Source: Dipteris shenzhenensis | Taxonomy: Eukaryota | Length of the DNA: 64,000 nt | Reading direction: 5' to 3' (one strand) | Assembly (NCBI GenBank): GCA_047967505.1 | Contig: CM106538.1 | Shown: in pieces, positions 1-64,000 of the stretch | Layout: each line of letters begins with the position of its first letter | How positions within the stretch are numbered: position 1 is the stretch's first letter | Notes under the pieces: generated by a model | Databases searched by the model: none | Seen by the model: the letters and a program-made list of their open reading frames with translations, nothing else | Told to the model about the DNA's origin: nothing | Position numbers and translations under genes: made by a program

Positions 1-1967
1 GTGTACATTGAGCATGGTGCATGTTTTTTGGAGTGTACCCAGACTGAGTTGTACACTCAGTTTGTAGAGGCGCACTTGGAGTTTAGGATTGGGCAGAGGT
101 CATTTGAGCGATGCAGGCCATGGTTTGTGCGATGCTCTCAGGAGCATGACACATGTTGTTGTCGCTACCATGTGGATTTTGGATTGATGTATGACGTATT
201 CCGTTCCCTTGATGGTCATAGGGGAGTGGTTCCTACTAGCCCTTGCGACTTCATTCATTCCATATTGTGTACACGAGATGGTGATGCTTTATTCCACTCC
301 CTTGATTGTGTGGAAGGCAGGTGTAATTTGTGTGGTGACTTTGCTAGAGTGCCACGAGTTGCACTAGATACTTGTGATGTGCAGATGGTTTGTTGGCAGC
401 AGTATGAGTACAGTACCTTGACATTAGATGGTGGTGCACAGTCGAGGAGGTTGCAGCTTGTGGGGAAGGAGACACATGTTGCATTCATCGACAGTTTTCA
501 AGGGAAGCTGTACCGCTACATACACCACTCGCACATTGCGAAATGGGAGGATCGTTAGTTCTATGCATGTTTGAGGACATTTCCTACAGGGGTGGTTGTC
601 TCAGTGGTGGACTTTGCAGAGAATTACACCTTTGCACCACAGCATGAGATCCAATCGGAGTATTATTTCTCCAAACAGGTGACATGTGATTGAGTATTGA
701 TTTTTTCCCCGCCTCATTATATTAAATTATTTCAATAGTCATATTTTTTTTCAATGCCATATTGTAGGTTGCTATATTTGTGCACATTAGCTATCGTCAT
801 GCACAGACTCATGTGGATGGCATTGATAGCACCATGGACTCACGCGTCATTGTGCGAGAGTATCACTTCTACATTAGTGATGATCGATCGCATGATGCCC
901 ATTTTGTGCAACATTGCTTCACTTTGCATGATAGTTTCTTGAGGGATCATGGTGTCACATGGCAGTGGCACTGGATCTGGTTAGATGGCTGTGGTGGTCA
1001 GTTCAAATCTGCTAGACAATTTTATTGGTTCTACAGATGGCACCGTGAGACAGGCATTCCGATCACATGGAGCTACTTCGAGACAAGGCACAGTAAGGGA
1101 GAGCATGATGGTGCAGGTGCTTACGTAAAGCATGCTTTGCATCGATACCAGTTGCATCACAGTGCCGATCGCTTCAAGGATGCACATGATGTGGTGCGGT
1201 GGTGTAGCCAGCACTTATCCACCAGTGCTATCTCCTCGTTTCAGTCACGTGACGATAGGGTGGTGAGTCAGTATTTTTGGTGCGTGGACATTGGGAGTCT
1301 TGATTGGTCTAGGCCTTTTGATTGTCGTTCAATGTCTGGCACTCTTGATTTCCATTCCATCAGGAGCATAGGTGAGTCTCACCCCGCGATCTTTTCTCGA
1401 CGGTTTGCATGTTTTTGCTCTGCATGCATTGATGATGATTGGAGAGGTTGCTCCATGATACCATGGGCCGATCCATGGGTACGGCGAGTGCTTTCTCCTT
1501 TCCAGCCTTGGGAGGAGGTACATGATGATCAGGATGCGGGATTCAGTTCCTCTAGATATTATGACTAGCTTACAGATATTTTGTGTATTGGTGATATCTT
1601 CGCGGTTATTGCTTCGGAGGGCAATGAGGAGGGTGTGGATTATTACTTGTTGTGATGCTCTATGCTGAAGAGTGTGCTAAATGAGGATACAGTGGATGGG
1701 CATGGGATGCACTTCAATGCTCATAGCATGATCATAGGTGGCCACTATTTTCAGCAGATACAGAGGCGTGGTCGCTATATTGAGTTCCAGGAGTACATGG
1801 TGGATCAGGAGGCATACATGTATTCTCATCTTGTTGTTGCGATCAAGATTACTTTGAGTCGTGTTCGCACTCGCAAGGTGACATCCACTCCACGATGGCA
1901 CCTTGCAGTGGCGGATCACGAGAGCATACTTGCAACTATTGGCATGAGAGTTGATCTTGAGGAGTAG
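1..1967 (+). pseudogene. Sola2-like DDD DNA transposase, spliced, inactivated by premature stops (5' end outside window)
   Basis: One reading frame joins ORFs 1-558, 780-1568 and 1662-1967 across stops TAG 556-558, TAG 1566-1568 and TGA 1653-1655 and a phase-0 GT-AG intron at 679-767 (SKQ|VAIFVH). Motifs: CCCRYH, CVEGRCNLCG, VVDFAENY (D at 610), WLDGCGGQFK (D at 984), ETRHSKGEHDGAGA (D at 1107), C-terminal CFCSAC. The superfamily label comes from motif recall only. Confidence 0.7.
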
Positions 1968-2299
1968 CACATTACATATCATATTTTTTGGGATCATCAG
2001 TTGATCAGATTGATTTTTATTGGGTATCACTAATTGATTACACATTTTTGTATTCGATATGTATAGGCTCACTATGTGACCGTACCATTGTAATTTTCAT
2101 GGACTCATATTTTGTATTTCACTCTGATGGTTGTATACACATTCATACACATCATTGTATTAGATTCTATTTTATACATGATGTCCGATGTCTTCTCAAT
2201 GGGATTTGTTGTGTTTGTAAAATAAAAAATTGTTTATTAGCAGTAATTTTGTCATTTGTTTTGTGCTTTAGGACATTTTAAAAACGTGACTAAGAAAAT

Positions 2300-4445
2300 T
2301 CATACACGTACTAACGAAATATGCATGTGGACTTATCTGTTGGTCCCTACTAGCACGACTACGTATGAAAAATGGTGCACGTACTAATGAAATACACATG
2401 TGGACATTTCTATTGGGGATGAAACTTTGCATGACTCTTAGGTCACCCTAGACATACATCCATGCAAGATTTAGTCTCCAATTGATTTGGTATGCACCAC
2501 GTGGAAGGTATAATGCGTGCATTTTTACAATCCCTACTAGCACGACTGCGGCAAAGCTATGGCGCACGTACTAATAAAATACACGTGTGGACTTATCTGT
2601 TGGTATGAAACTTCGCATGACTCTTAGGCCACCCTAGACATACATCCACGCGAGATTTGGTCTCAAACAGATTTGGTATGCTCCACGTGGAAGGTACAAT
2701 GTGTACATTTTTACAATCCCTACTAGCACGACTGTGGCAAAGCTATGGCGCATGTACTAATGAAATACGCATGTGGACTTAACTATTGGGGATGAAACTT
2801 CGCACGACTCTTAGGCCACCCTAGACATACATCCATGGAAGATTTGGTCTCGAACTGATTTGGTATGTGCCACGTGGAAGGTATAATGCGTACATTTTTA
2901 CAATCCCTACTAGCACAACTACGTATGAAAAATGGTGCACGTACTAACATAATATGCATGTGGACTTATCTATTGGAGATTAAACTTTGCACGGCTCTTA
3001 GGCTACCGTAGACGTACATCCACGCAAGATTTGATGTCCAACTGATTTGGTATGCACCACGTGGAAGGTATAATGCATACATTTTTACAATCCCTACTAG
3101 CACAACTACGTATGAAAAATGGCGCACGTACTAATGAAATATGCATGTGGGCTTATCTATTGGGGATGAAACTTCACATGGCTCTTAGACTACCCTAGAC
3201 GTACATCCACGCAAGATTTGGTGTCCAACCCTACTAAACCCTAAACCCTAAACCCTAAACCCTGTTGGGGATGAAACTTCACACGGCTCTTAGACTCCCT
3301 AGACGTACATCCATGCAAGATTTGGTGTCCAACTGATTTGGTATGCGCCATGTGGAAGGTATAATGCGTACATTTTTACAATCCCTACTAGCACGACTAA
3401 ACCCTAAACCCTAAACCCTGAACCCGGTTGGGGATGAAACTCCACACGGCTCTTAGGCTACCCTAGATGTAGATCCATGCAAGATTTGGTGTCCAATTGA
3501 TTTGGTATGTGCCACGAGGAAGGTATAATGCGTACATTTTTACAATCCCCAGTAGCACGACTAAACCCTAAACCCTAAACCCTAGACCCTAAACCCTGTT
3601 GGGGATGAAACTTCACATGGCTCTTAGGCTACCCTAGACATACATCCATGCAAATTTTGGTGTCCAATTGATTTGGTTTACACCACGTGGAAGGTATAAT
3701 GTGTACATTTGTATAATCCCTACTAGCACGACTAAACCCTAAACCCTAAACCCTATTGGGCATGAAACTTTGCACGGCTCTTAGGCTACCCTAGACATAC
3801 ATCCACGCAAGATTTGGTGTCCAATTGATTTGGTATGCGCCACATGGAAGGTATAATGCATACATTTTTACAATCCCTACTAGCACGACTAAACCCTAAA
3901 CCCTAAACCCTGTTGGGGATGAAACTTCACACGGCTCTCAGGCTACCCTAGACGTTCATCCACGCAATATTTGGTCTCCAACTGATTTGGTATTCACCAC
4001 GTGAAAGGTATAATGCATACATTTTTATAATCCGTACTAGCATGACTAAACCCTAAACCCTAAACCCTGTTGGGGATGAAACTTCACATGGCTCTTGGCT
4101 ACCCGAGACATACATCCATGCAAGATTTGGTCTCCAACTAATTTGGTATGCACCACATGGAAGGTCTAATGCGTACATTTTTGCAAGCACTCCCTACTTG
4201 TGATTGCATATGAAAAATGGCGCACGTACTAACCAAATATGCATGTGGACTTATCTGTTGGGGATTAAACTTTGCACGGCTCTTAGGCTACCCTAGACGT
4301 ACATCCATGCAAGATTTGGTCTCCAACTGATTTGGTATGTGCCACATGGAAGGTATAATGCATACATCCATGCAAGATTTGGTCTCCAACTGATTTCGTA
4401 TGTGCCACGTGGAAGGTATAATCCCTACTAGTGACTACGTATGAA
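2300..4445. repeat. Tandem array of ~12 units of a 187-bp monomer (157-171-bp variants carry telomeric repeats)
   Basis: The GAAACTT/TAAACTT anchor recurs at 2421, 2607, 2794, 2981, 3168, 3273, 3436, 3607, 3764, 3921, 4078 and 4266. Shared motifs include GGCTACCCTAGACATACATCC and CACGTGGAAGGTATAATG. Confidence 0.95.
3234..4068. repeat. Six short interstitial telomeric tracts (CCCTAAA)3-5 embedded in the array
   Basis: TAAACCC tracts at ~3234-3263, 3396-3425, 3561-3597, 3732-3754, 3889-3911 and 4046-4068, each followed by (T)GTTGGGGATGAAAC or a close variant. Confidence 0.95.
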
Positions 4446-4447
4446 AA

Positions 4448-4524
4448 ATGGCAAGCATTGATATATACAAAATTCAATATGATATTCAAAATGATAAAGT
4501 TCATAGCACGAGAGAGCTCTAGAA

Positions 4525-4572
<48 letters not shown>

Positions 4573-4809
4573 TATACTTGAACACCTTTTCAATGCTTAA
4601 TGTTTACAATTATGACACACGGCATTATTTTTAAAATACCTTATGTATTAGATGTGTGAATTGAGATATCTAAAATTCAAAATCATACTCTTAATTTTAA
4701 ATACGCACATGGGGATGAAACTTCGCACGGCTCTTAGGTTTAGTATAATAATTGCAAGCATTGATATATACGAAATTCAATATGATATTCAAAATGATAA
4801 AGTTCATAG

Positions 4810-4851
<42 letters not shown>

Positions 4852-4985
4852 TATACTTGAACACTTTTTCAATGCTTAATGTTTACAATTACTTCACATG
4901 GCATTCTTTTTTAAATACCTTATGTATTAGATGTGTGAATTGAGATATTTGAAATTCAAAATCATACTCCTAATTTTAAATGTTT
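4448..4985. repeat. ~300-bp direct duplication, each copy with a (GA)n microsatellite
   Basis: GCAAGCATTGATATATAC...(GA)n CCTTATACTTGAACAC...AAATCATACTC occurs at ~4451-4700 and ~4754-4985. A fragment of the 187-bp monomer (4708-4738) lies between the copies. Confidence 0.9.
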
Positions 4986-5172
4986 ATGTTAGATTTGAAC
5001 AAACTATAAATTGAGATAAACAAAGTAAGAAGAACATCATGAAAGTACGAAAATGCTCATACATCATAAAAGTAAGAACAATATCATGAAAGTACCAAAA
5101 TGAATGTGTACATCATCATCATCATCGTGCAGAAGTGCATCCCTAAAAAAGAAATGTGTGAAGCCTAAACAA

Positions 5173-7320
5173 TCATCTTGAATTAGAATCTGATAACTCC
5201 ACATATGATCCTCTAGTCATCCTCTGACGTGGCTCCTGTATGACCTGCTGCGCAACCGTCCGCTATGTGCCCTCAGGCAAAGCCGATCAGATGGGCCAGC
5301 CTCATCTCTTACATGAGATTGGCCAGCCTCATCCTAATGAAGAGGAGAGCATGCTGCATGAGCCACCACTGCCATCTCTACCTCCCTTGCCTTCTCTATG
5401 TATGTGCATCTCAGCTCCCAAAGTCATGCATCTACGAATACTCGTGCCTCAAATCTAGCGCGAGTAATCATCTCTACATGTAGAAGATGCTGGTCTCGGC
5501 CCCGCCGCCCAAGCTGCTGCTCCACCCACTGCTACAATGATGTCTGCAGCTCTGCCTCTCGCTCAATACGGCATGCCTCCTCTACTCGTGTCTTGTCACC
5601 TGGCATGAAATCACCATATGAGAAGCATCGTGGAACACACGCTGCAACCATAGATGTATCAACACCCTCCTGCATCAGCAAAGCTCTCTACGCCTCCTCC
5701 CTGTAGTGCTCTATCAAGACCACGTGGGCGAATGGATCAATGGCCTGACGATGACCAAGATACAGATCATCCATGCCTAGTCCTCTGTATGTGGCCACAT
5801 CAATGTCAGCAAAGCATACAGGGCACACTGATCATGCCACCATGTGGCGGGTCATGCAATGGAGATGTGCGATGTGGCCACACCCTAGTCCAAACCACCC
5901 TACGGTGTCAAACTCCTCGTGGCAAAGGACGCAAGTGGTGGTAGGAAGCCTGGCTATGACTACTGCATCTATGGGTGTCCTAGTCAGCACATCTATAGGA
6001 GGAGCAGGGTATAGGGCCACGTTGGGGTCGATCCTATGGCGAGATGGATCACGACTAATATGTCTCAACTGCAAAATATAGTGCTCCGCACGATGGTATG
6101 CTATGTGTGTCCGAATCTTCTGCTCCTCCAAATCTACCTCCAACAGTCGTACATGAGACTCCATATCCTGTCACAATAGATGTTCCTGCAATGCAAACAT
6201 GTCGCGTACATGGTGAGAATTAACCAAAAAACTTCAGTTCAAAACACGCTACAAAAAAATAAACTAAAATAATCAGAATAACTAACCTTGTCCCTAGACT
6301 CGGCCAACAATGCCTCCAACTCTACAATCCATGCATCTCGAGTCTCCAACTCATGCTGAGGTGGTGTAGATGTGGGAGGCAGTGTAGATGTGGGAGGCTC
6401 CATCGATGTGGGAGGTGGGGGAGGTGGAATCGAAAGTGATCTCGATAGGGCAGAGACCATGTGGTGCAAGGATGATATCACTGAATGAACATCCCCCCTA
6501 ATCCATCCTCCAACAGCTTGCAATGCTGGTGCAGGGATAGTGTGCAACTCTGGTGCCTCGCGTCGACACCGAACACCTGCAGTGTGATGCTCTTGATGCC
6601 CCATCCTACCATGTCCTGCTCCCGATCCTGGACGGGTACTAAGGTATACTACCCGATGACCAAGCACAAACTCAGTGTATAGCTACATGGCAAATGACCT
6701 GGCTATCTGACGGTTGTGAGGCAATCGACCACCATTCGTAGCGAGATATCTCAGATAAATGTGTGCTGCTATGATGGGGTGCCTACAACGTAAAATATGC
6801 AAGGGCAACCCTGATCGTGGTCGCATCGCCTCAGTGTGACCATCCCAAAACATATCCTCTAAGGCCTGCCTGTGAGGTGGTGACTCATGCTCAAACAACT
6901 GTCGAATGGCTCTCCAATCCAAGCCATGACCAGTGATCTCTGCTTGAGCCTGTGCCTGAAAGCTATCCACAACGTCCTCAATTGTGTCCAATTGACCCAG
7001 AGCCTCAAAAATTGAATCTAGACTCGCAACCAAGTGAAGGGGTGCCCTAGCAACCTGCAGTGCCCTCATCTCAGCTCTCAGAATCTCTATCTGCATACGA
7101 ATAGTGGTGCCAGAATTTGTGCGCTGCCTAGCGCATGCACAAAAAAAACACATGGAAATTAATAATCTATTTGGGTAATGAAATAATATTCTATTCAATA
7201 TGAGTTATAATCTATTTACGTAATGAAAACTATTTGTACGTACTCCTTGATGAGGTAGGATGTCGTTGGGATCATCCTATGCACCTACCGGTAGATGGGC
7301 CAAATGTGTGGCTCAATATT
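5173..7320 (-). pseudogene. Decayed spliced gene with a RING-H2 (C3H2C3) finger, probably a transposon accessory ORF
   Basis: ORFs 6683-7198, 6239-6667 and 5832-6164 join in frame through stops and GT-AG introns at 7128-7243 and 6186-6286. RING-H2 at 5814-5933 reads CVLC...CGHIAHLHC...(TGA)SVCPVC. There is a Pro-rich linker and a coiled-coil-like segment. Both ends are approximate and a frameshift near 5280 is possible. Confidence 0.65.
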
Positions 7321-7535
7321 ATGTTTATCAAACTCAATATTATTAAAAATTCTTAATTTTGATTAAAATTTTTTCAAACTCTGGTTGTTGCATTTTTAAA
7401 CTTAGATGTCTCAAATATTTTTTCCTTATATGTTTCCCTTTTTTTACTTTTTATCCAATTGATGGAATTAACTATATGGCTCAATTATTGATGGGACTTT
7501 TTAATCTAAGCACACACACACTTTTTTGTGTGTGG

Positions 7536-7537
<2 letters not shown>

Positions 7538-7629
<92 letters not shown>
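7538..7629. repeat. Compound (CT)n(CA)n microsatellite
   Basis: Directly visible. Confidence 0.95.
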
Positions 7630-8989
7630 TGTAACACACTCTTAGTAACCCTTGTATTTCTTTGCATTTATCAGTACTTTGAGGACCCTAGTAAGAAGAC
7701 TCATTATGATCTGTGTTTGTTAACTATACAGATTCTAACAAGGCTGTAGGTTTAAGAGATGGTATTGAGGAGAATCTCTATATTTTATTCCCCAAGATAA
7801 TACACGTGGTTGGGGCAAGTATTATTATACTTGATTAACTTATTTTCCAAAATAAGGAGAATTGTATTTTTTTAAATGCCTTTCTCGCTCTTTGGAAACT
7901 TTTCCACATGTGGTGTAAGGACCACATTGTCCACTTATGGCCCCTATACTAAGGACAGATAGTGGAGAGGTTTGGTTAATAAGATCTTCTTTGAATGCTT
8001 TACTGCCTTGGGTTTGCACTAGATATGGAGGAGATAGAAGGATATCTAATACATTACTTTGAACGATACACAAGCAAGGCGCATCTAGTATTTCTCGGAC
8101 TACACATTAAAAAAGAGAGCGTGTTAACACTACAGACCTTTTAAAGCGAGAACTTTGAGAAAATAATTAGGCCTTTTCAATATTATCTATTTTGGTTGGG
8201 CAATCCACCTCAACTAGTGGCCATTCCTATAGATCATCACTTGGTTCCCATGCCTGGGGAGAGAGGAGACCTTTGGACAATCATTTGCGTATGTGTTTTC
8301 CATGCGCTGATGCATTTAGAAGATCCAATTAGCCATACGCTTATGCATCTAACCACTCTAGTGTTGGGGTCTTTGCCATATGGCCAAGCAAAACAATAGA
8401 TGTTCTACATGGGTAGCACAATGTCTTAGTAGGGTGGGTTGCATGTGGGCAATCATCCTCGGATGATGCATCATTGGATAGACTTCATTCATCCCATGCT
8501 CAATTTAGGCTGGAAAGTAGAAAACGCTTTTCCAATTTCATTTGACCCCCAAGTAAATGGTGTGAATGAAGCCAAGTTACTACGCTTTGGGCCATGCTAT
8601 ACTAAGGATAGAAATAGAAGATACTTTTTTGTCATTATGTGAGCGTCAAGTGAGAGGATGTAGGTGGGCGCCAGGTGGGAAGGAACGAGTTATTTTGCTC
8701 AAGACATGAAAGAAAAAATCATTTTGCTAATATAAGGGAGAAACTCACATACCACATGACATTGAATATTGCTTGCTCTTTTATCCCAAGGATGATGAGG
8801 ACATGATTAGCTATGCTGGGATACATTTTTAGGATAATGCCCATGTGGTGTGGTGTTTTAGGGATAATGCCCATGTGTTTTATACAGCCTACTTACTCTA
8901 CCTAAATTATGAAACAACTCTTAACCAACTATATAATCTATGATATTCCACATAAAGATTGATAAACGCACACCGCTACCTAGTACTCC

Positions 8990-10400
8990 TATTTTCTTTT
9001 TTTTTAAAAGATGATTTTGAAGACTAAAATTTAAACATTTTTTTATTAAAATAAAAATAGCACCAATTTGAAAAATAACATAAAACCTACTTTAATCTCT
9101 CTTTTTTTAAATAGATGAATTTAGAAAACAAAACATATACATTTTCACATTTTAAATAAAAAATTACGTAATTAAAAAAAATTATTTTAAAAAACTTTAA
9201 AATGCATTTGAAATTTTGAAATATTTTATAATTAGATTACATATTCCTATAAACTAAAATAATATAAAAGCTACTTTAAATTCTTATTTTCTTTTTTTTA
9301 ATAGATGATTTCTAAAAACAAAATTTAAACGTTATATTCAATTCAAAACTTCAGTAATTTATAAACTTCAATTATAATTTTTTTTAAATAGATGATTTTA
9401 AAAAATAAATTATATACTTTTTGACATTTAAATAAAACTTCACTAACTAAAATAACTTACATAACATAAAAGCTACCTTAAACTCTTATTTTCTTTTTTT
9501 TTAAAGATCATTTTTAAAAATAAAATTTAAATGTTTTTTTATTTAATTAAAAATAGCACTAATTTAAAAAATAACTTTAATCTCTTTTTTAAAAAGATGA
9601 TTTTAAAAAACAAAATATATACATTTTCACATTTTAAATAAAAAATTACGTAATTTCAAATATAATTTAAAAAAACTTTAAAATGCATTTCAATTTTAGA
9701 AATATTTTATAATTATTCCTATAAACTAAAATTTAAACGTTATATTTAATTCAAAACTTCACTAATTTAAAAAATAACATGCAAACTACTTTAATCCCTC
9801 TTTTTTTTAATAGATGATTTTAAAAAACAAAATATATACTTTCTTGACATTTAAATAAAAACTTCACAATCTTAAATAACATAAAAGCTACCTTAAAATC
9901 TTATTTTTACATTTTAAAGAAAAAATTACGTAATTAAAAAAAATTATTTAAAAAATTTTTAAATTGCATTTGAAATTTTAAAATATTTTATAATTACATT
10001 ACATTTTCCTATAAACTAAAATAATATAAAAGCTACTTTAAACTCTTATTTTCTTTTTTTTAATAGATGATTTCTAAAAACAAAATTTAAACGTTTTTTT
10101 ATTTAAATAAAAATAGCACTAATTTAAAAGATAACTTTAATCTCTCTTTTTTAAAAGATGATTTTAAAAAATAAAATATTCACATTTTCAATAAAAATAT
10201 CGTAATTCTTAAAAAAAACTTTAAAATGCATTTGAAATTTAGAAATATTTGATAATTATTCCTCAAATTTTTTTTGCGGTCGACGTTGAGCCTACGGCAC
10301 CCATGGACATGGGATTAGAATTAGGCTAGAAAATAGACAAACAACTCAACGATTCCGACGGTGAGTCCTATAAACTAAAATTTAAATAAATTTTAGCAAA
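8990..10400. repeat. Extremely AT-rich region built from shuffled duplicated blocks
   Basis: Recurrent motifs AGATGATTTT(T)AAAAAACAAAAT, AAAATTACGTAATT, TGCATTTGAAATTTT and CCTATAAACTAAAA, each in 3-7 copies. Confidence 0.8.
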
Positions 10401-10427
10401 AAAAAATGCTACATAAAAAAAACCTTA

Positions 10428-10908
10428 CCTGGACTCTCCTGCTCCGTCCATCTCCGTCGTCGTTCGTCGGTCACTCTCCGTCGCTACTGCAATTCCGTTG
10501 ACCTCCCGCAAATCCGAAATCGGTCGATGAGAAGGAGCTCGATCGAGGTATGAAGAATGAGGGGGGTCACTCTCTTTATATAAGAAAATTTAGGGTTTCC
10601 CTACCTCGATCGAGGTATTTCACATGCAACATACATATCGCTCCATCATACCTCGATCGAGGTATATACATGCCACGATACCTCGATCGAGGTATCATAC
10701 ATGCCACATGTACATCGTTCCATCATACCTCCATCATACCTCGATCGAGGTATTTGACATGCTCCGTTGTTGTCCGTCGGTCACTCTCCGTCGCTGCTGC
10801 AATTCCGTCGACCTCCCACAAATCCGAAATCGGTCGATGAGGAGGAGCTCGATCGAGGTATGAAGAATGAGGGGGGTCACTCTTTTTATATAAGAAAATT
10901 TAGGGTTT
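10428..10908 (-). promoter_or_regulatory. Duplicated (310-bp period) minus-strand promoter-like unit: telo-box, TATA, short first exon and strong splice donor
   Basis: On the minus strand, AAACCCTAA (10590-10598, repeated at ~10900) precedes TATATAAA (10575-10582, repeated at ~10885). A CAG|GTAAGG donor at 10428 leads into the T-rich region and points toward the RING gene. Function is inferred. Confidence 0.45.
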
Positions 10909-11456
10909 CCCTACCTCGATCGACGTATTTCACATGCAACATACATATCGCTCCATCATACCTCGATCGAGGTATCGTACATGCCACATGTACATCGCTC
11001 CATCATACCTCATACACATCGGCACATCTACGTTGATCGAGGTATTTGACATGCCCCATACACATCGGCACATCTACGTTGATCGAGGTACTGACCTGCC
11101 ACGATACCTCGATCGAGGTAAGTCAGCAGTAGACGGATGCCACATATCTCGATTGACGTATTTGACATGCGGCCAAGTCATCGATCCCGCATACCTCGAT
11201 CGAGGTATGTGAACTGCCTTGTCGGATGGCACATACCTTGATCTAGGTGTAGCTGGACATGCCACGATACCTCAATTGAGGTATAGCTGGATTACCAGGC
11301 TACCTCAAACGAGGTATAGGTGGCATGCCAAAAGACCTCGATCGAGGTATAGGCTCAGTTCGGTGAAAAAAGTTCAGGACCTCGATCGAGGTATGGGCTT
11401 GGCTCGATTGTCCTCATGTGTGATTTTCATTGGAGATAATACCTCGATCGAGGTAT
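10540..11456. repeat. Cluster of ~19 copies of the palindrome (A)TACCTCGATCGAGGTA(T)
   Basis: Near-perfect copies at ~10602, 10648, 10678, 10736, 10958, 11104, 11191, 11334, 11378 and 11438, plus degenerate copies such as ATACCTCAATTGAGGTAT at ~11267. Confidence 0.95.
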
Positions 11457-11549
11457 GGCAGACCGAAGCAAAAGCTTTGTATTTTCACTCAAGTGGGTGT
11501 CACACTCACCCGAAAGTGGTCCGGAAGTGGACACCCTTAGCTTGCTACC

Positions 11550-12570
11550 GGGGACGAGCATTTTCTGAGCGAAATCTTCCGAGCATCCGAGCGAAGGAAA
11601 AAAAAAGCTTCCAACTATGCATAAATACGGCAAAAATCGATAAGAAGAAAACATAGTTTCACTTACAAATATGCAAAGTATTATAGCAATGTCTATTTTA
11701 TACAAAAATCTTTCGGTGAATCTGTAGGAATGGTGAGAGCATAATGGGATGGCTTTTGAAGAAACCCACATGTAGAGTAGACTTCTCTATGAAAATTCCC
11801 TTATGATCCTTCTTACAACTTTTACTTAATAGGGGGTGACATTGAAAACCCTCTCTCAACCTATCTTCATGAAAGAGTTTCTTCAAAGAAAACTCATTAA
11901 AGCAAGCCATCCAGGTAGTTTCGCCAGTGAAACCCCTTTGAAGCAAGTCTCCCAAGGTAGTTTCGCTGGCGAAACTACCTTGGACAGCACTTTTAAAAGT
12001 GACATAACTTTTTTATCCAATGTCCAAATATAGTCATTCAACCACTCAAATTGATCGGAACACCCCATTTGAGCACATCTATGGAGTTATATTTTGGAAA
12101 ATCTTTCATATATAGTATTAAATATTACATGTATTTTATGAGAGTGATATATAAGCCCAAGTTAATACTTATTTATAGTAATTTAAACTTCTTTAGAAAC
12201 ATGTCCATAAATATGCTATAAAAACACTAAAAAGATATTGCCATATGATATAAATGTGTTAATAAGTAATTATATATGCATAGTATTATTACATTGAGAG
12301 TGATTATGAGGAATGTTTCTTAAAGGAATCAACACTTTTTTAAGGTAATAACAGGGGTACAAAGGGATGTCTCTAAATAAGAAAATTATGTTGTGTAAAA
12401 ATGAATGAGTGACTAGTCTGTATATTTTTATGATAAAGGGATCTAGTTCTAGTGAAAATAAAAGTGTAAAAACCATGTTTCCTAAAGAAAAACATTTTTA
12501 AAAATCTCTTGAAAAACACGCTCGGATAAACCTGCTCATAGGTTTTTGCTCATAAAATTGACGCGTCCGC
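11550..12570. mobile_element. Non-autonomous TIR element (Mutator-like MITE), ~1 kb
   Basis: Direct repeat GCTTGCTACC at 11540-11549 and 12569-12578 (TSD 8-10 bp depending on the boundary chosen). Imperfect TIRs GGGGACGAGCATTTTCTGAGC / GCTCATAAAATTGACGCGTCCGC. No coding capacity. Confidence 0.65.
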
Positions 12571-13269
12571 TTGCTACCACCCTTGAAAGAAGCAATTCCT
12601 TGATAACCAACCATGTTGCAGGATGTGGAGCCAAGGGAAACACATCGTTGTTGTTCTGTCAAGCATTGGGAGAGAACTCAACTTGCAGATGAACCTCTCA
12701 TAATTGCACACAACCTTCGACACTGGGGAAGGAACTCAACTGGGTGATCAGCTCTAACACACTGAGAGCATGCGTCAGTGTGCTGGAGCTCACCACCATA
12801 TTGAGTTCCCTGTCCGCTATCGAATGTTATGCTCGAGTGAGCTCACCTCCAAGATGAGTTCCCTCTTCTAGTGCCTTGAAAGAAGTTGCTATGAAAAAGG
12901 CTATTTCAATTACGAGGTGCTAGTATTGTCCCATGCATACAAGGAGTTCCAAGTCAAAATTGTAAGAAAGTCCTACCTATGATAGCACTACAAGGTGCTC
13001 ATATTATCCCATGCATACAAAACACCAGGTCAAAAGTGTAAGAAAGTGCTAACAAGGGCAAAAAGTGACACCCAATCCTGCCACAGTGGTGGTGTTGACA
13101 AGTGCTAAAAGTGTTTAAAGAAGTGTCACAAAGACAAAGTGCTAGCATCTTTATATGTAATTTATTTTGTTAAATGTTTGCTTCGGATGTAATTTATTTT
13201 GTTTCAATTTCGATGTAATACTCTTATCGCAAAAACTATTGGATGTAATTTCTTTTGTTTCAATTTCAA

Positions 13270-15236
13270 TGTAGTACCTTATCTGGTTTTCTACCATTGC
13301 TTTGAATTCTTGAAATCTAGAAAACACTTCAGATTTCTTTTTTAAAGAGTAGACCGAACAATATATGCTATAGTCATCAATGAAACTCAAGTAGTAAAGT
13401 GAACCATTGATGATGTGGGTCTGGGCATAACCCCATACATCTATATGAATCAAATCAAGAATACCTCATGCACAAGAGGTACTTCTGCCAAAGTTGGTTC
13501 ATTTTTGTTTACCGAAGCAGCATGCTTCGTAAAGTTTTCCAAGAAACTGTAGCTTCGGAATCCCAATTGCCATATTTTGATTCCTGAGATCTAACAAGTA
13601 CTTGAAATTGACATGACCATATCTCTTGTGCCATTTTGCAAATAGTGGCATCTGTTGCGGTTGATCTGACATGGCATGCTTATCTGGTAATGTAGCTAGC
13701 ATTCCATATAAGTGTCCTTCTTTGACACCTTTTGCTACTAGAGTTGACATCTTCTTGATTTGTCTCTGATAGTGCATTCATCTCCGTCGAAGATGACTCG
13801 ATAATTGTGTTCCGTCATTTGACCTACTGACAAGAGATTCTTGCTGAGCTTTGGAGCATAGAGTACATCTTTCACCAATCCTTTTGTACCGGTGAAATTA
13901 TTCATAGGGATAACACCCGTCCCTTGAATTGGATTCATTGGATTATCTGTTGTGTAGATGACATTTTTCTGACCTTCTAATGGTTTCATCTCTATGAACC
14001 ATTCCTGATGTGAGATGATGCACCACTGTCGATGTACCAAGGATCCTATTCTGCTTGGTCGACTTGATAGCTAAATTCCTCTTTAGAATTGAAATCAACG
14101 TCTAGGTACATTGTATCAATTTGCTACATTTCCTCGTTTGCAAGAAACATATTCCCACGTTCAATTGCAAAATGACTGTGACTAGAATGTCCACCACGAT
14201 GATTTCCTCTTTTGCAAAAATTCCCTCAATTACTATTGGATTGACCGCCTTGGTCATACTACCTTTTTTGGCAATCTCTTTCATAGTGTCCAAACTTGTG
14301 ACAATAGTTGCACTGGATGTTTGACACTTTGGTGGATGCATTCCCTCGTCCTTGGAATCTTCCTCGATTGGAAAAATTTCCTCTTTGTTGATTCTGATGT
14401 TGCTAAGGATGATGTTGATGCTGATGCTTACTTTGCTAATGATGACCTTGTTGTCGCTGATGATTACCACTTTTCTTGTATGATCTACCTCTACCTCTGC
14501 CTCTGCCTTTGTTTGAAGTTGTGAATGCTTGATCATTAGAATGATCTTTTCGTGCTTGAATGGCTTGCGTCCTGAGTTCTTTACCAAGTAACACTGACTA
14601 AAGTTCTTCCAGTGTTGGAATTTGCCGTTGGATGGCAATAGTCTGGACTAGATTCTCGAATCCTTCTCCTAGTCCATTTAGGATGACTTGAACCATTTTT
14701 GTTGGATTCATGGTCTCTCCTCCTGCTGCAAGTTGATTGTTGTAGTCTTTGATCCGGAGTGGTTTCGTGCTCTTGCAGAAACTCTAGTTGATTTGGTTTC
14801 TCAATGTGAGAATCCTGGATGTGATCTTGGACTCGTAGAGAGCTGCGAACATATCCCATGCTTCTTTCGATGTCTTGGTTGTGTTGAGCTATCCTAGCAT
14901 GTCATCTTGCACATTTTGCTTAATCAAATAATATGCGTACTTGTCTTTCTCATTCCATTCTGCCTGAACTCGGGCAACGGCAGGATCTGCTACAGGTGCG
15001 GAAACGGTTTGCATAGTTGTAGATCCTACTATAGATCCTACTGTTGGTGTTGTGACAACAGGTGGAGTAGAGCTACTGGTGGCTGGATCTTCCAATGGTC
15101 TAGCTGTAGATCCATCAACATACTCCCATTTGTCCTGAAGTACAAGAATGGTCTCCATTTGGTATTTCCATGTGCCGTAATTGGAGTTGTCTAGCTTAGC
15201 AGATGCCTCTAGATTGAGGTTGCTAGTCGTAGACAT
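13270..15236 (-). pseudogene. Copia gag-pol remnant (frameshifted)
   Basis: KLDNSNYGTWKYQMETIL (gag N-terminus), CCHC knuckle near 14300, protease WYIDSGASSH near 14030, KDVLYAPKLSKNLLSVGQ, GAG-pre-integrase WHKRYGHVN, integrase IHIDVWG...LSFIDDYS. Confidence 0.9.
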
Positions 15237-17660
15237 GGTGCAGGATATGTACTCAAAGTGTCATGAAAATCACTGTCTAAATCAACTGCAAAACACTGAC
15301 CGTGCCAAATAAAATATGAACTGTCGGTGAAGATAGAACTGCAATATATAAAATCCGATCTGTGTTACAAGGCTTGTGGCAAATGATGCCAAGAATAGCC
15401 AAGAGGCTTTATAAGGCTGAAATGATGTGCACAATGCCGTGAAATAGCCGAATAGGCTTTACAATGGTGGCATGTGTGTGTGAAATCAAATCATGTGCTA
15501 TCTGCCCCCACCCCCCATTGAACAATCGGTAATGGCTCTGAACACTTTGAAGTCTACTCACTGAACTAATGAACGTCAGGTTTCAGGTAATGTGATGATG
15601 TGAAATCATATGTGAGCGTATGGACTGGTACTAGTTGGGAATTTCAAGCATGGCTTAGATTGGCAACTTGGGGAGATTCAAAGTGTCCCCTCTATGGTGA
15701 TCTAGTCTACTCTAATCCAGCTCTATACCAACTATCGATCGACGAAAGAATAGTCTTCTTTGGCTCTTTTTATGCGTTGGGTCAGATGCATCGATGTAGA
15801 GGTAGATGTACATGTAGGAAGTGGTTTTGTCAGTGAAGCTCAAAAGTAAGTGATACTTGTGCCAAAATATGCCTGTAATGTGATGAGTGCATAGAGCATG
15901 AAAAATCAAGTGACTTTCCTTTTTGGAGTGCCCTCAAATTCTTCTTGGATCAAGAGATACAACTTGATCTAGGTGGAGGGGCAAAAGGAGTGCATATGTG
16001 CTCAATGATGATGATGTGTCACTATGGGTCACATGCAATGATGATGTGGCACTATGCAAGAGGTGTACCTCTATGAAGCAGTGTTGAGGTGTCAACTGTG
16101 TGCACATGCAAGGTGCATAGTGTACCTATAGAGTGATAATTGTGCCTATAGGGGGTTAGTGTGCCACGTGGCACTGATGAGGTGGTAGCTAACTAGGCAT
16201 GATGATGTGGTAGCTGAGATGGCTTGATAACATGTCCTAATAATATGGATTACCACCATGGCAGATGATGTGGTAGTGTTGACTTTGACTGATGATGTGG
16301 CCGTTAGTGATGACATGGGTACCATCGTGCAGCTGACGTGTTAGTGGTGACAATTGGCAGATAAGGCTGATGATGTGGTAGCCTCATGGGGCTGCTGAGG
16401 TGGCAATTGGAGGTGGTTGCTGATGTGGCACGATAAGGTGCCATGTGTCACTTAGAGGATAAGCCTTTTGAAGAGGCCACATGTCAATAGGAGGGGCACC
16501 AGAATCTTGATGATTCCAACGAAATCTCAAAGATTCCATCGTTGTTGCGTGGATGCTATTGTTAGATGCTTTGGGCTAATGCATATGCTTCCCTTGGCAT
16601 GCTATCGAAGCAAGCATGATCTTGGCAGCTCCTCTATCCTACTAATCCAAGCAAGACAAGAGTCTTTAGAGTTGCATGGCACATTATGAGAGAGCCATCA
16701 TCGACGAAGGCTTTTGGAGCATGGGCTGAAAGGTGTCGCGTGCAGGCTTTGGTTATAGGCAGATCGATGGAGGTTGGAGTGCTTGTTGGTGCTATCTCTG
16801 TAGAGCTCATTGCTGGAGTCAACCGTGCTTGAGCTCATTGGCATAGGAGTTGTGTAGTTGCAGTCGTTGGCTAATTCAGTGCACTATGAGGTCGCCTTGG
16901 TCGTTCAATAGGTGCTTATTATAGGCAAGGCTGCTGCTGCCAATTGCTCTTGGAGTGATGGTTGGAGTAGGCTACGCTTCTTTCATCAATGAAGGCATTA
17001 AGTTGAAGGCAAGGCTTTTTGTAGGAGGCGTTGGTGGTGTCTGCTGCAATCCACAGGCATAGTCGGTGGTATCTGCAGAGGTAGTTGCTTTAGGGAGCTT
17101 GAAGCTCTGTTGGAGAAGGCCGGGGCTCTTTGCTAGCTAGCTGCGTCATTGAGGCTATTGAGGCATTGAGTTATAGTTTGTGAAGTCAGTTGGAGATGCT
17201 TGGAAGGAAGCCGCATATCATTTGAAGCAACAAAGGAGAGCTTGCTGTAGTAGCCACCTAGAATGGAGGAGTGGCTTGGCTGAGCTGCTGCCTAAAGCTC
17301 TATTGGAGTTGCTGGAGAGGATACTTGAGCTCTCAAGGAGAGCTTGTTGACCAAAGGCTTAGCACAATAGCACTTAAAAATCTCTCTTTTCTCACAAATC
17401 TTTCTCAATGAAGAACTCTCTCTATCTTTCTCTCAAAGGATCTCTCTTTCTCAACTGAAATCGAAGAACAACACAATGAATCACTCAACCTCACATAGAC
17501 GAAAATCTTAGACATGCAATGAATAAAGTTCTCTCAATGGAAGAGAATACAAATCCCTCACAAATGAACGGAAATCCTATGGACGGAAATTTCTCACAAA
17601 GGATGGAAGTCTCTCACTGAAAGCGAACTCTCATGGAGAACACTCAAGAGAACTCACAAT

Positions 17661-18432
17661 CGAATTAGAAAAAAAGAGAGCTCATTTTGGGGCCTTTTAG
17701 AAGAGAGAGAAAATAGGCTCTCAACCAATCAGGAGTGGGCCAACGTAACGTTGAAAATTCAACAAAAGAAGATGAAAATAAGAAAAAGAAATAGTACTAT
17801 ATGTTCGTAGAAGCATGTCACATTAATGAGGTGATCTGATTTGAATCTTTAAAAAATTTATATTATGTGCAGAATTTGGTGATTTTGACATCGCAGACGC
17901 GTCCGGAACGGCCCAAAACCCAAGAACGGCACTGGAAACGCTGGAATCGGACATCCGGAGGCCCGGAAACGGCCAAAAAAGGCCAAAAAACGCGATTTGC
18001 AGCAAAATGCGATTTGGCACTTTTGAAATTCGCAATTTGCAACAAAATGCGATTTGGCACTTTTGAAATTTCAAAAGTGCCAAATCGCATTTTGCTGCAA
18101 ATCGCGTTTTTCGGCCTTTTTTGGCCGTTTCCGGGCCTCCGGATGTCCGATTCCAGCGTTTCCAGTGCCGTTCTTGGGGTTTTGGGCCGTGCTTGGGGTT
18201 TTGGGCCGTTCCGGACGCGTCAGCGATGTCAGAATCACCAAATTCTGCACAGAAAAGTGTTGCTCTTATATGAACATTGAATGTAAAGCATGTGAAAGAA
18301 TATATTTATTCCTTTTCACACTGACATTTCTCATGCAAGTATCCATATTTTCTTGCTTTTGTAGAGAGAGAAAAGAGAAAATAGTGAATTTCTTACAGGG
18401 CCCCAAAATGAGTTCCCTTTTTTCCTAATTCG
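17661..18432. mobile_element. Foldback element copy 1 (~30-bp TIRs plus ~390-bp internal palindrome), in the Copia-B leader
   Basis: Termini ATTAGAAAAAAAGAGAGCTCATTTTGGGGCC ... GGCCCCAAAATGAGTTCCCTTTTTTCCTAAT. The internal inverted repeat spans 17866-18251 with a loop-less centre GAAA|TTTC at 18068/18069. A near-identical second copy is at 43091-43898. Confidence 0.9.
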
Positions 18433-18773
18433 GACTCTCTCGCACTCTCAAGAATCACAATGCCTTAGCGGAAGGCAAGGGAGCTCTGATACCATGACAG
18501 AATATGAAGAGGGGAGAGGAGAAGAGTGGAGATGAGGAGAGAGGGCACAGCTAGAGAGCACACCACAAATGACTAACTGTACACTAGTTTTAGTCGAAAA
18601 TGTAGAATATATACAAACCAATTTAGGGTTAGGGTTAGGGCATCTAACCCTTTTCTTTATAGCACTCTATAAGGTTACTGCTATGCACACATGATCACAT
18701 GATGTTGAGTGTGAAGTCTCAATAGCACCTTGAAATTTTCGTTCATATTTAAGGAGGTTTCTGCCTGAGGATT

Positions 18774-19674
18774 ATGACATTACAGAACACTGCAAAATAT
18801 TCTGTCACTGCCAAAAACACAGCTTTTGCCTCACACGGGCAGATCTGCAAAACTGACGAAAGTGGTATTTCACCACACAGTCACTTCCTAGTGATGATTT
18901 TGCATCAACAGGCAATAAGCATGATTCTGCAACTCCTAATATCTCTGCACACAGGCATACGATGCAATTTCTGCGGCAACTTTTCACCGACTAGCTGTGC
19001 AGTGGTCGCACAGCCAAAACAGGGCCTTTTTCTGAGTGCCTGCAAAGAACTTCCGCCTTCAAAACGGGCCCCGAAATGACCTCGAATCAGAAAAATAAAG
19101 TTACCAAGGGCTTCGCCTACTCCCGAGCATATAATGCCCTCTCGTCACACTGCGAAGGCGTCTCAATCTGAGACAGTGCACTCTTGCACTTCCGGTTGTG
19201 CTACCTGCAGAGATTTGCTCCCAAACTCGAAAAAGGAAAGCAACACTTGTCCTCTTACCAGGACACTGCGAACTTGGTTTGCTTTCTTGAGCTCCTTACC
19301 ACGAACAAGGCTCTGATACCATGTGAAGATAGTGGGAGAGAGGGAAGGAGTCTCACTTGTAGCTTTCTCACAAGCACAATGGGGGAATACACACAAAGGT
19401 GGAGGCTGAAAACAGTTTTCCTTTTCTTAGTTGTGAAAGCCAAAAGAACTCTAGTACAAAGAAAATAGAAGAACCCTATATGTGGGTCTCAAACCAAACT
19501 CAACTAACTAAGGTGGCTTAGTAACTGAGCCACAAACTAGAGTAGATAAGGATAGCTATCATCCAGCTATTATTCGTGGGTGGTGTACCAACCGCATCTC
19601 CAGCTAACAAGTCGGTGACATAAATACACAACGGTCACCCTGGCATATCACGAGTGGAGCTCGATATCTCAACA
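18774..19674 (-). mobile_element. Copia family A 5' fragment: LTR 19322-19674, PBS 19310-19321 and leader ending about at the gag start
   Basis: 353-bp TG...CA LTR matching 25412-25764, 53441-53793 and 58612-58964. The leader matches 24867-25399. Confidence 0.92.
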
Positions 19675-20480
19675 CTGGTGATGATACTGCACATCCTATT
19701 GTGCAGATTGGTAAAATTCCTTTGTCTATGCAGGATGGGAAAAAGAAATACCTGTCTAATGTATTTCATGTCCCGAATATCACCAAGAACCTGGTTTCTA
19801 TTGGTCAAATGGTTGAGTAGGGCTTGCAGGTCAGATTTAATCCTCATGGATGCTTTGTTGAGGATATGAAAAATAACGGTTGCTTGATAGCAAAAGGAAA
19901 GAAGAAGGACAGGATGTTTACATTGGATGCGGACATGCCTGAATTGAGTGCAGCAATGTTTGCACATGGGACCGGTGTAGTTGTAGATATTGATATCTAG
20001 CATAAACGCATTGGTCATGTTAATGTACGACTCAAATCAATGCAGGCCTAAAATATTGTTGCATGATTGCCTAAATTCAAGGTTGCAGAAATGCATAAGA
20101 TATGTGAAGCCTATCAATTTGGAAAACAGGCAAGGAAACCATTTCCTAGACATGTTCAAGAGAGTAAGAAGCCATTGGAATTAATCCACTCTGATGTGTT
20201 GACTACTAAAGCTGCATCTATTGGAGGCTGTCATTATTTTGTCACTTTTATTGATGACTATAGCAGAAAAGTTTGGGTGTATTTTACGAAAAAGAAAAGT
20301 GAAGTGTTTGGACATTTCAAAGCTTTTAAAGCTATGGTTGAAAAAGAAACAGGCCTGCAAATAAAATGCCTAAGGTCAGATGGAGTGGGAGAGTACCTCT
20401 CAAATGAGTTTGCAAGGTTCTTGTAGGAGCATGGCATAAAGCAACAATATTCATGCAATCATACCCCACAGCAAAATGGA
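19675..20480 (+). mobile_element. Inverted internal Copia-A fragment (post-protease to integrase core)
   Basis: Reverse-complement match to ~22950-23760. Encodes TGDDTAHPIVQIGK...ELIHSDV...FIDDYSRK...CLRSDG with stops. Confidence 0.92.
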
Positions 20481-23400
20481 CAAGTCGGTGACATAAATGC
20501 ACAACAGTCACCCTGGCATATGGAGCTCGATATCTCAACACTCCCCCTCGAGCTCAATCCCAAATCTTGCACACCAAGCAGGTCTCTGAACTTGCGCAGC
20601 TTCTCTGCGCCCAATGCTTTCGTGAATATGTCAGCTACCTGATCCTCTGTGCTGACATAAACTAGATCAATAAGACCTAGTAAAACCTTCTCCTGCACAT
20701 AGTGATAATGAACCTCAATGTGCTTTGTTCTAGCATGAAAGATTGGGTTCTTTGCCAAGTGTATACTGCTCATGTTGTCACAATAAATGACAACCGGCCC
20801 ATCTGTAGACTGATGCATATCATAGAGTAGCTTATGCAACCAAGCTACCTCACATGCAGCCATTACTGCACCCCTGTACTCAGCCTCTGTGCTCGACAAG
20901 GCAACTGTAGGCTGTTTCTTGCTGCTCCAAGTGACTGCAGCACTCCCAAAAGAGAACACATATCCACTGGTAGATGTCTATCTGAAATGCTACCAGCCCA
21001 ATCAGCATCAGTGTATCCATGCAACTGTATCTGAAACCCAGCCTCATAAAATAGTCCATACTGCAATGTGGACTTCATATACCTGAGTATGCGTCTAGTC
21101 GCATCCAAATGCGGTTTCCTTGGAGCCTGCATAAACTAACTTACCAACCCAACAGCATAGCTCAAATCTAGCCTGGTAATAGTCATGTAAATCAAACTTC
21201 CTACTATGCGTCTGTACGTAGTAGGGTCTTCCAGAAGCTCACCTGCATCTGTGCTCAGCTTCACATTCTGCTCCAAAGGAACTGAAATAGGCTTACAGCC
21301 TGTCATCCCATATTTGGACAGCGTGTCCAATCCATACTGCCTCTGCAAGAGCTGTATCATCCCACTTGGTGATCTAATCACCTCAATGCCCAAGAAATAA
21401 CGCAGCTTTCCCAAGTCCTCCATCTCAAACTTCTGCCTCAATAGCATTTTCACATGAAGGATATCTTCATCACTATCACCTGTGATGATCAAATCATCAA
21501 CATAAATGACCAGCAGCATAATCCCTTTCTCTGTTTTTCTCACATAGAGTGAGAAATCTGCCTTGGATATCTGAAAGCCAATAGTGACAAGATACTGTCC
21601 TATCTTGTCAGACCATGCTCTAGGTGCTTGCTTCAAGCCATACAAGGCTTTCTTCAACCTGCAAACAAACTCAGGATGAATAGCATGAACATAACCTGCT
21701 GGCTGCTCCATAAAGACCTCTTCTTGCAAATCACCATGCAAGAAGGCATTCTTTACATCCATCTGATGTAAAGACCATCCCTTTGATGCAGCCATAGCAA
21801 TGGCTGCTCTTACGGTTGCCATCCTTGCAACCGGGCTGAAAGTTTCTTCATAATCAATGCCATATGTCTGTGCATACCCCTTGACAACTAATCTTGCCTT
21901 GTATCTATTCACAGAACCATCTGCATTATGCTTGATCTTATAAACCCACTTACAGCCAATTGCATTCTTGCCTTTAGGCAAAGGCACCAATTCCCACGTA
22001 GCATTAGCATCCAAGGCATCCATTTCTTCATCCATGGCTTTCTCCCATTTTTCATTTCCCATGGCTTCCTCAAAAGAAGTGGGCTCTGGTTCCTGTATCA
22101 CTTTGACCATATAGGCATAGTGAATGGCTGTAAATCCATCATATTTCAGCCTATCCACAGGATACCTAACCCTGGTAGACCTGCGCAAAATAGGCTCACT
22201 TCCAGGTGCTCTCAAAACATCCCTGGTCTTCCTTACTCCAGGTGTAACAACAGAAGGAATACCCAACTCATCATCAATGCTCTGTTCTGAGCCACTGGAT
22301 TCACCATCCACACAAGAGTGACCTGCATTCAGATCAAACATGGGCTGATCTACCTTCTCTTTTCCTTTTCGTAATACCTGCGTACCACTCTCCGCATTGC
22401 TTTGAGGGGATTCTCCTGATCTCAATCTGCCTGTCCATGGCGAAGTATGTGAACCACTGGTAGAGGACACTCCAGGTCCACTGATATTTTGTGATTGCTG
22501 CTGTGCATTCTGTGCAGCATTACCATTTTGTGCATCTACATCAATCATCATATTTACTAGTTTATACCAGCTGCTCATCTCATCAAAAACAACATCTCTG
22601 CTCACTGTGAACTTACGTGTAGAAGGGTTATAGCATCTATGCCCTTTCTGCTCCAGAGAATAACCAATAAAGACGCACTTCTCAGCTTTTGGATCCAACT
22701 TGGACCTCAACTCATCTGGCACATGGACATAGGCAATGCAACCAAAAATCTTCAAATGAGAAATATCTGGTTTCCTACTAGTATACATCTCCTCTGGCGT
22801 CATGCCATGTATTGCTGCAGTGGGAGTGTTGTTCATTATATAGACTGTTGTAGCAACTGCTTCAGCCCAATAATAATCTGGTAGATCTTTTTCATTTAGC
22901 ATAGCCCGAGATACCTCTCCAATATGCCTCTTTTTTCTTTCTGCAATTCCATTTTGCTGTGGGGTATGACTGCATGAATATTGCTGCTTTATACCATGCT
23001 CCTGCAAGAACCTTGCAAACTCATTTGAGAGGTACTCTCCCCCTCCATCTGACCTTAGGCATTTTATTTGCACAGGCCTGTTTCTTTTTCAACCATAGCT
23101 TTGAAAGCTTTGAAGTGCCCAAACACTTCACTTTTCTTTTTCATAAAATACACCCACAGTTTTCTGCTGAAGTCATCAATAAATGTGACAAAATAGTGAC
23201 AGCCTCCAATAGATGCAGCTTTTGTAGTCCACACATCAGAGTGGATTAATTCCAATGGTTTTTTACTCTCTTGAACATGCCTAGGAAAAGGTTTCCTTGC
23301 CTGTTTCCCAAATTGACAGGCTTCACAAACCTTGTGCATTTCTACAACCTTGAATTTAGGCAATCCTGCAACAATATTTTGGGCTTGCATTGATTTAAGT

Positions 23401-25764
23401 CGCTGTATATTAACATGACCAATGCGTTTGTGCCAGATATCAATATCTGCAAATACACTGGTCCCATGTGCAAACATTGCTGCACTCAATTCAGGCATGT
23501 CCACATCCAACGTAAACATCCTGCCCTTCTTCTTTCCTTTTGCTATCAAGCGACCATTATTTTTCATATCCTCAACAAAGCATCCATGAGGATTAAATCT
23601 AACCTGCAAGCCCTGCTCAACCATTTGACCAACAGAAACTAGGCTCTTGGTGATGTTTGGGACATGAAATACATCGGACAGGTATTTCTTTTTCCCATCC
23701 TGCATAGACAAAGGAATTTTACCAATCTGCACAATAGGATGTGCAGTATCATCACCAGTCTCCATAAATCCTGGCTTTTCCATTTTCCGTGCATCCTACA
23801 TCCATTTTGCATGACCTATCATGTGGTTTGATGCACCTGAGTCAACATACCACACATCATTTCATTCTTTTGCACTTGTCACAGAGTTGGTCATATGTTG
23901 CACCATAAATAGATGCTCATTTCTGTCATCACCTTGTCTACTAGAAGATGCATATTTGCCTTGCTGCAATTTTCCATTCATAATGTCATTCTGCTTTTTG
24001 TAGCAGTCCTTAGCCATATGACCCATTTTGCCACAATAGTAGCATTCAACATTGCTGTTTGCATTTTGGCTTCTCTGCCATCCACCACGGCCTCTTTGGC
24101 TCCCCCTGCCTCTAGAGTTACCACGTCCTCGTGCATAGGACTGGTTTTCTTGCGTTTGCTGCATATTCTGATTTCTACCACGGCCTGCAGATCGGCCTCC
24201 TCTACCTCTGCCTCTACCTCTTCCAGCATTTGAGTAGAAGACAGTTTCTTTTGAAGTTCCTGCTGAAGAAGATGCACCCCCATTTCTCTGCTCTTCAGAA
24301 ATTAGAAGAGCAATCAGCTCCTCAAAATCAGGAAATTTTTCACGGACGGCAATGGATGTCCGGAACTGTGCATAATCCTTTCCTAGACCATTCAAGGTCA
24401 CATAAACCAAATCATCATCATCCACTGGCGACCCAATGGAAGCAAGTGCATCTGCAATTTTCTTCACTTTCATGTGGTAGTCATTTATGCTCAAATTTTC
24501 TCTCTGCACATTGTGCAACTCCTGTTTGAGTTGCATTTTCCTGGCTTGCGTATTTGTGCTATACATTTTTGGCAAAGTATCCCATGCCTCCTTTGGCGTA
24601 TTTGCATCCTGAATATGCACAATCATGGAGTCCGAAATACTGATAGACAACAAGTACATAACTTTCCTGGCTCTCTCATGCCATCCTTTGAATGCCTGCA
24701 TTTCCTATTGACTGGGAGCATTAGGAAGAACAGGTTCTTCTTCATTTCCTGTAATGAATTCCCAATAGCCTTTTCCCATCAAGAAATTCGTCATTCTAAA
24801 CTTCCATGCCTGGAAGTTGTTCGTGTCAAGCTTTTCAGTGACAATCTGTGAAAGAGAATCAGATGCCATTACAGAACACTGCAAAATATTGTCACTGTAA
24901 AAAAAACAACTCTTGCCACACACAGGCAGATCTGCAAAACTGACGAAAGTGGTATTTCACCACATAGTCACTTCCTAGTGACGATTTTGCATCAACAGGC
25001 AACAGGCATGAATTTGTAACTCCCAATATCTCTGCACACAGGCATACGATGCAATTTCTGCGGCACCTTTCCACCGACTAGCCGCGTAGTGGTCGCACAG
25101 CCAAAAACAGGGCCTTTTTCTGAGTGCCTGCGAAGAACTTCCGCCATCAAAACGGGCCCCGAAACGGCCTCAAATCAGAAAAATAAAGTCACTTAGGGCT
25201 TTGCCCTACCCCGCAGCATATACTGCGCTCTCGCCACACCGCGAAGGGCGTCTCAATCTGAAACAGTGCACTCCTGCACTTCTGGCTGTGCTACCTGCAG
25301 AGATTTGCTCCCAAACTCGAAATAGGAAAGCAACACTGGTCCTCTTACCAGGACACCACGAACTTGGCTTGCTTTCTTGAGCTCCTTACCACGAACAAGG
25401 CTCTGATACCATGTGAAGATTGTGGGAGAGAGGGAAGGAGTCTCACTTGCGGCTTTCTCACATAAACAATTGGGGGAATACACACAAAGGTGGAGGCTGA
25501 AAACAGTTTTCCTCTTCTTAGTTGTGAAAGCCAAAAGAACTCAAGTACAAAGAAATAGAAGAACCCTATATGTGGGTCTCAAACCAAACTCAACTAACTA
25601 AGGTGGCATACTAACTGAGCCACGAACTAGTGTAGATAAAGATAGCTGTCATCTAGCTATTATTCGTGGGCGGTGTACCAACCGCATCTCCAGCTAACAA
25701 GTCGGTGACATAAATGCACAACAGTCACCCTAGCATATCAAGAGTGGAGCTCGATATCTCAACA
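20481..25764 (-). mobile_element. Near-complete Ty1/Copia family A element (3' LTR truncated to 20481-20540)
   Basis: 5' LTR 25412-25764, PBS 25400-25411, PPT (CTCGAGGGGGAG) at 20541-20552, and gag-PR-INT-RT-RNaseH order. Confidence 0.95.
20490..24869 (-). pseudogene. Copia gag-pol polyprotein with stops and frameshifts
   Basis: MASDSLSQIVTEKLD (ATG 24869), CYYCGKMGHMAKDC, WYVDSGASNH, IHSDVW, RYKARLVVKG, QMDVKNAFLHG, IYVDDL, YTDADWAG, VALSSTEAEY, TKHIEVHYH. Confidence 0.93.
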
Positions 25765-25769
25765 AAAGT

Positions 25770-26054
25770 TGGTGAGGGCGGGCGGAGGGGGAAGGGGGTG
25801 AGGACATAGGCACGGGCGTGGGCAGAGGGGGAAGGGGATGAGGGCGCAGGGCAGGCGGGCATGGGTGGAGGGGGAAGGGGGTGTGGGTGCAGTGCGGGGC
25901 AGGGCGGGCGAGGAGGGGCAAGGCAGGTGCGGGCGGAGGGGGAAGGGGGTGAGGGCCACTACGGGCACTGTGCCTTAGCAGTAGCAGCAAGGGCTTAAGG
26001 CCCTTGCTTAATGGGTTAGGTTTTAGGAGCGTGGAGTGGCCGGTGAGGGGGGTT

Positions 26055-26090
<36 letters not shown>

Positions 26091-26430
26091 GGTAAAGGGG
26101 GGGAAATGGGGGGTGGTGAAGGGGGTGAGGGAGTGGTGGAGGGGGTAGTGGAAAGGAATGGGGGGGAAAAGGGTGGGGGTGGAGATGGGTGAGGGGGGGT
26201 TTGGAAATGGAGGGGGGGGGGGGAAGGGTGGTGGTGAGGGGGGAAGATGGAGATGGAGGAGGTGGGGGGGGGAACAGGGTGGTTGTGGAGGGGGAGGTGG
26301 AGGAGGGGGGGTTGGTGGTGGAGATGGAGGGGGAATGGAGGGAGGCAGGGAGGGGGAGGGGCGGGGGGGGAAGCGGAGGGGGAAGTGGAGGGGGTGGTGG
26401 TGGAGGGGAGAATGGTGAAGGGGGAGGGGG
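25770..26430 (+). repeat. G-rich polypurine low-complexity block (dense G3+ runs, (GA)n)
   Basis: Dozens of G runs of 3-12 nt on the + strand. The Pro- or Gly-rich ORFs here are compositional artefacts. Confidence 0.9.
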
Positions 26431-27166
26431 AAAAAAGAAAAAAAGAAAAACCTTGATGGACGAAAAACTTTGACAGAAATCCAAAGGGGGGAAGAGATGG
26501 TCACCTCTTTCTCGATGTAATGGGATTGTTGAGGACCAATGGATGGTGGGTGGATGGCTAGGTTATCACCTGTGCGAGATGGGCTCGAAGTAACTTACCA
26601 TGTGAAGATGGGAGTAGGGTGGTGGTCGATGGAGAGAGAGGACTGTCTTGCGTAGGGCTCGGAATGGGAAAGAGGATGGAGGCAAGATGTGAAAGAAAAA
26701 GTATGAGAGGGATGGGTGCTCTTTTATAGGGAAGGAGGGGGGGCTGTGGATTTAGTCAAACACATGTGCACCTTTGAATTTATCCATGTTTAACTAGGGA
26801 GGTGGTTTTAATTTTTCTTTTGGGTTATGGCACTTAGAACCTTTAATCATCGATTGCCCATAACTTTTGGTGGTTGTGTCAGAATGTGCTTCTGTAAAAA
26901 GGAGAAATGTTCAAAAATTCAAGCTCTACACTTTGACAACCATCACATGGTCTGATTTATTCCTTAGGGTGCTATTTTTCTAGAAAACATGCATTTTCTT
27001 AAACTCGTAATGAAGAGTTTCAGTTAGGAAATTTTTAAATTTATTTTTACTTGAGCTGGAAATTTTTAGCTCTCCTAGCTCTTGAGTGATATGTTCGTGA
27101 AAGTTTGAAGTAGTTTGTTTTTTACACATACCTATGTATGTTTACTCTTTACTTGAGACGCTAGTC

Positions 27167-28900
27167 TCCTCGGCAGTGGCGCCAAATGTTAGCTCTTTCC
27201 CACGACTTTCGTAGGAAGAGTAGGGTATTCTCAATATTATGCAGGGTTGCGAGGCTTTTTGTCACCTACAGATATATAGGGGTTGTCGTTTGTAGTATAC
27301 GTGTAGCTTAAGACCTTGAGTCGTATTCTAACGAGAGATGAAGGCTTAAGTGTGGTAAGCAAACATAGTGCATGCATGTGTAAAAGAACGTGTATCATCA
27401 TGGTTGAGGTAATGAAGGCTTTCGTTTTCATTGGGGGTTGCAGGGTTTAGGAAGAGTTTAAGGATTAGAAGGAGGTTCCAAGGTTTAGAAGAGGTTCCAG
27501 GGTTAGAAGGAGGTCTAAGGTTTAGAGAGAGGTTCCAAGGTTTAGAGAGAGGTTCCAGAGTTTAGAAGAGGTTCCAAGGTTAAGGGTAGAGTACATGGTG
27601 GAGAACTTGTCTCCCTTGTAGATCATGGAGGTTAAGGGTTGAGGAACTAAGGGTTTAGGGGGAGCATAGGAGTGGAAGAGAAAGAAGGTGTAAGAGCATG
27701 GGGGAAAGAAGAGAGAGGAGCGAGGAGGAGGAGGAGGAGGGGGAAGGAGGAAGGAGAAGGAGGAGGAAGGAGGAGGAGGAAGGAGGGAGAAGGAGGAAGA
27801 GGGGGAGGAGGAGGGAGGAGGAGGAGGGAGGAGGAGGGGGAGAGGATGGGTTGCAAGGTTGGAGAGGGAGAGGATGGGTTGCAAGGTTGGGGGAGAGGGG
27901 AGGAGGCGTTGTAAGGTTAGGACATGCTTTTGGACATGGAGTGCAAGGAAGCATGGACACTTGAGACAATTGCTTGGAATACCAAAGTAGTTTTCAACAC
28001 AATGCCCCAAAGAGTGTGGGCTTCATTCCATTATGGGGTATTTATACAAGTTGGAGAGCTTCTCTCTCTGCATGTAGGAATTGTAAGACATTCTCTCTCT
28101 ACATGTAAAACTTGCATGTAGGAGTTGCATGTAGAACTCGCATGTAGAACTCGCATGTTGGAGTGCAAGGAAGCATGGACACTTAGACAATTGCTTGGAA
28201 TACCAAAGTAGTTTTCAACACAATGCCCCAAAGAGTGTGGACTTCATTCCATTATGGGGTATTTATACAAGTTGGAGAGCTTCTCTCTCTGCATGTAGGA
28301 ATTGTAAGACATTCTCTCTCTACATGTAAAACTTGCATGTAGGAGTTGCATGTAGAACTCGCATGTAGAAGTTGCATGTAGCACTCGCATGTAGGAGTTG
28401 CATGTAGAACTAACATGTAGGAGTTGCATGTAGAACTCGCATGTAGGAGTTGCATGTAGAACTCGCATGTAGAACTTGCATGTAGAACATGCAAGTTGGA
28501 TTTCTAAGAGGGATTATTTCTAGCCTTATGCAAGGACAAGCAGAGCTTTGCGCCGCTACTCTACACACACATTTTGTTCTACCTAGGTCCATGTTGGCAC
28601 AGAGAAACAGACACTTTACTCCATATACGATTAACATATAGAAACAAGTAACAAATACAAGGATAGAATGGGCCACAATTTGTTCTAAAATCTTGTTTTC
28701 AATTAATCATTACAAAATAAGGTAGCATTGCATCTCAAGTTGGTCTTTTAATACACAAAACACTTGCTTGATAGCACTTCTATAATTTCTTGCAAGCACT
28801 TAGCTTAGCAATGGATGCATTAAGATGGGATGGTGCCGTACTCCTAGTTTGATTGGTTGGAATGAGGTCTTGCTTCACAACTTCAGGGATGTCATTGATA
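27167..28900 (-). mobile_element. Athila-like (non-chromovirus Gypsy) PBS plus long LTR remnant
   Basis: The minus strand reads ...AACA-TT-TGGCGCCACTGCCGAGGA (27167-27184), 15/18 identical to the tRNA-Asp-type PBS TGGCGCCGTTGCCGGGGA. One LTR boundary is at 27187; the far boundary was not identified and 28900 is a placeholder. Confidence 0.55.
27440..28490. repeat. Minisatellites inside the putative LTR: ~20-bp GGTTTAGAAGAGGTTCCAA units, (GGA)n, a ~220-bp duplication and 13-bp GCATGTAGAACTC/GCATGTAGGAGTT units
   Basis: Units visible at 27440-27585, 27710-27905, 27938-28160 vs 28160-28370, and 28330-28490. Confidence 0.9.
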
Positions 28901-31380
28901 CACAATGCACACTTTGCTTTCTTTTGCTACAAACTTAAAAACAAATTATATACCTAGCAAAATCTTCATTTAGCAACAACTGTAAAATATAATATTTTTT
29001 AAGATGCCTGTGAAATTTTTCCCTTAACAATTGCATTCATGCACCTTCTTCCCTATGTGTAATTTTGATGTTATTCTTCTTATTCTAAAACTTTCTTGCT
29101 CAATTATTGCAAGGCTAAGGAGTCCTCAATGGTGCTACAAGAATTTTCTTACATTTTAGTAGACTCTTACAACCCCTTATCAATAATCTCATCCAAACCA
29201 AAAACCAAAGAAGATCTTGCCCAATCATATTTGTTAAGTGTAAGCTACAATGCATCTAAGCCACCGAGATGTATTGCATCTAACTCATAGTTTTGTGAAT
29301 TTGCAATAGTAAGCTTAGAGGAGCCCCATTCCTGACAATGTGTTACAATCTCCATAAAATAACAAACTGATTTCATAAGAATCAGTAGCGCACAACCGGA
29401 AAAAAAATAGAACATTACTATTAGTTCTATTTACTATGAAATAAAATTAATAGTACTAATAAGAATGTGAGATATGTTATTTAGTACTCTTTAGCACTAA
29501 CCAAGTGTTTAGTACTATTGAACAATATGCTTAGTTAATTATAGTAGCAGTAGTTATACCCTTGTGGAGGTAAAACTATTAGAAATACCATTCAATATTA
29601 TTAACCAATACTTTAGCACTATCATGAGTGCTATGCAATACAGAATAGTATTAAAATGGAAAGAATATCAAAATTTTTTAGTAGTACTGAATACTGCTTA
29701 GTGTTACTTCTTGATAGTCATATTTAGCAATACTAAATAACTCCTTGGCAATACTAAATAACTACCTAATATTGCTTCTAAATAGTAATAAATAGTCATG
29801 TCAAAAATAAAATAAAATAAAATAATATTTAATACTAAACAATTACTTGGTGTTCCTTCTAAAAGCCATTTTTAGTAGTACTAAATAACTACTATTTAGT
29901 ACTTCTAAATAGCACCATTTAATAGTCATAAAGAGTTGTTCTACTCACTTCACTACCCCTTTCTTTATTATTGATTATACACACAAGATTCTTTATGAAT
30001 TTCAAAGAGTTTGATCCCTTATAAGCATTGGCTTCCATGCATTTAGAATCTTAAGACTTATTTCATTAAAGTACAGAAGGTAATGACTACGTACTATTGT
30101 GTACCACATCAGAATAGATTTATTGTAATTACTAATAAATTCCATGCGATACAATATCATTTCATGGGGATGTGTTTGACTACTTCAGCAAGGTTTGTAG
30201 GCCACAAGGGGAAGAATTTGTGCTACTAACACTAGCACCCACTCTTTTGTGTCTAAAATGTGGTAGTATGTCATAAGTAAAGAGGATACTGAATGGCACA
30301 AAATTGAGTTCTTATCTTACAAATGTGCTAAATATCTAAACTCCTTTCCCCCCCTAGATAAGCTAAATGATGCACATGGTGCATTGATAAGGTAGAAGAT
30401 CTATGAGTTTGTCATTGAGGACATGGGGAAAAGTGTTATAGAGAAGAAAATCAAAACTTGTGTACAAGGAAACAACTCCATCTATCATCATCCTACAATT
30501 CTTACAACGTTTGGATTTTTTCATCATTGATAAGTTTCATACTTACTAGCATCACTCTTGTTACAACTCAAGTGTACTTGTTGTTGACCTAAGAAGACAA
30601 TAAATTTATTCTTCACAATAAAAGTAAGGGGTTGTTTATTTTCATCCCATGGCATTAGATAAGATGAGGCAACAAAATTAGTGTGTTGACTGATAAGTCA
30701 TCCAATTGGATAAGGCTGGAACTACTAGTTGGTATGTAGCTTGAAAGGCTAGCCATCAATTAAGGTGTAAAACGGCCAATTAGGTTATCCCCAAACATGT
30801 TCCTAAGGCATGGGCACTAAAGCCGTGTGCCTCCAACTTGTGGATTCCCAACTAGTGGGATAACTAAGGAGCTAATTGAGTTAGTTTGCAACTAGAACCA
30901 CGAACTAGAACTAGCATAGTACATACCCAACTAGGACTAGATGTCCAGCTAGAACCAACATGGGCGGTTGCATGAAAACATTTGTCATGCAATAGGTCCA
31001 TCATTATCAAGTTTGGACAGTTTAAGTCTAGCCATTGCAATGGTTGATGTGGGCCCTTGGGCTTGGTTACGTGTGCCACTATGGTAGTAGTGACCACCCA
31101 CTATGGTTGATGACATGGGCCGCTAGGCTGCTGATTGTGATCAAGCTTGAATTTAATTATGGATGATGTGGTTGGTTTGAGTCTACGACGGATGCGTGCC
31201 TAAGCCACGGGTGAGAGTGCTCTCAATGGAAGCAAGAACAGAAGAGGGAGAGAGAGAAACAGAGAGCCACACAAGTTTTGGTGGGTGCAGGACACCCTAA
31301 TCTTCTTTTTCATTCATTTATATATGTGTTTGAGTATTGTACATAACCGGGGTAAAGGTACAGTGACCTTTAACCCCCAC

Positions 31381-31795
31381 AACCTCCCACTTAAAGGACA
31401 ATGTGCCTTTAAGGGAGAACAACCAGTGAGCATACTATCCAATGCCCATCAATGCACGACAATACTCAAACTGCTGACTAGGTAGACTCTTAATCAGCAT
31501 ATCTGCAGGGTTATCATCTGTATGAATCTTGACAAGCTCTATGCGCTTGTCCTCAAGTACCTCCCTGATGAAATGGTACCTGACCTCAATGTGTTTAGTC
31601 TTTGCATGAAAGACCGGATTCCGTGCTAGCTGAATAGCACTCATGGAATCACTATGCAATGTCGGTACACCTGTATGAATCCCCAAATCTCCCACTAGTT
31701 GATCAAGCCATATAGCCTCCTTGCAACCCTCTGTGGCTGCATACTCAGCCTCTGTGGTAGACAAAGCAACACACTTCTGTGCGTGAGACATCCAG
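31381..31795 (-). mobile_element. Copia RNase H 3' fragment with polypurine tract (distinct family)
   Basis: ORF 31435-31791: CVALSTTEAEY...NPVFHAKTKHIEVRYHFIRE...DNPADML. PPT AAGTGGGAGGT precedes TGTGGGGG at 31381, the likely start of a 3' LTR whose other end was not resolved. Confidence 0.85.
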
Positions 31796-34076
31796 GAGCC
31801 TACATAGAGATGGCTGCTACTAAAATATTAAGGTTTGTTGAAAATTAGGGCCATCCAATGTGATAGTCATCACATTTCTAAAAGGATACATGAGCACAGG
31901 GCGTATTAGATATCATTGTGAGCCAACTGTTGATTTTGTTATCCCACCCACCAACACCTTTGTGACATGCTCTAAAAATAGTTTCATGATTGGCTAAATG
32001 CAATCATGCTTTGATCGTTAAGGATTTTGATGATTCCTCATGGACAATCAATATTCTTTGTGGGCCTTAAGGATTTTGATGATTCGTCATGAATAATCAA
32101 TATGCTCAATGGATTGTGCATTAATAGGGGTTGAGAAGTGATGCTCGTTAGGTTGTGCAATTGAAGGGATTTAGAGGACCTCTTTGACTTGTTCTCGCAA
32201 TAGTATTTATTTCTTCTAATTTTCATAGACATTTTACAATGACATGTGCTTGAGCCCTTTGGTGCATTCAAAATTTTCTCTTCTTCTTCATGTTGCCTTT
32301 TAATGTTCTTTACTTATAATTGCAATTGCAATAATTTTGTACCTATAAGTATGAACATATAATTGACCACTTTGCAAATTTGGAATAATTTCTTCTATGT
32401 GCTCACATCTTTTTATAAGGCCCTCACATATTTTTTGAACTTTAGATCAAATTAACTAGATGATTAATTTGGAAGAACTTTTAGAGACTATCTAGGTTCA
32501 AGTCCTTGTATAGATTTGCCTTACAGGCATTGCAGATGATTAAATCATTGCTTGTGATCACTAGTGCTAATGAGTGTCCATCCCAATCCTTTCTAGTCCC
32601 TTCTATACATACCTTATATCATTTCACAAGATGTTTATGTATCTTTGAGAACATTAAATCAATCATATGGTTGATTTAAAAGTGTCCATGTATGTTTCAA
32701 AGACTCTATTGGTATAATTCTTTTGTACATTCTCTAGCTATCACTCTTGGCAGAGCACATAGGGTAGTCCAATTTGAACTTCCTCAATTGTGCATGGTGA
32801 AAGTGGAGGCATTGACATGAAAATGTAATTCTAGATCTTAATTTGGGATCTTCAAGATAAGATCTTTGATGAAAGATTCTTTGTGCTTGGATTCTTTTGG
32901 TAGGAAGGGCAACACTAAACAAGCAAGGAGATAAAATTTTACCTCTCTTATAAAAATATTACGATTAAGGGACACCCTTAAGAATGCTAAAGTGTACAAC
33001 ATTATCACTTGTTGCAATTATGCTACAACTTGAAACTTGCTTCCATTATTAGATGAAGGGAAGGTAGGCATAGGAGTTAGAAAAAAGGAAAACAATATTC
33101 ATTTTTATGTTGGCATTGGTATGATAGATGGCACTAAGGCTTAAAATTTAGTGAAGGCATGAAAATCAAACCAATATTTATTTTCATGGCTAATCCAAAA
33201 TCTGGTCTTTTTGCATGTTATGTAGTTCTATGAAATATTGGCTCTCCATAGCAATCGATGTCACTTTATTCGACTACATGATAGCATTTATGTGATTGAA
33301 GGAATCCATTATATGCATAATGAATAGAGGGAGTAGAAAACAAAAAGTATCTCTATGGCCAGTACATGACACCATAATTGCTTGTACAAAGCATTGTAGG
33401 ATCATATTTTCTTTCACACTTGAATATAAACTCTCTCTCTACCCTTATTAAAGACTGCCAAAGTGATATAGCACGACTATTATAAGTGATTTGCCATCAA
33501 TGATAGATGCTTGAGTTCCATAATTAAAGTGCTTTAAAAGAGATATCAAGGCCCTCTCTTTGAAAGCTACATGGAAAGTGTTGAACCCTTCTTTAAATTT
33601 ATCTACAAGGATAAATAAATATATACATAATTGCATATGATGCCTTGGACCAATGGTTTGAACATGAAACATAGCACTTTTAATAAAACAAATCCACTTG
33701 TGAATGTAAAGATTGCAAATTTTGTGGGTCAAATTTTGTATGGTTAGTTGACCTTTTTTTGGTTAATATATCACACCTTAAAAAAAAGAAACCTTGATTG
33801 CAAATTTTGCCAATCAATTGTGAATGCAAATTCACGTGGAATTGTGAAGGTATGGTTATTAAGTACGTTGGTGACCTAGGTAAGAATTGCACTTTTATAT
33901 TCTAATGTTATTATAGTAATAGGGCATGCTTTTTTAATGTAAAATTTTAAGTTTTATTTGAATTCTTGTATCTGATATATACCATCAAGTTTTAGAGTTA
34001 GACAAGAGTCAAGGTCATGCTTGTGTTCTTAGAGGGGAGAACAACCACACTTTTGCTTGTACTCTCCAAATTGGGT

Positions 34077-34300
34077 GTGCACATTATATGGACGTCCATT
34101 TTCAATGAAGTAGGTGGTTCTATTTGTTTCCATTGAGATGATGTTGAAATTGTTGTGCACATTATATGGACGTCCATTTTCAATGAAGTAGGTGGTTCTA
34201 TTTGTTTCCATTGAGATGATGTTGAAATTGTTGTGCACATTATATGGACGTCCATTTTCAATGAAGTAGGTGGTTTTCTTTGTTCCGATTAAGATGATGT
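34077..34300. repeat. 78-bp tandem repeat, ~2.8 copies
   Basis: GTGCACATTATATGGACGTCC starts at 34077, 34155 and 34233. Confidence 0.95.
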
Positions 34301-35867
34301 TTGTTGAAATATGGGAATGAGTTCCAAAATTGGAATTGGACACCTAAGACGCAAATCCTTTGTGGATACTTTTAGTCTGCATCCATGCAACTCTCCTCGT
34401 TGAAGGAGGGAGATTGACTTGAGAGAGAACCATCGGGGCTGGTAGATTGATAATGACAACGACTATGGTAAGCCCATAAGATGCTAAGGTTGCATGCAGG
34501 CACATGGGGACGAAGGTGACAATGCAACTTTATAAAACGAAGCTGCGCACTTTTCTTTGTTAAAAGCAAAACATGCAAACCTGTTGCGGTACTACTTTGT
34601 TCGCTAATAGAACGTTCAGACGAGAGCAGAGAAATCACTTTGCAGCGTGCCGCTCACACTGCAATGCGGCAATACAATCCGACATACAGTTCTCTCTGAG
34701 TTGAGAACTTGAGATCGTGCACAAAAACAGCAGAGGTACGAGCCGGGCAAATGCAAGTTGCGATAGGGCTAGAGTCTACAGGGGTGGCAAATGTGCGAAA
34801 CAGGCTAGTAATAAAAAAGCACGCGGCTGTGCTTCCCGATTCCCGAGTAGTCCTGAAGCCAGATGGAAGAAAGCTCAGCAGCAGAACAGGGAGCACGTTG
34901 CAGGTGACAGGCTTTGAGGAGCAAAGAGGTTCTCAGGACCCAAGGTCACCCAACAACAACATGGTGGTAACTAATCGGTTCCAAGCTGGATATAGGAAAG
35001 GATCGGGTCCCACGAATCCCCATCATTATTTTAATCATAGTTAAGGCGGCTAACTGGGCCCGAGTGCGAGCTAGCTGGATATTGGGTACAGCAGCCAGCT
35101 AGAATAATCAAATGTACTATTTTTTGTGCGCGACCCGTTCACAACAGGATTGACAAGAAAGCTGGAGCGGCTGAGCTGGCGCTCGCGGGATCGAGGTTAG
35201 GTCTAACTTGAGGTAAGGGCGGCCGGGAGAGGGGGGGAAAGACGGCAAGGGGGATCCGGGGAAGGGAATCTCGAGCCGGCGGGCAGACCGGCGGGCAGAC
35301 ACGGGGCAGCGGGCCGTGGGCCGTGCCGCGCGGGAAGATGCTGCGGGGAACCGGAGAGCGACGGTCAACAGCGATAGCTTTCGGGGAACCGGCTGCAGCC
35401 GGTAGCGCTAAGGGTGGCGGAGATTTAAAGGTGGAAATTTGAATTTCTACACAGTGAAAACCAGGTTCACGAGTCTTCTGCTACTGTCGTGGTTAACATT
35501 AATTGCTATACACAACTGGATTGAGGACTGAGCAAACGCGGCCCTTAATCAATATCCGACAGAAACTTTGCGTTGCTTTTCTTCTTGCCTGCCAGTTTTT
35601 TCCCCGTCTTCTTCTTCGTTCTCCGTCTTGACCTTCGCCATCTCGCAGCTGGAATTCCGTGTCGCACAAGCTCATCCTTGTGTGAAACTTTCTTCGCACC
35701 GACGTCGTCTTGCGACCTCATCGTCTTCATCGCTGCTGCTGCTTCCTTCGCTTATCGGATCCTCGGCTCGGTGATTTGATTCTCTTGTATTTACTTGTAG
35801 ACTATAATTCTCTATCGTCTCTCCCAATCCTCCTTTGCTTCCCACGGTTTCTTGTTGCAGTACCACC

Positions 35868-38742
35868 ATGAGACTCTCTTACATCTCCATCCCTTCTGTT
35901 ATGATCCACTCCATCCCTTCTTCTGCTCTCAATGGATTGCTCGCTTCCCCTAAGAAACCCTGCCAGAAACACAGGCTTTTCAATAAGGTTGCCAGCCCGA
36001 ATTTTTGGCTGAGCCTCATTGGCTTGTCCCTTTTCGTCAGCTTGCTGAAGCTTATCCTGGTATGGCATCCTTCGGAAGATTTTAGCCCTTGCGAACCTGT
36101 GCTTTCCCTGTCGAACGCAGCTAACTTCCAGGTTCATGAGGCTACATTGGAAATTCCTGTTAGCAAGAACGAGCGACTGTCACGCATGCAGTCTGTAAAC
36201 CCGTTCCCGCCACATTCTTTACAGCCGAACATGTTGGAGACAGAGAAAGAGTTCTGGAAACAGCCAGACAGTCAAGGGTACATGCCATGCCTCAACTTCA
36301 GCGCGCGCTACAAAGACGAATCGAAAAAGGTTAGGCAACAGAAGCACAAGTATCTCCTCGTCATCGTCTCAGGGGGTTTGAATCAGCAACGCAATCAAAT
36401 AGTGGATGCTGTGGTGATCGCTCGCATCCTCCAGGCTGCTCTGGTCGTTCCAGTATTGCAAGTTAACCAGATATGGAAGGACGAAAGGTATGCAGTTCAA
36501 TCGGTTCAAAAATCTAGCGTTGCCAAAAACGCATGGCATGCTGTTCCGTTGTTCCACTGTTCCTTCGTGTTTTCTGATTGCTCTCGTTTGGCTCGTCTAC
36601 AGTGAGTTCTCGGATATTTTTGATGCTGAACACTTCAAGCGAATTTTAAAGGATGATGTGCTCGTAGTGTCTTCTCTTCCCTCGACTCACATTATGACAA
36701 GGCCCGTGCAAGAGAAGAGCACGCCTCTGTATGCAAGTCCTCAGTGGTACCGCAGCCATTACCAAAAGCGGGTGAGTGCTATCCTCTTGTTGAGTGTAAC
36801 GACTGGAGCCTGGAAGGCTTACGATGTGAAATAAACCGTCCATAAGCTAGGATTGGCCCACGATTGATTTGCACTTGGCATTGAATTTCCTGTGGGAATA
36901 CGCTCGATGTCACGTGTCATAGTCATCGCTACGGGAGGACAAAATTTTTTGAGTTCTGTAAAGATCGTCATTCTAAGTGCTTTGTTTAAGACGTGGATGA
37001 ATTCCTAATGAGCAGTTGAACCGGGAAGGAGTTTTGCTGTTACGCGGACTGGATGCTAGGCTCTCGAAGGACCTTCCTCAGGACCTTCAGAAGTTGCGAT
37101 GCAAGGTATGCTCACGCGTCTGCCTGGCCGAAAGTTCTTTGCGTTTTAAGTCGACTGTTGCTGATGACTGTAAAGCAGTCGCGGCAGAGACACTCGGAAT
37201 AACTTTAGTCAGTTGCCTCCATTCTTTTGCGACTCTTCGGGGCTTAACTTTTTAAGTAGTTGCCTAAGCGATTCTTATAGGGCTGTTTCGAACTTCTTTA
37301 TTGTCTAGGTCGCCTTTCATGCGCTTCGCTTTACAGCACCTATCATGGAGATAGGAAGCCGGCTTGCACGGAGGATGTACCAGACAGGTCCATACGTAGC
37401 TTTGCATTTGCGACTGGAGAAAGATGTTTGGGTTAGGACTGGATGTCTCCCTGGGCTGGGTCCTAAGTTTGATGAAGAAGTTCAGCGGGAAAGGGCAGCT
37501 AAGCCAAACCTTCTCACCGCGCGTTCCAACATGGCCCCTACTGAACGCAAACTCGCAGGCCTTTGTCCTCTCAATGCAGCTGAAGTTGCAAGGTAGGGGG
37601 ATGAGAGGCTTCTGTTCGTTTCCTGTTTCTGAGATGAGAAATGCAAATCCATAGATACATTTGATATAATGTGCCTTTTTTAAATCGCTTGTCCTATATT
37701 TTGGCTTCTCCTGTCGCCTTGTCATACCGAAGCTGACAGTGAACAGCGCATTTTGATGTTTAAATCGAGGTTGTCCGCATCAAATGATAAGATCAAATAG
37801 TTGAGCCTTGAGCGGGTTCGTTCACATTTTCAGTGTCAAAAGTCCTTCACATTGCACAAGGATTGAATTAAATCATGTGGCCACTGGCCGGTTTCCCGTT
37901 TAAAATATAAACCTCTTGCATCAAGGAGTTTTCGTTGTTGGTGCGTATAGCGGGAAAAGTCAAGCTACAGAAAAATGTCCAATCATTTATCTTTGCATTC
38001 CACAAGGCGGCGAGGAAAATGCTTTTAGGAAATGTCTACGTCGATTGCTTGAAAGTTGACGAAAAATTCTTCCAAACTAAATTCTGACGATGATGGTCTA
38101 CTTGTGTAGGCTTCTGAGAGGTCTTGGAGCGCCAAATGGAACGCGGATCTTTTGGGCAGGAGGGGAGCCTTTGGGAGGAACTCTTGCTCTAAAACCTTTA
38201 GTTGAAGAGTTCGGCGGTCTTTACAATAAAAATGGCCTTGCTCTCCCCGGGGAATTGGAGCCTTTTGCAAACAAGGCGTCTAGCTTGGCTGCCATCGATT
38301 ATATTATATGTCTAAACAGCGATATATTCATGCCATCTCACGGCGGCAATATGGGTCGTGCACTGCAGGTCCGTTTTATCTTTTTTGCCGACGCCTCGCG
38401 TACTCTTTGTTCGAATAACATTATGTCTATTATGTCTAGCTTGTGTTTAAATCTGTCTTTGTTGGTCTGAATCTCGTTCTGCCCATATTTATGCAGGGTC
38501 ATAGAGCATACGCAGGACACCGGAAGCACATAGCTCCAAATAAGAGAGAGATGCTTCCTTATTTTATGAATGCTTCCTTGCCTAGTGGACCTGAGTTCGA
38601 TTTGATCATAAGGAACCTACATAACGAATCTCTGGGTCAACCAAATCTCCGGACTGAAAAGAAAGGACGAGATGTGTTAGCTTATCCTGCGCCTGAATGC
38701 ATGTGTGCTAAATCTCCTGCTGCGGATCGGTTACCAAGTTAG
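35868..38742 (+). CDS. Plant O-fucosyltransferase-family glycosyltransferase (GT106/DUF246-type, type II membrane protein), 555 aa
   Basis: Exons 35868-36487, 36603-36771, 37016-37105, 37309-37592, 38110-38368 and 38497-38742 have GT-AG introns and total 1668 nt in an open frame. Features: N-terminal TM helix (FWLSLIGLSLFVSLLKLIL), VSGGLNQQRNQIVDAVVIAR, SEFSDIFD, LQKLRCKVAFHALRF, YVALHLRLEKD, GLCPL, LAAIDY, PSHGGNM, GHRAY. A probable 5'-UTR intron lies at 35771-35860. Confidence 0.95.
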
Positions 38743-38820
38743 GACTCCATGCGCATCGATTCTCTTGGGACAATACTACACAGACAGGTGGGAAACTCGG
38801 GAAGGAGGCTAAAGAATGGC

Positions 38821-38911
38821 CTTTACGACAGTAATATACGGCAACACCGGTGCTTTACGACAGTAACATACGGCAACACCGGTGCTTTACGACAGTAATA
38901 TACGGCAACAC
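38821..38911. repeat. 32-bp tandem repeat x3 in the presumed 3' UTR
   Basis: CTTTACGACAGTAATATACGGCAACACCGGTG at 38821, 38853 and 38885. Confidence 0.95.
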
Positions 38912-40502
38912 AAGTTAGTCGAATTGCTGCTGTCCACGCGTTGCGGTTCTGTAAAAATACTGGGGAGAGGTAATGGAGTGGCTGCATTAATAGTGTGGAG
39001 GCAGATCGGCTCTTTAAGTCCGTTGCTAGTAAGACACAATCGATGTTGAAAGAGTTCTTTTCACGGCCATCCAGGGGAGCAACTCCTTGACATTCAAAGA
39101 TTCATGTTCGAACATTTTCAAACCCCCCTGACTCCAGTCCTTGCTGTGGGAGCACTTCCGCGGACTACATGTAATATTGTACACTCCAGCTACACGTACG
39201 TTCTAAGTCCCATTCTGAACCATTTAAACGATATGAAATTGCCCCGACAGAGTGCTAAGCTCAACTGCCGGCTAGAGCTCTGAGCAAGCTCAAGCTCCTC
39301 GCTTGAACATCAGACTGCTGGAAGGACATATCCTCCGTTTGCAAACGTCTGTGGCCAGCAGGATTTAGGATCTGCTCTTCCTTTTGAGCTCAGCTGGCCT
39401 GATGTGGGCTGAATGGGTGCATGGTTAAAAAGCCCTCTGACAATTCCTTCCCAATTTTATGTTTTCATATAACGTCAATCGATGCTCAATGTCCTTTTCA
39501 TAACAAAGCAGCATATTCACGTAGAAGAGGGAAGACCTACTTGCAATGGTTTCCAGAAAATGACAGGTGGTGTGACATGCTTTGTGAATTTCACACTAAG
39601 TGACTCTCTCCTAGAATTGATTTCTCCAAACGCAAGCAGGCCAAGACAAGATTGATGGAATACCGAGAACGTCCCTTATGAAGTAGGGGCTTGATGATTG
39701 ATACAGATTAGTAAAGGAGCATACCATTCCAACAGTAAGAAAACAGGCGAAGAAGAGTACCAAAACAACACACCATTCCAAGAGTATACTATTAAGGTCA
39801 CTTCAAAAGTGCCTTGTGAAGTAGAATTTTCATCAATACAATTAAGCCAAGATAAGACTAATGGGATATCCATAAAATTTCTTATGAAGTAGGGCTTTCA
39901 TGAGCATACTATTCCAAGAGTAATAAATGAGCACACTATTGCAAGAGTAATAAACAAGTACAACATTCCAAGAGTAACTATTCAGATAACTTTAACTTAT
40001 GGAAAATTTCTTATGAAGTTGGATTTTGATGAAAATAAAATAAAATTTGGACTTACATAAAGCAGAATTTTAGAGATGGACGAAAGAAGTAAAAAAAGGG
40101 ATGAATATGGTAATTTTTAAAACCAAAGTTTGTAGAAAAAATCAAATACTTGTTTGAGGTAGTTAGGTACTCTTAAGCACAAAGGATGTGATGTATTGCT
40201 TTGTGTTTAACAGCGTAGAGTGCAGCACATCCCATGTGCTTTAAAGCAAATTTGAGATGTGCTACATGTACTTTGTAATGATCCATATCATATTTGAAGT
40301 AGTGCTTTGATGTCTTTCACAACATAAAAAATGTCTCATCATGTAGTTAGATGCCTTTAAGCACAAAGAATGTGATGGATTTGCTTTGTGCTTCAAAGCA
40401 TAGTGCACCACATTTTGTTTGTTTAAACGCACAAAGATGTGCTCCATGTGCTTTGTAATTACCCATATCATATTTAAAGTAATTTGTATTGTCCTTCAAA
40501 AA

Positions 40503-42642
40503 CAAGGAGTCATAAAAAATGACAACAAAATCATGCAAATGACAAGACAACTCTTTTTTTGAAAAAAAATTCAAAAAAGCATCTTTTTTAAAACTATGGA
40601 GATAAAATACACAATTTTATGTCAATCATCTTTTAAAAATAGCTACTTTTATGAAAAAAACATTACTTACATCTCACTCTAAAACCTAAAAATGTTTCAT
40701 ATTATGAATTGGAAAGAGTGTTTTAACTTATAATTTGGAAAACATGACAAACTACAAAGGGAAAGTAACTATTCTATTAAACTAGAAAAGTCCTTGTACC
40801 TTTTGCTTTAATATATTAATTATTTTTCAGTCTTAATTGTCTAACAATTTATTACTCAAAACCATATACAAGAATTTCTATAGCTTGTAATTTAAACATT
40901 TCTACACATTGATGAATTTCAGATATCTTTTTTTAAATTTTTAAAAGCATCTTTGAGTCAACTTTCTTTTGAGCACTTTTGTTAAAAGAGTTTTATATAA
41001 ATTCCTTAAATAAAAGTAACAACATTGCCCAAGCATTGTCCTTAAGTATAAATTTTGTACCAATATATGTTTTTAAACTCCATGTTGTATGTAATGTACT
41101 ATCCATAAACTTATAGGAATGCATTAAAAAAAAAAAAAACTTTCTTTATTTACAATGATAATCCAATGCTTGAATTTAAGAATATTTAAATATAAGCATA
41201 GGTAATAGTTATATGGAGTTCATGGCCATAAAAGAGGTTTGTTGAATGTAAAGATGTTTTTAGATTTAAATATTAACTAAAGATGTTTATCATCTTGCAT
41301 ATTTTAGATCAAATCGTTAAATTTCGATCTAAATAGTGACGATTTTAAGTTTATCAATTTACTTTATTTCAATTAAAGTCGTGATGTGAACTTGAATTCT
41401 GAAATTCGAAATTGAGTGATGGATTGAAATTTTCATCCAAAAAAAGAAAAAAAAATAAAGTGTTCAAAATGTGTGAAATATCACTTTCATCCAATGAAAC
41501 TTTCAGTGCTAAAATTTTCGTTGATGGGAAAAAATTTGTTCAAAAAATCCATCGACGAAAATATTTTCATTCATCAAAAAATTTGCGTTGACAATGGAAA
41601 CATTTTCCATAATTAAAATCAGTATTTCGTAATCCAAGTGGATTCTGGAATCCCAAATTCCATCGACGAAAGAAGATCGAAAAAATTTTCATCGATGGAT
41701 TTTTTTTAACGGACAAATTTTTTTCTGTTGATGGTTTTTTTGGATGAATTTTTTCCCATCCGTAGGAAATTTTGGCATTGAAAGTTTCATTGGATGAAAG
41801 TGATATTTCACACATTTTGAAATGCTTTGTTTTTCTCTTTTTTTGGATGAAAATTTCACTCCCTCGATGGAAATTTCAATTTGTCATCCAATTTCGGATT
41901 TCAAAATCCAAGTTCACATCATAATTTTCAAACAACAATTGTTCTTGTTTTCATGACTTAGAATTTATTTTTTATAAAATAGAAGTTATATTTTTCAATG
42001 GCTTAGATCAAATAAAGTAAACTCAAAACTTACTACCATCTAAATATTGACCATTAGGTGGAAACTGAACCATTTGGTCCAATTGACAATAGATTGTATT
42101 ACTTTCTTATCTAAACTTTGACCATTAGATAGTTTAGTTACTATCTAATTCTAGAGACATTTTAAGTTTCCATAAACCTCCTTGATGAGCATGGGAGCCT
42201 ATATACTTATTTATCTTAACATAAAAAACATGCTCTAATTCAAATATTGGAATGAACTACTTTGATTGTGATGAAATTCTTTAATTTATTGTAGAAAATA
42301 AAGCATGTTTCGGTAGTTAAAAGTAAAGGATCTATTATACATTTCATAGTCATGCATGAATTACTAGTAACTCTTAAAATATTAGATCATGTCATTGACT
42401 TGGTTTTAAAAAACTTTCTGTTTGACATGAAAAGCAAAAAAAATCGCATCTTTAAACTAGCAATATGTACATTAAAAAAAAAAGTTCAAAAGTATACTTA
42501 GTTTACAAAATTAATGAAATTAGTTCTCTTTAATGTCACCAAAAGATTGTAAAATTGATTAAAATTTAGGAGTAGCAACAAATCTAGATAACTTGTTGCA
42601 AGTGACAACTCAAGACTCGTTGTCGTTTTTCATGACTCGCTG
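40503..42642. mobile_element. Old non-autonomous hAT-like element
   Basis: Imperfect TIR CAAGGAGTCATAAAAAATGACAAC vs the reverse complement of the right end, CAGCGAGTCATGAAAAACGACAAC. The 8-bp flanks TTCAAAAA / TTCAAAGC match 6/8. Confidence 0.5.
41382..41921. mobile_element. Foldback MITE with ~250-bp imperfect arms
   Basis: TGATGTGAACTTG...CAAGTTCACATCA, with a 39-bp perfect arm match TTCAAAATGTGTGAAATATCACTTTCATCCAATGAAACT vs ~41783-41821. Internal CATCGACGAA-type motifs. Confidence 0.8.
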
Positions 42643-43023
42643 TTCAAAGCATAAGAACTGTTCTATTTGTGCTTTGTGCATCTCTATAATGACCCATATC
42701 ACATTTGAAGTAGTTTTCAAAGCACAAAAAATGTGCTATTTATGCTTTCTATGTCTCAGGTTGTAGTTAGGTGCTTTTAAGAACAAAGGATGTGATGCAT
42801 TGCTTTGTGCTTCAAAGCACATAGGGCATCACATTATGTGTGCTTCAAAGCATAGAGTTGTGCTACATGTAGCCCATATCATATTTGAAGTGGTATTGCA
42901 ATGCCCTTCGAAGCACTGTGTGTCTCATGAGGGTTAGGTACTTTTAAGCAGAAAGGATGTGAACATTGCTTTGTGCTTTTTAACATATGGTGCAACACAT
43001 CCTATGTGTTGCATGTGTTAGTA

Positions 43024-44567
43024 CACATACTATAGCCATCTGATTTAAAGTAGCCATGTTATGCTTTATTAGTCACTAAAGTATGGCATTCATTAGAAAA
43101 AAAGGGAGCTCATTTTGGGGCCTTTTAGAAGAGAGAAAATAGGCTCTCAACCAATCAGGAGTGGGCCAACGTAACGTTGAAAATTCAACAAAAGAAGATG
43201 AAAATAAGAAAAAGAAATAGTACTATATGTTCGTAGAAGCATGTCACATTAATGAGGTGATCTAATTTGAATCTTTAAAAAATTTATTTTTTGTGCAGAA
43301 TTTGGTGATTCTGACACCGCAGACGCGTCCGGAACGGCCCAAAACCCCAAAAACGGCACTGGAAACGCTGGAATCGGACATTCGGGGGCCCGAAAACGGC
43401 CAAAAAAGGTCGAAAAGTGAGATTTGCAGCAAAACGCGATTTGGCACCTTTTGAGCACTGGAAACGATGGAATCGGACATCCGGAGGCCCGGAAACGGCC
43501 AAAAAAGGCCAAAAAGTGAGATTTGCAGCAAAACGCGAACCCAAATCGCGTTTTGCTGCAAATCTCTGGGTTCGCGTTTTGCTGCACATCTCACTTTTCG
43601 ACCTTTTTTAGCCGTTTCCGAGCCTCCGGATGTCCGATTCCAGCGTTTCCAGTGCCGTTTTTGGGGTTTTGGGCCATTCCGAACGCGTCTGCGGTGTCAG
43701 AATCACCAAATTCTGCACAGAAAAGTGTTGTTCTTATATGAATATTGAATGTAAAGCATGTGAAAGAATATATTTATTCCTTTTCACACTAACATTTCTC
43801 ATGCAAGTATCCATATTTTCTTGCTTTTGTAGAGAGAGAAAAGAGAAAATAGTGAATTTCTTACAGGGCCCCAAAATGAGCTCCCTTTTTTCCTAATGAT
43901 ATGATTCGTTGCTTGTGCTTTGTCCTTAATGCATATTGTTATGGTTGTTGCTTGTGACATTGTGAGGGGGGTCATTGGAATTGTAATGTAAGGCTTTATG
44001 CCTACAATGTCGGTCTATAACACTTAATAGTATTGTTTGCAAATAGTTTGAATACCACTTTCCCAAAGAGTTCTGAATGACAACTCAAGATACAAGGATA
44101 TCCCTTCCTATAGGTGGAGATGGAGAGATACCAATAGGTTCACTTATCCCTCCCTCTATCTGTTGGTTCTCCTTCGAGCTATGGTTCACCATGCACAACA
44201 CATACTATAGCCATCTGATTTAAAGTAGCCATGTTATGCTTTGTTAGTCACTAAAGTATGGCATTATATGATTCGTTGCTTGTGCTTTGTCCTTAATGCA
44301 TATTGTTATGGTTGTTGCTTGTGACATTGTGAGGGGGGTCATTGGAATTGTAATGTAAGGCTTTATGCCTACAATGTCGGTCTATAACACTTAATAGTAT
44401 TGTTTGCAAATAGTTTGAATACCACTTTCCCAAATAGTTGTGAATGACAACTCAAGATACAAGGATATCCCTTCCTATAGGTGGAGATGGAGAGATACCA
44501 ATAGGTTCACTTGTCCCTCCCTCTATTTGTTGGTTCTCCTTCGAGCTATGGTTCACCATATGCACAA
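43024..44567. repeat. ~370-bp tandem duplication; first copy interrupted by the foldback element
   Basis: 43024-43090 plus 43899-44197 matches 44198-44567 almost exactly. Confidence 0.95.
43091..43898. mobile_element. Foldback element copy 2 (808 bp)
   Basis: CATTAGAAAAAAAGGGAGCTCATTTTGGGGCC ... GGCCCCAAAATGAGCTCCCTTTTTTCCTAATG, with an internal palindrome at 43292-43719. Boundaries are defined by the empty paralogous site at 44265/44266. Confidence 0.92.
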
Positions 44568-46019
44568 ATAGATAATACGTTTTTCCTGTACAGAAACCTA
44601 TTGGAATAGGGATGGCAAGAAAGTGTGACTCAACTCGGAGGCAATGAATGGTGAAAAATTGGTGTTTCAATTTATGCATGTTGAATCATGGGTCCTTAGT
44701 TGCCCATGGTATCCATTAGCACTACTGGATTTGAGAAGTAGATAGGGAGAAGGAGAAGAGAATTGCAAATCCCTTTGGGCACAAAATTCATCTTATTGGA
44801 AAATAGTAATAGCTATTATAGACCAACATAGGCACAAAGCCTTACAAAATGACTCTAGCACCTCCCTCAGCATGTCCCAGATAGTGCCACTTATACTATG
44901 TGTGCTTTTAAGCACAAAGGATGTGAATATGGATTTGTGGGAGTTTTAAAATGGTCATTTAAAAATGGCATTTTAAAGACGTTTAAAATGGGCTTGGAGC
45001 GATGTAAAACAGCCTACTTGCAATTTTTTACTAGGATCGGGTGGCTACAAGCGGTCCATGCATGGTATTTGAACTCATCACGTGGTATTTTGTAAATATA
45101 CCATGTAGTATGCCATTACGACGTGTGGTATATATACATCGTGCGGTTTGTGGTAACATCATGCGGTATATTTACATGATACCGCATTGTATAGTTGATA
45201 TATTCATGCGGTGTACTTTAACTACATAAAACAACCGGTGCTATCCCCAAGATTTAGGCATTCACTAGAGTCTCGAGAAAGCCAAGAAGGAATTTAAAAA
45301 AAGGATAAAGAAAGCTTCCAAACCAATTGGTAAGCTTTAAATCCTTTTTTAAAATATATGGCATCGGTGGTGGGCATGCTTTTGCTGGCCGTTATCTTCT
45401 CACACTAAGATTCGAGTTGCATGTCCCTTCCGTTCTTATTTTTCATAATTTTTTTCAATTTTTATAGTTCGTCATAGGAAGGCATAGTAGCGTGTCTTTT
45501 AGTACATGTTTGCATTAGAAGTCTTTTTGTTGAAAAGAGCAGCAATAAAATGTCTCTTATTTTTTAATAATAGATTATAGGAATTTATAAATTTTGTAGA
45601 AAATCTATGTAATAGTTCGGGGTTCGCTTATGCCAACCTGTAATAACTTGCACATTGGTTTATACTGTGGGGGGGGGAGGGGGGGTGTGTGAGCTTTGCA
45701 ATGGTGCATGGCGCCTCCTTTCTTATTACGGCTCTCCACCCTGTGGCAGTTACGTCCCTCAGCTCCTCCCTTGCCGTTTCATTTCCCTACTATGTGGTAG
45801 TTTTGCCTCTCAGCTCCTCGCCTGTATCGTCTCCCATTTCGCGCCTATAGTTTTGTCCATACATCCGTTTTCTTTTCCGTCCTCTCTCGCTTCGTTGGTC
45901 ACGGCTTCTTTGTTTGTCTTTCAATCTCCTATTTCACCTTTGTCTGGCCTTTTCCCTCTCATTCCAGCAAAAGCAAGCACCTTGCTCACTTTTTTGATTC
46001 TGCTTAGCCTGATAAGACA

Positions 46020-46740
46020 TAGAAATTGGCTTTTGGAGTTTTCCTTCTTTGTCCTCCATGCAATTATATCTGCTTGCTAGTCTCTGTGAAGATTTTGTTG
46101 CTCAACCTCAGAATTCTACTTCGTTGGATTGGGTTGTGCCTTCGGATTCAGTCCTTCAAAGTATATCTCAAAAGTGTGAAAGCATGGTATTTACCTTTAT
46201 TTCATGGGGTGAATTATGACAGCCTCCATGCTTTGAGCTTGGTCGACAACGGCTGTGGGAATGTATAAAATTGACTCCTTTATTTTCCTTGGCAGGGGTT
46301 TTTATTTTTCTTGTTGTGTTAATATAGATACAGTTTATGATTTGGTCAGTAAGGTGGGGGTCCATGGTGCTGTCATCTTTGCTTATATTATACCATGGGA
46401 TCCTCTTTTTGACCCTGCCAAAAATCTGCTTTGCTTTTTTCGCGTTTGGGTCACTTTGAAGGCCTTGTCGGTACCTCTTCTCCCACTTATTTCATCTCTT
46501 GCAGCTCTTCTAGGGAGAGTTCTTTATATTTTTAAGTTGAATTTTTTGGTGCTGAGTAGAGATATCCGAATTTGCATTTTATGGGATATGGAGCAGACAG
46601 TTCCTTCATGCTTGGATATTAATTATGGTCTTGTGCATCCACTTCGCATTCCCTTATCTTTTTCTTCCTTCCCAAATCCGTGCTATAGGTGTAGATAAAT
46701 TGGTCATTTTGCTCAGAGCTGCCCTTTGCAATCAGGTTAA
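46020..46740 (+). pseudogene. Plant L1 LINE ORF1 remnant (DUF4283-like region plus CCHC zinc knuckle)
   Basis: IIPWDPLFDP...RVWVTLKALSVPL...LAALLGRVL...RICILWD...FPNPCYRCR*IGHFAQSCP (CX2CX4HX4C at 46681-46725). No ORF2 was found downstream. Confidence 0.75.
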
Positions 46741-47899
46741 TCTGCTAATGTGAACGGCTCTTTCTCTGTTCCTCATGCTTCTACTCCTCTTCAGTTAGAC
46801 AAGATGCAATAGTTGAAGACCATAAGAAAATAATGGATACAGGTACACCCTCTCGAAAAAGAGATCATCTCTCCTTCAGTTCCTTTGTCAAATCCTTTCC
46901 AGGCCTTGTCAATGTCGGACACACCTATGCTTGAAACTCCTCAATATTTTAGTGTCAATGCTTATGATTCTCAAGAGCCTTCTTCAGCTCAACAGTTTTC
47001 TTTGGTTGGAATTGACCTTCAACGGGCTTCTCCGGTTATTGAGACATAGTCTATTGAGCCACAAGTGGATCTCTCTCCCTTGGATATAATTCATAATAGT
47101 GTAGTGGCACTAAATGTAGACAAAGATACTCAGACTGGGGTTGATACTATGGATGCTTTTGTTGGACTAAATACAGATGCTAAACTAGATCTTGCACTTG
47201 CCTCTCCATTTTCCCTAGATACTTTCCATCCCTGGTTGCAGTAGGTTTTTGATCGTGTGATTCAAAAATTTCGGGTGCCAGCTTATCTCTAATATGATAT
47301 GATATGGTTGTATTAAAGTCATCTTGAGACCCTTTACAATCTATGGGATTGGTGATCACTATCAACAAATAATGCTCTTTTACATCTTGTAGAGAACCAA
47401 TATACACATGTACATATGTGTAGACACACCCCATGTGTGCACACATAGGCACACACATATATGCTTGCACATGTGCACTTACACGATTAGACACGTGCTT
47501 GAGCATGTGTGTGTAATTTTGTGTGCATGTGATGCTAGTATATGCATGTGTGCCTATTTGTGTGTACACGTATCTATGTATATACACTATGGAAAAGGGG
47601 GAGGAAACTTGACAAGAGTTATCTGAGCTTTCATTAAGATTTCTTACATTCACATTCTCAGTTTGATGCATTGGAGCTTTCCAAATGATTGGGATAAATG
47701 GTGATCTTTTGTTCACATGGATGGATGTGTCACTGGTTCTTCAACCAGCTAGCTTGTGTGCTAGTCCAAGTATCTTGTTGTGGTGTTCCAAAACTTCAGA
47801 TAACTCCCTAGCATTGTAGCTGGCTATTCTAACACAATTTTTAGGTTTCCTATGTTGACATCATATCTGTCTCTGATGTGTACATAGGTCTAGCATCTT

Positions 47900-50800
47900 A
47901 GGAGTGTGACCTGGTTTTAAACCTACATTAACAAAAGTTTTTCCTCACTTCACCGACTGCTTCTCCTCTCCGCGCTTGCTTTCCTCTCTGCTTCCTTTTC
48001 CATCTCCAAGATTAGCTCATCTCCAAGCATATATACCTCATCTCCAAGCATATAGATTCATCTCCAAGCATACAAGAGAAGCGGGTGAAGGAGGCCACAA
48101 GAGAAGAAGAGGAAGAAGATTTTGAGAAGAAGGAGAAGAAGCTTTTCATACCTCTATCCAAGGTAAGTCTCTTGTCATTTTCTCTTCTCTCTCAGTCTAT
48201 GATGCTTCTTGTACTTGTGGAAAGATGTTTTCTTCAGATTCATCCTCTTTTGCATGAAGAAATAATGTTTTTGGGCACTTTTGGTTTATTGGAGGTCGGT
48301 CCGTCCATCGTCGTCAGATTTTTGTCTAGATTTGAGTGTCGTAGTGCTTCTAACAGTGCATCAAGCTATTTTTGAACAGTGTACCCGTGCCTATAGACGT
48401 GTTAGTAGTTGTGTGTATAGACGCGCTGCCGAGACGATGACAGTTTGATCAATTTTTTGGCTTTGCTTATGGGAAGAGAGCATCGTAGAGAGATGAAACA
48501 TATTATGCTGAGGAAATAGGGGAAGTAGGAGGAAAATTGGTATAAAGCATGAGGATGGGATAGGGAAAGAGGGATAAGAGTATTGGTGTAGAGCATGATG
48601 TAAAACCTTGTGGAAAGAGGGCATGTTGGAAATAAGGGAATATATAATCTTCTTCCTCTTAATCTCTTCCTCCCTTTTTTTCTTATCTTCTTTCTTTCTT
48701 CTCTGCTCTTCTTATCTTCTTCTCTTCTAGATTCTTCTCTTCTTTTCTCTCTTCTTCTCCTCTTTTCTTCCTTTATTTTCTTATTTCTCCTCTTCTATTC
48801 TTTTTTTTTCTTCTTTCTCTTATTACTCTTATTACTTCTCCTTTCTCTTATTACTCTTATTGCTTCTCCTTTCTCTTATTACTCTTATTCTCTTATCTTT
48901 TCTCTTCTTTCTCTTATTACTCATAGACTATCTATGTATATCCTAGTCTAAATGCTCTACTCATTACTTGTGTATATGCCTTTGTGTCTTTGTGTATTTG
49001 GAGTTCATCATGTGGCCAGGAAGCTCTTCAGGAGGTTCGCTTGATCCTCGAGATGCATTCTTGCAACAATTATATAACATTTTGGGACACCCTCCCACTC
49101 CACAAGAGTTATGTAATTACATGACAAGCACTCAAAACACCTCACAAGAGTTGAGAGTACAGACTCCAAACCACCCCACACCCACACCACCTCTGGTCAC
49201 CCCTATGGAGTCAAGACAATCTAGCAGAAGGCAGAGCCACTAGCCTACTCCTGTGCAGTTAGGAGCCCCTTCCAAATCATAGACCTGCTAGCCTATTCCC
49301 ATGTCAGGAGCCCCTTCCAGATCGCAGAGCCACATGTCTATTCCCATGCAATCGGGAGCCCCTTCTCTAGAGGTGACTGCCCATCATAGTAGCTCATGCA
49401 GTAGGCATATTGGCCACACATGATGCATGGCATGCTGATTTGGTGGCAGGGATGATTTAGATGCAGATATGTCAGAGGGTGATGGTACGATATACTATGG
49501 TATTAGTGAGATGGGCAGTATCTTACTGGATTCATGGGGGAAGAAAGTCATGTCCATGCACTTTGCAGTTCAGTAGTTCATAAGAACTACAAAGATTGCT
49601 TTACAAAATTCAAAGAGCAGAAATAAAGTTTGGCTGTGTATACCATCAAGAGTTTATGCAGGAGGTATCCCATTCCAGGATACCATGAGTTCAATGACAC
49701 ATGGGCATAGAAAAAGATTACCAATATCCTTGCCAATAAGAGGTATTTGCTAAAGAGGTAGACATTGGCCAAGATTGCCAGGATAGAGGGAGGACAAACA
49801 CCCAGGGGCCAGCCAAACATCGCTCATAAGTGCGAGTGGAAGAAAGCCCTAAAGCTAGTGAAAGAGGACCCCAGTTTGTAGCACAGAGGCATGATGGATC
49901 CAGATGGGAGCAATATAGATCCTCACATTTTGGAGCAGGAGGTAAGTATCAATCTCAAATTATATTGTATTTATCTGGTTTATTAGGAGGTTATTCCTTT
50001 GTTCTAACCCCTCTGCAAATTGTATCACCTTACAACTTGATATCGTGGGTAGATACCCTACTCCTACTGAGACAGCCTATCATCAAGGACATGGCAGGGG
50101 ACCTACTTGGAGGCACTTCTATGATGAGGCGTTGATTATTGAGTAGTAGTATAGCCGGGCTACTAGAACGCCCATGCAGGTATTTAAAAGTACTTAAGAA
50201 ATGTCAATGTCGTAAATTTTTCTTGATTTTTCATACATTGATACATGTTATCCCTCCTTTACAAGCTCCTGGGGGTATTGAGGAGGAAGAAGGCGAGGGT
50301 ACTGAGGAGAAAGAAGGTGACAAAGAAGGCCCCGAGGGTGGCGGGAGTGGTGACGGGATGAGAATGCCTCTGATTAGTCATAGAAGTTGTGCTAGCTAGC
50401 TAGTATTGTTTTTTGTACTTGAAGCCACAAGTGATGAGGATGCCTCCGATCTAATTAGTCATAGAAGTAGTGCTAGCTAGCTAGTATTCTTTTTTATATT
50501 GGAAGCCATAGGTAGCTTGGCTTCATGCTAGATGTATATATAAACACTTTTTGGGCCATGAATTAATATACACTCCTATTATTTTTTTGGCATTCAATTT
50601 CCTTATGCAATGTTTTATCCATGAATGCTTTGTGATATAAAATGTTTAGGAGTTGTAATGTTTTATTTGGAATTGTAATCGTCAGCTTGTATATGCCTTC
50701 AAATTCCAATACTTCATCCCTTAACTCGTATAATAATATATAATGAATTACCAATAGCTATAGATGTGCATGGAATCGTGCAAATTAAAATGTTGCTAGC

Positions 50801-51051
50801 TGCAAGAATTCCATTTCACACTATAGAAATGGGATTCTTGCAACCACATAGCATTTTATTTAAAATAATAATAATTCTAGAGAGTGTCTATAAGCACATG
50901 TATGAGCGCGTCTATAAGCATGCCTCACTGTTATTTAGATACACATTTAGACACGGGTCTGTAGATGCACTAATAGATGCGCCCATCACTTTTTAATTGA
51001 AATCATAAAACACATATGAAAATGTGCCTATGGTCCCTTTTCCTTGTTGTG
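47900..51051 (+). mobile_element. CACTA/En-Spm relic: decayed TnpA/ORF2-like exons, subterminal repeats and right terminus
   Basis: The right end reverse-complements to CACAACAAGGAAAAGGG (CACTA-like TIR, ending at 51051). Subterminal TATAGACGCG/GTCTATAAGCA motifs at 48390-48425 and 50880-50985. Degraded Pro/Ser-rich coding segments at 49010-49940 end in HFGAGG with a GTAAGT donor. The left boundary is uncertain. Confidence 0.55.
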
Positions 51052-52211
51052 CATATATAAAGTAGGTACTACTTCTGCATATAATTTGCTTTATAAAAAT
51101 GAAAATAAAGTAGCATGTCTTTTTTTAAAGTTAATATGAGAAGCAATAGACCAATGATATGGTGCAATGTGGCACCCGCTCCATCCATGGTGGATGCATG
51201 TTTCAGGTATACATTCTCATGTTAATATGAGAAGCAAGTTCTCTTTTTAAATAGCAAATTCTCTCTTTGAATTTTCTTCTCAAATTAATATTCAAAAAAA
51301 GAAAAGATGATTGTACTCGAGCTTTTTCTCATGGCAACAATAAGAATGCTCTCAATATATTTTGAAAATTCAATATTGTGTCTTTTATGGCCAAATATAA
51401 TTTAACACAGGTTCTTCATAAAGTTAAGATTAACAATGTCTATGTGCCAAGTGCAAAGTGTGAAACCAAGAGGTAATCTTTTCAACACACGAATTCACCA
51501 CATAATCAATTGGAGAAGAAGAAACACAATCACACCACGAAAGCGACAATAGAATGGGTACAATGTCCCCCCTAGATGAGTGGCTCACGCTTCCTCATCT
51601 AGAGTATTTATGATATTTCATAAAAGCACCAAGGAGCCAAAATTATCCCTCTCATCCAAAAATGAGGGATTTGCTTTACATAGCCATCTTAGGTCCCAAA
51701 ACGAATTATGTCCTCAACAAAATGTATTGCTCAAACTTGCAATAATAAAACAAATACAAAATTGGCCCATGGCCATATATAATGCACTGTGTGACACCTC
51801 GATCAGTTACCTCGCACTAACTCCAATCCTCGCTATGAGTTCCATCGCCTGTACTCAAGCAGCCAATTACATTAGTTATTAACAATCAATTGAACGAATC
51901 ACCGAATCAACCGATCCCAACATAACCACGCTCAAAGCACAATAATCAAGTACAACACCAATAACACTAGTGACATCAGTATTGACATGGAATCACCCAC
52001 AATACCGACCATCTAGCATGGCAAAACATAAGCTAGTCAGGCATCCCCAACTAACCACACAAAGTATCCACTAGGACCCCCGTCGTGTCCGATACGCTCC
52101 TATGTAGTACTTTGCCATAGTCACACTTGACTAAAATAATAAAATCCAAAGCAAGATATATCAAAAAATATAATTTTCATAACATCCCTCTTGCTTGGAT
52201 TGCAACTGACC

Positions 52212-53435
52212 TCAGTTGCGTGTTTGATTATAGGGACTAATGAGGTTTGGAAAAGTTTGAGAGAACCGCTCAGGCATCCACTGAGCATCATCTCTTGGAT
52301 GATTCTTAAATTTGAGAAAGTATTTAATATAGATATTTCCTTTTCGGGTCGAGGTTTGTTGATGATCAATAATGCATTCAGGCTCTAGAATTTCTTCTTC
52401 ATCAACAATCAATGGAGCCTCTTCATAGACATGATGAATAGGTAAAGGTCCTTTGAGGGCTTTAAAAGGCTGATATGGAAAGCATTATGTATTTTCCAAT
52501 TATCAAGTAATTCAAGCCTATAAGCTAGATCGTTGATTTTCTGAATCAACTTGAATGGGCCATAAAAACGTGGGGACATCTTGATTAGTGGCCATTTCTC
52601 AACACTCTTCAATCTTCTTTTCTCAAACCGAAGAAGTACATAATCGCCTTCTTTAAAAAGCATGTGTTTCCGTTTCTTATTAGCTTGTTTTGCATACTTC
52701 TCTTGAGCAATTGCAATGGCTTCTCGAACTCTTTGAGAATATTTTGATAGTCATGGGTAAATGCATCTGTTGCTTCCACTCTATGGGTCAATCGTGTGAT
52801 AGGAATATGTAAAACCTTCCCATAGATAATCTCAAAGGGTGCTCTTCCAGTTGCAGAATGGGGAGTATTATTATAAGCAAATTATAAGAGATGAATGTAT
52901 TTGTCCCAAGTCTTTGGTTGACTTCTCGCATAAGCTTTTATCATATCTAGAATAGTACTATTTGTAACTTCAGTTTGTCTGTTCGATTCTAGATGAAAAG
53001 CTAATGAGAAGTCTAACTTAGTGCCTAGATTATGAAATAATGCAGTCTAGAAATTACTGTAAAACTTCGAATCTCGATCAGACACTATAGTCTTTGGCAA
53101 GCCATGATGAGAAAAGATATGCTTAATGAATAAATGTGCAGCTTGCTGAGTTGTTAAAGTCTTCTTGCATGGGATGAAATAGGCTTGCTTACTGAAGCGA
53201 TCTACTATTGTCCAAATCATATCATTTTGGTTCGCTATAGTAGGAAAACCTGTTCTGTAATCCATAGATATTTGTTCCCAAGGTTGTGTAGGAATAGGAA
53301 AAGGCATTAGCAATCCTGGGGTCTTGCCTTTCGAACTCTTGATCTTCTGACAAGTGATGCATTCGACTACAAACTTAGCCACATCTTTTCTTATAGTAGG
53401 CCAATGGAATTCTCTTGCTATAACTTGTAAAGTGG
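52212..53435 (-). pseudogene. Gypsy integrase core, GPF region and chromodomain
   Basis: CITCQKIK, PWEQISMDY, IVDRFSK, PKTIVSDRD, SPRFYGPF...AYRLEL...IHNAFHISLLK. Chromodomain EPECIIDHQ...YFLKFKNHPRDDAQWMP at 52212-52412. Confidence 0.92.
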
Positions 53436-53440
53436 CACTC

Positions 53441-56400
53441 TGTGAAGATAGTGGGAGAGAGGGAAGGAGTCTCACTTGCGGCTTTCTCACATGCACAATA
53501 GGGGAATACACACAAAAGTGGAGGCTGAAAAACAGTTTTCCTCTTCTTAGTTGTGAAAGCCAAAAGAACTCTAGTACAGAGAAATAGAAGAACCCTATAT
53601 GCGGGTCTCAAACCAAACTCAACTAACTAAGGTGGCTTACTAACTGAGCCACAAACTAGAGTAGATAAGGATAGTTGTCATCCATCTATTATTTGTGGGT
53701 GGTGTACCAACCGCATCTGCAGCTAACAAGTCGGTGACATAAATGCACAACAGTCACCTTGGCATATCGCGAGTGCAGCTCGATATCTCAACACTCCCCC
53801 TCGAGCTCAATCCCAATTCTTGCACATCAAGCAAGTCTCTGAACTTGCGCAACTTCTCTACGCCTAATGCTTTCGTGAATATGTCAGCTACCTGATCCTC
53901 TGTGCTGACATAAACTAGATCAATAAGACCTAGTAAAACGTTCTCCTGCACATAGTGATAATGCACCTCAATGTGCTTTGGGTTATTTGCCAAGTGTATG
54001 CTGCTCATGTTGTCACAATAAATGACAACTGGCCCATCTGTAGACTGATGCATATCATAGAGTAGCTTATGCAACCAAGCTACCTCACATGCAGCCATTG
54101 TTGCACCCTTGTACTCAGCCTCTGTGCTTGACAAGGCAACTGTAGGCTGTTTCTTGCTGCTCCAAGTGACTGCAGCACTCCCAAAAGAGAACACATATCC
54201 ACTGGTAGATCGTCTATAAGAAATACTACCAGCCCAATCAGCATCAGTGTATCCATGCAACTGTATCTGAACCCCAACCTCATAAAATAGTCCATACTGC
54301 AATGTGGACTTCACATACCTGAGTATGCATCTAGCCGCATCCAAATGCGATTTCCTTGGAGCCTGCATAAACTGACTTACCAATCCAATAGCATAGCTTA
54401 GATCTCGCCTGGTAATAGTCATATAAATCAAACTTCCTACTATGCGTCTGTACATAGTAGGGTCTTCCAAAAGCTCACCTGCGTCTGTGCTCAGCTTCAC
54501 ATTCTGCTCCAAAGGAACTGAAATAGGCTTACATCCTGTCATCCCATATTTGGACAGCATGTCCAATCCATACTGCCTCTGCAAGAGTTGTATCCCACTT
54601 GGTGATCTAATCACCTCAATGCCCAAGAAATAACGTAGCTCTCCCAAATCCTTCATCTCAAACTTCTGCCTCAATAGCATTTTCACGTGAAGGATATCTT
54701 CATCACTATCACCTGTGATGATCAAATCATCAACATAAATGACAAGCAGCATAATCCCTTTCTCTGTTTTTCTCACATAGACTGAGAAATTTGCCTTGGA
54801 AATCTGAAAGCCAATAGTGACAAGATACTGTCCTATCTTGTCAGACCATGCTCTAGGTACTTGCTTCAAGCCATACGAGGCTTTCTTCAACCTACAAACA
54901 AACTCAGGATGAATAGCATGAACATAACTTGCTGGCTGCTCCATAAAGACCTCTTCTTGCAAATCACCATGCAAGAAGGCATTCTTTACATCCATCTGAT
55001 GTAAAGACCATCCCTTTGATGCAGCCATAGCAATGGCTGCTCTTACGGTTGCCATCCTTGCAGCCAGACTGAAAGTTTCTTCATAATCAATGCCATATGT
55101 CTGTGCATACCCCTTGACAACTAATCTTGCCTTGTATCTATTCACAGAACCATCTGCATTGTGCTTCATCTTATAAACCCACTTACAGCCAATTGCATTC
55201 TTGTCTTTAGGTAAAGGCACCAATTCCCATGTAGCATTTGCTTCCAAGGCATCCATTTCTTCATCCATGGCTTTCTCCCATTTTTCATTTCCCATGGCTT
55301 GCTCAAAAGAAGTGGGTTCTGGTTCCTGTATCACTTTGACCATATAAGCATAGTGAATGGCTGTAAATCCATCATATTTCAGCCTATCCATAGGATACCT
55401 AACCCTGGTAGACTTGCGCAAAATAGGGTCACTTCCAGGTGCTCTCAAAACATCCTTGGTCTTGCTTACTCCAGGTGTAACAACAGAAGGAATACCCAAC
55501 TCATCATCAATGCTCTGTTCTGAGCCACTGGATTCACCATCCACATAAGAATGACCTGCATTCACATCAAACATGGGCTGATCTACCTTCTCTTTTCCTT
55601 TTTGTGATACCTACATACCACTCTCTGCATTGCTTTGAGGAGATTCTCCTGATCTCAATCTGCCTGTCCATGGCAAAGTATGTGAACCACTGCTAGAGGA
55701 CACTCCAGTTCCACTAATATTTTGTGATTGCTGCTGTGAATTCTGTGTAGCATTACCATTTTGTGCATCTACATCAATGATTACATTTACTGGTTTATAC
55801 CAGCTACTCATCTCATCAAAAACAACATCTCTGCTCACTGTAAACTTACGTGTAGAAGGGTTATAGCATCTATACCCTTTCTGCTACAGAGAATAACCAA
55901 TAAAGATGCACTTCTTAGCTTTTGGATCCAACTTGGACCTCAACTCATCTGGCACATGAACATAGGCAATGCAACCAAAAATTTTCAAATGAGAAATGTC
56001 TAGTTTCCTACTAGTATACATCTCCTCTGGCGTCATGCCATGTATTGCTGCAGTGGGAGTCCTGTTCATTATATAAACTGCTGTAGCAACTGCTTCAGCC
56101 CAATAATAATCTGGTAGATCTTTTTCATTTAGCATGGCCGGAGATACCTCTCCAATATGCCTATTTTTCCTTTCTGCAATTCCATTTTACTGTGGGGTAT
56201 GACTGCATGAATATTGCTACTTTAGACCATGCTCCTGCAAAAACCTTGCAAACTCATTTGAGAGGTACTCTCCCCCTCCATCTGACCTTAGGCATTTTAT
56301 TTGCAGGCCTGTTTCTTTTTCAACCATATCTTTAAAAGCTTTGAAGTGCCCAAACACTTCACTTTTCTTTTTGATAAAATACACCCGAAGTTTTCTGCTG

Positions 56401-58964
56401 AAGTCATCAATAAATGTGACAAAATAGTGACAACCTCCAATAGATGCAGCTTTAGTAGTCCACACATCAGAGTGGATTAATTCCAATGGCTTTTTACTCT
56501 CTTGAACATGCCTAGGAAAAGGTTTCCTTGCCTGTTTCCCAAATTGACAGGCTTCACAAACCTTGTGCATTTCTGCAACCTTGAATTTTGGCAATCCTGC
56601 AACAATATTTTGGGCTTGCATTGATTTAAGTCGCTGTATATTAACATGACCAATGCGTTTGTGCCAGATATCAATATCTGCAAATACAATCTACAAATAC
56701 ACCGGTCCCATGTGCAAACATTGCTGCACTCAATTCAGGCATGTCCACATCCAACGTAAACATCCTGCCCTTCTTCTTTCCTTTTTCTATCAAGCGACCA
56801 TTATTTTTCATATCCTCAACAAAGCATCCATGAGGATTAAATCTAACCTGCAAGCCCTGCTCAACCATTTGACCAACAGAAACTAGGCTCTTGGTGATGT
56901 TTGGGACATGAAATACATCGGACAGGTATTTCTTTTTCCCATCCTGCATAGACAAAGGAATTTTACCAATCTGCACAATAGGATGTGCAGTATCATCACC
57001 AGTCTCCATAAATCCTGGCTTTTCCATTTTCCGTGCATCCTACATCCATTCTGCATGACCTGTCATGTGGTTTGATGCACCTGAGTCAACATACCACACA
57101 TCATTTCATTCTTTTGCACTTGTCACAGAGTTGGTCATATGCTGCACCATAAATAGATGCTCATTTCTGTCATCACCTTGTCTACTAGAAGATGCATATT
57201 TGCCTTGCTGCAATTTTCCATTCATAATGTCATTCTGCTTTTTGTAGCAGTCCTTAGCCATATGACCCATTTTACCACAATAGTAGCATTCAACATTGCT
57301 ATTTGCATTTTGGCCTCTCTGCCATCCACCATGGGCTCTTTGGCTCCCCCTGCCTCTAGAGTTACCACGTCCTCCTGCATAGGACTGGTTTTCTTGAGTT
57401 TGCTGCATATTTTGATTTCTACCACGGTCTGCAGATCGGCCTCCTCTACCTCTGCCTCTACCTCTTCCAGCATTTGAGTAGAAGACAGTTTCTTTTGAAG
57501 TTCCTCCTGAAGAAGATGCACCCCCATTTCTCTGCTCTTCAGAAATTAGAAGAGCAAACAACTCTTCAAAATCAGGAAATTTCTCACGGACGGCAATGGA
57601 TGTCCGGAACTGAGCATAATCCTTTCTTAGACCATTCAAGGTCACAGAAACTAGATCATCATCTTCCACTAGCGACCCAATGGAAGCAAGTGCATCTGCA
57701 ATTTTCTTGACCTTCATGTGGTAGTCATTTATGCTCAAATTTTCTCTCTACACATCGTGCAACTCCTGTTTGAGCTACATTTTCCTGGCTTGCGTATTTG
57801 TGCTGTACATTTTTGCCAAAGTATCCCATGCCTCCTTTGGCATACTTGCGTCCTAAATATGCACAATCATAGAGTCCAAAATACTGATAGATAGCTAGTA
57901 CATAACTTTTCTAGCTCTCTCATGCCATCCTTTAAATGCCTGCATTTTCTGTTGATTGGGAACATTAGGAAGAACAGGTTTTTCTTCATTTCCTGTAATG
58001 AACTCCCAATAGCCTTTTCCCATAAGGAAATTCGTCATTCTAAACTTCCATGCCTGGAAGTTGTTCTTGTCAAGCTTTTCAGTGACAATCTATGAAAGAG
58101 AATCAGATGCCATTACAGAACACTGCAAAATATTCTGTCACTGCAAAAAACACAGCTTTTGCCTCACACGGGTAGATCTGCAAAACTGACGAAAGTGGTA
58201 TTTGACCGCACAGTCACTTCCTAGTAACGATTTTGCATCAATAGGCAACAAGCATGATTCTGCAACTCCCAATATCTCTGTACACAGGCATACGATGCAA
58301 TTTTTGCGGCAACTTTTCATCGACTAGCCAAGCAGTGGTCGCACAACCAAAACAGGGCCTTTTTCTGAGTGCCTGCGAAGAACTTCCGACTTCAAAACGG
58401 GCCCTGAAATGGCCTCGAATCAAAAAAATAAAGTCACACCAGGAAGGGCGTCTTAATCTGAGACAGTGCACTCTTGCACTTCTGGCTGTGCTACCTGCAG
58501 AGATTTGCTCCCAAACTCGAAATAGGAAAGCAACACTGGTCCTCTTACCAGGATACCACGAACTTGGTTTGCTTTCTTGAGCTCCTTACCACGAACAAGG
58601 CTCTGATACCATGTGAAGATAGTGGGAGAGAGGGAAGGAGTCTCACTTGCAGCTTTCTCACATGCACAATAGGGGAATACACACAAAAGTGGAGGCTGAA
58701 AAATGGTTTTCCTCTTCTTAGTTGTGAAAGCCAAAAGAACTCTAGTACAGAGAAATAGAAGAACCCTATATGTGGGTCTCAAACCAAACTCAACTAACTA
58801 AGGTGGCTTACTAACTGAGCCACAAACTAGAGTAGATAAGGATAGCTATCATCCAGCTATTATTCATGGGCGGTGTACCAACCGCATCTACAGCTAACAA
58901 GTCGGTGACATAAATGCACAACAGTCACCCTGGCATATCACGAGTAGAGCTCGATATCTCAACA
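53441..58964 (-). mobile_element. Full-length Ty1/Copia family A element nested in the Gypsy integrase
   Basis: LTRs 53441-53793 and 58612-58964 (353 bp, about 15 mismatches by eye). PBS 58600-58611. 5-bp TSD CACTC/CAGTC with one mismatch. Removing the element restores HRGVTATLQVIAREFHWP. Confidence 0.97.
53754..58113 (-). pseudogene. Copia gag-pol with stops, frameshifts and small indels
   Basis: Same domains as 20490-24869. RT-RNaseH ORF 53754-55574 has a 6-aa deletion (NP-KHIEVH), and there is a short duplication at ~56685. Confidence 0.93.
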
Positions 58965-58969
58965 CAGTC

Positions 58970-61900
58970 ACTCCCCTATGTCCCATATATGGTGGTTGGT
59001 GCATTTCCTCCATTACAATTTGTCTAAAGGGTTGAGTGATGCATGATTTCTTTTGATAAAAGAGGTATTTATCATTGCATGAATAGTCCAACATAGGATT
59101 CCAATTGTTATTTTCTAATTTGTTCCATATATCAGAAAAGTCTGGATCCCCTTGATAAGAATTCTTCATACTTTCAAAAGGCTGGGTCTCTACAGCAGTG
59201 ATGTGATTAATACTTGGCTTTCTGCTAAGAGCATTAGCAACTGCATTTTCCTTTCCAGGTTGATACTAAATCATGGGTTGAAAACTCTGTATAAATGATG
59301 CCCACTTGATGTGCCTATCGGATATTAGTGGCTGTCAACAAATGCTTGATACTTTGCTGATCGGTTTTGATAAGAAACTCAGCTCCCATCAAATAATGTT
59401 TGCACATTCGTAAGGCATGCACAACAATGGTTAATTCTTTATCATATATACTATAATTGCATTTTGCTGGTTTTAATTTTTGGCTCTCATATGCTATTGG
59501 ATGTCCATCTTGCATAAGTATGGTTCCAATTCCATATCCACTAGCATCGGTTACAACTACAAAGAATGGTCTAGAGAAATCGGGTAGTTGCAACACAGGA
59601 GCTTGTGTGAGAGCTTCCTTCAAGGCTGTAAAAGATTTATCTTAATGCTCAGTCCATAAGAAATGCTTACCTTTTCTAAGAAGGTCTGTCAATGGATGTG
59701 CAATGTATGCGAAATTCTTGACAAACTTTCTGTAAAAGCTACACAATCCCAAGAATGATCTTAATTCATGTATATCTCGGGGTTTAGGCCATGTGACTAT
59801 GCACTCAATCTTCTTTGGATCTACTCCAATCCCATCGATGGATACAGTGTGACCCAAATACTCTATCTAATCTTGAAAGAAACTACTCTTTTCAGGATTT
59901 ATGTACAATTGATTTTCTTTCAAGAGTGAAAAGACTAGCTTCAGATGTTCTTTATGCTCCTCAACATCTTTGTTAAACACCAGAATATCATCAAAAAATA
60001 CTACCACACAATCTTGGTGTTTAAGAAAGATTCGGTTCATCATTCTACTAAAAGTAGCTGGAGCATTAGTTAGCCCAAAAGGCATAACTAGGAACTCATA
60101 ATGTCCTGTTTGAGTTCTAAAAGCAGTCTTGTATATATCCTCTTCTACCATACGAACTTGATGATAGCCGGATTTAAGATCTATCTTATTGAAGACCTTG
60201 GTCCCTTTCAATTTGTCCAAAAGGTCATCAATCCTAGGGATTGGATATCTGTTCTTCACTATGATTTTGTTCAGTGCATGATAGTCTATGCACATTCGGT
60301 AGGTTCCATTTTTCTTTTTGACTAATAAGACAGGTGCTCCATAAGGAGAACTACTGGGTCTTATCAATCCTCTCTCTATTAGTTCCTCCACTTGCTTTTG
60401 AATCTCTTTTTGTTCTAGTTGATTGACTCTATAAGGAGCTTTGCAAGGTGGAGTATTGCCCGGTAGGATTTCTATCCTATGATCTTCAGGTCGAGAACAT
60501 GGTAGTCCAGGCGGTAAATCCTCTAGGAAACAATCAGAAAATTGAGAAAGAAATCTTTGGTGTGTAGGCTTAGTGTTTGGCTGAGTAGCCATTACCGTAT
60601 TTACCAAAATTAGATATGTCTTCTCACGTTTTCTAATTGCTCTTTTAGCTTGTGCGTGGTTGAGTAAAGGACTGATCTCAGGTTTCATTGAGCTTTTTAG
60701 ACATATTTCTTGTCTGTCCTTCTCAATCTACATTTGATGTGAATCATAATCTATCTTAGGATTATATTGATGCCTCCATGGCATTCCTAAGATGATGTCC
60801 ACTCCCTGTAGGGGTGCCACTAGAAAGTCTCGTGTATCCTTGTAGGTATTGATTGTGATTTCAAGATTCTTGACTTCTCTAGTACAATTGTACTTTGTTT
60901 TGGTAAAAGCAGCTTTGACCTTATAGTTAAATGGGAAAGACTCTAGGTTTAGCTTTGCTAAGGTTCTTTCGGAAATGAAATCATGAGTACTACCATCATC
61001 ATGTAGAATAACAACCTCTTTGCCATTAATGAAACCTTTCATCTTTAGAAGAGCATGACAATTATACTTACCTCCCTCTTGCTTGGTTGCTTTGTTGTCA
61101 ATCATGTGCACTTTTGCTGTCGGGGTCTTCTTTCTTTCAGGACACTCAGTGGCTATGTGTCCCACCTTATTGCACTTGAAGCACTTTATTTCTTTCTTTG
61201 GAAAGTTCCCACCATTTGGCTTCGAAGAAGAATCTGTCTTCTGTGGAGCAAAACTGTTTTTAGATTTAAAGAAAGGCTTTTTATCAAATTTCTTTTTCTT
61301 ATGAAAAGGTACATGCCGTTTTGAATCTTTCCCTTCTTTTGGGATACCATTCTTCCTTTCACAATTCATTGCAAGAGAAATCGCTGAGCTCAGTGAGCGA
61401 GAATGAAACATGTTAGTCTCGGCTCGCAAGTTAGACTTTAGACCTGCCACATACTTCCTGCGTTGATCTCGCTCATTAACTTTCTCTAAGGACTATAATT
61501 GGATCAACGTTTGCCAAAATCTATCAGTATATGTGGAGATCGTTTCCTTATCGAACTGCCTGAAAGTATCCCATTGTTGTCTAGCTTTTGCTTTGAAATG
61601 TGAGGGAAGGAAATCTCTCTTGATGAGCTTTTGAAAAGACTTCCAAGATTTTGGTCGCCTTTTACTATGCTTAGTGATGTTCCACCAAAGTGCGACACTC
61701 TCTACTAAATGATTTGCAGCACATTTAATCTTATCTTTTTCAGAGAATTTCTCCCCTAAAAAATAATCATCTAACTGATTGATCCAAGACAAGACAGTGC
61801 GTGCTTCTTTCTTTCCATCAAAATTTTGAAATGAGAAAGCTTTTCTACTTATCTTACTCTTCTTCCTCGAATTTCATGCTCTCAGTGTGGCTTTGGCTGT

Positions 61901-62090
61901 CCTGATAATAGTATCAATATCAGAATCATCATCTGATGACTCATCGTCAGATGAATGTCTCTTCCTTTTCTTACCATTGATTTTCTTTTCTAATCTCTCC
62001 CTATGCTCACACTCATCGGCCAACTATGCCTGAAGTGCATCTAACTACTCTTGGAGCATGGGTGGTTGTGGCTGATGCACCATGATAATG
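58970..62090 (-). pseudogene. Gypsy gag, zinc knuckle, protease, RT, RNase H and integrase N-terminus (disrupted)
   Basis: WINQLDDYF...VALWW (gag), [76 protein letters not shown]. The upstream end is approximate. Confidence 0.93.
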
Positions 62091-63769
62091 CGATAAGTAC
62101 AAATAAAGTAGAACGGAGGAAAAATAAAGACATTAAGTGTATGAGAATTTAAACGGATAAAATAAAGATGTGATTCAAGTGTATGGTAAGAAATGGATGG
62201 CGGAAGATACTAAGTGTATGAAATATAAAGCAAAAGAAATCACTTATCTCGCTCTTTAATCATAGGTAAAAAGGACTAGAGTGGGAGATATGTGACCAAT
62301 GATGTCGCTCGTAGTCGTCTTTGCACTCGACTGATCTCCAATTAATTGTACGGTGATTTCGTGGTTCGAATCGCCTTCTTGATTCAAGTGTCTTCAGATT
62401 TTGCTTCGCTCTCTTTTTTTTATATATAAAATTTAGAGCCTTTACCCTTGCTCCATTTGTATGGTCAAAGGAAAACTTTGACTTGTGGATGTTGAAACCC
62501 ACAGGAACGACGTCGCCAATTCTGAAGGAAAAAGGAACTGTCTACAAATATAGTCTCTGAGAGGCCAGTTAGCTGCTCCTGATTATGGTGCGGTCAATGG
62601 ACTATGGGTTGCACAGCGTGGTCATACAGTGATGCCGTAGAGAGGTGCATGCCGTGCGGGGCAAAATCAATTGCCAATGGACTTCAACAAGGGCCGCCAA
62701 AGTAATGGAGGCTCTGACAGCCTCTCTGGCAACACGACTACACTACATGTGAATAGAGATCGCCAGTGGCTGTAGGTCTCAGGGTCTACACTTTGGCGCA
62801 CGCGATGGCTAGCTGTACTTTGAAAATTGAATAAAGTCAGTGCCGTCGAGGATATCAGATTCGGTTAGAGGCTGTTCAGTGCTCCAAAGTCCATGAGAGA
62901 TGGTGCACACGAAAACCGAAGTCCTGCAGGTGGCTGCAGATTTGCAGATGGGCGCATGCAGTGGAAAACTCTGGTTGGAATTTGTAGTAGATGTGCTAAA
63001 ATGCCGCAGATAAGTGCGCGAAACAAAATTCGAGGCTGCTAGAGTATTAAGGGCAACACGGTTGCACTGTGCACATATCCTTTAATGCAAGGCTGAGCCT
63101 AGGGAAGTAGATGGTGGAACTGCAAGGTGGAACTACAAGCGGGCACCGAGCTGCTGTGAGCCGCTACTCTCACTGGTGACTCCTAAGTCCTGACTACTTG
63201 AAGGCACAGAATCCGATTAGTTAAGACATAGGCTAGCTACGCATTAGGACTCTAGGAGTCTACTTCAAAGTTTGCAAATGATCAGTTGCGGTTCTCCCAA
63301 GATGACGATGCTAGCCTGAGTACTTGGCGCGATCTTCAAGGCTCAAGACCTAAAGCTCAATGCGCACTTTCCTGAATGCAAAATTTTCTCTCCCCCATAA
63401 CCACAAGCTTTATGTCGGCATAAGTGTCACATAGTCCTCTTGAATCTTCCAAAGGACTTCTCTCTCTTTCAATTTCCACATGAGGGAGCTTCTCTTTGAT
63501 TCCTTTGCAAGAGCGTGACCAAGGCTCTGATACCACTGAAACCAAGAGGTAATCTTTTCAACACATGAATTCACCACATAATCAATTCGAGAAGAAGAAA
63601 CACAATCACACCATGAAAGCGACAGTAGAATGGGCACAATCTCCCCCCCTAGATGAGTGGCTCACGCTTCCTCATCTAGAGTATTTATGATATTTCATAA
63701 AAGCACCAAGGAGCCAAAATTATCCCTCTCATCCATAAATGAGGGATTTGCTTTACATAGCCATCTTAG

Positions 63770-64000
63770 TGTGAAGATAGTCAGAGAGAAGGAAGGAGTC
63801 TCACTTGCGGCTTTCTCACATACACAATGGGGGAATACACACAAAGGTGGAGGCAAAAAACAGTTTTCCTCTTCTTAGTTGTGAACCCTATATGTGGGTC
63901 TCAAACAAAACTCATCTAACTAAGGTGACATACAAACTGAGCCATGAACTAGAGTACATAAGGATAGCTGTCATCTAGCTATTATTCATGGGCGGTGTAC
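63770..64000 (-). mobile_element. Copia family A LTR inserted into the Gypsy 5' LTR (runs off window)
   Basis: TGTGAAGATAG...GGAGTCTCACTTGCGGC matches the family-A LTR, with an internal ~35-bp deletion. The left flank CTTAG (63765-63769) is the expected TSD. Confidence 0.92.

Follow-up and report, generated by a model that had tools for sequence, protein, structure and literature searches.

A decayed DDE/D transposon that probably carries a lineage-specific RING-H2 gene

Two pseudogenes, one for a transposase and one for a RING-H2 protein, lie in the candidate element (positions 1–11540) of the window, the whole 64,000-nt stretch of DNA analysed here. We consider it probable that they are the remains of a decayed cut-and-paste DNA transposon, belonging to a DDE/D family without a Pfam model, and that the RING-H2 gene is the lineage-specific second gene of this transposon rather than a gene of the host. 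Accessory genes show how mobile elements handle host control; examples are the Myb-like protein of Harbinger, TnpA of En/Spm and VANC of VANDAL elements. Some viruses turn their own E3 ligases on host defences. If the reading is true, a RING-H2 ligase carried by a transposon would add a new type to such accessory genes and tie transposon biology to the ubiquitin system.

Results

The transposase pseudogene is on the plus strand and runs off the window at its 5' end. Its structure was delimited with the family alignment and with L055, a metagenome contig that encodes an intact transposase of the same family.

1–678, + strand: transposase pseudogene exon 1 (P0159), collinear with L055 in tblastn and covered by the family alignment
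679–767, + strand: transposase intron (GT..AG, 89 nt, phase 0); the L055 protein is continuous over the junction
768–1967, + strand: transposase pseudogene exon 2 (P0158), placed by family alignment and predicted structure; true stop at 1965–1967

Exon 1 encodes a Cys-rich region and DFAENY, the first catalytic-motif block. In exon 2, the DGCGGQFKS and SKGEHDGAG blocks are accompanied by a zinc motif of the form C-x-C..C..C and by the C-terminal domain of the family. The coding sequence has no frameshifts and is interrupted by three in-frame stops (TAG 556–558, TAG 1566–1568 and TGA 1653–1655). A second intron, suggested by the ORF list, was rejected; two in-frame stops are present instead.

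The family is large and eukaryotic, with 1578 representatives of the transposase core at E<=1e-3, and the blocks DFAENY, (S/L)DGC..Q.KS and HGKGE.DG.G are conserved. The family has no Pfam model, and the Pfam profile search gave no match to DDE_Tnp_4 or Plant_tran; among the clusters to which the Atlas led, 16–23% carry DUF7869. The AlphaFold model of the core (pLDDT 90.9) contains an RNase H-like core with an acidic triad. In VIA-align, the 22 best matches (Z 7.8–5.8) are all integrases or DDE transposases; of 26 rows at Z>=5, two are prokaryotic Argonaute systems and the other 24 are again of these kinds. Retroviral integrases score highest (Z 7.8, rmsd 2.9, 125 aa), and Mos1 (6.4) and Hermes (5.4) are among the best matches; Z values below 8 denote only moderate similarity, and the fold is common to all DDE superfamilies. 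As judged from the predicted structure, the protein is a transposase with an RNase H-like fold from a large eukaryotic DDE/D family that lacks a Pfam model.

The RING-H2 pseudogene is on the minus strand.

6287–7127, - strand: large exon of the RING gene, with acceptor AG 7129–7128, ATG 7096–7094 and a conserved middle block
6186–6286, - strand: RING-gene intron of 101 nt (GT..AG, phase 0); the frame continues across it
5688–6185, - strand: last exon of the RING gene (P0153), encoding a coiled-coil-like stretch and then the RING-H2 at 5933–5814

Its in-frame stops are TAG 6685–6683 (Gln in the homologue P0002), TGA 6173–6171 and a TGA inside the C3H2C3 RING-H2, between ligands 6 and 7. The first stop past the RING is TAG 5690–5688. 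All eight metal ligands, C-x2-C-x(9-39)-C-x(1-3)-H-x(2-3)-H-x2-C-x(4-48)-C-x2-C, are found in the window and are intact in the second ORF (ORF2) of L055. The match to zf-RING_2 (PF13639) is 18.5 bits (E 0.0025) for the window fragment, in which the stop splits the domain, and 24 bits (E 4.6e-5) for L055 ORF2, whose contig ends just past the RING; both are below the gathering cut-off of 27.3.

An earlier note on this DNA had proposed a spliced transposase-like gene on the plus strand ending at 1967, which agrees with the gene model above, and a spliced RING-H2 gene on the minus strand at about 5173–7320. The latter is indeed a spliced RING-H2 gene; coding from 5688 to 5173 and a start at 7320 are unsupported. 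The comparison with zf-RING_2 proposed there bears out the ligand pattern and falls short in score. Its statement that both genes had decayed in the same way is correct. Both have in-frame stops only, and CpG decay is equal, with a CpG o/e of 0.45–0.60 and TpG/CpA of 1.5–1.7 in both genes and a CpG o/e of 0.49 in the whole window. Both genes are dead in this copy, and their in-frame stops are of the C-to-T type, which is typical of long methylation. With the window copy dead, the intact pair in L055 offers concrete proteins for testing.

Searches of 5.8 billion protein clusters brought up five relatives of the RING gene, all unnamed (P0002, P0154 and P0155–P0157). P0154, which is 62% identical to the last RING exon of the window, is a decayed copy as well, with RING Cys residues changed to Tyr. 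No set of orthologues of the kind expected for a host gene emerged from these searches. The best solved-structure matches of L055 ORF2 are synoviolin/HRD1, Arkadia/RNF165, RNF24, RNF126 and RNF38 (E 0.003–0.02), over the RING only. Like these RING-H2 E3 ligases, the protein has the C3H2C3 ligand pattern and spacing; unlike them, its remaining ~360 aa match nothing known and its gene lies beside a transposase. Because there are almost no other relatives, the most fitting reading of the RING gene is that of a second transposon gene specific to this lineage.

Linkage of the two genes was evaluated in 80 metagenome loci that encode relatives of the transposase. The intact transposase of L055 is 38–44% identical to that of the window, and in the tree the window and the L055 group share one 37-row clade (SH-aLRT 97). 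The L055 transposase gene is 2.85 kb long, and an intact ORF2 starts 175 bp past its stop on the same strand; the contig ends inside ORF2, just after the RING. The RING-H2 of ORF2 is 48% identical to that of the window over 50 aa (tblastn 1e-12). The middle blocks of the two proteins are collinear (pairwise E 0.007 and 0.001), and homology outside the RING is weak (hhalign E 8e-4 over 94 columns, probability 24%). By sequence, the window and L055 are thus two independent and very diverged cases in which this rare RING gene is linked to the transposase family.

Since the gene pair recurs in an intact relative, the RING gene is probably part of the transposon and not a host gene. Several observations count against an element gene. 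The pair is present in only one of the 80 loci and is absent from 22 others with at least 1.5 kb downstream of the transposase, seven of which (L001, L008, L010, L017, L019, L028 and L050) belong to the 33-row sister clade in which the window itself falls. Moreover, the earlier note had described a transposon with convergent genes; the link to the transposase family holds in L055, and the orientation does not, the pair being convergent in the window and tandem in L055. RING-H2 genes are also very common in plants, so the window's gene could be a former host gene, now a pseudogene, that neighbours a transposon fragment by accident or through a single capture at this locus. This seems very improbable and the host-gene reading is already disfavoured, given the lack of named or widespread orthologues, the decay of one of the five unnamed relatives, and decay of the RING gene equal to that of the transposase. 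In addition, in both cases with visible surroundings the neighbour is a transposase of the same family, at ~40% transposase identity.

Beyond the coding exons, the region between and upstream of the genes is rich in repeats.

2344–4422, no strand: tandem arrays, with 187-bp units at 2344–3229, a 157-bp variant at 3241–4186 and partial units up to 4422
4535–4702 and 4814–4981, no strand: 168-bp direct duplication (94%), with a (GA)n run in each copy
7128–10428, - strand: possible first intron of the RING gene (3.3 kb), the splice resting on matching phase
10429–10600, - strand: promoter-like unit and possible first exon, with AAACCCTAA at 10597–10589, TATATAAA at 10582–10575 and ATG at 10451–10449
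10535–11455, no strand: palindrome cluster, with 19 copies of the 16-bp TACCTCGATCGAGGTA, overlapping a 230-bp duplication
11491–11536, no strand: short hairpin, reading GGGTGTC..GACACCC on the - strand, a putative terminus judged from its sequence

In the 157-bp variant, part of the 187-bp unit is swapped for (CTAAACC)3-5. The 187-bp array does lie between the two genes, as the earlier note had it; in the relative L028, arrays begin ~200 bp past the transposase. The possible first intron contains (TG)n/(AG)n at 7538–7629 and AT-rich tandem repeats at 8975–10260 (14.6% GC). The possible first exon ends at 10429 in phase 2, followed by a donor GT at 10428–10427. The 19 copies of TACCTCGATCGAGGTA (at <=3 mismatches) all fall within 10535–11455, against an expectation of 0.12, and none of 100 shuffles reached 19. 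The 230-bp duplication spans 10449–10676 and 10758–10987 (95%), and AGTGGACACCC, a candidate terminus, lies at 11526–11536 within the hairpin. All the sequences listed in the earlier note as a TATA/telo-box (AAACCCTAA) unit, a donor at 10428, a palindrome cluster and GACACCC near 11530–11536 are therefore present.

The TACCTCGATCGAGGTA cluster is a candidate set of subterminal transposase-binding sites. In L029 the transposase is flanked by clusters of palindromes, and a cluster lies 5' of the transposase in L006/L007, L018/L019/L021 and L029. Clusters of palindromic 10-mers occur in 13 of the 80 loci compared to 1 of 10 control window chunks, and hence are no commoner in the relatives; TACCTCGATCGAGGTA itself was found in none of the 80 loci, the palindrome clusters of the relatives each having a motif of their own.

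The earlier note had treated the region as a single element of more than 11.5 kb. The pair in L055 sustains the link between RING gene and transposase, and does not extend to a single element: the window misses the left end and so contains one end at most, no further copy occurs in it, L055 is tandem, and the promoter and palindrome block keeps its CpGs. That all of 1–11540 is one convergent two-gene element is possible, and we lean slightly against it.

One alternative is that the region consists of two tail-to-tail pieces, namely the 3' part of an autonomous plus-strand copy whose own ORF2 has been lost and a minus-strand derivative without a transposase, separated by satellite-like arrays; the RING gene would still be element-borne. 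The minus-strand derivative would start with the palindromes at its 5' side, the promoter and the first exon, and would continue, past an internal deletion, into the RING gene. Such an arrangement accords with the order in L055, transposase then ORF2 on one strand, and the palindrome cluster 5' of the transposase in the relatives named above is as expected for a minus-strand copy. The gap between first exon and RING exon (3.3 kb) also approximates the size of the L055 transposase gene, and a splice from 10429 to 7127 would stay in frame, with a chance expectation of one in three. However, no transposase remnant was detected at 7200–10400, even at E<1, and a search of 1968–5200 for two 3' ends in inverted repeat was negative. 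Convergent second genes do exist in other clades of the family, and none of the relatives from the window's clade shows a right end within 3–4 kb of the transposase. We consider two pieces a rather unlikely origin of the region. No similarity was found between the flanks.

The palindrome and promoter block may instead be younger or foreign, because its CpG o/e of 1.2–1.6 is higher than the 0.45–0.60 of the genes. The ratio is 1.57 in 10261–10534, which overlaps the lower part of the promoter-like unit, and 1.17 in 10535–11455; 31 of the 38 motif CpGs in the TACCTCGATCGAGGTA copies are intact. The block at ~10260–11540 could then be the end of a younger transposon or a host CpG-island promoter, foreign to the old element, which would also fit the 95% identity of the 230-bp duplication and a motif missing from all 80 relatives. 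Yet relatives do have palindrome clusters beside the transposase, the position suits a promoter of the RING gene with a fitting splice phase, and selected or recently amplified binding sites would keep CpGs too. A foreign origin of the block is, in our estimate, improbable.

Discussion

A transposon with a RING-H2 second gene resembles several known systems in part. Like PIF/Harbinger elements, which are two-gene transposons with a transposase and a Myb-like ORF1, it carries, next to the transposase, a gene for another and unrelated protein, with order and orientation that vary between lineages. It differs in transposase family, and its second protein has a RING-H2 and a coiled coil instead of a Myb/SANT DNA-binding domain. 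En/Spm (CACTA) elements also have many short, repeated binding motifs in subterminal regions that overlap the promoter; their first exon is short, their first intron is long, and a single element yields two proteins. However, En/Spm produces TnpA and TnpD from one strand by alternative splicing, whereas the genes in the window are convergent. Membership in CACTA/En-Spm was rejected, with no match to Transposase_21/24 (Pfam, E<=1) and no CACTA terminus apparent in 11491–11536.

The Sola superfamily, with Sola1, Sola2 and Sola3, was reportedly described by Bao et al. in 2009, and its elements are said to have a 4-bp target-site duplication and group-specific termini. The window's transposon shares with Sola a eukaryotic cut-and-paste lifestyle, an RNase H-like DDD/DDE core, the lack of a Pfam model and a wide, patchy distribution; this likeness is by description, and the Sola2-like assignment of the earlier note is a candidate one. 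A passage of PMC4455052 gives Sola as a DNA transposon superfamily in the Repbase listing, and a passage of PMC5751038 places Sola2 transposases in RNase H-like group E.12, after Majorek et al. 2014. In the literature search, no description of a Sola element that has a RING-H2, NIF or OTU partner came up.

It can be envisaged that the transposase would bind, probably as a dimer, the short palindromes clustered near the element end, and would then cut and paste the element. The second protein, with its conserved middle block, predicted coiled coil and C-terminal RING-H2, may engage an E2 of the host and work as a ubiquitin ligase, as its sequence suggests. It may remove a host repressor of the element, which we would put at somewhat short of even; that its target or partner is the transposase, at the ends of the element, is less likely still. 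VANC, the anti-silencing protein of the Arabidopsis Mutator-like element VANDAL21 (Hiun), binds DNA in a sequence-specific manner and causes methylation loss. It is an accessory product of a DNA transposon in which short tandem motifs abound, and the proposed counter-silencing role is modelled on it. VANC has no RING, and its comparison with the window's gene is by description. An anti-silencing or proteostasis role, as raised in the earlier note, is one that we only infer.

More speculatively, a Sola-like DDE lineage in plant-like genomes may encode its own RING-H2 ligase as a counter-defence or cofactor, with sister clades having recruited a convergent NIF/CTD-type phosphatase or a fused OTU deubiquitinase, such that the family would consist of transposons tampering with host protein modification; we think this broad scheme rather unlikely. 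The family merits a systematic survey, since NIF-phosphatase partners and fused OTU domains also occur in it. A fused OTU domain is present in 4 of 88 family members. In other clades, the tail-to-tail second gene of L029 and L063 encodes a NIF phosphatase (29–33% mutual identity), and L049 and L052 have an unknown ORF in common as their tail-to-tail second gene.

Results

Transposase and RING-H2 genes side by side in an independent relative

There is good evidence from sequence comparison that the RING-H2 gene is carried by the transposon. A metagenome scan with the RING alignment gave 131 pattern matches, none of which was confirmed. The scan with the transposase, for which a 4-sequence alignment was used, as the first alignment was too diverse for search patterns, found 168 relatives, and 80 of these loci were kept. 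Searching the 80 loci with RING proteins, a RING-H2 pattern and two small HMMs yielded one match, the 4917-bp contig L055, with two genes on the same strand.

632-3483: transposase, apparently intact and spliced, 38-44% identical to that of the window over its whole length
3658-4917 (contig end), same strand as the transposase: ORF2, open, its start 175 bp beyond the stop codon of the transposase

ORF2 ends in an intact RING-H2 with 48% identity to the window RING over 50 residues (tblastn, 1e-12), the match taking in the flanking D-I-D..Y-R. A middle block is collinear in ORF2, the first exon of the window RING gene and the matched protein P0002 (pairwise E 0.007 and 0.001); its profile-profile comparison gave E 8e-4 over 94 columns at a probability of only 24%. 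The surroundings of this rare RING gene are visible in two cases, and in 2 of 2, across a deep divergence, the immediate neighbor belongs to the same transposase family, which argues that the gene is transposon-borne. The core of the earlier note, that a transposon carries a RING-H2 gene as its second gene, is thereby supported by an independent intact relative, and the features described in the transposase and RING region were confirmed with refined coordinates. No DNA transposon of this type that encodes a RING-H2 protein in a separate gene came up in the literature searched; supplements or Repbase entries might contain one.

The two genes in the window

Window start to 678, plus strand: transposase exon 1, running off the window start (reading of the strand)
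679-767, plus strand: transposase intron, GT..AG
768-1967, plus strand: transposase exon 2 (reading of the strand)
7096-7094, minus strand: ATG of the RING gene, its exon extending to 6287
6286-6186, minus strand: RING-gene intron, 101 nt, phase 0
From 6185, minus strand: second exon of the RING gene, with a coiled-coil-like stretch and the RING-H2
5933-5814, minus strand: C3H2C3 RING-H2

The transposase intron is confirmed by the L055 protein, which aligns unbroken across it. The gene contains three internal stops (TAG 556-558, TAG 1566-1568 and TGA 1653-1655) and no frameshift, and comparison with L055 places the 5' end of the gene, together with about 250 codons, upstream of the window. A further intron near 1570-1655 was rejected, since two in-frame stops account for that stretch.

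The RING gene is interrupted by in-frame stops at 6685-6683 and 6173-6171 and by one within the RING itself. The gene may properly end at the next stop, 5690-5688; beyond it the frame has further stops as far as about 5173, and this remainder is taken as non-coding. Pfam zf-RING_2 matches the window RING weakly, with 18.5 bits (cut-off 27.3) and E 0.0025.

Transposase family and fold

HMMER, run in full against 1.84 billion representatives, detected 1578 relatives of the transposase at E<=1e-3; 291 of them reach 1e-10 and 6 reach 1e-30, and the closest is 44% identical. Pfam at E<=1 gave no match to the three transposase ORF pieces, and 26 of 27 long relatives are likewise without a Pfam domain, the remaining one having an OTU domain. 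The family alignment, A6, contains the blocks D(F/Y)(S/A)ENY, SDGC..Q(F/Y)KS and HGKGE.DG.G, a Cys-rich N-terminal region, a C-x-C..C..C motif and a conserved C-terminal domain; the window transposase matches every one of them. An Atlas search with the transposase retrieved clusters of which 16-23% carry DUF7869, a domain for which a literature search found no mention.

AlphaFold models the 266-residue core with high confidence (pLDDT 90.9, pTM 0.86). Foldseek against the PDB gave no match to the core at E<=1e-3, and the family profile, searched against PDB sequences, gave no hits. An exhaustive structural scan placed retroviral integrases at the top (Z 7.8-6.9), followed by IstA, Mos1, Ty3 integrase, TnsB, Metnase and Hermes. 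At Z>=5, 24 of 26 rows belong to integrases or transposases; the other two are prokaryotic Argonaute systems. The Z values are moderate, but this list is uniform. By its modeled core, the window gene is a DDE/D transposase with an RNase H-like fold, for which the Sola2 label of the earlier note is a candidate name.

Rarity of the RING gene

Among 5.8 billion clusters, the first exon of the RING gene retrieved one protein, P0002 (44% identical over 121 aa), which has Gln at the position of a window TAG. The second exon also retrieved one protein, P0154 (62% identical over 104 aa), in which several RING cysteines are tyrosines, indicating another decayed copy. Both proteins are unnamed. Three further unnamed relatives of L055 ORF2, all open, share 63-96% identity with it. 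An Atlas search with the middle part of ORF2 gave no usable match, and its AlphaFold model (4 sequences) is too low in confidence to interpret (pLDDT 33.9). Judged by these searches, the RING gene is very rare; a conserved host gene would be expected to look different.

Second genes elsewhere in the family

Several relatives have a different second gene. A NIF/CTD-phosphatase-like gene (PF03031, E 8e-15 and 4e-6) lies tail to tail with the transposase in two metagenome loci, L029 (2767-3972, minus strand) and L063 (5322-6104, minus strand); the divergence between the two NIF proteins (29-33% identity) is about that between the transposases beside them. Loci L049 (3686-5302, minus strand) and L052 (7029-8732, minus strand), of another clade, have a convergent ORF of 540-570 residues, 64-84% identical between them and without significant Pfam match. 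An OTU-like cysteine protease domain of the deubiquitinase type is fused to the transposase in four of the 88 aligned A6 members, including P0130 (residues 920-1071 of 1203). These fusions are a second link between the transposase family and the ubiquitin system. Together, the NIF partners, the L049/L052 ORF and the fused OTU domains suggest that the family repeatedly takes up a second function.

Gene order is tandem in L055 and convergent in the window. The convergent layout is not unusual in the family, since the second genes of L029, L063, L049 and L052 are all convergent. In a tree of the window and 59 of the 80 loci (those with at least 180 of 266 core positions covered), the window shares a 37-row clade (SH-aLRT 97) with the 4-row L055 group. 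The other 33 rows of this clade, themselves a clade, include the window and have L055 as their sister. Within these 33 rows, no RING was found in the 1.5-4.4 kb downstream of the transposase in L001, L008, L010, L017, L019, L028 or L050; among all loci, 22 contigs have such a downstream flank, none with a RING. The second gene is therefore sporadic, or lies farther off than those contig flanks extend. In the window, 3.9 kb separate the transposase stop from the RING domain.

Discussion

The right-hand block and the extent of the element

The earlier note had proposed a single element of more than 11.5 kb and had listed, upstream of the RING gene, a TATA/telo-box unit, a strong donor, a palindrome cluster and a terminus-like sequence.

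11526-11536: candidate terminus GGGTGTCCACT, from its sequence only
10535-11455: 19 copies of the palindrome TACCTCGATCGAGGTA, found only here (expected 0.12)
10451-10449, minus strand: ATG downstream of the cluster
10428-10427, minus strand: strong donor GT
7129-7128, minus strand: acceptor AG before the RING ORF

A 230-bp duplication with AAACCCTAA and TATATAAA overlaps the cluster. The exon before the donor ends in phase 2 and the exon after the acceptor begins at the third base of a codon, so the 10428-to-7128 splice would be in frame. This agrees with the idea in the earlier note, but frame alone is expected to fit by chance 1 time in 3. The putative splice would add a few residues upstream of the internal ATG. 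Within the putative first intron, 8975-10260 has 14.6% GC and consists of tandem and interspersed repeats of about 200 bp.

Palindrome clusters were rejected as a family hallmark. A palindromic 10-mer in at least 3 copies occurs in 13 of 80 loci, versus 1 of 10 control chunks taken from the window, which is no enrichment; in the loci the motif differs by lineage and frequently sits 0.5-1.3 kb upstream of the transposase. Since the loci are no richer than the controls, only L029 is relied on: one palindromic motif there has dense copies on both sides of the transposase, which by analogy supports the view that such clusters may mark element ends. The TACCTCGATCGAGGTA motif is absent from all relatives, and no right-end counterpart of the left palindrome region was found in L017, L019 or L008. 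L029 also has a small palindrome cluster (2606-2708) between its NIF gene and transposase. In L045, the region covered by transposase matches includes 17 copies of the palindrome GCTAATTAGC at 913-1741, a position that would suit an intron or the gap separating two partial copies.

CpG content counts against a single old element. Both genes are CpG-depleted (o/e 0.45-0.60, TpG/CpA 1.5-1.7), whereas CpGs are kept in the promoter-like stretch (o/e 1.57) and the palindrome cluster (o/e 1.17); by our own count, 31 of 38 CpGs in the motif copies are intact. The CpG-rich right-hand block would be either younger, kept unmethylated, or recently amplified or foreign. No transposase remnant was found between this block and the RING gene, and the transposase 3' flank gave only chance-level matches to the RING-gene flanks and to 10.26-11.8 kb.

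The favored mechanism would have the transposase bind to the palindrome cluster. The RING protein, which probably dimerizes through its coiled coil, would act as a ubiquitin ligase together with a host E2; its target could be a host repressor or the transposition complex. The role in host silencing or proteostasis proposed in the earlier note is likewise putative.

Other repeats in the window

The window (GC about 41%) looks like transposon-rich plant-type DNA, with Copia and Gypsy polyprotein ORFs and Arabidopsis-type telomere motifs within a satellite. Sequence from 1-12000 does not recur in the rest of the window except for its own internal repeats, Rfam gave no match across the whole window, and Pfam gave none for ORFs at 7.8-8.9 kb and 11.2-12.8 kb. 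Nine sequencing runs, with no RNA run listed, share words with the window (best share 0.22, others at most 0.11), shares that carry no weight for habitat or expression.

At 3234-4075, each 157-bp satellite unit incorporates short plant-type telomere runs, (CTAAACC)3-5, and apart from these is a variant of the adjoining 187-bp unit. Tandem arrays in L028 start about 200 bp after the transposase; they are placed like the window's arrays but have no common sequence with them. A Copia-type retrotransposon occupies 18774-25764 (minus strand), with an integrase/RT ORF (21139-23088), gag (23865-24704) and direct repeats of about 900 bp (18774-19674 and 24863-25764, 92% identical); related fragments lie at 53.4-58.9 kb. 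The stretch 26000-28000 has a strong G skew (GC skew 0.61) and long Pro/Ser/Gly-rich open frames on both strands, and is probably a low-complexity repeat. Two copies of another repeat (17664-18429 and 43092-43897, 90-95% identity) look like a foldback or MITE-like element, the first holding an inverted repeat in which 17908-18190 folds back on itself at 92%.

Follow-up and report, generated by a model that had tools for sequence, protein, structure and literature searches.

A high-copy foldback element of a fern with mostly fixed CATTAG..CTAATG ends and one junction without a target-site duplication

The length of a target-site duplication (TSD) reflects how a transposase cuts its target, and it is the main key for classing non-autonomous elements. 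A foldback element of the fern Dipteris shenzhenensis, found twice in a window of 64,000 nucleotides (the whole stretch of DNA analysed; contig CM106538.1, assembly GCA_047967505.1), raises the question of how an element bounded by terminal inverted repeats (TIRs) can come to lie in a target with nothing duplicated. The first-pass annotation had proposed a hairpin-resolving or copy-back integration that makes copy-specific symmetric ends or, as another option, TAG..CTA termini with an AT TSD. The explanation preferred here, held tentatively and at somewhat short of an even chance, is that a non-autonomous TIR family, present in many copies and bearing CA..TG ends like those of CACTA/CMCT elements, inserts with a stagger of 2 bp and has lost its duplication at copy 2. 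This and the other probabilities given below are judgements from two sites and were not computed.

The features of copy 2 and of the duplication around it are as follows.

43091–43898, no strand: copy 2, a non-autonomous foldback/TIR element of 808 bp with ends CATTAG..CTAATG, whose boundary agrees with the loose-end piles of related sequencing runs
43091–43127, plus strand: left TIR of copy 2, 37 bp, with three mismatches to the right TIR (positions 7, 33 and 35)
43862–43898, minus strand: right TIR of copy 2
43287–43439, plus strand: left inner inverted arm, GC-rich, 94% complementary to the right arm
43572–43724, minus strand: right inner inverted arm, pairing with the left inner arm
43440–43571, no strand: copy-specific centre, comprising part of a 99-bp tandem duplication (43356–43538) and a small hairpin
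43030–43090, plus strand: left part of tandem-duplication unit 1, forming the left flank of copy 2 (outer boundary approximate)
43899–44198, plus strand: right part of unit 1, forming the right flank
44199–44567, plus strand: unit 2, with the empty site at 44265/44266 (boundaries approximate)

Copy 2 lies inside unit 1 of a young 367-bp tandem duplication, and unit 2 carries its flanks with nothing duplicated. Among all intervals tried (left end 43080–43099, right end 43885–43909, TSD 0–9), only 43091–43898 with a TSD of 0 recreates the paralog at 44265/44266, so the junction of copy 2 is free of microhomology. The flanking triplets ATT and ATA are both present in the paralog, and the gap-free alignment of the two units has 5 differences over 353 sites. 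Copy 2 is a real element at a real TSD-less junction, and the filled and empty sites had been correctly placed in the first-pass annotation. Its description of the element as inserting without a TSD holds for copy 2 only, since a family cannot be characterised from a single empty site resolved to the base.

The substitution counts (5/353 versus 7/370, Fisher p = 0.77) do not tell whether the insertion or the duplication came first, and the paralog may therefore have lost the element secondarily. It is very improbable, in our judgement, that the paralog lost the element through a host process, or is an assembly or haplotype artefact, and is uninformative on integration. Such a loss would suit the very stable foldback (DNA fold of -281.5 kcal/mol, z = -31.8, with 0 of 20 shuffles equally stable), and the locus is known from the assembly alone. 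Against it, the units differ at those five sites, unlike a collapsed read artefact, the microhomology-free junction falls at the family boundary, and the filled flanks would still have no TSD. Perfect excisions were found in 8 of 94 cases in rice (PMC4423477), and the mismatch between the flanks of copy 2 would not be accounted for even by such an excision. Local duplicates cover about 9% of the window, so the insertion of a foldback into one of them is unremarkable.

Copies 1 and 2 are the sole copies within the window. Copy 1 interrupts the leader of a Copia-type LTR element, 52 bp from its primer-binding site.

17663–18430, no strand: copy 1, 768 bp, with variant ends AATTAG..CTAATT and CG on both sides (a 2-bp direct repeat)
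18483–18494, minus strand: primer-binding site of the interrupted Copia-type LTR element, presumably for initiator tRNA-Met; the adjoining LTR is repetitive in contigs of related runs

The sequence CGA-ATTAG..CTAAT-TCG at 17661–18432 reads as the first-pass annotation gave it. Its terminal base is A/T where the family has C/G, and CG stands on each side; since CG equals its reverse complement, a TSD made of these two letters resembles extended inverted ends. The extra symmetry of copy 1 thus reads as a variant A/T end base followed by a self-complementary CG that may be taken as a 2-bp TSD, with a chance of 0.07–0.09 for such a direct repeat. The first-pass annotation had overlooked this simplest reading, in which the family termini of copy 1 are bordered by a direct repeat of 2 bp.

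The usual ends of the family were read from related sequencing runs. In 4 of the 24 listed runs, contigs from related organisms or environmental samples were placed on the copy 1 region (122–1968 contigs per run), with depth peaking at the TIRs and falling to very low values at the copy 1 centre; in the remaining 20 listed runs only 0.11–0.20 of words were found, and these runs were left out of the evidence. Left loose ends pile before position 17664 (124 contigs in run X1, 28 in X2 and 11 in X12) and right loose ends behind 18429 (107 in X1, 42 in X2 and 52 in X8). The consensus base beside the break is C in three of three left piles and G in three of three right piles among those listed. When a free background column was simulated with the base composition of the window itself, C led in just 2–31% of simulations per pile and the usual leader would be T. 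Agreement within the piles (0.36–0.46) is consistent with one or two fixed columns and not with three or more. The piles rest on 24 of 515 loose-end rows and are not independent, as contigs are able to fit either TIR; they contain only contigs unlike copy 1 at the terminal base, so that A/T-ended copies are invisible there. One X1 contig carries G at the terminal position, showing that this base is not invariant, and together with the A of copy 1 this makes the terminal C absent from two of three individually visible ends. The breaks at the same two positions and the C/G consensus in all six listed piles indicate that the family ends are mostly fixed; the usual terminus is CATTAG..CTAATG, as in copy 2, and is not regenerated at each insertion. 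The flank consensus in the related runs is heterogeneous. Separately, 33 X1 contigs match the element over no more than its final ~54 bp on the right (18376–18429) and then continue into another interior, with one such contig in X12, which points to subfamilies with common ends and different middles.

Both copies share one anatomy, comprising 37-bp TIRs, unique subterminal DNA of about 160 and 135 bp, GC-rich inner arms and differing centres. The inner arms (17863–18256 and 43287–43724) were compared over 127 columns, counting as concerted a difference in which both arms of one copy share a state against both arms of the other; three concerted differences and zero family-wide left/right asymmetries were found. 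At two of the three concerted sites the related runs mostly show the state of copy 2, suggesting that the lineage of copy 1 is the derived one. The TIR mismatches at positions 7, 33 and 35 are the same asymmetries in copy 1 and copy 2, so that extending concerted change to the terminal base goes a step beyond what the arms display. The centres between the inner arms hold copy-specific palindromes and duplications. Over the central hairpin of copy 2 (43490–43620), nine sub-threshold miRNA-precursor matches were returned by Rfam, the best with 43 bits against a cutoff of 73; these are read as generic hairpin matches, and the hairpin is a possible, putative small-RNA source.

These data bear directly on the proposal that the ends are written anew at each insertion by hairpin resolution or copy-back, in the manner of P-nucleotides. 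Copies 1 and 2 do differ symmetrically at the terminal base, and the concerted inner-arm changes indicate that foldback copying acts on the family. The predominance of C/G outside ATTAG/CTAAT in six of six listed piles, which a free column would seldom give, counters copy-specific ends, and at copy 2 the outer C and G do not pair with the T and A of the flanks beside them, so that P-nucleotides are excluded there. The proposal is largely refuted and is left with a very small residual probability.

Flank symmetry is present and yet much less improbable than it looks, since the symmetry past the family terminus amounts to two bases at copy 1 (chance 0.06–0.07) and one base at copy 2 (0.22–0.26). 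Testing of 144 boundary pairs per copy gave no direct repeat longer than 4 bp in either copy at any pair, and a 2-bp AT repeat with TAG..CTA ends is one of only two readings common to both copies. TAG..CTA are also the termini of Academ elements. Three other boundary readings were tried and rejected: a TA TSD with G..C ends would presuppose a fixed target of 8 bp, and the paralog would have to have lost 8 bp, an AATT TSD with AG..CT ends applies to copy 1 only, and a 3-bp TCG TSD at copy 1 would require two separate end defects.

The AT repeat at a shared TAG..CTA boundary makes a second explanation conceivable, in which the element has TAG..CTA termini and an AT TSD, prefers targets of the form N|AT|N' with C..G outermost as in ATon/ISL2EU-like elements, and is absent from the paralog by way of an excision footprint or a 4-base deletion. 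The variable base before ATTAG (C, A or G) would then be a target preference, and the dating is compatible with a duplication after the insertion. ATons are TIR elements inserted at AT with rare aberrant empty sites (PMC3422177), and the ISL2EU target is A|AT|T, as copy 1 would have (PMC4482050). This option fits the filled sites; at the empty site, the expected four bases are missing from the paralog and a separate symmetric 4-bp loss is needed, which must halt exactly at the family-wide boundary on both sides and without microhomology. The predicted stem runs on past the boundary, so a hairpin bypass would not stop there. Aberrant empty sites make up less than 1% for ATons (PMC3422177), and ISL2EU TIRs usually begin with GG and are described as known only from animals (PMC4482050). 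This explanation is considered unlikely.

A third explanation takes copy 2 at face value, with fixed CATTAG..CTAATG ends inserted at a blunt cut of low specificity for the target, and with the CG/CG of copy 1 arising by chance; the junctions would then be T|A at copy 2 and G|C at copy 1. No extra event is needed at copy 2, the interval with zero microhomology matches the family boundary, which the related runs mark independently, and the paralog is gap-free over its 353 aligned sites. TIR elements with blunt insertion are known from Spy (PMC4122938), and Harbinger-related elements yield TSDs of 0, 2 or 3 bp (PMC12730594). On the other side, the basis is a single site, where the duplication may also have followed the insertion, and neither the target nor the GGANNNNG termini of Spy are matched. 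At copy 1, the 2-bp direct repeat would have to be a coincidence (probability 0.09 at a blunt site), and the variant terminal base would be left without an explanation. Searches of the full-text literature listed no such TSD-less family from plants, so that the prior is lower, and we regard the explanation as a close rival of the preferred one, at rather less than an even chance.

On the preferred reading, the element would be a large MITE- or foldback-type derivative of a cut-and-paste transposon in the fern, on which a DDE transposase most like those of the CACTA/EnSpm–CMCT clade would act in trans. The transposase would cut at the C/G ends and insert them into a target opened with a stagger of only 2 bp. 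The resulting 2-bp TSD, CG, would be retained at copy 1, and at copy 2 the two duplicated bases would have been lost on one side in gap repair. The A/T end of copy 1 would be a variant of its lineage, symmetric in the manner of the three concerted arm differences, and would originate probably from intra-element foldback copying and not from the integration reaction.

The C/G consensus next to the break in the listed piles, with the agreement given above, and the exact 2-bp direct repeat at the family termini of copy 1 argue for this reading, and the inner arms, with their three concerted differences and no asymmetry, are in line with it. CA..TG termini and TSDs of 2–5 bp are common to CMCT lineages (PMC12730594), CMC-EnSpm elements are annotated in a fern genome (PMC6890710), and no TSD was identified for 3 of the 122 somatic insertions resolved in Arabidopsis (PMC12312487). 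One X2 contig crosses the Copia leader without the element, which confirms an insertion there. This site, too diverged to be read base by base, has 20 letters against the 22 predicted with a TSD or 24 with blunt joining, weakly favouring the TSD.

Several points stand against the preferred reading. The sole base-resolved empty site is without a duplication while the element ends are intact, so an aberrant event is needed at exactly copy 2. The terminal motif is CATTA and not CACTA/G, the terminal C is missing in two of the three individually visible ends, and TIR positions 7, 33 and 35 are not homogenised, which makes a concerted change of the terminal base in the TIRs an extrapolation. The subterminal regions contain no 9- or 10-mer recurring three times, unlike the subTIRs of plant CACTA elements; the 3-bp TSD of those elements is found in neither copy at symmetric termini; and no transposase is linked to the element.

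The surrounding DNA is that of a plant, with abundant LTR retrotransposons. An exon of an O-fucosyltransferase family gene at 35808–36605 has its best match in Ceratopteris (47% identity), and many of the 120 listed matches of a Gypsy-type reverse transcriptase are from Adiantum, the top match being from elsewhere; together these matches suggest a fern-like host. Other repeats were observed along the window. An internal Copia piece (22948–23759) is copied in inverted orientation over 807 bp at 19674–20480, between an LTR and a repeat of the last ~70 bp of that LTR, and its junctions share short sequence, resembling a template switch. A second AT-rich foldback at about 41300–42010 is older and unrelated, with arms 75–92% complementary, and a satellite at 2344–4422 consists of 187-bp and 157-bp units, the latter bearing short telomere-like CTAAACC arrays. 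A lone CATTA with an A-run at 8105–8125 is similar to an end of the foldback element and has no inverted partner within the window, and for the other CATTA/CACTA-type ends in the window no convincing partner was found.

The element appears to be non-coding, no coding capacity having been found in either copy. Pfam searches of 19 of the 24 open reading frames of at least 150 aa in the window returned only retrotransposon and O-fucosyltransferase domains and one sub-cutoff ferrochelatase match, and the 160-aa frame of copy 1 gave no Pfam match, a best Atlas value of 0.75 and none of 203 longer candidates at E <= 0.01. Exact element patterns had 0 matches in viral contigs and 0 in metagenome contigs. 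Shorter patterns gave 2, 4 and at least 119 matches, with flanks taken for 80 of the last set; at each of 125 such loci the alignment to the element ended within 36 nt, and among 121 matches the best inverted partner did not exceed 13/16, so that all were dismissed as chance. Neither a transposase-bearing partner (in viral or metagenome contigs or among the matching loci) nor a third copy with both flanks (in viral or metagenome contigs) was found. A fern family with CATTAG..CTAATG ends was not found in the full-text literature, Repbase and most subscription papers lying outside this scope; no such family is described in the accessible portions of PMC12973397, PMC12550479, PMC12868710, PMC4455052 and PMC6890710.

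What follows for biology depends on the reading. If the 2-bp reading is right, the family would be a fern CMCT-like lineage with non-canonical CATTA ends, useful for annotation and unsurprising. Should the family instead be a fern high-copy TIR group with CACTA-like ends, blunt TSD-less integration without a fixed target and an uncharacterised transposase, which is plausible at rather less than even chance, plants would have their own counterpart of Spy, with another target rule; Spy is the described TSD-less exception among TIR/DDE elements and requires AAA|TTT. A TSD-less, target-relaxed fern family would, if true, point to a novel geometry of target cutting and perhaps to a tool for insertion without scars. 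Since the smallest TSD allowed in runs of MITE pipelines is 2 bp (PMC12550479), such a family, if real, would reveal a blind spot of annotation.

Among known systems, plant MITEs and foldbacks such as Galileo, FB and FARE/MULE share with this element a short, non-coding, high-copy, TIR-bounded form and a variable palindromic interior. Foldbacks of the Galileo, FB and FARE/MULE types have TSDs of 7–11 bp, in contrast to the two copies, where no direct repeat exceeds 4 bp. For MULEs the TSD is given as 9 bp (PMC4423477). With lengths of 768 and 808 bp, TIR boundaries, no coding content and high copy number, the element has the features of a MITE-like non-autonomous TIR element. Replitrons, which are abundant in non-seed plants, are mostly TSD-less and have short direct terminal repeats and one insertion orientation (bioRxiv 10.1101/2022.12.15.520654). 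Within the HUH group of Replitrons and Helitrons, the resemblance lies in this frequent lack of a TSD in Replitrons; the symmetric 37-bp termini here are inverted and not direct repeats.

ATon of Aedes and ISL2EU resemble the element in being non-autonomous and in having AT beside both TIRs, when the boundaries are drawn at TAG..CTA, in two of two copies, and the TSD of ATon is likewise ambiguous (PMC3422177). They differ in that the empty paralog here lacks the four predicted bases and the outer base is mostly C/G; both groups are described from animals. Spy, of the PHIS superfamily, is likewise a TIR element with nothing duplicated at a paralogous empty site (one base-resolved site here). 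It inserts in AAA|TTT, has GGANNNNG termini and is reported from invertebrates (PMC4122938), in contrast to the ATT|ATA and TCG|CGG junctions and CATTAG ends here, and the element is not Spy.

Plant CACTA elements have the terminal motif CACT(A/G) and a 3-bp TSD (PMC4423477, Table 1), as well as subterminal arrays of 10–20-bp direct and inverted repeats (PMC8978399). Here the motif is CATTA in copy 2 and the family consensus and AATTA in copy 1, the flanking triplets are ATT/ATA at copy 2 and TCG/TCG at copy 1 only with asymmetric ends, and in the subterminal regions of copy 2 no 9- or 10-mer reaches three occurrences. As all three features fail, the element is not a plant CACTA element by definition. 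It differs from CACTA and CMCT elements together in the third base, T, in the missing TSD of copy 2 and in the absence of a linked transposase, that of CMCT being a DDE enzyme with C(2)C and H(3-4)H motifs. What it has in common with CACTA/EnSpm and CMCT elements is the CA..TG termini of copy 2 and six of six listed piles, copy 1 being the exception. The 2-bp repeat, in one of two copies and with the chance given above, lies inside the 2–5 bp TSD range of the CMCT clade. CATTA, with an A-run next to it, is one base off CACTA and one base off the CATCA of PlavakaB, whose ends are CATCA..TGATG and whose TSDs are 2–3 bp (PMC12730594).
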